A stretch of DNA of 35,316 bases from an uncultured virus (IMG/VR IMGVR_UViG_3300037963_002983) (taxonomy: Duplodnaviria; Heunggongvirae; Uroviricota; Caudoviricetes): the IMG/VR virus record IMGVR_UViG_3300037963_002983. One strand, given 5' to 3'. Both the position numbers and the translations under genes were made by a program. Positions 1 through 35,316 of this stretch are shown here, piece by piece. Numbering within the stretch: the first letter of the stretch is position 1; every line of letters begins with the position of its first letter. The notes beneath the pieces were generated by a model. The model was not told where the DNA came from. It saw only the letters and a list, made by a program, of their open reading frames with translations, and did not search any database.

Positions 1-1
1 C

Positions 2-274
2 GATAGTGGTTTCAAATCGGTAGGTTCTATTGGAACGGGTTTTAGTGATGCTGATTTAGTTTGGCTAACAAATGAACTAAGAAAGAATGTAGAAACTTAC
101 GATAAAGGAACATATAACTTATTACCGAGAGTTGTTTTAGAAGTATCAGCAGACTTAGTTACTCAAGATGCAAAGGGCAACTATGGGTTAAGATTTCCTA
201 GATGTAAAAGAATACGACATGACAAGTTTGTGGCTGATATTAATACAATAGAAGATGTGGAGGATTTAGTTTGA
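2..274 (+). CDS. lig: ATP-dependent DNA ligase, C-terminal OB-fold domain (5'-partial)
   Basis: Manual translation of frame 2 gives ...VGSIGTGFSD...PRVVLEVSAD...YGLRFPRCKRIRHDK...*, the GTGFSD and motif VI (RFPR..R.R.DK) signatures of ATP-dependent ligases. Stop TGA at 272-274. Confidence 0.92.
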   Translation, partial: DSGFKSVGSIGTGFSDADLVWLTNELRKNVETYDKGTYNLLPRVVLEVSADLVTQDAKGNYGLRFPRCKRIRHDKFVADINTIEDVEDLV

Positions 275-714
275 CGGAAGATTGGAATAAGTGGCTAAAA
301 GATATGTTTGATGAAACAATTTATGAAACTGATGATTTGACTAGTCCTATAGAAGTCAAAGACTTGATAAATAAATATGGAAAGGCATCTATATTTACAT
401 ATGCTCTTTATAGTGACATAACAGAGGGAGATATATTTGTTATAACTAAAGGACTATATGTTGCTTTACGATGTAATGATAGCATTGTTCTTCCAAAAGA
501 TTTTGAAAGAAACATGCTTATTATTGAAGCAAAAGAAGATAAGGAAAAGGCTTCTTTGTTTGGAAGGGTAGAAAACACAAACCTAAACATTGTTTTGGGC
601 GGATGTTTTCAAGAACACTACGAGTATATTCAACATCTTGTTCTTGAAGGTTTACAGTATATGCAAGTAGAATGTGAGTTCATTGGATTCTTTGAGGTTG
701 AGTCCAATGTATAG
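271..714 (+). CDS. hypothetical protein (147 aa)
   Basis: TTG start overlaps the ligase stop (TTGA) and is preceded by GGAGG. No recognisable motif. Confidence 0.7.
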   Translation: MTEDWNKWLKDMFDETIYETDDLTSPIEVKDLINKYGKASIFTYALYSDITEGDIFVITKGLYVALRCNDSIVLPKDFERNMLIIEAKEDKEKASLFGRVENTNLNIVLGGCFQEHYEYIQHLVLEGLQYMQVECEFIGFFEVESNV

Positions 715-1105
715 TGAAGATATGCTAAAGGGTATATTTCTTGCTAAAGCAAAGGGACACATAGGGCTAACTAAGAATGATGGTATTTTGATAGGCTATC
801 GAACTAAACTAACAATTAGTATTAGAGGTAGTCCTAAGTTCCTACAAGCAATACAAAGAACTCTTGTTCAGTATGATATAGAGTCTAAGTTTAAACCTCA
901 GCAAAATAAAAGTAGACCAACACCGATATTAATTATATCGGGAATAAAAAATATTGCGTTGGTAGTTCACAAGTTATTGGTGGATTTACCCGATGCTAAC
1001 GACAGTCTTAGTGACTTTAAACGAGCAGTAAGAATAGTAGCCGAGGCAAGACACTTACAATTAGAAGGATTAGAAGAATTATTTAAAATAAAAGGGGTTA
1101 TGTAA
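707..1105 (+). CDS. degenerate single-motif LAGLIDADG homing-endonuclease-fold protein, probably nuclease-inactive
   Basis: The N-terminal helix MLKGIFLAKAKG sits at the LAGLIDADG position. It is followed by a beta-hairpin (IGYRTKLTISI), FLQAIQRTL, LIISGIKNI and a C-terminal RHLQLEGLEELFKIK resembling the HLT.EGL..I..IK tail of single-domain LAGLIDADG enzymes. ATG 707 follows GAGGTTGA. Confidence 0.6.
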   Translation: MYSEDMLKGIFLAKAKGHIGLTKNDGILIGYRTKLTISIRGSPKFLQAIQRTLVQYDIESKFKPQQNKSRPTPILIISGIKNIALVVHKLLVDLPDANDSLSDFKRAVRIVAEARHLQLEGLEELFKIKGVM

Positions 1106-1950
1106 TGGGATTAACAAATATGAATAGAAATAGACCAATAATAATAACAGGAAAAACAGGAACAGGAAAAACAAGAAAGGCAAGAGAGATTCTTCCAGAT
1201 GCTTTGGTTATGTTTAGTGATGAATTAGAAATAGACTCAAATTCAATTAATGTTGAAAATGGACTTATTATCGAAGATATTCATTATAATAGCGATAAAG
1301 AACGCTTATTGAATATAATTAGACGGTATAGAGGTAAACTAGTAATGACCTCGCTTAATGAAAAAGACATTCCAAAGGAAGTGAAGCCTCTTTGCCAAAT
1401 AAAAAGAGCAGGAACTAAAAATCACTTGTTAGAATCAATCAAAGAACTAGCACCTAGAAGTGAAGAACCGTTTTCATCGAAAATGGACACCTTTAGTTTA
1501 GTGAATTACTTCTTGAAAGAAAGCGATAGGGAAGAAGTTTGTAGGGTTTTGAAGATTAACAAACCATCCGATACTCAAATATTGAATTGGCTTTGTGTAA
1601 ATTCAAATCCGAATAAGTTGTTATTCATTGATGGTAGAGTTAGAAGAAGATGGTCGCAAGATTACTTTTATGAAATGTTAGCATACGCCTATGATGGTAG
1701 GTTTTATGGTAGGTTGAATATGCCAACTAGAAAACAATATTCAAAGATACCTTCTTTGCTAAGGAGATTGGGTATTAAGAATGCTGATAAAAGGATATTC
1801 AAGCAATTAACTAATGATGAAGACTTTGTTAAGTTTGCTAAAAGCAAACTAAATAATAGCGAGTGTCGCCTAATGAATTTAGGAGAAAAGCGGGTGCGTA
1901 AAGCAAAGCCCGTTAAGAAAAAACAGGTTAGTTTGGGTGACTACTTATGA
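1105..1950 (+). CDS. rfcL: replication factor C large subunit-like clamp loader (divergent AAA+)
   Basis: Walker A GKTGTGKT, degenerate Walker B (LIIEDIH), VMTS sensor region, and a basic linker ending in PIP-box-like KQVSLGDYL as in archaeal RFC-L. RFC-S lies nearby. Confidence 0.7.
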   Translation: MGLTNMNRNRPIIITGKTGTGKTRKAREILPDALVMFSDELEIDSNSINVENGLIIEDIHYNSDKERLLNIIRRYRGKLVMTSLNEKDIPKEVKPLCQIKRAGTKNHLLESIKELAPRSEEPFSSKMDTFSLVNYFLKESDREEVCRVLKINKPSDTQILNWLCVNSNPNKLLFIDGRVRRRWSQDYFYEMLAYAYDGRFYGRLNMPTRKQYSKIPSLLRRLGIKNADKRIFKQLTNDEDFVKFAKSKLNNSECRLMNLGEKRVRKAKPVKKKQVSLGDYL

Positions 1951-2246
1951 AGATTAGAAAAGGAAAAAAGAGAGTAGTCATGCGACTGATAAATATAGTC
2001 GGTAGTAATGAATTAACTACTAGAGAAATATACAATAGGATGGTAGAACATCCTTCTAAAAACAGTATGAAAAGAAATGGTGGAGATTTAACAATCCACC
2101 AACTAAGTAATATTCTCTCATCTTATTTCGATAAGGTGGGTTTTAGTAAAAAAGATAATAATATAATATGGAAAAATAGAGATGAGAATTATGGGAAGAA
2201 AAGGAAACAAAATGATAATAAAGAAAATAAAAATGATGTTAGATGA
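1947..2246 (+). CDS. small basic winged-helix-like protein (paralogue A)
   Basis: LTTREIYNRM...LTIHQLSNILS..F.KVG...IWK pattern; ATGA-coupled to rfcL. Confidence 0.6.
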   Translation: MKIRKGKKRVVMRLINIVGSNELTTREIYNRMVEHPSKNSMKRNGGDLTIHQLSNILSSYFDKVGFSKKDNNIIWKNRDENYGKKRKQNDNKENKNDVR

Positions 2247-2442
2247 AACACCAAATATGACAACAGGACAAATATACGATTTATTACACAATACAAAAAG
2301 TGTAAATACGGCAGGAAGGAAAAAATTTCCTGCTTGGGGAATAACGATTAATCAGTTATCTTCTGTATTGGGTCGTAAGTTTGAGAAGGCATATTTTGAT
2401 GAAAAAGTAAGACAGGTTGCTTGGAAGAATAAAGAGGAATAA
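2182..2442 (+). CDS. small basic winged-helix-like protein (paralogue B; start uncertain)
   Basis: MTTGQIYDLL...ITINQLSSVLG..FEK...AWK aligns with the preceding ORF. Confidence 0.6.
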   Translation: MRIMGRKGNKMIIKKIKMMLDETPNMTTGQIYDLLHNTKSVNTAGRKKFPAWGITINQLSSVLGRKFEKAYFDEKVRQVAWKNKEE

Positions 2443-2458
2443 AATTGGAGATGATATA

Positions 2459-2689
2459 ATGAAAAGTAAAAAAATAAATGAAGATATAGAAGAACTAAAA
2501 GAAAAAGCATACCAAGCCGAACAACTTGAACAGTTGCAGGAATGGGCTATTCAAGCGGAGTCATATATTACTGATATTTTAGGCCACCCCGATTTAAGAG
2601 AACTTGGTATTGAAGAACCTCATGGTTGGTTAAGTAGTATTATGCACAATTTAGTTATAGAAATAGAATCTAAGTTGGGGGATTTGTAA
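2459..2689 (+). CDS. hypothetical acidic helical protein
   Basis: ATG follows GGAGATGA; the stop overlaps the rfcS start (TAATG). Confidence 0.6.
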   Translation: MKSKKINEDIEELKEKAYQAEQLEQLQEWAIQAESYITDILGHPDLRELGIEEPHGWLSSIMHNLVIEIESKLGDL

Positions 2690-3600
2690 TGTTATGGACA
2701 GAAAAATACAGACCAAGTAAATTAAGTGATATTGTAGGACAAGAGCATTTTGTATTAGATGCCGAACAATGGGTATTAGAAAAGAATATGCCTAATGTTC
2801 TTGCTTATGGAATGCAAGGGACAGGTAAGACAGGTGCGGCAATAGCACTTGCTAAGTCTATGTTAGGAGACTTATTCAAGGATAACTTCTTTGAAGTAAA
2901 TGCTAGTGACGATAGAAGATTAGAAACTGTTAGGACTACAATTAAACAAGTAGCGCAAAGCGGAACTATTGGTGATGCACCATTTAGAATAATGTTATTA
3001 GATGAAATGGATGGTATGACTAGTGATGCTCAAAATGCTTTGAAAAGAATAATGGAAAGATATGCAAATAATATTAGATTCATTATTACTTGTAATGATA
3101 AGTCTAGGATTATCTTTCCACTGCAAAGCAGGTGTGCAAATTACAGATTCAATCCATTGAAAAATGAAATAGTGCTTGAAGTAATTACTAAGATTCTTGA
3201 TAAAGAGGGCGTAAGTGGATTCGACGAAACCGAATTGGCTCGCTTTATATATCAATTAGATGGAGATTTACGCAGGGCAATTACAGAAATACAGGCTGCC
3301 AATGCCTCAAACTTTACACTAAGAAAACAAGTACAAAATTCATTTAAAGAATTTGATGGAATACTAAAATTAATAATCGATAAAAAACCTAATGAAACAT
3401 TAGATAAATTACATGACATATTGTATGGAGGAAGAAGTGTGAAGGAGATTTGTTTAGCACTACATAACTCTGTACTAGAGGCACAAGGTTTAGAGTCCAA
3501 AGAGAAGTTTAAACTTCTTAGGATAATAGGGGAAGCAGAATATCGTTCTACTACCATGACCCCTAAAGTAATAATTTCATGGATGGTAGGACAACTTTAA
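2689..3600 (+). CDS. rfcS: replication factor C small subunit
   Basis: WTEKYRP RFC box, Walker A GMQGTGKT, EVNASD, Walker B LLDEMD, AQNALKR, SRC arginine finger, GDLRRAI. Confidence 0.96.
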   Translation: MLWTEKYRPSKLSDIVGQEHFVLDAEQWVLEKNMPNVLAYGMQGTGKTGAAIALAKSMLGDLFKDNFFEVNASDDRRLETVRTTIKQVAQSGTIGDAPFRIMLLDEMDGMTSDAQNALKRIMERYANNIRFIITCNDKSRIIFPLQSRCANYRFNPLKNEIVLEVITKILDKEGVSGFDETELARFIYQLDGDLRRAITEIQAANASNFTLRKQVQNSFKEFDGILKLIIDKKPNETLDKLHDILYGGRSVKEICLALHNSVLEAQGLESKEKFKLLRIIGEAEYRSTTMTPKVIISWMVGQL

Positions 3601-3612
3601 GGAGGAAAAAAT

Positions 3613-4842
3613 ATGAAAGAAATAAATGAAAAAATGATGAAAGAAATAGAAATAGGAAGTAAGCACATAGGAATTACTGTTGATGAAATGGTAACAAAAT
3701 TCCGTTCCATGTGTGAAGAGAATGGAATAGAGTTAGATAACGATATTGCAGTTTCACTACTTAGAAATTATGTGCGTGGTAATATGCCAACAAAGAAAAC
3801 AAACAACAGTGGTTCTAACAGTTTAGTTAAGAGCGCATTCGGTTTCTTTGTAAGCCTAGAAGCACCAAGAGATATGATGAGTTGGAGTAGAAACAAAGCA
3901 AGAGAAGAATACCTAAGAGATGGTGAAAAAGCATTATCCGATGGCGTTTTTGCAGTTGCTACCGATAACGGAGATGAAACCTATAATCTTGAAAGATACT
4001 ACAAAGGTGAATATCAAGAAACTATGGTAAAGAAACTACCCGATGGTGCGGAAGAATTGGAAGATGGGACTATTATTATTCCATTAGACAACATGCCTAA
4101 TTACACAAGTGGGGCTGAAAATAAAAGATATGGTAAGCCTTTGCCTAAGAATGAATTTAGAAGAAATGGTATTTTCTTCGGTAGCATTGATGGCGGAGAT
4201 ATGAAGTCTTACTACTTCTCTTATAAGAATCAAGGTGGAATAGATTTTGCACCCGAAACTTTTGATTGGGTTCACTTCAAGGCTATTCCTAGTGATGATG
4301 GAACAAACTTGTATGGTATGACTATGGCGACTAAAGATAGTCTAATTAGAAATGTTGATTTAAACCCCGATAATAGCGATTATAGGGATATGAGTTCTTT
4401 TGACTTTTCATCTTGTTTGTATGAAAACTATCCTAAGAATGGAACACCATTGGTAGATTTAGATAGACTACATACTAATTTACAAATGGAACAAACAAAG
4501 GATAGATTTGCTATTGTTGAAGGAACGGTTGTTAATCAAAGAATGACACCGACTGCTAACGGTAACAGAATTTTATCTATTACTGATAAGGCATCCGATA
4601 TGGAATTGACAGAAGATGAAGAAGAGAATCTAGCAACTACTTGTTGGATTCCCGAACACATCAATATTAACTTCGGTATTGGTTCTACAGTATTAGTAGT
4701 TGGAAGAACTTCTCAAAGAATTATTGACGGAGAAGCCGAACCAATCACAATTAATACTAGTGGTTTGTTAGTTCAAGAGGCATTTGGTAATCCGGTTGCC
4801 GAAGAACAGGGCGTAGAGGATGAAGACATTGTTTGGTTTTGA
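3613..4842 (+). CDS. putative single-stranded DNA-binding protein (RPA-like OB folds)
   Basis: C-terminal OB-like strand pattern (IVEGTVV...RILSITD...CWIP...GSTVLVVGRT), acidic-aromatic tail EDEDIVWF, strong AAGGAGG RBS, replisome context. Confidence 0.6.
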   Translation: MKEINEKMMKEIEIGSKHIGITVDEMVTKFRSMCEENGIELDNDIAVSLLRNYVRGNMPTKKTNNSGSNSLVKSAFGFFVSLEAPRDMMSWSRNKAREEYLRDGEKALSDGVFAVATDNGDETYNLERYYKGEYQETMVKKLPDGAEELEDGTIIIPLDNMPNYTSGAENKRYGKPLPKNEFRRNGIFFGSIDGGDMKSYYFSYKNQGGIDFAPETFDWVHFKAIPSDDGTNLYGMTMATKDSLIRNVDLNPDNSDYRDMSSFDFSSCLYENYPKNGTPLVDLDRLHTNLQMEQTKDRFAIVEGTVVNQRMTPTANGNRILSITDKASDMELTEDEEENLATTCWIPEHININFGIGSTVLVVGRTSQRIIDGEAEPITINTSGLLVQEAFGNPVAEEQGVEDEDIVWF

Positions 4843-4852
4843 TTAGATTCCA

Positions 4853-4939
4853 AAGGGGTTTGTTGTTTCCCCTAAGCATGTCCAAGTGTAAGTGTGAACT
4901 TGAGGAAGAAATTGACGCTCGGATAGGTGCGAAGCCTAT
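4853..4939 (+). promoter_or_regulatory. structured intergenic element (2-3 hairpins)
   Basis: AGGGG-tttgttgttt-CCCCT, CAAGT..ACTTG and ATAGG-tgcgaag-CCTAT inverted repeats lie in the only sizeable gap of the + arm. Confidence 0.45.
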
Positions 4940-4955
4940 TTTTAGAGGAATAAAA

Positions 4956-5225
4956 ATGTATAGAAAAGGAATTATAGAAGAGAGATTCCTTCTAAAAAAT
5001 GAAAGTTATATTATTGATTTAAATAGTGTAGACTTTATTACTTGGAAGGAAAATGAAAACAAAAAAGATAGTTATTGGATTAAACTTCATGTTGGAACTA
5101 AGGAGACAAGATATGTTTGTGAAGGCAAAAATGAATTGTGTCGTATATTAAACGCATGGGGATTATTGAAAGAAACAGAATTATTATTAGATAAAAATGA
5201 GATAGGTGAAAATTATGAGTTTTAG
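4956..5225 (+). CDS. hypothetical protein (89 aa)
   Basis: ATG follows AGAGGA. Beta-rich with a C-terminal helix. The longer ORF-track start at 4833 is unlikely. Confidence 0.65.
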   Translation: MYRKGIIEERFLLKNESYIIDLNSVDFITWKENENKKDSYWIKLHVGTKETRYVCEGKNELCRILNAWGLLKETELLLDKNEIGENYEF

Positions 5226-5976
5226 AAAAGAGAAAATAAATTTTAGTGAATTAATGAAAATGAAAAGAGAGAATAGAAAACCTAGAATGGTATTAGGTAT
5301 TTGGGGAGAACCAAAGACGGGTAAAACCGGACTTGCATTAGACTTCCCCGATAGAAAGATATTTGTTTTAGATTGGGATAGAGGCGTTGAATCAACTTGG
5401 TTTCAACACCACGATGCAACAGATAGAATAGAAGTATTTTGTCCTATTGTAATGAATAAAGATAACATTATTGATATTAACGAAAGTGAATCACGCTCGT
5501 TAGAATTTATCAATCATGCTAAACAATCAATAGATGCAGGAGATAAACCTATCTTTGTTATTGATGGAGTAGATACTTGGCTTTCTTCATGTATGTTGAA
5601 AGTTAATCCTAATCCTAGAGTGGTAACAAAGATTATGCCGTTCCAATATGGTAACAGAAACAAGGCATTCTACTATTTATTAGACACTATATACAACTTA
5701 GAATGTGATGTAATATTTATTACGCATGATACTGAAAAGTATGTCGATAATGTGCCTGTTGGAGTTCAGCCAATGTGGAAAGATTGGGGAGGTAAACTTG
5801 AACAAGAGATTTACTGTTCTAAAAAGAAAGTAAAGGGAGAACTACATTTCTTTGCTGAACTATTAGGTAGTAGAACTAATGGTAAACTTGTAGGTTCTAA
5901 GTGGACTACAAGACAAGGAACTCCACCTAACATTACATGGAATGGACTAAAGGAATTAAGAGAGGGGGCAATATGA
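5215..5976 (+). CDS. P-loop ATPase, AAA_24/Sak4/RadA-like recombination protein
   Basis: Walker A GEPKTGKT, VLDWDRG, Walker B FVIDGVD, VIFITH strand; RecA-fold order typical of phage Sak4-type proteins. Confidence 0.75.
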   Translation: MSFRKEKINFSELMKMKRENRKPRMVLGIWGEPKTGKTGLALDFPDRKIFVLDWDRGVESTWFQHHDATDRIEVFCPIVMNKDNIIDINESESRSLEFINHAKQSIDAGDKPIFVIDGVDTWLSSCMLKVNPNPRVVTKIMPFQYGNRNKAFYYLLDTIYNLECDVIFITHDTEKYVDNVPVGVQPMWKDWGGKLEQEIYCSKKKVKGELHFFAELLGSRTNGKLVGSKWTTRQGTPPNITWNGLKELREGAI

Positions 5977-6746
5977 AATTTACAGTAGATGCAAAAGAAT
6001 TAGTAAAGGCATTAACAGATATACAATTGAAAGGAAAATACTTCAATGGTGCAAGTCTAACTAATAATACTTTAATAGAGTATTTTTACGCTAAATTGCA
6101 CAATAATACATTGAGTTTATGGAATTGTGATTCTATTAATTCATTAATAGTTAGAGTCAATATAACTGTTGAAGGTGATGAAGACGGAACGGTTGTTGGT
6201 GAAACCGGAGAGTTGTTGAAATATCTAAAGAAGTTCAGTGGTGATGTAGTAGTAAACTGTGGTGATATTATTACTATGACAAATAACAATAGTAAACTTT
6301 CACAACCTACTATTGCGAATCATCCTAATATGGACACATTGAATCGTATGGGTCAGCATGTCCTAAATACACACTTTGAAGAAAACCTAGAAACTTTGTT
6401 TAACTTTAACAAAGAAAAATATGAAGGTGCATTTCAATTAGACTCAAATACATTTAGTGAAACTATGAAACTTTGTGAGTTGATTGGTAGTGGTGTTTAT
6501 CACCTAAACTATGAACATGATAAGAATAAGTTATCACTGTCTAGTGCTACTAACAACTCAAATAAGTTTGAAACTTCTATTGAGTTAGAAGGCAATATTG
6601 GAGAATCAGCAACACTAGATTTTTCTAGCCCACTACATGTATTGTTTGACAATGAAATGTTGAACTTTTATGTCAAAGATGATTTCCCGATGTTGATTAT
6701 ATCGGAGAATAAACTTTTGATTAAAGCACCACACTTAGCAAATTGA
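5973..6746 (+). CDS. pcn: DNA sliding clamp (PCNA-like)
   Basis: About 257 aa with two clamp-like repeats (MKFTVDAKELVKAL...; FQLDSNTFSETMK...) ending in DFPMLI...LIKAP. Lies directly upstream of PolB, and RFC genes and PIP boxes are present in the window. Confidence 0.7.
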   Translation: MKFTVDAKELVKALTDIQLKGKYFNGASLTNNTLIEYFYAKLHNNTLSLWNCDSINSLIVRVNITVEGDEDGTVVGETGELLKYLKKFSGDVVVNCGDIITMTNNNSKLSQPTIANHPNMDTLNRMGQHVLNTHFEENLETLFNFNKEKYEGAFQLDSNTFSETMKLCELIGSGVYHLNYEHDKNKLSLSSATNNSNKFETSIELEGNIGESATLDFSSPLHVLFDNEMLNFYVKDDFPMLIISENKLLIKAPHLAN

Positions 6747-6755
6747 GGAATATAA

Positions 6756-8420
6756 ATGATAATAAGTAATAAAAATGGAAATACAATATACAAATCTTGG
6801 AGAGAAAACGGAAAAAGAAAAAGCGAAGAGTTAGAGTTTCGACCCTACTTCTATGTTTTAGAAGATGAGGTAGAAAGAAATTACTATCCTTTGAACAAAT
6901 ATACCAATGGTAGATTTGAATATGAAGATGGAGATTGGAAAAGCCTAGAAGGTGAACCTTTGAAGAGAGTCTATGTTGAAAAATCATATGACATAAATAG
7001 TGCTAGGCAACTCTTTACTAAAACATATGAGGCTGATGTGCCTTATACATTTAGATATGCAGTTGATGAAGTTAATGAGATGCCCGAATACAATATGCGT
7101 AAGTGGTATTGGGATATGGAATGGCAACAAGGCGGAGAATATGATGGTTGCATTACTACTATTGTAGTGTATGACAACTACAATAAGAAATACACTCAGT
7201 TTACTTGGTTTCCCGAAGGCCATCCCTTTTATGTCTCATCCCAAAGAATAGATTATAACGAAGAAACAAAACATAATACTTATGTTTGTCGTGATGAAAA
7301 ATTTATGCTTGAAGTCTTTATGGGATTTATGATTGCTAAAGACCCCGATATGTTAATTGCATGGTTTGGCCTTAAGTTCGACTTACCTAAGTTATTAGAT
7401 AGAGCATGTGCTTTAGGTTTGAATCCTTTAATCATGTCGCCTTATCATAAGATAGATGGAGTTAAACAACTTAAGAAAGGTTGTAGTTTTAAGAGACAAG
7501 ACGGTTATTCGCCAATTGAACAACCTATTGGTGGAAGACTTACTCTTAACTTAGACTTAGCATTTGAAAGACAGTGGAATGATTCACAAAGAGGAACATT
7601 ACCTTCACTAAGTCTTGATTATGTTTCTAAGATATTGTTCGATGAAGGAAAGGTAATGGAAACTAAGTTTGAAGACCCTAACGAATTTTATCGTAGAGCA
7701 TGGCTAGAAGATACAGAAGCATACTTACATTATGCCTTAGTAGATGTAGAACTTTTAGTTAGAATAGATGAATCAAACTATTGTAGCGAAGCAATAATAT
7801 CATTACAACGATTACTAAAAGCACCTTTCAAGGCTTGCTTCTATGCTTCACATATGGGTTCTATTTACTTTATGAGAAATGCTTGGTGGAAAGCACCAAC
7901 AGGCATCAAAAGTGCCGATAGAAGAGAATATCAAGGGGCTATGATTTACGACCCGCTTAGTGAGAATACTAATGGCTTACACCTTAATGTAGCGGCGTTT
8001 GACTTTGCGGGGCTATATCCTTCAATGATGGTTGCTAGAAACATATCTTGGGAAACTAAGAGCCAAACCCCTACTGAATTTGGGGTTAATATCTTAACGC
8101 CAAGAGATTTCAGCGAAGTGGAAGGAGAGCAAATGCACTATTATAGAACTGATGAGTTAGGATTATTGCCTAAAGCAGTTCTTGAGTTGAAGGAGTTAAG
8201 AAACGATTACAAGAAAAGAATGAAGAACTCCGAAGGTGATGAATATGTTAAGTGGTATAATAATCAAATGGCGGTCAAGAGATTAATGGCTTCTTTTTAT
8301 GGTGTATTAGCCTTTCAAGGCTTTGGTTGGGCTGATGTAGATTTAGCCGCTAGTATTACTGCTAGTGCTAGAGAGGCTATTAGGTTGGCCGCATTTAAGG
8401 CGAAGGAGTTGGAAGTATGA
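6756..8420 (+). CDS. polB: family B DNA polymerase, N-terminal part (3'-5' exonuclease, motifs A and B)
   Basis: FRPYFY, YEADV, ExoI WDMEW, ExoII FDLPKL, ExoIII YALVD, motif A FDFAGLYPS, motif B KRLMASFYG, ITASAREAI. The ORF ends before motif C. Confidence 0.95.
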   Translation: MIISNKNGNTIYKSWRENGKRKSEELEFRPYFYVLEDEVERNYYPLNKYTNGRFEYEDGDWKSLEGEPLKRVYVEKSYDINSARQLFTKTYEADVPYTFRYAVDEVNEMPEYNMRKWYWDMEWQQGGEYDGCITTIVVYDNYNKKYTQFTWFPEGHPFYVSSQRIDYNEETKHNTYVCRDEKFMLEVFMGFMIAKDPDMLIAWFGLKFDLPKLLDRACALGLNPLIMSPYHKIDGVKQLKKGCSFKRQDGYSPIEQPIGGRLTLNLDLAFERQWNDSQRGTLPSLSLDYVSKILFDEGKVMETKFEDPNEFYRRAWLEDTEAYLHYALVDVELLVRIDESNYCSEAIISLQRLLKAPFKACFYASHMGSIYFMRNAWWKAPTGIKSADRREYQGAMIYDPLSENTNGLHLNVAAFDFAGLYPSMMVARNISWETKSQTPTEFGVNILTPRDFSEVEGEQMHYYRTDELGLLPKAVLELKELRNDYKKRMKNSEGDEYVKWYNNQMAVKRLMASFYGVLAFQGFGWADVDLAASITASAREAIRLAAFKAKELEV

Positions 8421-8704
8421 GATGTGGAAAAATAATATATCCTAATGCTACGATTGCTCATCAAGAGATGCTTAAAGAAAAGAAAAATGGCATTAAACTT
8501 AATTATTATTATTGTGAATTTTGCGAGGGCTACCATTTAACAAAAATGAATTTACAGGCGCAACAGGCGTTTAAAAAGAGTATATTAAACGCCCATGAAC
8601 TTAAAAAGAAAAAACTTAAAGAAATTAAAATTGGGCCATTTGAGCCATTATATAAGGCTTGGAAGGATATTGAGGAATTTAAGGAGAAGATGAAAAATGA
8701 ATAG
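8417..8704 (+). CDS. small Zn-finger protein (C..K..Y...A...YxCxxCxxxH type)
   Basis: MRCGKIIY...YYYCEFCEGYHLT; ATGA-coupled to polB-N. Confidence 0.65.
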   Translation: MRCGKIIYPNATIAHQEMLKEKKNGIKLNYYYCEFCEGYHLTKMNLQAQQAFKKSILNAHELKKKKLKEIKIGPFEPLYKAWKDIEEFKEKMKNE

Positions 8705-8822
8705 AATAAAATGTATGAAACCGTTGGCGCATAATCCTCAATTTGAGGGTAAGTTTCATTGTAAAAGATGTGCAGAAGAAATAAAAATGAGGAATAAAAA
8801 TGAGTATAACAACAGAATGTAG
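8697..8822 (+). CDS. 41-aa Cys/His-containing peptide (not in ORF track)
   Basis: MNRIKCMKPLAHNPQFEGKFHCKRCAEEIK...; preceded by AAGGAG and fills the gap between its neighbours. Confidence 0.5.
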   Translation: MNRIKCMKPLAHNPQFEGKFHCKRCAEEIKMRNKNEYNNRM

Positions 8823-9246
8823 AGAATGTAGGCAGGTCTTTAGAAAGAGGTCTTTGAAATCAACAGAAAAAATATGCGAGGCTTGTAGAGGTAGCGGAGG
8901 AAGAAACAGATACAAGGTTATGGCTAATAAAACTGTTAATGCAATAGCAATAGTAGATAATATGGAAAAGCAAATAGAAGATTTAAAATCATCTATTGAT
9001 GTATTACATAGCACTATCGGAGTTGAAGTTCAGCACCAAATAACTAATGACATAAAACCTATTGTAGAAAAAATAGTAGATGAAAAAGTTAATGAACTAA
9101 AAGGTGTTATTATCTCTTCTATGACTAAATCACAAAAAGCACAAGAAGAAATTAAAGAACTTACTAAAACAATAAACTTACAAAAGGGTTCTATTACAAG
9201 AATTAGGAATAAGATAAAAGCGTTTGAAAAGAGGTTGGGAATATGA
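8800..9246 (+). CDS. Zn-ribbon plus coiled-coil protein
   Basis: CRECR...CEAC followed by heptad-rich helices. Confidence 0.75.
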   Translation: MSITTECRECRQVFRKRSLKSTEKICEACRGSGGRNRYKVMANKTVNAIAIVDNMEKQIEDLKSSIDVLHSTIGVEVQHQITNDIKPIVEKIVDEKVNELKGVIISSMTKSQKAQEEIKELTKTINLQKGSITRIRNKIKAFEKRLGI

Positions 9247-9380
9247 AGTGTCCTAGATGTGGAGGTTCTCTTGCTTATGTTGAGTTAAAACCTAAGATAA
9301 ACTATTCCTATGTTCAGCGAATAAAGAGAAGGGCTAAGTTAATATGTAATTCTTGTGAATATGAGGAGGTATTCAATTGA
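9243..9380 (+). CDS. 45-aa Zn-ribbon protein (not in ORF track)
   Basis: MKCPRCGGSL...LICNSCEYEEVFN; coupled at both ends (ATGA, TTGA). Confidence 0.7.
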   Translation: MKCPRCGGSLAYVELKPKINYSYVQRIKRRAKLICNSCEYEEVFN

Positions 9381-9583
9381 ATAAACATTTTGAAAGATGG
9401 GTCTATGAGACAGTTGAAGAAATGGATGAAGTGTTTACCGGACATGAAATTATTGCTAGAATTGTAGAAAAGAAAGGAACTAGTATGTATGTTGGTAATG
9501 CCCAACAAGTAGGTTACTTACTAAATAAATTAGATAATATAGAAAGAATCGGAGAAGGAGAATATAGGAGGTTAGATGTATGA
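9377..9583 (+). CDS. small winged-helix-like protein
   Basis: FTGHEIIARI...NAQQVGYLL...IERIGEGEYRR; TTG start follows GGAGGT. Confidence 0.55.
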   Translation: MNKHFERWVYETVEEMDEVFTGHEIIARIVEKKGTSMYVGNAQQVGYLLNKLDNIERIGEGEYRRLDV

Positions 9584-9774
9584 AATACACAAAATACATA
9601 GTGGCTAAAATAGAATACGATACAGAAGAAACTTGGAAAGAGACTGAAAAAGACATTAATGATATAATAGAAATGCTAACAAATTTAAAGCGTAGAGCAA
9701 CTATTATAGAAATTGATGGTGTAGATACAAAACAAGGAGTAGATAGTCATGTCAATGATGGACAAGACAAATGA
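9580..9774 (+). CDS. hypothetical protein (64 aa)
   Basis: ATGA-coupled, with GGAGGT RBS. Confidence 0.6.
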   Translation: MKYTKYIVAKIEYDTEETWKETEKDINDIIEMLTNLKRRATIIEIDGVDTKQGVDSHVNDGQDK

Positions 9775-9883
9775 ACTCCTTGAGGAATTACTCGCTATGA
9801 TTGCTAAGAGCAATAAAATATTAATGATGGTAAATATTGTAAATATAGCGACCATTATAACAATAATAACGGTGATATTATGA
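9749..9883 (+). CDS. 44-aa membrane peptide (not in ORF track)
   Basis: MSMMDKTNELLEELLAMIAKSNKILMMVNIVNIATIITIITVIL has a C-terminal hydrophobic helix. AAGGAG RBS; the stop overlaps the next ATG. Confidence 0.6.
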   Translation: MSMMDKTNELLEELLAMIAKSNKILMMVNIVNIATIITIITVIL

Positions 9884-10077
9884 ATGAAAAAGAAATGAAA
9901 TACAAAATAGAAAGATTAGAAGAAAGAATTGAAGGCTTAGAAAGAGAGGTAGAAGAACTATACTTAGAGATAGAACTAACAAAGGTTTCAAGTAGCAACA
10001 TAAGAGACATTATGGAAGAAGTCGCTAAGTTAGCAAATCAACCTGTTGGAATGATGTTTAATTATAGCAGTGTGTGA
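9880..10077 (+). CDS. small coiled-coil protein
   Basis: KIERLEERIEGLEREVEEL heptads; GGTGA RBS. Confidence 0.65.
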   Translation: MNEKEMKYKIERLEERIEGLEREVEELYLEIELTKVSSSNIRDIMEEVAKLANQPVGMMFNYSSV

Positions 10078-10081
10078 TATT

Positions 10082-11002
10082 ATGAAAGTAGTTTACGGAC
10101 ATACAGATTCGATTTATGTTCAAATTGATTCTGTTGAAAAGGCACAAGACGCTATTAAAGAAATAGAGTCTAGTGTTAGAGAACACTTTCCTAATGTTAT
10201 GGGCTTAGAACAACACCCCGTAGTGCTAGAATTTGAAAAATATTATTCAGCATTAGGTGTTGGAACAACTAAGAATAGAAATGCAGGTATGATAACTTGG
10301 AAAGATGGAGAATGGTTAGATGAACCGGAGTTCATTATGACGGGTTTTACTGCTAAAAGAGTTAGTGAAACTAAACTTGCTAAAGAAGTTCAAACTGATG
10401 TATTGACAATGTGGGTGAATGAAAAACCTATGTTAGAAATTAACAAGTATTTACACAATAAATACATGTCAGTGCTAAATGGAGAAGTTGAACTACAGGA
10501 CATTATTAAGAGAAGTAGGCTTAAAGAAAACAGACTAAAGGTTAGGTGTGGTAAAACTACAGAACACAGGTGGACTGGTAAAAAAAGTGGTTGTAATAAG
10601 AGATATACCTTACACGAATGTTTACCTCTAAGATGGTGTGAAAAGTGCGGTGAAGATGTAAAGAACTTCAAAACCTTAGATGGTAAGAAACCAACGATAG
10701 GTTCGGGTATAGCGGGTGTATTACATGCTAAACAAAACGATATTACATTTGACGACTCTTACTTATACCTTAAAGTAGCAAAGTCCGGTGAAGTATTTAC
10801 ACACCCACTAACTAAAGAAGTGAAGACTGTTGAATATGTAGCAGGTTCTCGGTATGTTGATTTTGATAAGTATAAACCCGATTATCAACATTATGCCGAG
10901 CAAGTAATAAAGAAGGCCGAACCAATTTATAAGGCTATGAATTGGGATTTGTCTAATATCAAATCGGGTAAAATACAAACAAATTTGGAGGAATGGTTTT
11001 GA
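10082..11002 (+). CDS. polB: family B DNA polymerase, C-terminal part (motif C, thumb, PIP box)
   Basis: Begins MKVVYGHTDSIYV (motif C). Contains LEFEK, KNRNAG, GFTAKR..E, DYQHYAEQV and terminal QTNLEEWF. Confidence 0.93.
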   Translation: MKVVYGHTDSIYVQIDSVEKAQDAIKEIESSVREHFPNVMGLEQHPVVLEFEKYYSALGVGTTKNRNAGMITWKDGEWLDEPEFIMTGFTAKRVSETKLAKEVQTDVLTMWVNEKPMLEINKYLHNKYMSVLNGEVELQDIIKRSRLKENRLKVRCGKTTEHRWTGKKSGCNKRYTLHECLPLRWCEKCGEDVKNFKTLDGKKPTIGSGIAGVLHAKQNDITFDDSYLYLKVAKSGEVFTHPLTKEVKTVEYVAGSRYVDFDKYKPDYQHYAEQVIKKAEPIYKAMNWDLSNIKSGKIQTNLEEWF

Positions 11003-11904
11003 ATAACAATGAAAAATATGAAGCGATAATTAAATCAATGGATGAATATACTTATGATTGGAAGCCGGAAAATTACGACGACCCATCTTTGCCTATATTG
11101 AAAATAACTAAATCTTCTTTGGGGGCTTTCGATTGGTGTCCCAAGAAATACAACTTTAGTTATGTGCAAAGATTACCACAAGACCAAACAGAGGCTATGC
11201 GTAAAGGAACTATATTACATGTTCATAGAGAGAACTTCTTTAATGACTTTGATGTTAAGAAAGCAGAAAATATGTCGGCTGATGAAATACATGATTATTG
11301 CGCCGGACTTACACCAATAGATGAGTATTTTGATTTGTCTATGACTGTTGCTGCTTTTGAGGCTCAAAGGTTTATTGATGCTAGAGCAGAAAATAAAATT
11401 GATGAATATTTACCTGTTTGTAATGAAGGATTGTTCGATGCTGAAATAACAATAGGGGCTAATACTAATCCTAAGTTTCCACTTAGGAGAGATTACAAGA
11501 TACATATTCAAGGCATTATTGATAGAGTTTTTCAAGAAAACGGGGGCTATGTTCCTTTTGAATATAAGACCGGAGCATGGAAAGATTACAAGGCTACTTC
11601 TATGAGAAAAGAAATGGCCTTTTATCAATTACTTATTGAGAATGCGGAAGATGAAGTTCTAATTAAGAATGGATTAGAACCTAATGTTCCTGTGACTCAT
11701 TGGGGTTGGTATTATCCGGCTTCTAATTATGTATTTGCTGAAAATGCAAAGGCTAGAAATATGAAGTCTGTTATGAAGAATATTGCTAAGTTGATTTGGC
11801 ACTATGAACAAGATACATTTCCAACTAAGTTTTTCTTTAAGACATGTTCTCATTGTAGTTATTTTAATATTTGTGACGCTGCCGAAGAAGATTCATGGGT
11901 GTGA
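10993..11904 (+). CDS. Cas4/AddB-like PD-(D/E)xK exonuclease with Fe-S cysteines
   Basis: WCPKKY, GTILH, GIIDRV, EYKTG, and C-terminal CSHCSYFNIC (1+3 Cys arrangement). Confidence 0.88.
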   Translation: MVLNNNEKYEAIIKSMDEYTYDWKPENYDDPSLPILKITKSSLGAFDWCPKKYNFSYVQRLPQDQTEAMRKGTILHVHRENFFNDFDVKKAENMSADEIHDYCAGLTPIDEYFDLSMTVAAFEAQRFIDARAENKIDEYLPVCNEGLFDAEITIGANTNPKFPLRRDYKIHIQGIIDRVFQENGGYVPFEYKTGAWKDYKATSMRKEMAFYQLLIENAEDEVLIKNGLEPNVPVTHWGWYYPASNYVFAENAKARNMKSVMKNIAKLIWHYEQDTFPTKFFFKTCSHCSYFNICDAAEEDSWV

Positions 11905-11908
11905 TAAT

Positions 11909-12133
11909 ATGCTTTATGAATTTGATAATGGAACGGTAGTTTCTAAACCGGACACTACACCTAATGGAACTAATATAGCAAGAGTATATTTTAAAGAATA
12001 TATAGACTGTCAAAAATTATATGATGAGATAAAAGATTGGGCTAATAGAATAGGTTGTGAAACGACTATTCTATTGAAAAGAAATAGTGAACCCTATGTC
12101 GTAGTATCTCCTAGAATGGGGGCAGTAGAATGA
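11909..12133 (+). CDS. hypothetical protein (74 aa)
   Basis: ATG follows GTGA; the stop is coupled to the next ORF. Confidence 0.55.
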   Translation: MLYEFDNGTVVSKPDTTPNGTNIARVYFKEYIDCQKLYDEIKDWANRIGCETTILLKRNSEPYVVVSPRMGAVE

Positions 12134-12243
12134 ATGATTCAATATATAGAATAGCGATAGATGCAATAACAATCATACAACATTTAGGACATGATGATTT
12201 GGCTAAGATGTTGTTAGATAGATACGAGAAGGTGATAAAATGA
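12130..12243 (+). CDS. 37-aa peptide (not in ORF track)
   Basis: MNDSIYRIAIDAITIIQHLGHDDLAKMLLDRYEKVIK; ATGA overlaps at both ends. Confidence 0.55.
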   Translation: MNDSIYRIAIDAITIIQHLGHDDLAKMLLDRYEKVIK

Positions 12244-12527
12244 ATGATAAAATAATAAAATGTAAATTATGTGAAGTGGAGATGAAAGAGTTTGAAGGCA
12301 ATAATCCTCAACCTCTTCTTGCGGATTTTGAAGATAGAGTATGTAGAGACTGTAATGATTATGTTACGGCAACTAGACTATTACTTAGAAGTTTAGACCC
12401 TTACGAACATGAATTAGTTTGTTTTTACATAGCGTCAGTTATGAAAACGGCTAGTTCTCTAAAAAGAAGCCGACTGAAAGCCTATAAACAAACTGGTTTT
12501 TCTGCTTATATTTCGGGAGGCGATTAA
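12240..12527 (+). CDS. small Zn-finger protein
   Basis: CKLC...GNNPQP...VCRDCN; AGGTGA RBS. Confidence 0.7.
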   Translation: MNDKIIKCKLCEVEMKEFEGNNPQPLLADFEDRVCRDCNDYVTATRLLLRSLDPYEHELVCFYIASVMKTASSLKRSRLKAYKQTGFSAYISGGD

Positions 12528-12896
12528 ATGAATGATAAAATAAAACAAAAAGTATTGGCTAGGAATTGGTCTTTTAATGAAATAGCCAATCTAAATCAAA
12601 CAATAGAAAGTCTTGCTACCGACACATATGAAGAAATGAAACTAATAGAAAGATTTGAGTTAATTAGAGAAATTAGAATCAAAGAAACTTATGTTGGTGA
12701 AGTCTTTGAAGATGTAATGAAGCAAACAGTTTTGATTGCTTTAAGAGCAGAAGTAGCAAATACAGTAAGGAATATGTTAAATAACGCAACAGTTAATTTT
12801 GGAGGTAATAAAAATGATGAAGTTTCCGAGAGAAGTGTGGTCGGGGAGTCAAATGAAGAACGCTCCTCCACTACCAAGAAGAATAGTAAGAAGTAA
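12528..12896 (+). CDS. hypothetical helical protein
   Basis: GGAGG RBS; the 3' end overlaps the primase start. Confidence 0.65.
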   Translation: MNDKIKQKVLARNWSFNEIANLNQTIESLATDTYEEMKLIERFELIREIRIKETYVGEVFEDVMKQTVLIALRAEVANTVRNMLNNATVNFGGNKNDEVSERSVVGESNEERSSTTKKNSKK

Positions 12897-13866
12897 AGAA
12901 GAATACTTGAGTTATGTAAAGGCTCAAAATAATAGAACTAATGTTTACACTAGTGTTTATGATTTTGCCGAGTTTGCAGAAAAAGCCAAGATAGATTCAT
13001 CAGTTATACTTGACAGAATCTTTCTTGACTTTGATGCTCACGGTCAAAGCATTGAACAAGCATGGAGAGATGTTAATGTTGTTATGACTTATGTTGTTGA
13101 TAATGATTACCAACACACTCTCTTTTTTTCCGGTAGGGGTTTTCATTTGTTTATCTTTGGAGAAACAACCGACAGTATTAGAAACATACAGGTTTTCTTT
13201 AGAGAGATTAAGGAATACTTAGTAAACATAGTAGGTAATGATATAACCCTTGATGATAGGGTTGGGCAAGCAACTAGGCTTAGAAGAATACCTAATACAG
13301 TAAACATGAGTTCTAGGGATGAGAATGGCAATCCATACTTTTGCATACCATTACTTAAGACGGATTTAGATAAACAGGTTCAAGAGATACTTGAGTTAGC
13401 AAAGAAACCTAGAAAAATTCCTTTTAGAATAAGTGGTTCTGTAAAAGTCGTATTTCCCGAAGCACCTTCTTTTGAGGAGATAAGTGGTGAAATAGCAGTT
13501 CCTAAAACAACAGGCTCTTTGCCTATATTGCCTTGTTTATACAATGCTATTATGACCGAGAATCCTTCACATATGGCTAGAGCATATTTAGTTTCATGGT
13601 ATAGAGATTTATTGTCCGGTTGTAGAAAGGTAGAAAGTAAGGAAGATAAAGACAAAATACTAGATGCAATAGTAGATGAAATAAGAAATTTGGTAGAAAC
13701 CAATAAAGAAATATGGCTAGATTGGAACGAGAACGAAACTAGAAAACATGCAAGATTTACTGTGCATGGTAATTATAGTAGTCCTCATTGTAAGACTGTA
13801 TTGATACCTAATGGGTATTGTGTTGGTAAATGTTGGAGATACCCCGAACATGCGGAGGGAGCATAA
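12814..13866 (+). CDS. archaeo-eukaryotic primase, PriS catalytic domain fused to a PriL-type Fe-S domain
   Basis: AEP motifs FLDFD, FSGRGFH, RLRRIPNT. C-terminal LPC...HMAR...YSSPHC...YCVGKC resembles the PriL CTD. Confidence 0.87.
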   Translation: MMKFPREVWSGSQMKNAPPLPRRIVRSKEEYLSYVKAQNNRTNVYTSVYDFAEFAEKAKIDSSVILDRIFLDFDAHGQSIEQAWRDVNVVMTYVVDNDYQHTLFFSGRGFHLFIFGETTDSIRNIQVFFREIKEYLVNIVGNDITLDDRVGQATRLRRIPNTVNMSSRDENGNPYFCIPLLKTDLDKQVQEILELAKKPRKIPFRISGSVKVVFPEAPSFEEISGEIAVPKTTGSLPILPCLYNAIMTENPSHMARAYLVSWYRDLLSGCRKVESKEDKDKILDAIVDEIRNLVETNKEIWLDWNENETRKHARFTVHGNYSSPHCKTVLIPNGYCVGKCWRYPEHAEGA

Positions 13867-14150
13867 TGAAAAATAAATTAGATAAGGAGTGTCTTGATAA
13901 ACTACTTTCTTCTTATTTAGAAAATAAAAAAGAAATAGTTTTAGCAGATATGGTGGAAGAAATACTTCCCTCTTATAATAAAAAAACACAAAGAAAAAGA
14001 AATAAACGCAGTTTATCCAGCGCATTAGGCGCAACTTTGACCGCTAGAGGTTGGATTAAAACATCAAAGCACTATACCAAAGAATTTTGGGTTGATGGAA
14101 AAAGATATGCTAGAGGAGCAAGACACACTATTTACAAGGAGGAAGAATAA
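13866..14150 (+). CDS. small basic, possibly winged-helix, protein
   Basis: TAATG-coupled at both ends; helix-helix-beta-hairpin pattern (LSSALGATLTARGWIK...RHTIY). Confidence 0.55.
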   Translation: MKNKLDKECLDKLLSSYLENKKEIVLADMVEEILPSYNKKTQRKRNKRSLSSALGATLTARGWIKTSKHYTKEFWVDGKRYARGARHTIYKEEE

Positions 14151-14860
14151 TGCTAGTAATAGATAGTAGAGAAAAGAAAGGTTCTAAACTTGTAGAACTA
14201 GTAGAGAGTGAAGCACTAAAGATGAAGATACCATATGAAAAAAGATGGCTAGAGATAGGAGACTATGTTTACGATGATGTATGTTTTGAGGCTAAGTCAG
14301 CCCATGATTTTATTAGTTCAGTAATGAGTAAGAGAATGTGGACACAATTAGATAATATGGATAGACATTATCAAACCAATGTAGTTATTATTTATGGCAG
14401 TATTGATGAAGGGATTATGCAATACAAAAAATATATAAAAACAAAAAATAAACTAAGCACTGCACAAGAGGCTAATTGGTCTAATAAACTAAAAAATAAG
14501 TTTCTTGGTGCTATTGGTAGAATAACATTAGATACTGATGCTAAGGCATTTTGGGTATCTAGTGAAAAAGAAGCATCGTTGATTATCGCCTCTATATGTA
14601 AAATGAAACCTATCGATAGGGAAGTAATAAGGCCGGAGATATTCAAAAGAATATCAACGGATGATTTGAGAATAGATATATTAACAACAATTAAAGGCTT
14701 GTCGGTAAGCAAAGCAAATGCGCTGATTAAAGCGTATGGTTCGATTATGGAAATAGGCGAACAAACCGAAGATGAACTTCAAGAAATGGATGGCATAGGA
14801 AGAACCCTAGCCAAAAGAATCTTGAATGTATTAAATTCCGAAGGGAAGGTGAAAATATGA
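14150..14860 (+). CDS. XPF/ERCC4 (Hef-type nuclease domain) structure-specific endonuclease with HhH motifs
   Basis: VIDSRE, IGDY, FEAKSAHDF (ERKxxxD equivalent), and C-terminal IKGLS..KA / MDGIGRTLA HhH pair. Confidence 0.92.
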   Translation: MLVIDSREKKGSKLVELVESEALKMKIPYEKRWLEIGDYVYDDVCFEAKSAHDFISSVMSKRMWTQLDNMDRHYQTNVVIIYGSIDEGIMQYKKYIKTKNKLSTAQEANWSNKLKNKFLGAIGRITLDTDAKAFWVSSEKEASLIIASICKMKPIDREVIRPEIFKRISTDDLRIDILTTIKGLSVSKANALIKAYGSIMEIGEQTEDELQEMDGIGRTLAKRILNVLNSEGKVKI

Positions 14861-16419
14861 ATGAAGATATAAATTATGAAGAAATTGAAATGAGCAAAGA
14901 AGAAGAAGAATACCTCTATAAGTTAGATGAAAACACTAAAATTTTCAATACTAACTTGCCTAGTTTTATTAGGCGATTTCAGCAAGATGCAGTAAAGGTA
15001 GCCTTCAAGAATGACATACCGGCAGCGTTAAGTTGTTTTGTTATACTAGGACAAATTTGTAAAGACTTTGTGCAAATACCAAACGGTAGAAGCATAGAAG
15101 ATAGCCGAGTGCATATGTGTCAAATACAAACTTCGGGTTCGGGTAAATCTACCTTGTGGGCTTTCCTAAAACCTGTAATTGAAAAATTATATGCTAAGAT
15201 AAACGCTGATGGTAGACACCCTAAGAATATATATGTTAGTTCGGATGGTTCAGTAGATTATGCACAATGGGATGGAGTAGAAGGAGTAGAGGCTCCTAGT
15301 GCTAAGCAATTTAACATTATGTCCACTACTGAATATACCGACGCTGCACTTATAGGCGGATATGAAGAAGCCATGATTGAAAAAACAGATGATGAGGGAA
15401 ACACTAGTAAAGAATTAGGTTGGTTAAGAGAAGCAGGTTTGTTAGAAGGTAGCGGATTAGCACATTGGGATGAGTTTGAATATTCCGGTGTTTTTAAGCA
15501 AAGCCAAAACAAAGAACAGGCCATTGTTTATCTCAATACTCTTATGAATACATTAGCCGGTGAATCTTGGAAAATCACTAAGAAACTAAAGAGAGGTAAA
15601 ATGATGAACTGTTATTGTGAAAGGTCTATTTTAGCCATGACATATCCACCGGAAAAACTAGCAAAAGTTATTGCTAACAAAGGTGTATTACAAAGAATGA
15701 TTTTGTTTATTTGGGATGTTCCCGAAAATGTATTAGATATTATGAGAAGAATGCAAATTTCAAAAGCAGGAAAGATAGAAGAAATTAATGCCCCTATTGA
15801 GGAGTTTGCTAATGAGTTCTTTGAAATATATGAGATTGTAAAAGAAAGATTTGAAAAGGTAAAAGACCCACTTAAGACAATGAAATATACTCAAGATTTT
15901 AACGATGTATTGTTATTAGAATACGAAACTATGAAACAGTTTATCGGTTCAAGTGACCCTGTTGTTAGAAAAATTGCATCTAACTTTACAACTAGGCTAT
16001 TGAAGATTTTAATTAAAATGTCAGTTCTATGTTCTATTGCGGAAGCAAAGGATATTAAAAACGAAGGAAAGAGATTTGTTGTCAGTGGAAGAAATGTTAG
16101 ACAAGCAGGAAACATTGTCCGACAATGTTATAACACATTGGTATTATGGTTGGAGCGAAGCCTAAAGGTCACTAGGAGGGTCGGCAAGCGAACTCAATCA
16201 CCAAATGAGCAAATCTTCTTGGAAACTATTAGGACTATGAAAAAGAATGAAGATGGATTTTTCAGTAAAAAATTACTCATAGATGAGTTAGTGTCGCAAG
16301 GGAAAAATGAAAGAACCATTAGAAGAATATGCGACAAATATGAAGAAATGAACTTATTAGAAAAAGATAAAAAAGGGCGTTCTGTTTATTATAAATTGAA
16401 AGAGGAGGAAAAGAAATGA
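14857..16419 (+). CDS. divergent MCM-like AAA+ helicase (short N-terminus, C-terminal winged helix)
   Basis: Walker A TSGSGKS, T.AALIGG, EAGLL, Walker B WDEF, GVLQRM (cf. LLSRF), TTRLLKILIKMS (cf. TPRQLESLIRLS). Confidence 0.7.
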   Translation: MNEDINYEEIEMSKEEEEYLYKLDENTKIFNTNLPSFIRRFQQDAVKVAFKNDIPAALSCFVILGQICKDFVQIPNGRSIEDSRVHMCQIQTSGSGKSTLWAFLKPVIEKLYAKINADGRHPKNIYVSSDGSVDYAQWDGVEGVEAPSAKQFNIMSTTEYTDAALIGGYEEAMIEKTDDEGNTSKELGWLREAGLLEGSGLAHWDEFEYSGVFKQSQNKEQAIVYLNTLMNTLAGESWKITKKLKRGKMMNCYCERSILAMTYPPEKLAKVIANKGVLQRMILFIWDVPENVLDIMRRMQISKAGKIEEINAPIEEFANEFFEIYEIVKERFEKVKDPLKTMKYTQDFNDVLLLEYETMKQFIGSSDPVVRKIASNFTTRLLKILIKMSVLCSIAEAKDIKNEGKRFVVSGRNVRQAGNIVRQCYNTLVLWLERSLKVTRRVGKRTQSPNEQIFLETIRTMKKNEDGFFSKKLLIDELVSQGKNERTIRRICDKYEEMNLLEKDKKGRSVYYKLKEEEKK

Positions 16420-16637
16420 AATACGAAAATACATATGTGGTGTTTGATGTAACAAAAGGGCCGAAAGTAATAATTGAAACATTAGATACTTACGGTGATG
16501 AAGGTTGGGAATGTTGTTCCATGCTAAGTATAGCAGGTGCAAACATTGTCGCTTTTCTAAAGAGAAGAATTGGTGCAGATGAACCATCAGTAGATGAAGA
16601 AGCGGAAAAGATTAGTAAACTTTGGTCTAGTGATTAA
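16416..16637 (+). CDS. DUF4177-like small protein
   Basis: MKYE...LDTYGDEGWECCS...AFLKR pattern. Confidence 0.6.
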   Translation: MKYENTYVVFDVTKGPKVIIETLDTYGDEGWECCSMLSIAGANIVAFLKRRIGADEPSVDEEAEKISKLWSSD

Positions 16638-16639
16638 GC

Positions 16640-17233
16640 ATGTCAGTTCTAGCATTAGACATTGAAACTAAAAACATGTCACATGAGATTGGTGGCTTTA
16701 GCAATACGCATATGTTTCAAGTATCTACAGTGGCAACATGGGATGGTTCTAATGGAACTGTCTATGTTGATGAACCCGTAGAGTCTTTTGCCAAGTCCGG
16801 TCATATAGTTAAAAATCTAGGTGAACTAAAATATGATTTAGACGACCACTTATCTAAAGGTGGTAAAGTTTTAGGTCACAATATCGCAGCGTTTGATTTA
16901 CCAATTCTTAGAGACTCTATGGATATATATTGTATTCATAAATATTTAGGGGATGAAAATTATATTGATACTAGCAAGATATTACTTAAAGAACATGGGG
17001 AAAGATTTCAACTTAAGAATCTTGTAAAATGTACCATGAATGACGCTAAGTTGATGGATAGTGCCGATGCACCTAAGTTATGGAAGATGGGTCAATATGA
17101 TGAGGTAGTCGAATATTGCATGAAAGATACACAATTAGTTTATGACTTATGGAAGTATGGACAAGAACATGGGATTGTTAAAGCATTCTCGATAGAAAAA
17201 GAGGAATTTGTAAATTTGGAGGTTGATTGGTAA
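16640..17233 (+). CDS. DEDD/RNase H-like 3'-5' exonuclease (YprB/RNase_H_2-like)
   Basis: LDIET, GHNIAAFDLP, YCMKD motifs. Confidence 0.85.
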   Translation: MSVLALDIETKNMSHEIGGFSNTHMFQVSTVATWDGSNGTVYVDEPVESFAKSGHIVKNLGELKYDLDDHLSKGGKVLGHNIAAFDLPILRDSMDIYCIHKYLGDENYIDTSKILLKEHGERFQLKNLVKCTMNDAKLMDSADAPKLWKMGQYDEVVEYCMKDTQLVYDLWKYGQEHGIVKAFSIEKEEFVNLEVDW

Positions 17234-17382
17234 TGTCTACGGCAGAATGGTTCGGCTTATTCATCTTTATGATTATCTTGACGCTATTGTTTTTCGCCGC
17301 CTTTGGTGGAACAAACATTACAGAACAAAGCGTCGATGATTATATCAAAAGATTGATGGGTCAAACGGAAGAGAAGAAATGA
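17233..17382 (+). CDS. 49-aa single-TM membrane protein (not in ORF track)
   Basis: MSTAEWFGLFIFMIILTLLFFAAFGG...; GGAGGTTGA RBS, TAATG coupling. Confidence 0.65.
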   Translation: MSTAEWFGLFIFMIILTLLFFAAFGGTNITEQSVDDYIKRLMGQTEEKK

Positions 17383-17522
17383 GTTTAAAACAGAAGTGTG
17401 CTTATTGTGGAGATAAGACATTAGCAAAGAGAATCTTAGGATTCTATGTTGGCTCTAGCGAGCAAGTAAAACTTTGGGAATGTCGGTCTTGTAAGGGTAT
17501 ATGGTCGAAAGACACTAAATAA
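17379..17522 (+). CDS. 47-aa Zn-ribbon protein (not in ORF track)
   Basis: MSLKQKCAYCGD...LWECRSCKGIWS; ATGA-coupled; last gene before the terminator. Confidence 0.65.
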   Translation: MSLKQKCAYCGDKTLAKRILGFYVGSSEQVKLWECRSCKGIWSKDTK

Positions 17523-17524
17523 TT

Positions 17525-17566
17525 AGGAGAGAGAGTAGTTTAGGCTACTCTCTTTCCTTTTTTTTT
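17525..17566 (+). terminator. hairpin plus T-tract terminator at the convergence of the two arms
   Basis: AGGAGAGAGAGTAGT/GCTACTCTCTTTCCT stem (about 15 bp including G-U pairs) running into a T9 tract, with further T- and A-runs to about 17612. Confidence 0.8.
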
Positions 17567-17601
17567 GGCATTTTTTTTCAAATTTTTAATTTATAAAAAA
17601 T

Positions 17602-17757
17602 TCATTTTTTTTCTACATAAGTGCAAACTTCATCTTCCGTTGAATTTAGAATAATAAATTTTAACTGTTTATCTTCATCGTAAAATAACCAAGTAATTGT
17701 GAATCCCCATATAATTCCAATGATTAAAAGTGAAAAAAGGTAAGTTAAAAACGACAT
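17602..17757 (-). CDS. 51-aa membrane protein (not in ORF track)
   Basis: MSFLTYLFSLLIIGIIWGFTITWLFYDEDK...; N-terminal TM helix; last gene of the tail arm. Confidence 0.55.
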   Translation of the reverse strand: MSFLTYLFSLLIIGIIWGFTITWLFYDEDKQLKFIILNSTEDEVCTYVEKK

Positions 17758-17763
17758 GCTGAA

Positions 17764-18321
17764 CTATTGCGGTGGTAAACTTCCCCAAAAACCCATTTCG
17801 GTACAATAACTAGAATATTTATTTCTCATTAGGGTTTCATATTCACTACATGATAGAGAATTAGCACTAGTCCAAGTATCGAACCATGCTACATCCCATT
17901 GAGAACCCGAAGGTGGATTCCAAGTTTCTATATCAGCCTGTATTAAGTTAAATCTATTGTCTTTAGCACAATGAGGCCAAACTAAATTTATTACATCTTG
18001 TGAATTTTCTATGATTGTAACTGATGTAACATTTGGATTTGTTAATAATGCAACATTTACCATGCCTATACCTAGTCCTCCGATTAAAACATGACCTGTT
18101 GCATTATCCCATAACCACTGATGTTCTCTATATTCCGCTTCCGAGTCTTGCATAATTGGCATATCACAAGCACTATGTAATAATACACAATAATTTAAGT
18201 TAGATTCTTGTTTCATTTCTAAATACAATTGCCACATATTGTCAGTAGTTGTATTAGTATAGTGGGCAACTTCAAAATCTCCCGATACTCCCTGCGGTAT
18301 ATTAACTGTTATTCTTGTCAT
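17764..18321 (-). CDS. class I SAM-dependent transferase, spermidine-synthase-like fold
   Basis: VLIGGLGIG (motif I), VTIIE, IQADI, WDVAWFDTW. Confidence 0.8.
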   Translation of the reverse strand: MTRITVNIPQGVSGDFEVAHYTNTTTDNMWQLYLEMKQESNLNYCVLLHSACDMPIMQDSEAEYREHQWLWDNATGHVLIGGLGIGMVNVALLTNPNVTSVTIIENSQDVINLVWPHCAKDNRFNLIQADIETWNPPSGSQWDVAWFDTWTSANSLSCSEYETLMRNKYSSYCTEMGFWGSLPPQ

Positions 18322-18334
18322 TTTAATTCCTCAA

Positions 18335-19081
18335 TTAGAATGTAACTATAATATCGTGAACTACTTCTTGTGCAACTCCACCAATAGTTCCTTCGGCACT
18401 TAGTCTAAGAGTAAAAGTATCATTAGTTGCAGGAAAAGTAGTGCTACCTCTACCCCCTCCTAACTGTAGTGCCGCCACATAAATACTTGCCGAACCCGAA
18501 ACTCCAAACGCATAAATTCCTCCTGTATGGTCTATACTACCCGAAGGCATAGCCGTATTATCTTGAATAGGCGTTCTATCTCTATAAGTACCCGAATTAT
18601 TGGAAGGATGAACAGAAGTTATTTGGGTTAGTGTTATTGAAGTTCCATTACTCATGCTACTATTTACTAATGCCCCCGATTCAACTTTCCAATTTATACT
18701 GCTTACACCGCTATTGTTGGCAGTAGTAGAATCATCCCATCCTCTAAGATACCCTCCTATAACAAAAGTTAAAGCACCAAAGGCACTACTAGAATGTGCG
18801 CTTTGTATTGTTGAAGTTGCTAGTGTGACTGATTGTGTTGTTCTAGTTGGAGAAGATGCAGTACCAAGTCCACTTGACCCGTCAAATACTCCTCCTATTG
18901 CCGTAGTTCCTTGAAAAAAACCAAATTTAACTGCTCCACCACTAGAACTGTTGGGATAATTACCACTAGCACTAGTAGCAATTTGTATAAAATCACTACT
19001 TGCCCCTCCTCCGCCGGAAGCAGGAAATTGAATGTATGAATTTATTATATGAACAGGTATAACATCACGCCCTATAACCAT
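18335..19081 (-). CDS. putative receptor-binding/fibre-tip virion protein
   Basis: Ser/Gly/Thr-rich, beta-rich; N-terminal ASGGGG linker; directly downstream of the tail fibre. Confidence 0.5.
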   Translation of the reverse strand: MVIGRDVIPVHIINSYIQFPASGGGGASSDFIQIATSASGNYPNSSSGGAVKFGFFQGTTAIGGVFDGSSGLGTASSPTRTTQSVTLATSTIQSAHSSSAFGALTFVIGGYLRGWDDSTTANNSGVSSINWKVESGALVNSSMSNGTSITLTQITSVHPSNNSGTYRDRTPIQDNTAMPSGSIDHTGGIYAFGVSGSASIYVAALQLGGGRGSTTFPATNDTFTLRLSAEGTIGGVAQEVVHDIIVTF

Positions 19082-20789
19082 ATAGTGTAACTTTTAATCC
19101 TTTACCGGCAGTTGAAGAACCTATTTGGTCTATATCAAAAGTAATTAAAGCATCATTGGCTAAGGCAGTATCGCTTATTACCGCAGCCGAGGCAGCCGAA
19201 GTGGAAGTAGTTTCGCTTGCATCAATAGATAGTTTAGTGCTTAGTATTGTAGAACCTGCTTCATTAATGTCTACTATAATTGTAGAACCTACCGGAGCAG
19301 TTGTGCAGTTTGCTTTTACTCCTGTTAGTGTCATAGCAAATGGCATATTGAAACTTGCTTTAGCAGTTCCCGTAGTTAAGTCGGTAGTTTCATCCGATAA
19401 AGCCACAATAAAAACTTCTTCTGTAACTTTTACATCCGTTCCTGCACCATTAATAAAATGTAAATGATTATCAGCGTTAGTGTATAATTGTCCTCTATCA
19501 GCAGTATTTGTAGGGGCTGATATTTCATCTAAAGATATTGCTCCCTCAACAGTAATCATAGCATTAGTATCTATGGTGTTAGTTCCAAAACTCATTTGTC
19601 CGGTAGTGGATTTTAATAAAGCCATTGTTGTATTAGTAGCGTCTCCTTTCAAGAAATAAACAAATGAACTTCCGGTAGTTCCACTGTTTCTAAAAAATCT
19701 AACACTTTGACTACCACTACCGTCAGCATCAACATCTATGTCTAGCATAGTTGCTTCATTTGTAGAAGTATTTTTGGCGAGTATCTGTGCTTGACTATCC
19801 TGTAAGCCTACTAAATCTAAATACCCATCTTGTGAATTTTCTTGTATTCTAAGAGTTGGACTTGTGGCAGCCCGAATATGTAAGTTTTTATCCGGTGCAT
19901 TAGTTCCTATACCTACATTTGATGTAGAACCATCCAATCTCATAATTTCAGTATCGCTTCCTCCGTCATTAATATTAAAAATAATATCCTTATCACTAAC
20001 AGTATTCTTAATTGTAATATCATCGCTAGATTCTGTTATTGTTAATTCAGCCGCACTTCCTAGAGATAAGGATTTAACTTTAGTTAAACCTGTTCCATCA
20101 ACAGAAAATACCTCCGTTAAGGTATCAGTCAAATCCCCATCGGCATCATCATCAGTAACTATCTCAAATTTTTCATCAGCCGTATTATCGCCTAATACAA
20201 ATCTAACATCTGCATCTGCTATCTTATTGTGAAAAGTTGTTTTGGTTGCACTTCCCTCTATTGACATGGCCTCTGTATAAGCCGAAGTTCCATATCCAAT
20301 ACTTACATTGTTAGCGACTTTGCTTGTTGTTAAGTATTGAACTACCATATCGTTAAATCCATTACTTGTATATGTGATAATGGCAATTATGGTATCTCCA
20401 TCATCATAAGGAGGTATAGCATTTTGAGTAGAACTACCGTGTTTTCTTATTTTTAATACGGGAGGAGTCGCATTATCAGCAACTAATAGATGATGGGTGT
20501 TAGCAGTTGCTTGAAAATCACTAGCAGTAAAATTATCTGCCGATACTGAAAGAAAAGCACCATCACGGAATATTTTACCCTCCGCTACTTGTAATACATT
20601 TCCACTACTTGCTTGTGTAATGTCAAAATCAGTAGCAGAACCTTTCACTACATAGTTTCCTCTCATGCCTAGACTTAACGCCTTAATTAATCCTGTATGC
20701 GGAAAATCCGTTGAGTCTGTTATTTGGTCTATTGATGTATCGTCTTTTGTTGCCGTCGCAAAATAATGCGGGTTTGTTTCTGTTGCCAT
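19065..20789 (-). CDS. tail fibre protein (mosaic)
   Basis: N-terminal attachment-like domain (LQVAEGKIFRDG), VGIGTNAP fibre motif, Thr/Ser/Asp-rich, C-terminal beta-sandwich. Confidence 0.75.
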   Translation of the reverse strand: MATETNPHYFATATKDDTSIDQITDSTDFPHTGLIKALSLGMRGNYVVKGSATDFDITQASSGNVLQVAEGKIFRDGAFLSVSADNFTASDFQATANTHHLLVADNATPPVLKIRKHGSSTQNAIPPYDDGDTIIAIITYTSNGFNDMVVQYLTTSKVANNVSIGYGTSAYTEAMSIEGSATKTTFHNKIADADVRFVLGDNTADEKFEIVTDDDADGDLTDTLTEVFSVDGTGLTKVKSLSLGSAAELTITESSDDITIKNTVSDKDIIFNINDGGSDTEIMRLDGSTSNVGIGTNAPDKNLHIRAATSPTLRIQENSQDGYLDLVGLQDSQAQILAKNTSTNEATMLDIDVDADGSGSQSVRFFRNSGTTGSSFVYFLKGDATNTTMALLKSTTGQMSFGTNTIDTNAMITVEGAISLDEISAPTNTADRGQLYTNADNHLHFINGAGTDVKVTEEVFIVALSDETTDLTTGTAKASFNMPFAMTLTGVKANCTTAPVGSTIIVDINEAGSTILSTKLSIDASETTSTSAASAAVISDTALANDALITFDIDQIGSSTAGKGLKVTLYGYRA

Positions 20790-20790
20790 T

Positions 20791-21129
20791 CTACTCTACC
20801 TCCAAAAATATAAAAAATTCTGCCGTTTCATTAGAAGCAAATGGCCCAACTCCTTCAAAGTTTTCTCTAAGCAACATATTACTAGAAGAATCAAAAACAC
20901 CAACTTCTCTAATAACTTGACCCGTTAATGCTCCTCCTCCTGCGACTGAAACCTTTACTTGAACTACATTTTCATCCGATTTAATGGCTGAAACAGAAGC
21001 CGATGATAAAACATTGTCCAAGTCTGTTTGAGAACCATAAGTAGAATTTCCTCCTAGCCCCACCTTTGCATTATTTATTAAAGACACTACTTGGTCTGCC
21101 AGTAAAGATTGTAATTTATCGCTTATCAA
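20791..21129 (-). CDS. small baseplate/tail-fibre attachment protein
   Basis: IREVGVFD motif typical of tail-fibre N-terminal/collar domains; position between hub and fibre. Confidence 0.55.
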   Translation of the reverse strand: MISDKLQSLLADQVVSLINNAKVGLGGNSTYGSQTDLDNVLSSASVSAIKSDENVVQVKVSVAGGGALTGQVIREVGVFDSSSNMLLRENFEGVGPFASNETAEFFIFLEVE

Positions 21130-24100
21130 AAGTCTTCCTCCTCTAATGTGGTGAATATAGTTGTTCCTATATTAAGTGGAGAGGTGCTTGTATTTAGGGT
21201 TGTTGAAGCAGTATTCAAAGTAAAAGAACCCGCAGTCACCGACTTTTTGCGAATCAGCATTCTAATTGGTTTTATTTTGATTTTATCTAAAAAACTAAAT
21301 TGCGTTGAGTTTAAATCAACTAAATCTTCATTGAGCCTATTGTTGGTTTTCCTATTCGCTATGCTTAGTTCGGCAAACCTATCTTCTAATCCTTTGATGT
21401 ATTTACCTAACTCTAATTCCATCATGCCCGAAAGCGAGTGTTGTATATCCAATACTAAAAATTCACTTCGGGGTATATTTTCTTCTAGAATCTCAACAGT
21501 TATTATATCACCTGCTCTTAGTTGTGACATGTTTTTATGACCTACTGTTAGATTTAGATTGAAGTTATCTTCATTGTGTAGTTTCAAAAGTTCGTTTGCT
21601 CTTTTATCTACTTCGGACTGTGTTATCAATTCTTCTTCAAAGACTTGTAATGATTTGATTCCATCTTTCTTAATACTCTTCATTTCCTTTCTAATTGCTT
21701 TATGGTTTCTTCCAAAGACGGTTATATCATTAAACTTATCAAAAGAACTTTTAGTTTTCTTGTAGGTAAATATCTCATTATCTGTTGATTGTGTAGTTAA
21801 GAATAGTTTAGATTGGAAGGAACTATCATCGTTTTTTATAGAAAAAGAACTACCGTCTTCTATTAATTTCTTATTCTTTTTATTCATTAAGAAAGTGATT
21901 GCTGAATACAAATCTACTCCCGTAAACTTAGGTGAAACAATAAGAGGGTAGGTTTCGTTCTTATTAATAGTAAATGTAATTCCATTTTCTTCTAATAGGT
22001 CATTAATTAGTAAATCACTATCAGTCCCTATATTAACAACAGAACCTATCAATGCTCTTTTAGCATTTGATACATTTTCAGGCACACTTACAGTTATTGC
22101 TTCCGATACTGAAACAACTCCCAATAGTTCTTTTTGGTCTTTTAAGCGCAAATAGTATTCGGGTATTGTAGTTGATGTTTCCGGTTGTATAAATTCTACT
22201 TCTGTATAATTTTGATTGTCACCATCACTAAATAACATCTTAGTAGAGCCTTCTTTAAGTATGTTATCCCTTAAATTAGTAGGGTCTGTCACTATTAAGT
22301 CATTACCTGTGTTTTGGCTATCAGCATCTACAATAACATACATCGAAAGAACTCCTTCATTATTGCTTTCAAAAGGTCTAGAACCCAACCCGTCTTTTAT
22401 TTGATAAGCATTAATTTCATCATAATTTGCTTCTTCATATGGTTTCTTTGTATATTTAGAAGATAATTCATTTAGTTTAATGTTTTTAGGACTAAAAGAA
22501 TTAAAACAAGTATGGTTAGGTTGCATTATCTTGTAGTATTGAAATCGTGAAGCGTGGTTCATTCTATGGAAGCATCCTTTTCCACTATCTGTACTATCGG
22601 GAATATCGGATATTTTTATTGGGTCGGGTAAAGTTCCGCTAAGTGTAATAATGTGTTTTCTAGAATGGTCGGTTGTATCTATTTCATGGGATAGAATGTA
22701 TAGTATGTGTCTAGGAGTCGTAGCATCATTACTAAATCTCCTACTATGGCTGTTTTCATATACTCCATGACTACCCGATAGATTTTGATTAGTGGGAGTA
22801 TAAACATATGATAAGCCTTGAAGATTTGTAGTATATCGTACGCTCCCATCATCTCTAATGTATTGTCCTGCTTCGGACACTAAATAACAACCTGTTAAAT
22901 CTACATTACTTAACCACATAGGATTATGACTCCCATACATAGTATTTGGGTCGCCCGAAGCATTAACATTCATAGACTTTAAATCAGCATCGGTTAGCCA
23001 AAAAGTATGTATGTCTGTTCCATTACTACCTTTCTTAGTGCCTATAAAATTCCTACTTACGGCAATAGGGGCTGATGAACTTGTACTTGCTATTGCGTTT
23101 TTATCCATATGCAGTCTGTTAAAATTAACTGCATGACATTCATATGACCTAATACAAGTTCCTTCCGGCACTTTATCAGTAGCATAATCATCTATTCCTG
23201 TTCTAATATATGCTTGTGTAGGGATGTGGTCTAAATTAGGACTTGCAGTTTCAGCAGCCGTTTTAGCAAGGCCAACTCCATCAATGACAAATATTGAACC
23301 AACAGTTGCTCTAGCCGGATAATCCCCCGTATGAGTAAATGAAACTGCGTCTATTTGATAACCTATATCTAATTTAAGTATGGGCTTAAGTCCAAACATA
23401 ACACCGTCTGCGTCATTTGCATAAGTGACACTATTTCTACCTGTTATATCTTCTGTTGCCGAGCCATTTTCTGCTTTATTATTAGCAAACCCCCCGTAGG
23501 CTATTGTTCCATTTGAGCCTGAAAGTATGGCTTCATTCATACTAATGCCAACTCTAGATTGTAAGTAAGATGTTTGTTCTAAATGAGCCACTTTAGATAC
23601 TCCGGTTATTCTAGTTCCTACCATACCTGCTACTGCTTTTGCGCCTTCTCCTCCTTTTATGGTAAAGTTGTTAAAAAATATAGGCTTAAAATTTTGTAAT
23701 ATTTGCCCAAATAATGAATGTCTAATTCTATGCTCGCTTGTGACCGCAGCCCCGCTATGGTCTATTCCTACTACTTGTCTTTTAACATAAGCGTAAGGTT
23801 CTGTACCGTCTCCCGACTCGGCGGATATGTTTCTAGATGCCATATATTCCATAAATAGAGGGAATGGAGCATTAGTTCCATATTCTCCTCTAGTGCTAAC
23901 ATCACTATTAGCCGAATCGTTAGCAATCATAAATATATTTGGCCTATATCCAAAGTTAATAGGTAGCCACAAATTAACATCTGTTTCTCCATTTCCTATC
24001 CCAAATGCTGAACTTTCAGCAGATTGTGTCATAAAAGGACTAAATGTTCTTTTTTTACCATGTATTAATTCGCCTACTTCCGTATGATAATCAATATTAG

Positions 24101-27100
24101 TATGGCTAGCATTATCTCCTCCAAAACCTGCATCATCATCTCCTCTAAGTGAGTTTACATGATTAGTATATTCGGCTGCGCTAGAAGATTCACCATCATT
24201 GTCTTTTTCTGCAATACCTCTCATAACTGCACTTTTTAGTAGATGAATGCTAAAATCAATATTTCTAAAATCCCCAATTTCTCCCATTCCTTGTAGATAA
24301 GAATATCCGGTAGCATTACTTGAACTAGCAATATTTTGTGTTTCTACTGGTATGTAATATAATGGATATTGCCTAGATTCAGTAGGAACGCTACCGCTTC
24401 TATTAACTTGATAGTCAAAATAATCCACGCTAACTCCACTAGCATTAACTGTTGTTTTAACGGGTGCTGATGTTAATACAATAGTATTAGTTCCAATGGA
24501 TGAAACTACTCCTATATATCTTCCTTCCTTATCGCATATAATATCACCGGCAGTTCCTCCCGACCAATTTCCACTTAGGTTAAGAGTGTTTGTTGATATA
24601 CTATTGATGTGAAGCCCTATATCTCCTGAACCGCTTTCTACAACCCTTTTCATGTGAGTAAATGGATAGATAGTTTGTGGGATTGTTATATTTTTAGAAG
24701 GAGGATTTTCGGGGTCTATTTGGTTAAAACAAAAATCATAAACAACTTCTGTAAGTCTCATAATGCTAAATCTTCTTAGGTTTCTAATTTCTTTACCTGT
24801 CACGGAAGTAATTATAGAAGAAGAGTATTGATTGTCCAGTCTTGTTATAGAACTAGATTCCCCAATAAAACCAAGTGCATCTTTTGGTTCTCTATAATCA
24901 CTAGTAGTTGTGTCTTTTAAAAACATAATACTGTATTTGGTTAAGTCTCTATCCTTTCCTGCATACATTAGGCTATCTTTTCTTGTTGAGGAATATGGCA
25001 ATAAATCACTATTTGAGAATAAAAACATTCTAGCCACTTTAGGGTCTATGTGTCCAAATCTATCTTTAACTAAAAAAGGCGTATGTAGTTTAGTCGAACT
25101 TACTGTTTGAGTTTCTGTTACGGGTGTTGGTGGTAATAAAACAATAGGGTAAGAACCGGAATGAAAGCCATCCATGTCATAGGTATATTCATTAGAACTT
25201 TCTATTGGGTGAGTGCTATGTTTTTCTAAAGTAGTCATGTCAAAAAACTTACTTCCTGTACTTGGCAATAAGCCTCTAGATTCGGGGATTCTCTTATAAT
25301 CAAATTGGAAAAATTTTGTTGTCACTCCACTAGCACTAGCAGTAGCATTGTTTGTTAATATTACTTCATGGGTTTCAGTACTTCCCGAAGAAACTCCCAC
25401 TAGGGATTCTACAAAGGTGTTAGCAGGAACTCCACTAGCCACTATTTTTTGTCCAACTCTAGGAAAAGAAAGTGCTTCTATCCCTCCATAAGAACTTGAT
25501 TTTAAATTATGTTCTATGAAAGGTGAACCATCAAAAGTTTCTATTTGGCTAAACCCTACAAAAGAAAGCCCCATAATATCTGTGCCTATAATATTAGTTT
25601 GTTCTATTCCATCAATATAATGACCCGCATTAAACCTGTATGAACTAGCGTAGTAAGGTATTTTGCTTTTTGTTTCTGTATAATATTGTTCAGTTGAGCC
25701 TAAAATCTTAGGAAGGATTGTATTTATATTCCCTTTTTCTATATTTAATAGTCTATATAGGGGTGTTCCAAAAACTTCTTGAGAAGACTTAGGCATTTCA
25801 TCTGCTTGTGTTGTAGAACCGTCATAATAGTGCGCCCTTCTAGATACATTAGAACCACCTTGATAGTGAAGATGGAAGGGTTGTGAGGTCACTATTGGAT
25901 AATTTAACAATGATGTTTTATTATAAGTATTTCCGGTTTGTAGTTTAGGATGAATGAGGCCAATTGTTTTAGCACCATGTAAGTGCGCTCCATTTAATAA
26001 ACTTAATTCATGCGTTAATTTAGAACTTTCTTTTGTTTCTTTTGTTGCTTTAGATAATATAGAAACATCTTCCTTTGCATGTCCATTCAACTTATCAATT
26101 TGCATACCTGCCTTAAATTTAAAAAGAATAGAAGAAGTTTGACTACTAGTAGCACTTGCACTAATGGTTATTTTAGCAGTGTCTACTATTTCAGTAATGG
26201 TTGTCCCGCTTGTTATCCCTGTTCCCGAAAGTTCCATCCCCACAAATAGATTATCAGTCGAAGGAGTTTCTAAAATAGTGCTTCCCGAAACACAAACACA
26301 ATCTAAAGTAAATAAGCCCACTCTTCTATCTAAGTAAATTTGAGTGTTAGTTGATTTAACTACTTGAACTACATTTGCTAAAAATTTACCATTAATGTAA
26401 ATAGGTTTATTGTGTAGGTTTCTATTTCCTCTAAGTTGATTCATACTTGATAAAGCAGTATCAGCATCTACCTCTATATATCTTTGAACAGAAGTAGCAT
26501 CCGCAACTATTCTTCCTAGATTAGTTCCCGAATAACTAGTATCATTAGTATTGGCATAATTTATATCTACTCTTCCTAAAGTCAATGGCATGTAAGGGGC
26601 TATTACTATATCAGTTCCGTTGTCTTTAGAGGTAGTTGAAATAACTTCAAAATCCATCAAAGTATTAACTGTATCAAAGGTAGAACTCTCTAATGTGCTT
26701 TGAAAGTGAGGGTCACTCTTCATTCTTTTTACTTCGTTTATATTATAGCCCAAAGCATTTTCATTAGTGCTATGGCTAGTTCCTACTAAGTCTGTTGTCT
26801 CCGCACCCGTAGAATCTATTTGTGTTCCCGATTTAAAGAATAGCCCTTTGCTAGAAGCACCACTTAAACTAGTAGAAGACTCAATATAAGGATTAGTGGC
26901 AAGTGCTTTATTGAATACAAAGTTATGATTTGCTTCTTTATAGCCTGTTAAAGTAGTTCCTTCTGCTCTAGGAAAATCAACTAGGGTAAAACTAGTTCCA
27001 GTTGTTCCTGAAGATATTTCTCCCACATAACTCATCATTCCTGTGTCGTATTTTATGTGTATTTTATCTCCTGTTGCTAAAGTTATGCTTGTTGAAGCAG

Positions 27101-29420
27101 TTAGTGTCTTACTACCAAAAGTGCAAGTAAAATTAGCCCCCGCAGTTGTTAATTTATTATACGGGCTTTGTGTTGAGTAAATAATATCTTCCGAGAACAA
27201 AGCATTCTTGTTTATTATAGGGGAAATTAATTTTCTTATGTTGCTCCTACCTACGAGTTTAGTTTGCGTTAAGCCATCTTCTTTATATTCCTCTAACTTT
27301 TCAACAACACCATCGAATTTTTCAAGAGTAATAGCATATTGTCCTTGCATATAATCTAATAGATTTCCCCCATTTATGTTATATGGATTACTTAAAGAAC
27401 TTTGAAGTATGGAATTATAGGGGTTATTAGCAAAACTTAAAGTCAATAATTTCTTTTCTCTATCTATACTTGTAACATCGACATATAAAAATGAAAAATC
27501 TTTGGAAAGTAGTTTTATGTGTATTTCTCCATGTCTATCATTAACCCCTATAAAATCAGTAAATAAAGTCTTATCTAATCTATTGTATGCTCTCCTTTGT
27601 ATTTCTGCCCCTATAAAACTTGAAAAATTAACTGCCCCTGTGCTTGTTTGTTGATTACTATTAGTTCCTAATGTAGTTGAATCATCTACTGAATAAGAAT
27701 TAGCAAAACCAATACCTTGTGTATTTGAACTAAATGTACCTATGTGACTAACATGGACAATATCGCTATGAGTAGAAGTCGTAGGATTGAATATCCTAAC
27801 TTCGTCACCTACATTCAAGTAATTATTTAAATCGTGTTCTGTATTTAAAATGGCCTCATGCAAAGGAAAACTACCATCGCTATCAATGGAAGTAATAGTT
27901 GCACTAATCGATTTAAATTCATTCATGTCTCCTTTGAATGCTTGCTTTCTAACTCTAATAGATTCTCCTTCTTTTATTTTCTTTGGTAGTATTCTGTAAG
28001 GGTCTGCTATTTTTACTTCCGCAATACTGCCCTTCTTACCAAAGGATTCATTGACAAAACAATCTAATACATTATAAGATAGATTTGCTTTATCTTTAGA
28101 ATAAGCATAAGAAACATACCTATATTCGCCATTGTAGTCTTGACTTGCAGTATCAGTTATTGTATCGTTATCATCTCTTCTAGCATTAGTAAAACAAGCG
28201 TCGTTTGTAAAAGGAGTATAGTCTAAAATTGTATTGCCTTCATTACTTGTATGAGTGGTTGGATTATCTTGTTCTTTTAGTTTATCAATTAACTTTGTTT
28301 TGAGAGTAAATCTGCTATAATCAATTATAGTAGTTCCAAAGTCTGCTTTTGTTGTAAAGTGACTATCTATTGCTAATGTTTCAGTAGCATTAGCAACATA
28401 ATCTCCTTCTTTAAACATAATAGTATGCTTTCTATCGTGATTTAATTCATCTTTTTTATCTAAGTAGTCATTAAAGAAATAGAATAAAGGTCTAGCACAA
28501 TGTATTTCATAAGTAGGAGCATTTATTATACCTGCTCCTATTACTAGTGGGTGATTACTAGTAGGTATAGGATAAGAAAATAACCTAAACTTAGAACCAT
28601 TAGCAATCTCATTTCCTAGTTTTGGCTCAAATTCAAAAGCATCTCCTTCTATATCTTCTGTTAATTTTTCTGTTACTCTAACAAAATGATGTTTTGAAAA
28701 ATCATCGGAGTGAATCATGGCAAATAAATAATGAGTGTTTTCATTCCATCCATTTATTCTAACTCCTGTTTCATTAGTGTTATCGAAACACTTTATTTTA
28801 AATCCATCAGTAGTTGCTAGATTAGAATACTCTAAACCCAAGACTACTGTTTGACTGCTTGCAGTAGTGCCTGTCGCTATCTTAGAAATTGTGAATGTTG
28901 TTGAAGAAAGAATGTTATCAATTATGGTATTATCTTGTAATTTAGAGTGATGGATGCTTTGTCCAACATATAAATCATCGGTGTTTCCACTAGATAAAGT
29001 GATTAGAGAACTGCTTTGTGTAATAGTGCAATTACCTAAAGTGCTTCTGCCTAATGGAGTTAATATAACGCTTCCTGTGCTTTCGGGAGTGATTGCTATG
29101 TTTAATCTACTAGTAGTCGTTGATGAATCGAAAACATATAGCATAGGATTAGTAGGGCAACTATATGCGGTTTTAGTAAAGGTAAAAGACCTACTAGTAG
29201 TTATTGAATCATTAGAATTTTTATTCATTGTTGCCGTATTAGCCCCACTATTAATAGAAGTAATTATGCTCCCATCGGCTATTCCTGTTCCCGAAACTTT
29301 CATCCCAACAAATAAATTTGTAGTGGTTAAATTGCTAATAACCGCACTACCTGTTCCGGCAGTAGTTCCTGTTAAAACAACAGTATTAGGATTAGAAGAG
29401 ATAGCCACTATTTCAGTCAT
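21126..29420 (-). CDS. giant (2764 aa) tail-tip/hub-adhesin virion protein
   Basis: Uninterrupted ORF in the tail module with repeated L.VG..V.G.GI..GT.I..I modules and a C-terminal tail-hub-like region (FNDITVFG...LRAGDIITVEI...LELGK). Confidence 0.75.
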   Translation of the reverse strand: MTEIVAISSNPNTVVLTGTTAGTGSAVISNLTTTNLFVGMKVSGTGIADGSIITSINSGANTATMNKNSNDSITTSRSFTFTKTAYSCPTNPMLYVFDSSTTTSRLNIAITPESTGSVILTPLGRSTLGNCTITQSSSLITLSSGNTDDLYVGQSIHHSKLQDNTIIDNILSSTTFTISKIATGTTASSQTVVLGLEYSNLATTDGFKIKCFDNTNETGVRINGWNENTHYLFAMIHSDDFSKHHFVRVTEKLTEDIEGDAFEFEPKLGNEIANGSKFRLFSYPIPTSNHPLVIGAGIINAPTYEIHCARPLFYFFNDYLDKKDELNHDRKHTIMFKEGDYVANATETLAIDSHFTTKADFGTTIIDYSRFTLKTKLIDKLKEQDNPTTHTSNEGNTILDYTPFTNDACFTNARRDDNDTITDTASQDYNGEYRYVSYAYSKDKANLSYNVLDCFVNESFGKKGSIAEVKIADPYRILPKKIKEGESIRVRKQAFKGDMNEFKSISATITSIDSDGSFPLHEAILNTEHDLNNYLNVGDEVRIFNPTTSTHSDIVHVSHIGTFSSNTQGIGFANSYSVDDSTTLGTNSNQQTSTGAVNFSSFIGAEIQRRAYNRLDKTLFTDFIGVNDRHGEIHIKLLSKDFSFLYVDVTSIDREKKLLTLSFANNPYNSILQSSLSNPYNINGGNLLDYMQGQYAITLEKFDGVVEKLEEYKEDGLTQTKLVGRSNIRKLISPIINKNALFSEDIIYSTQSPYNKLTTAGANFTCTFGSKTLTASTSITLATGDKIHIKYDTGMMSYVGEISSGTTGTSFTLVDFPRAEGTTLTGYKEANHNFVFNKALATNPYIESSTSLSGASSKGLFFKSGTQIDSTGAETTDLVGTSHSTNENALGYNINEVKRMKSDPHFQSTLESSTFDTVNTLMDFEVISTTSKDNGTDIVIAPYMPLTLGRVDINYANTNDTSYSGTNLGRIVADATSVQRYIEVDADTALSSMNQLRGNRNLHNKPIYINGKFLANVVQVVKSTNTQIYLDRRVGLFTLDCVCVSGSTILETPSTDNLFVGMELSGTGITSGTTITEIVDTAKITISASATSSQTSSILFKFKAGMQIDKLNGHAKEDVSILSKATKETKESSKLTHELSLLNGAHLHGAKTIGLIHPKLQTGNTYNKTSLLNYPIVTSQPFHLHYQGGSNVSRRAHYYDGSTTQADEMPKSSQEVFGTPLYRLLNIEKGNINTILPKILGSTEQYYTETKSKIPYYASSYRFNAGHYIDGIEQTNIIGTDIMGLSFVGFSQIETFDGSPFIEHNLKSSSYGGIEALSFPRVGQKIVASGVPANTFVESLVGVSSGSTETHEVILTNNATASASGVTTKFFQFDYKRIPESRGLLPSTGSKFFDMTTLEKHSTHPIESSNEYTYDMDGFHSGSYPIVLLPPTPVTETQTVSSTKLHTPFLVKDRFGHIDPKVARMFLFSNSDLLPYSSTRKDSLMYAGKDRDLTKYSIMFLKDTTTSDYREPKDALGFIGESSSITRLDNQYSSSIITSVTGKEIRNLRRFSIMRLTEVVYDFCFNQIDPENPPSKNITIPQTIYPFTHMKRVVESGSGDIGLHINSISTNTLNLSGNWSGGTAGDIICDKEGRYIGVVSSIGTNTIVLTSAPVKTTVNASGVSVDYFDYQVNRSGSVPTESRQYPLYYIPVETQNIASSSNATGYSYLQGMGEIGDFRNIDFSIHLLKSAVMRGIAEKDNDGESSSAAEYTNHVNSLRGDDDAGFGGDNASHTNIDYHTEVGELIHGKKRTFSPFMTQSAESSAFGIGNGETDVNLWLPINFGYRPNIFMIANDSANSDVSTRGEYGTNAPFPLFMEYMASRNISAESGDGTEPYAYVKRQVVGIDHSGAAVTSEHRIRHSLFGQILQNFKPIFFNNFTIKGGEGAKAVAGMVGTRITGVSKVAHLEQTSYLQSRVGISMNEAILSGSNGTIAYGGFANNKAENGSATEDITGRNSVTYANDADGVMFGLKPILKLDIGYQIDAVSFTHTGDYPARATVGSIFVIDGVGLAKTAAETASPNLDHIPTQAYIRTGIDDYATDKVPEGTCIRSYECHAVNFNRLHMDKNAIASTSSSAPIAVSRNFIGTKKGSNGTDIHTFWLTDADLKSMNVNASGDPNTMYGSHNPMWLSNVDLTGCYLVSEAGQYIRDDGSVRYTTNLQGLSYVYTPTNQNLSGSHGVYENSHSRRFSNDATTPRHILYILSHEIDTTDHSRKHIITLSGTLPDPIKISDIPDSTDSGKGCFHRMNHASRFQYYKIMQPNHTCFNSFSPKNIKLNELSSKYTKKPYEEANYDEINAYQIKDGLGSRPFESNNEGVLSMYVIVDADSQNTGNDLIVTDPTNLRDNILKEGSTKMLFSDGDNQNYTEVEFIQPETSTTIPEYYLRLKDQKELLGVVSVSEAITVSVPENVSNAKRALIGSVVNIGTDSDLLINDLLEENGITFTINKNETYPLIVSPKFTGVDLYSAITFLMNKKNKKLIEDGSSFSIKNDDSSFQSKLFLTTQSTDNEIFTYKKTKSSFDKFNDITVFGRNHKAIRKEMKSIKKDGIKSLQVFEEELITQSEVDKRANELLKLHNEDNFNLNLTVGHKNMSQLRAGDIITVEILEENIPRSEFLVLDIQHSLSGMMELELGKYIKGLEDRFAELSIANRKTNNRLNEDLVDLNSTQFSFLDKIKIKPIRMLIRKKSVTAGSFTLNTASTTLNTSTSPLNIGTTIFTTLEEEDF

Positions 29421-30805
29421 TCATCCACTTCCTCAAATCTAAAATAAAATAGAGTGTCTTTCAAATTAGGAAGTAGGTTGTTAATTAAAAACTTCTTTCT
29501 AATTGTTGAAGTCATGCACATTTCATGTAGTTCCCCCATAAATTGTTTATTAGCAGTAGCACTATCCTCTCCTATTCCTTGATTGTTATTAGCCCCGATA
29601 AATAAATCTTCCTCGGCCATAGTAAAATCACTACTAGCCCCGACACTTACGCTCTTTTGTAGTGTTCCATTTAAGTATATATTAAGAGTTTTTCCTATAT
29701 CATTGTATGAACAAGCAATATGAAATTGGTCGTTAATATAGATTGGTTGTTGTGTATTTTTAATATATATGTTTGTATTGTTGGCAATTAATGATGTTCC
29801 ATCATCAAAATTAGCAACTAGTTCAACCCTAATATCATCAACTACAGTTTGTATTATTCCTAAAGAAGTGAAATTGAATCCCTTTCTAATGAATATTTCT
29901 TGCCCTACTTGTAATTTAGCAGTTGAGGCTACGGGTATTTGATTGGTTGGTAAACTAGGAGAACTTGTGTCTAAACTAGTCGCTACGATATATTCTTGTA
30001 GTCCTTTTTTATTAATACCATCTAGCGTTTCTGCTCCGATTCTATTAATGCCCTTATCGTTAGAGACTTGGCTATGAAGCCCTATATTTGTAAAATGATT
30101 CATTTCGGCTTTGGAAACAATTACTGCATTGTCTGTTATAGCGGTATAATCAGTTCCTCCTATTTTTACTCCCGCTTTTATTTTATATTCGGCAGGTTGG
30201 TTAGTATTTGTTGAAGTGGCGTTGACTAAAGATAAGTAAAAGTTAGTGCTTGAAAATATTCTCATTTCGTGAGTTAGCCTAGCACTTTGAGTTAAGTAGT
30301 CTTCGCTTTGAAAGTTAGCACTATCAGCATCACTTTGTATAACACTAGGCATTACTTTTTGTGATGCAATAGCAGTAGGTTTTTCAAAAACAAAAGTCCT
30401 GTCAGCCGTAGTATCAGTAGTGGCATCATTATCTATATCAATACTAGTACCATTAGTATTTATTTCTACTATTTTACTTCCTGTTGGTATTCCATCACCG
30501 CTTACTGTCATACCTGCTACTAAAGTGCTAGTGCTAGTAAAACCATCTATGTATTTTTTATTTGTTGCGGAGGCATTAGTAGTGCAAGAAAGAGTTTGAG
30601 TCGCACCATCAGCAAGACTCATTCCATTTATGTCATAAGGAGTCACAATACTCTCAAATGTAAATGAACCCCTATGCGCCCATATACCATAATTGATACC
30701 ATCGGCGGAAGATGGAACATTATCGCTATAATCTATTTTAATATGAGCATTACACATGACGGGGAATACTAGTCCCCTTTGTTTACCCACCAAAATATCA
30801 TACAT
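29417..30805 (-). CDS. LamG/concanavalin-A-like domain virion protein with inserted beta modules
   Basis: SFTFESIVTP...FHIACSYN...IYLNGTL...LFIGAN...FMGELHE pattern. Confidence 0.72.
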   Translation of the reverse strand: MYDILVGKQRGLVFPVMCNAHIKIDYSDNVPSSADGINYGIWAHRGSFTFESIVTPYDINGMSLADGATQTLSCTTNASATNKKYIDGFTSTSTLVAGMTVSGDGIPTGSKIVEINTNGTSIDIDNDATTDTTADRTFVFEKPTAIASQKVMPSVIQSDADSANFQSEDYLTQSARLTHEMRIFSSTNFYLSLVNATSTNTNQPAEYKIKAGVKIGGTDYTAITDNAVIVSKAEMNHFTNIGLHSQVSNDKGINRIGAETLDGINKKGLQEYIVATSLDTSSPSLPTNQIPVASTAKLQVGQEIFIRKGFNFTSLGIIQTVVDDIRVELVANFDDGTSLIANNTNIYIKNTQQPIYINDQFHIACSYNDIGKTLNIYLNGTLQKSVSVGASSDFTMAEEDLFIGANNNQGIGEDSATANKQFMGELHEMCMTSTIRKKFLINNLLPNLKDTLFYFRFEEVDE

Positions 30806-30813
30806 GCTATCAC

Positions 30814-31518
30814 CTATGGAACAATAACCGCAGTTTCAAATTCTAAACTAAAAGATAATTCATAGGTTTCTCCGCTTATATCGCAACTAAAACTTCTAAT
30901 GAATCCTGTTAATCCTGTGTCTGTATCTTTGTCGGGGAATGAAGATATTTTTGCAGGAACTCCTAAATTATCTAATTCATCATTGTCTCCTCTTGAAGCA
31001 AATGTAAAAGGGATATTTCTTCCATTTTCTCTAGTGCTATTATCATCTACCGTAACAGTCCAAGTTCCACCATTGGCTTCACAATCCGTCTTATTGAAAT
31101 ACGCTGAATTACTACAAGTTCCAATGTAATTATAATCACTAGCAACCAAAGAAGGTATTTTGACAATTAATTCATTTATTGCTTGGTTCTTAGCAAACCC
31201 TGTTGAATCAACGCCCGATGCAATCATTTGAGCAATTTCATGTGCAGTAAATTTTCTGCTAACTGTTTCATTATCAATTGTCTTTGAAATCATTTCATCT
31301 AATATGACACCTTGAACCGATATTGTTTTTTGAGCCATTCCTAAATCTAAGGCTGCGGTTATAGATTCCCCCGTAGCGACACCGGATAGAGGAACAGGAA
31401 AAGAAGGTATAGTTTTACTTACTGATATAGAAACTGAATTAGCCTTTAGTGGAATAACATTTATCGTATCGCTATTATCAGTATTACTTTGCAGTTTTAG
31501 ATATACATATGTAGTCAT
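30814..31518 (-). CDS. putative distal tail/baseplate protein
   Basis: Immediately follows the tape measure gene; KTISVQGVI...GFIRSFS...FSLEF beta pattern; AGGTGA RBS. Confidence 0.55.
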   Translation of the reverse strand: MTTYVYLKLQSNTDNSDTINVIPLKANSVSISVSKTIPSFPVPLSGVATGESITAALDLGMAQKTISVQGVILDEMISKTIDNETVSRKFTAHEIAQMIASGVDSTGFAKNQAINELIVKIPSLVASDYNYIGTCSNSAYFNKTDCEANGGTWTVTVDDNSTRENGRNIPFTFASRGDNDELDNLGVPAKISSFPDKDTDTGLTGFIRSFSCDISGETYELSFSLEFETAVIVP

Positions 31519-31529
31519 TTTAAATCACC

Positions 31530-33308
31530 TTAAACAAATCCTCTTCCTGTGGAAGTTCTATTTATATTCTTGAAAATATCATTACCTAATTGCTTGGCCA
31601 CTCTTCTCAATTCAGCATCGGATAAGTCTTTAGCATTTACAGTTATGTTGAAGTTATTAACAACTGAACCGCTAGAAGCAACCATTTTCTTACTATCACT
31701 ATTACTATGAACTCTAGAGCCTTTTGGTAAAGTGACTAATTCCGGCCCTTTTTCTCCAACCAAAGATAGTCCTTCTTTAGTGACTCCGCCGGAAGCGAAT
31801 GGATTGATTTTATCTGCCATCCATTTAACGGCTGCCATAATAAAAGCCCCAACTGCAACTGCTATCATTAAAGGCATAGCATAAATGGCTGCGACTGTTA
31901 GCATTTGAATTGCTATTTGTTTTATTACATAGGCTGCCAAGAAGATAAATAGTGCCTTCTTTGCTATTTTAAACACGGCACTAGTAAATTCAGCGTTTTC
32001 TCCACCAAAAAGACCACTAACAAACCTAACTATAATATCTATTGTTGTGTAAAATACCCCTATTGCTAATGCTAGTAGTCCTTTCAATAGAACTTTGACT
32101 AGCCCCCACGCTATCATTAATAAATTATCAACAATCCCCAAAGCATAATCTAAAAATGTATAAATGTCTCCCGATAATAAAGCACCTATCATACCAAATA
32201 TTGACATAATATTATCTAATACTAATGAGCCTATTTCCATTATATCATTTATTACTCCCATGTCTTCTAATATCCCTAATGAGTCATAGATAAATTTAGC
32301 CAAAACCATAAATGCTACAATTCCTAACATTAACATTATCATAACTTTAAAGGCATAATTTAATACCGGCCTAGCCGAACTAGCAACTCCCATCATAAAA
32401 TTTCTATATTTTATTCTTAATTTAGATAATTTCTCGTTTTTAGTTATAGAGTCTTGTATCGTTAAATATAGTCCTTTAATATCACCATCTTTTAAAGCGG
32501 ATAAAACATTACCGCTAGTCGCAGCCATTTTGTCAATGCCTTGCTTTGTTTTTTCTAAAGCACCACTAAATGCTTTTCTAAACTCTATTGCTTTGTAAGA
32601 TGCAATTAAACCATCTTTGATTTCTTTCCTACCATCTTTGCTAAGTAGCGTTAATAGAGGGCTAGAATCTTTCATGGCTTCTGCTCTTTCATCTAATTTA
32701 CTCTCTATTTCTGCCCTACCTCCGGCAGTTCTCATACTTTTGTTGAATTGCGCTTGTTTTTGTGCTACCTTAAATTGCGCTTGTTGTTGTTTTCCCTTTT
32801 TAAGCAATTCATCTAATCCTTTCTCATAGGCGACATTTGCTTTATCTCCTTCCAAGATTGCTAAATTATAAGCGTATGTTCCTTTTATTGCTTCTTTTAG
32901 TTCTTTATTTCCTTTTCGTCTTAAAGCATTGTGAAGTTGAGTTCCGGTAGCAAGTTGTTGTTGTAGTAAAATTGCATTAGCGAGGGGTTTTTCTAGGGCT
33001 TGATATGCTTGAACACTATCTATAACTCTTTGCTCCTGTTCTTTCGCAGCCTTAGCATTAGCCTGTGCGCTTTGTTCTACTTGCGCTAAAACATCTATAA
33101 AAGCCCTAACTTTATTTTGTATTTTCCATATAGGACTACCCGATACTATTCTTGAAAAGATAGTCCATTTTTTACCTGCCCTACTAGTGGCATCGGACAT
33201 TTTTATTAACTTTTTAACCAATCCTTGAAATTCAGTTCCCGCATCTAAAGTAACCTTATTTAAATCAGTAAGATTACCTGCGAGTTTTTGAACCTCATCG
33301 TCGGCCAT
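31530..33308 (-). CDS. tail tape measure protein
   Basis: Helical and Ala/Lys-rich with hydrophobic segments; C-terminal FASGG...LVGEKGPELV...P.GSRV motif; downstream of the chaperone pair. Confidence 0.8.
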   Translation of the reverse strand: MADDEVQKLAGNLTDLNKVTLDAGTEFQGLVKKLIKMSDATSRAGKKWTIFSRIVSGSPIWKIQNKVRAFIDVLAQVEQSAQANAKAAKEQEQRVIDSVQAYQALEKPLANAILLQQQLATGTQLHNALRRKGNKELKEAIKGTYAYNLAILEGDKANVAYEKGLDELLKKGKQQQAQFKVAQKQAQFNKSMRTAGGRAEIESKLDERAEAMKDSSPLLTLLSKDGRKEIKDGLIASYKAIEFRKAFSGALEKTKQGIDKMAATSGNVLSALKDGDIKGLYLTIQDSITKNEKLSKLRIKYRNFMMGVASSARPVLNYAFKVMIMLMLGIVAFMVLAKFIYDSLGILEDMGVINDIMEIGSLVLDNIMSIFGMIGALLSGDIYTFLDYALGIVDNLLMIAWGLVKVLLKGLLALAIGVFYTTIDIIVRFVSGLFGGENAEFTSAVFKIAKKALFIFLAAYVIKQIAIQMLTVAAIYAMPLMIAVAVGAFIMAAVKWMADKINPFASGGVTKEGLSLVGEKGPELVTLPKGSRVHSNSDSKKMVASSGSVVNNFNITVNAKDLSDAELRRVAKQLGNDIFKNINRTSTGRGFV

Positions 33309-33309
33309 G

Positions 33310-33522
33310 TTATCTACCTGCGTTCTTTTTTGCTTTGTCTAACTCTTCGTGTTTAATCTTTTCCATATTAAAATGGACTAATAATAAATCCATCACTAAA
33401 CTTGATGGCATTTTATAAATTTCTAATGGACTTATAGATAGAGCCGAAGCCAATGTATAAGTCATAATTAAGAATACTGTTTCGGGATTACTCTTTCTTC
33501 CCCTAATAGCATTCTCAATCAT
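33310..33522 (-). CDS. tail assembly chaperone, downstream (gpT-like) frame
   Basis: Lies in the -1 frame relative to the upstream chaperone; LSISPLEIYKMP motif typical of gpGT C-terminal parts. Confidence 0.7.
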   Translation of the reverse strand: MIENAIRGRKSNPETVFLIMTYTLASALSISPLEIYKMPSSLVMDLLLVHFNMEKIKHEELDKAKKNAGR

Positions 33523-33884
33523 TCGTTTTTTTCTTCATCCTCCTGTAAAACATTCATAGGATTAGGTAGGATTTCTTTTAATTGATTACCAATATAAGGA
33601 CTTAACCTTAGCATATCAAGTGTTGAGAGTGAGGGTTCAGTTTTAGATATAAAATTCTCTACCATATAACGATACATGGCATTTATATCAATATCTACAT
33701 TTTGCGTTCTAGCATCTATTTTCATAACACTATTCATGGCTTTTTCAGCCTCTAGCCATGTAGGTTCTTTAACCCACACTTGTAGATATTCTTCTTGGTC
33801 GGGTGCTACTTTAACATAGTGTAGCGTAGGCTCTTGTAGTGCAAATAGCACATTCTTATCTTTTATTACTTTCTTTTCAGTCAT
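33519..33884 (-). CDS. tail assembly chaperone (gpG-like)
   Basis: Between tail tube and tape measure; ATG 33884 follows AGGTGG; ends ...EEKNE* across a slippery heptamer. Confidence 0.75.
   Translation of the reverse strand: MTEKKVIKDKNVLFALQEPTLHYVKVAPDQEEYLQVWVKEPTWLEAEKAMNSVMKIDARTQNVDIDINAMYRYMVENFISKTEPSLSTLDMLRLSPYIGNQLKEILPNPMNVLQEDEEKNE
33525..33531 (-). other. predicted -1 programmed ribosomal frameshift site A AAA AAC
   Basis: The - strand reads GAA AAA AAC GAA TGA. A -1 slip gives AAA AAA CGA ATG ATT, in frame with 33310-33522. Confidence 0.75.
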
Positions 33885-33888
33885 ATTA

Positions 33889-33932
33889 TCCACCTTCAAA
33901 ACCAACAAACAAACAAACGGTGTTGGTGGAAT
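33889..33932 (-). promoter_or_regulatory. alternative-pairing RNA element overlapping the chaperone RBS
   Basis: The - strand reads TTCCACCAACACCGTTTGTTTGTTTGTTGGTTTTGAAGGTGGA. It can form either an ACCAACA/TGTTGGT hairpin or a TCCACC/GGTGGA helix. Confidence 0.5.
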
Positions 33933-33938
33933 TTATAA

Positions 33939-34064
33939 TTACTTGGCTATTGGAGTTTTCTTTTTCTCCTCCTTAGCCTTCTTTCTAGCATCAGCCTTTT
34001 GTTGGGCTTTTGTCTTTTTCTCTCTTTCAGCGACTAATTTTCCTTTTTCTTCTTTAGAAACCAT
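33939..34064 (-). CDS. 41-aa lysine-rich peptide (not in ORF track)
   Basis: MVSKEEKGKLVAEREKKTKAQQKADARKKAKEEKKKTPIAK; GGGTGA RBS overlaps the tail-tube stop. Confidence 0.55.
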   Translation of the reverse strand: MVSKEEKGKLVAEREKKTKAQQKADARKKAKEEKKKTPIAK

Positions 34065-34068
34065 TTAA

Positions 34069-35316
34069 TCACCCCTGTAAGACCCAATGAGTTTTGACTG
34101 TGCATGAATTTAATGTTCTTGGCATAACTGTTCCTTCTACTGTAATTGGCCCTTTATCATCGGGTATGGTAAAGTTAGACGCACTCAAGTAATAGTCTTG
34201 GAACTTCATTAGTATTTGTTCCCCGTTTGCTTTATCGAATTGTAAAGTAAGGAGAGTTGTCGAGGTATCTCCAACTTCTGTTTGATTTAACAATTCTTCA
34301 AATAACTTATCATCTGTTACCATAGCAGTAAAAGAAACTTCATATGTTCTTTGTGCCGGTATTGCTTCTTTGATTGATTTATTACCAACACCGATGAATC
34401 TTTTATCTTGTAGATTGTTGTTAATAGTCAATGTTAAGTTTGTGACCTTCAAAAATTGTTGTCCAAAGATGCTAAATAATCCACTTGAAAAGAAAAACGG
34501 TTCTAAAAATTCAGCATCAAAGTCTGTTGTGCTAGTATTATTAGCCTGTTCAAAATTAAATAATTGTCTATTATCTGTTATACCGCCTCTTGCTTCATAA
34601 TTTTCATCTTGGTCTAAACTTTGAACGGCCCTTGTATTTAAATCAAGAGTCATTTTAACTTCTTCATTTTCATTAGCGGTCATTGTAAGAGTATTTACTC
34701 TATTACCTCTAGCAATTCTAACAAAGGTTGTGTCTTCCGAAGCACTAGCAGTATTAGTAGTTAATGTGCTAGACTTAGCCATAGTTTGTTCTAAGGCAAA
34801 GGAAGGTAGTTTTTCTCCATTTGCCTCTTCAAACTTATATGTAATAGGATTTGCTAGATTGGTTGCACTTGAAGTTGTTCTATCTAATAATTCCAAATTA
34901 CTATTCAAATCAAAACCATGAAGTAAAGGAGGAACTAAGGTATTTGTTCCCCTTGCAGTTTTATAGAAAATTGGCCCTTGTTCTAAAAACTCAGAAGAAG
35001 TCACTAAATGGTCGGCCTGTGCATTACCTCCCGATGTATCAAGGTAAACATTTCTTCTATCGTCTTGTGATGTATTTGCACCGTGTCCGGTTAATTTGTT
35101 AGCAGGGCTATTTGCTTCAAAAGTAGCGGTAATTTCTGTGCATTTTCCTAGAGCATAATATAAGAATGCTCCGTGATTAGCCACCAATGCTAAATTACCT
35201 CCACTAGCAGTTTCGATACCTTTGTATTGATGAGTAAAGTTTCTTGAGCCACCCAAAGATAGGTTGAGTTGTTTCATTTCTACTTCAACATTAGGGAAAG
35301 TTCCTGTCTCTAATAG
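34069..35316 (-). CDS. major tail tube protein (5'-partial)
   Basis: The frame stays open to the window edge (LLETGTFPNVEVEM...). Contains LPSFALE, VNTLTMTA, LTLTINNNL, RTYEVSF tube-like strands; upstream of the chaperones and tape measure. Confidence 0.8.
   Translation of the reverse strand, partial: LLETGTFPNVEVEMKQLNLSLGGSRNFTHQYKGIETASGGNLALVANHGAFLYYALGKCTEITATFEANSPANKLTGHGANTSQDDRRNVYLDTSGGNAQADHLVTSSEFLEQGPIFYKTARGTNTLVPPLLHGFDLNSNLELLDRTTSSATNLANPITYKFEEANGEKLPSFALEQTMAKSSTLTTNTASASEDTTFVRIARGNRVNTLTMTANENEEVKMTLDLNTRAVQSLDQDENYEARGGITDNRQLFNFEQANNTSTTDFDAEFLEPFFFSSGLFSIFGQQFLKVTNLTLTINNNLQDKRFIGVGNKSIKEAIPAQRTYEVSFTAMVTDDKLFEELLNQTEVGDTSTTLLTLQFDKANGEQILMKFQDYYLSASNFTIPDDKGPITVEGTVMPRTLNSCTVKTHWVLQG

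Follow-up and report, generated by a model that had tools for sequence, protein, structure and literature searches.

A family B DNA polymerase split before motif C, with small genes between the two parts, in a probable magrovirus

The polymerase genes and the array between them

The window is a 35,316 nt stretch of DNA from an uncultured virus of the Caudoviricetes (IMG/VR record IMGVR_UViG_3300037963_002983). It contained two + strand genes that are two parts of one family B DNA polymerase. PolB-N (6756..8420, 554 aa) comprised the N-terminal and 3'-5' exonuclease domains, palm motif A and fingers motif B, and its C-terminus reads ...ITASAREAIRLAAFKAKELEV before the stop. PolB-C (10082..11002, 306 aa) comprised palm motif C (YGHTDS) and the thumb; its N-terminus reads MKVVYGHTDSIYV from the start at 10082, and a GTG in the same frame at 10070 is an alternative start. 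An earlier note had described a polymerase split before motif C with small genes between, and the open reading frames and their ends were as claimed. Both halves were covered by PF00136 (profile positions 38–193 of 453 in PolB-N and 222–368 in PolB-C, both above cut-off) and by phrog_262 (16–560 and 574–715 of 856, respectively). The exonuclease domain PF03104 was matched in PolB-N above cut-off, and solved archaeal family B polymerases aligned with PolB-N up to approximately residue 529 of 775.

Motif A (FDFAGLYPS, containing D416) was located in PolB-N and motif C (containing D9) in PolB-C, placing them on separate polypeptides as the note had it. Across 35 sequences, D120, E122, D209, Y326, D330, D416 and K508 of PolB-N were invariant, as were Y5, G6, H7, T8, D9 and S10 of PolB-C, where motif C lies. 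PolB-C has His in place of the first motif C Asp; this does not go with the split: HTDS was also read in 15 of 80 motif matches in full-length relatives, the nearest unsplit ones among them. PolB-C had a Cys4 zinc-ribbon-like insertion at approximately residues 150–200, which was lacking in the unsplit relatives P0122 and P0123. Directly 5' of PolB-N was a sliding-clamp-like gene (5937..6746, + strand), which matched phrog_947 (DNA polymerase processivity factor) weakly (E = 2e-4) and had no match in a Pfam scan. PolB-C was followed by a gene for a Cas4-like PD-(D/E)XK nuclease (10993..11904, + strand; PF12705, E = 5e-15; PF01930, E = 1.9e-6), the start of which shares 10 nt with the end of PolB-C.

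The interval from the PolB-N stop to the PolB-C start was 1661 nt and held eight chained open reading frames, all on the + strand. F9 (8417..8704, 95 aa), whose ATG overlaps the PolB-N stop (ATGA), had a CxxC pair and no family in a Pfam scan; it was variable cargo, present in 4 of the 104 distinct loci compared. It was followed by F4 (8697..8822, 41 aa), which was Cys-rich and present in 42 of these loci (dN/dS 0.35), and by F6 (8800..9246, 148 aa; 15 loci, dN/dS 0.22), in which an N-terminal Cys4 cluster preceded a long helical part and for which a Pfam scan returned no family. F5 (9243..9380, 45 aa; 24 of 104 loci) was zinc-ribbon-like, its matches to the zinc-ribbon families PF08274 and PF12760 both being below cut-off. 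F3 (9377..9583, 68 aa; 66 of 104 loci, dN/dS 0.57) gave an AlphaFold model with a pLDDT of 93.1 and the order helix-helix-helix-strand-strand; Foldseek retrieved mostly winged-helix DNA-binding domains (best E = 0.011, none at or below 0.001), and the product is possibly a winged-helix, DNA-binding protein.

The PolB-C side of the gap was occupied by a conserved core, F1-F0-F2. F1 (9580..9774, 64 aa, dN/dS 0.25) was present in 62 of 64 PolB-N-seeded loci and 80 of 104 distinct loci; D14, T18, T22, N35, K37 and R38 were invariant, no named relatives were found in the protein atlas, and the model consisted of one helix (pLDDT 75). F0 (9749..9883) encodes a microprotein of 43–44 aa and, of all elements in the gap, was conserved most strongly (dN/dS 0.13). 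It combined an acidic, amphipathic N-terminal part with a C-terminal hydrophobic helix resembling a tail anchor (mean hydropathy 2.51 over the final 21 residues). Its members were 75–98% identical to the window copy (with one outlier at 59%), while PolB-N fell to 68%. A profile search with F0 (E-value cut-off 0.001) returned 206 proteins, and none of the 120 of these relatives that were listed (41–108 aa) had a Pfam family. F2 (9880..10077, 65 aa, dN/dS 0.55) was coiled-coil-like, with weak coiled-coil-type matches that were all below cut-off in Pfam and PHROGs; it was present in 59 of 64 PolB-N-seeded and 84 of 104 distinct loci, and its stop lies 4 nt ahead of the PolB-C ATG.

Comparison of gap content among relatives, as the earlier note had proposed, showed that the 104 distinct loci had tightly chained gaps of 468–2557 nt with 3 to 10 small genes, in which the cargo varied while the small-gene core was conserved. 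The note's idea that the split point doubles as an insertion hotspot held, with a refinement: cargo turnover was mainly right behind the PolB-N stop, and the PolB-C side was the conserved core. Families with a representative matching HNH, MUG113/T5orf172 or CoiA_N were present in 13 of 104 distinct loci, and in seven of eight scanned representatives the start of the homing-type endonuclease gene was no more than 4 nt from where PolB-N ends; the window's own gap had no endonuclease gene. Contigs from other studies had joints exactly at 8420/8421, where the first gap gene was exchanged; in a contig of run X10, F9 was replaced by 270 other letters (joint 8420/8703).

Position and fixation of the break

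Alignment with unsplit P0123 (815 aa) placed residues 8–552 of PolB-N at 2–557 and residue 2 of PolB-C at 560, and the alignment with unsplit P0122 agreed on the break. The alignment of PolB-N to unsplit relatives stops two residues short of its TGA. Nothing was lost at the junction, as had been proposed from the sequence; the sole addition was the start Met, and comparison with the unsplit relatives revealed no docking tails on either half. The break separates the last palm helix from the strand of motif C and is 7 residues upstream of YG(D/H)^TDS, which is the intein site of distant relatives. Pfam intein and Hint families were unmatched in both halves and in the gap frames starting at 8417, 8800, 9243, 9377, 9580 and 9880, and the junction ends had no intein residues, which bears out the absence of an intein. 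A search of Rfam with E allowed up to 10 matched no intron family and gave one hit, to a nematode snoRNA model (25 bits, where the gathering score is 48).

The break was recurrent. Among 560 viral-contig stretches encoding a PolB-N relative, the best 80 were used as PolB-N-seeded loci, and 63 of these had both halves and the identical junction; in the other 17 the contig ended within 1802 nt of PolB-N. When F0-seeded loci were added, the same break was found in all 132 related viral loci with both halves (104 distinct), across which identity fell to 57% for PolB-N and 47% for PolB-C. The best 120 PolB-N homologues were mostly 529–577 aa long, with one fragment of 426 aa, and some were on contigs as long as 104 kb. 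Contigs from other studies' runs bridged both junctions; in contigs of two runs, however, 8383 was joined to 10082, with 27–29 letters on the shorter side, which counts against the two-protein reading. Chance or misassembly, the latter listed by the earlier note as a possible refutation, was rejected as the cause of the split on account of the recurrent junction and the bridging contigs.

F0 lay between the halves in 63 of 64 PolB-N-seeded loci and in all 68 F0-seeded loci with both halves. Profiles of F0–F6 and F9 had no match within 8 kb of unsplit polB at 27 loci. F0 and F1 had no match in G002 and G003, two unsplit genomes that are complete, or in G004 (71% complete); a split genome (G005) had a single copy of each. 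However, locus L078 had a split polymerase and neither F0 nor F1. In contig L148, F1-F0-F2 followed a gene for a DnaB-like helicase, and the 4.9 kb upstream contained no PolB-N. A causal role of the cassette in the split may be suggested by co-occurrence only, and these last two loci count against it.

Translation, selection and assembly of the two halves

The PolB-C start region (10074..10086, + strand) consisted of a Shine-Dalgarno-like GTGAT, 3 nt and the ATG, and the same 13 nt (repeat D15) recurred exactly at the start of F2 (9872–9884). Of 72 unique PolB-C start contexts, 64 had a Shine-Dalgarno-like 4-mer at -17 to -3, against 454 of 2000 random positions; the start codon was ATG in 71 and GTG in one, where unsplit relatives have Tyr. 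Many loci had in-frame stops closely upstream. The kept start codon, the Shine-Dalgarno-like motif and the upstream stops indicate that PolB-C is translated by itself. The interval would form one polycistronic string of eight genes linked by overlapping stops and starts; since these genes are chained and each has a Shine-Dalgarno-like motif, PolB-C probably arises from coupled re-initiation.

Median dN/dS was 0.16 for PolB-N and 0.15 for PolB-C, values that are rough because dS (1.3–1.6 for the two halves) was near saturation; both halves were under purifying selection. A model of the complex of the two halves reached a score of 0.79 (best control, 0.02) and placed both as one polymerase fold. 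Of 157 solved complexes 116 attained this mark, as did 2 of 215 mismatched pairs; these counts hold only roughly because our own alignments served as input. The runs shared at least 98% of contacts, with a partner pLDDT of at least 84, and PolB-N 408–415 contacted PolB-C 11–14 and 54–59. The score may reflect no more than the model's memory of solved single-chain polymerase structures. Taken with purifying selection and the conserved start and Shine-Dalgarno-like motif of PolB-C, the controlled model makes the non-covalent heterodimer suggested by the earlier note the best-supported reading, in which the halves would function as a two-subunit enzyme.

Three other readings were weighed. Joining of the halves after transcription or translation, through a self-splicing intron, an archaeal bulge-helix-bulge intron, a split intein or ribosome bypass, is extremely improbable, even though interrupted polymerase genes of relatives are healed by such routes; five of eight scanned relatives (approximately 30% identity) carried a LAGLIDADG-bearing intein 7 residues downstream of the break, and gene 43B of phage 25 is annotated with a group I intron. 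Besides the unmatched intein, Hint and intron families, the break had neither a position-1 Ser/Cys nor HN-Thr ends, and the PolB-N stop was conserved along with the PolB-C start signals. The gap, at 468–2557 nt, was filled with protein-coding genes under purifying selection, and its flanks paired no better than shuffles (-36.5 against -32.8 +/- 3.1 kcal/mol), mostly through intramolecular pairs. The distance far exceeds any known ribosome bypass.

It is slightly less improbable, if still very unlikely, that no polymerase is formed, the gene being in decay or the halves having separate jobs (PolB-N perhaps as an exonuclease alone) while another polymerase replicates the genome. Archaeal hosts possess polymerases of their own, and the His in motif C could be read in this way, but unsplit relatives share it. 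Both halves kept a dN/dS of about 0.15, even as PolB-N diverged to 57% identity; in the exonuclease and in motifs A, B and C (second Asp), every catalytic residue checked was invariant, both halves were present wherever the contig reached far enough (132 of 132 loci), and the model folded them as one polymerase. The least improbable of the three, although also unlikely, is that F0, F1 and F2 are required partners, as an assembly factor or membrane tether, in a unit of more than two chains. The near-constant position of F0 between the halves, its conservation beyond that of the polymerase and the lack of F0 and F1 in complete unsplit genomes are in its favour; against it stand L078, L148 and the confident complex predicted from the two halves alone.

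Relation to known split polymerases

The earlier note had mentioned split polymerases in some magroviruses, and this was borne out: Philosof et al. 2017 (Curr Biol; PMC5434244) label a group "Magrovirus B1, split polB", with the family B gene split in the catalytic domain, so the split is real but not new. Their text calls its position 'similar, but not identical' to that of inteins and of the split in Methanobacterium, and uses the split in support of group monophyly; gene numbers in the legend of their Figure S3 imply that 0 to 5 genes were called between the two parts. The window is very probably a further member of this lineage, a tailed archaeal virus, with no essential difference from the B1 magroviruses as described there (the same marine virus type and the same catalytic-domain split).

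Non-covalent two-piece polymerases have a precedent in gp43A/gp43B of Aeromonas phages 25 and 44RR (Petrov, Ratnayaka and Karam 2010, cited in PMC2988022); the passage on phage 25 reports that the two proteins co-purify with polymerase activity. Its polymerase is likewise two-cistron, annotated in the order 43A, free-standing homing endonuclease gene, 43B. The phage 25 break precedes motif B (43B exon 1 holds KILINSLYG), whereas that of the window follows motif B and precedes motif C; here there are 3 to 10 gap genes with a conserved core, and an endonuclease gene in about one-eighth of distinct loci, the window's gap having none. In Methanobacteriales, the PolB3 halves lie far apart in the genome and are both required for activity. 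PolB3 is encoded by two genes with no intein (Kelman et al. 1999, cited in PMC4104785 and PMC5434244), and its split has been proposed to result from faulty intein excision (Makarova et al., PMC4104785); it is likewise archaeal and split in the catalytic region, but is a cellular gene. Aeh1 nrdA-a/mobE/nrdA-b belongs with the phage polymerase genes among the 'genes in pieces' made by free-standing homing endonucleases (PMC3045599), with NrdA-a and NrdA-b carrying added tails, unlike the polymerase halves here. Inteins or split inteins at motif C also interrupt other family B polymerase genes, among them that of Nanoarchaeum equitans (cited in PMC4104785) and that with the PolB16 split intein, whose N-extein ends in ...SGDTD (PMC10189870). 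These motif C inteins interrupt the same few palm residues, but have Hint blocks and are healed by protein splicing; the window has no such blocks, and its break is 7 residues further upstream.

Beyond the text of PMC5434244, what may be new is the tight array of 468–2557 nt with near-universal F0, and usually F1 and F2, on the PolB-C side, the PolB-N-side cargo with a homing-type endonuclease gene in approximately one-eighth of distinct loci, and the lack of F0 and F1 in two complete unsplit genomes. The residue-level break point and the lack of tails may also be additions to that text; its figures may show some of this.

As a whole, the evidence is very probably best explained by a B1-lineage virus with a two-protein polymerase, a split and cassette of single origin, and a hotspot for cargo. 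The split would have arisen once, in the ancestor of the clade, along with a cassette of F0 and usually F1 and F2, and would have been fixed ever since; healing would need a near-exact deletion. The site just behind the PolB-N stop receives small cargo, free-standing homing-type endonuclease genes included, and these genes probably spread by cutting the very conserved flanking polB in genomes without them. PolB-N and PolB-C would assemble non-covalently, the motif C hairpin of PolB-C packing on the motif A strand of PolB-N and so completing the palm sheet and metal site.

Two reading frames of one family B polymerase

PolB-N, the first part of the polymerase, was a 554-aa entry of the ORF list on the plus strand (6756..8420), with the C-terminal end ...ITASAREAIRLAAFKAKELEV followed by a stop; PolB-C, on the same strand (10082..11002), opened with MKVVYGHTDSIYV and had an in-frame GTG upstream, at 10070. 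All Pfam scores exceeded the cut-off, which was 23 bits for PF00136 and PF03104 alike: PolB-N scored 66.5 bits for PF00136 and 30 bits for PF03104, and PolB-C 38.3 bits for PF00136. The parts of the PF00136 profile (453 positions) that were covered were complementary, being 38–193 in PolB-N and 222–368 in PolB-C; similarly, PolB-N covered positions 16–560 of phrog_262 (DNA polymerase, 856 positions) and PolB-C positions 574–715. Solved archaeal PolBs could be aligned with PolB-N as far as approximately residue 529 of 775.

The conserved motifs of PolB are Exo I-III, A (DxxSLYPS), B (KxxxNSxYG) and C (YGDTDS). PolB-N residues D120/E122, D209, Y326/D330, D416..Y421 and K508..Y515/G516 were unchanged across 35 aligned sequences. 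Motif C, on PolB-C, read YGHTDS, and its second Asp (D9) was invariant (n = 35). The His in place of the first Asp was invariant within the split clade and was found in the nearest unsplit relatives also; among full-length representatives of at least 650 aa, HTDS made up 15 of 80 motif matches, the remainder being DTDS (61), DTDA (2), DTDG (1) and NTDS (1). Its presence in unsplit relatives led to rejection of the idea that the His is a consequence of the split; it is a trait of the lineage.

Unsplit relatives were recovered from 1.84 billion representative proteins: P0123 (815 aa, 44% identity by BLASTP) and P0122 (780 aa, 52% identity by protein search). Residues 2–557 of P0123 paired with residues 8–552 of PolB-N, and residue 560 with residue 2 of PolB-C. 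Across the junction P0123 reads ..KAQEL-GY-EVIYGHTDS, from which the break differs by EV in place of GY and by one start Met; the alignment with P0122 presented the same picture. Since the aligned halves leave nothing lost relative to either protein, the break is clean. The observation of a two-piece PolB in the earlier note was therefore right, as judged by the ORFs, Pfam and these alignments, and so was its statement that nothing is missing at the break, both alignments being continuous over the junction. The thumb of PolB-C also contained a Cys4 zinc-ribbon-like insertion (10529–10690; approximately residues 150–203), of which C156, C171 and C189 were invariant in 35 PolB-C sequences and C186 was present in at least 90%; P0122 and P0123 are without this insertion, having a 42-residue gap in the alignment.

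The same junction recurred widely. PolB-N patterns matched 560 viral-contig stretches, of which the best 80 were used; PolB-C followed at an identical junction in 63 of these best 80 loci, after a gap of 508–2392 nt, and in the remaining 17 the contig stopped within 1802 nt past PolB-N. The shared junction was ..EAIRLAAFKAKE[LM]xx and a stop, then M[KE]VVYGHTDSIY. A further 79 loci, not among the first, were collected with a diverged protein of the gap family F0 as the seed; both halves were reachable in 68 and the junction was identical in all 68, at identities as low as 57% for PolB-N and 47% for PolB-C. With the window, this amounted to 132 loci with both halves, 104 of them distinct by sequence, with gaps of 468–2557 nt (median 1134). 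The best 120 PolB-N homologues were mostly 529–577 aa long (one was a 426-aa fragment), and the contigs carrying some of them were as long as 104 kb. A tblastn search of a phage collection with PolB-C returned only seven halovirus records, and no T4-like phage.

Origin of the break and use of both halves

Misassembly is excluded as the cause of the split. Contigs of sequencing runs from three other studies bridged the junctions (record 4 of run X10 matched 8348–8420 and resumed at 8703, and 10082 was crossed by records of X7, X10 and X14), and these speak against it together with the recurring junction. In X7 and X14, a single contig apiece linked 8383 to 10082, directly or over other content, with a shorter side of 29 and 27 letters, respectively. 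A direct join of these positions would break the reading frame, and the joint may come from relatives with a different or very short gap.

Five of eight scanned relatives (approximately 30% identity) contain an intein with LAGLIDADG domains at the site YG(D/H)^TDS, and these inteins begin with Ser at position 1 and end with HN directly before T. The break here is seven residues upstream of that site. Pfam gave no intein or Hint match (including PF14890) in PolB-N, PolB-C or six gap ORFs (those starting at 8417, 8800, 9243, 9377, 9580 and 9880), and Hint splicing residues were not found at the new termini, which are ...KELEV and MKVVYGH; the claim that no intein is present thus withstood both tests. 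Makarova et al. 2014 (PMC4104785) proposed faulty intein excision for the split in Methanobacteriales; in the window, PolB-C carries motif C in full and the break is offset by seven residues from the intein site, both of which argue against such an origin. At the RNA level, Rfam detected no ribozyme or intron over 8000–10500 on both strands at E ≤ 10, the one match being unrelated and below the gathering score. Bulge-helix-bulge pairing of the junctions gave a cofold value of -36.5 against -32.8 ± 3.1 for shuffles; the flanks being near shuffle level, this idea is without support. No inverted repeat connecting both junctions was found.

Median pairwise dN/dS was 0.16 for PolB-N and 0.15 for PolB-C, values that are rough because dS (1.3–1.6) is near saturation; relaxed selection, which the earlier note had set against its own reading, was absent at approximately 0.15 on both halves. 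The start codon of PolB-C was ATG in 71 of 72 unique contexts and GTG in one, and a match of at least 4 nt to an SD-like consensus was present at -17..-3 in 64 of 72 contexts, compared with 454 of 2000 random positions. In many loci an in-frame stop shortly preceded the PolB-C Met. The two halves were modelled as a complex, as had been suggested, using alignments made in this analysis; the model scored 0.79, compared with 0.02 for the top of three controls, a level that solved complexes attained in 116 of 157 cases and mismatched pairs in 2 of 215. Contact agreement between runs was at least 98% and partner pLDDT at least 84. In the model the motif A strand (PolB-N 408–415) is in contact with PolB-C 11–14 and 54–59. 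The score may come simply from likeness to solved single-chain PolB structures. PolB-N and PolB-C probably form a non-covalent, two-piece enzyme, a reading well supported by selection, by the PolB-C start and by the predicted complex.

The gap: variable cargo and a conserved core

The 1661-nt gap contained eight plus-strand ORFs, starting at 8417 (F9), 8697 (F4), 8800 (F6), 9243 (F5), 9377 (F3), 9580 (F1), 9749 (F0) and 9880 (F2) and linked by stop/start overlaps; five joints were ATGA-type overlaps and three were longer, followed by a 4-nt spacer ahead of PolB-C. An exact 13-nt repeat, GTGATATTATGAA, was located at 9872–9884 (the F2 start) and 10074–10086 (the PolB-C start), and may be a common ribosome-binding context or an old recombination joint.

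Clustering of plus-strand gap ORFs from 64 PolB-N-seeded loci produced 54 families. Turnover occurred mostly right after the PolB-N stop and to some extent in the F1/F0 and F2/PolB-C intervals. Other runs had contigs in which the first gap gene of the window was replaced or absent, with joints at exactly 8420/8421 and at 8692–8740. Among scanned representatives of nuclease-type families, HNH was above the cut-off in four loci (L072, L181, L173, L155) and below it in L145, MUG113/T5orf172 (GIY-YIG-like) was found in L067 and L158, and a CoiA-like protein (CoiA_N) in L042; counted by the family of these representatives, nuclease-type genes were present at 13 of the 104 distinct loci. The nuclease gene started no more than 4 nt from the PolB-N end in seven of the eight. 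No homing endonuclease was identified with Pfam or PHROGs in the six scanned ORFs of the window's own gap. Other cargo included an N6/N4 DNA methyltransferase gene in the gap of a relative (L129:5042-5815; PF01555, E = 6.8e-54) and a 252-aa family, F20, which was HNH-like by eye and had no Pfam match. In T4-like phages, free-standing homing endonucleases are described as adjoining highly conserved essential genes (PMC2988022). The gap cargo fits this pattern, and by analogy its nucleases would cleave and home here.

Beside PolB-C, the gap retained a core, comprising F0 (63/64 loci), F1 (62/64) and F2 (59/64). Comparison of the insert among relatives, which the earlier note had called for, therefore gave variable cargo beside PolB-N and an F1-F0-F2 core beside PolB-C; the suggestion that the split point doubles as an insertion hotspot held behind the PolB-N stop, with its turnover and nuclease genes, but not on the PolB-C side. 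F3, a winged-helix-like family, was present in 46 of the 64 loci; its model had a pLDDT of 93 and fold matches that were weak but consistent, with nothing returned by Foldseek at E ≤ 0.001. F1 matched only unnamed viral clusters in a protein atlas, and its structure was modelled as one helix (pLDDT 75).

F0 encodes a tail-anchor-like microprotein of approximately 43 aa, with an acidic helix and then a C-terminal hydrophobic helix. Its identity to the window's copy was 75–98%, with a single outlier at 59%, which exceeds the conservation of PolB-N, and its dN/dS was 0.13. Searching with an F0 profile brought up 206 small proteins; none of the matches listed belonged to a Pfam family. At 27 loci with unsplit polB, profiles of F0-F6 and F9 matched nothing up to 8 kb from that gene, and those of F0 and F1 had no match in G002 and G003 (both unsplit and complete) or in the 71%-complete G004. 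Exactly one F0 and one F1, both inside the gap, were present in G005, in which polB is split. One locus, L078, had a split polB without F0 and F1. Elsewhere (L148:3272-5488), F1-F0-F2 stood at a contig end and came after a gene for a DnaB-like helicase; NAD-dependent ligase genes were located further upstream, and no PolB-N in the 4.9 kb upstream; from this locus, the cassette may be mobile by itself. A 146-aa ORF with an F0-like tail was the neighbour of an ERCC4 nuclease gene in L147. A diverged, 581-aa PolB-N (L142:4116-5861) had its own CxxC...CxxC insertion directly upstream of motif A, and was followed by the shortest gap seen (approximately 469 nt), in which F0 was accompanied by a zinc-ribbon ORF of 46 aa and an ORF of 53 aa that is hydrophobic at its N-terminus.

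F0 is the most conserved gap gene, present in nearly all split genomes seen and in neither of the two complete unsplit ones, and candidate roles can therefore be named for it. Beyond the cargo, F0 (with F1 and F2) could conceivably be the domesticated core of an element that split polB, or else a companion of the two-piece enzyme, although we regard this as rather unlikely. A companion would, for example, tie the two-piece enzyme to the membrane, or set the dose of PolB-C via translational coupling.

Placement among known split polymerases

The statement in the earlier note that some magroviruses have split PolBs is in print: Philosof et al. 2017 (PMC5434244) reported a split DNAP gene in seven group B magroviruses, located the split in the catalytic domain and called it unique among archaeal viruses. 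Its position was described there as 'similar, but not identical' both to the sites of archaeal inteins and to the Methanobacterium split, wording with which the seven-residue offset agrees. A tree in that paper bears the label 'Magrovirus B1 (split polB)', and gene numbers in its Figure S3 legend imply 0–5 called genes separating the halves. As in group B1, polB of the window is split inside the catalytic domain. The virus also resembles that group, which is characterized by marine genomes of approximately 90–100 kb from tailed viruses, with replicative and structural blocks and haloviruses as nearest cultured relatives. The listed datasets containing the stretch were marine metagenomes, with no RNA run among them; its best phage-database matches were haloviruses, at approximately 25% identity; and the relative G005, which encodes a Cpn60-family chaperonin, is 94,947 bp long and 100% complete (CheckV). 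RFC-like, Sak4-like ATPase, clamp-like, PolB, Cas4-like and ERCC4 genes were on the plus strand and tail genes on the minus strand. The tail-gene block included a 2764-aa ORF (21126-29420, minus strand) with no Pfam family at E ≤ 0.001, and the sign of GC skew flipped at approximately 17300-17800, where gene strand switches from plus to minus at the border of the replication and structural blocks. A search of whole records for the RNR family found nothing in G005 and no more than weak matches in the unsplit genomes.

A comparable arrangement is annotated in phage 25, where 43A is followed by a homing endonuclease gene and then 43B, and the two proteins reportedly co-purify and have polymerase activity (PMC2988022); there the break is upstream of motif B, whereas in the window it is directly before motif C. 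Unlike the split NrdA of phage Aeh1, which is described as having tails (PMC3045599), the PolB halves here are without such tails.

As the split has been published before for this virus group, it is in itself no novelty; the anatomy of the gap, foremost the F0 gene that travels with the split, may be new. These viruses represent a natural experiment, in which hundreds of genomes keep a two-piece replicative polymerase that is cut beside a catalytic motif. This bears on how far the PolB palm tolerates backbone breaks without a splicing device or docking tails, and on the use of essential genes as safe harbours by mobile endonuclease genes, in archaeal viruses as in T4-like phages. The lead to follow is F0, the near-universal microprotein gene between the halves.
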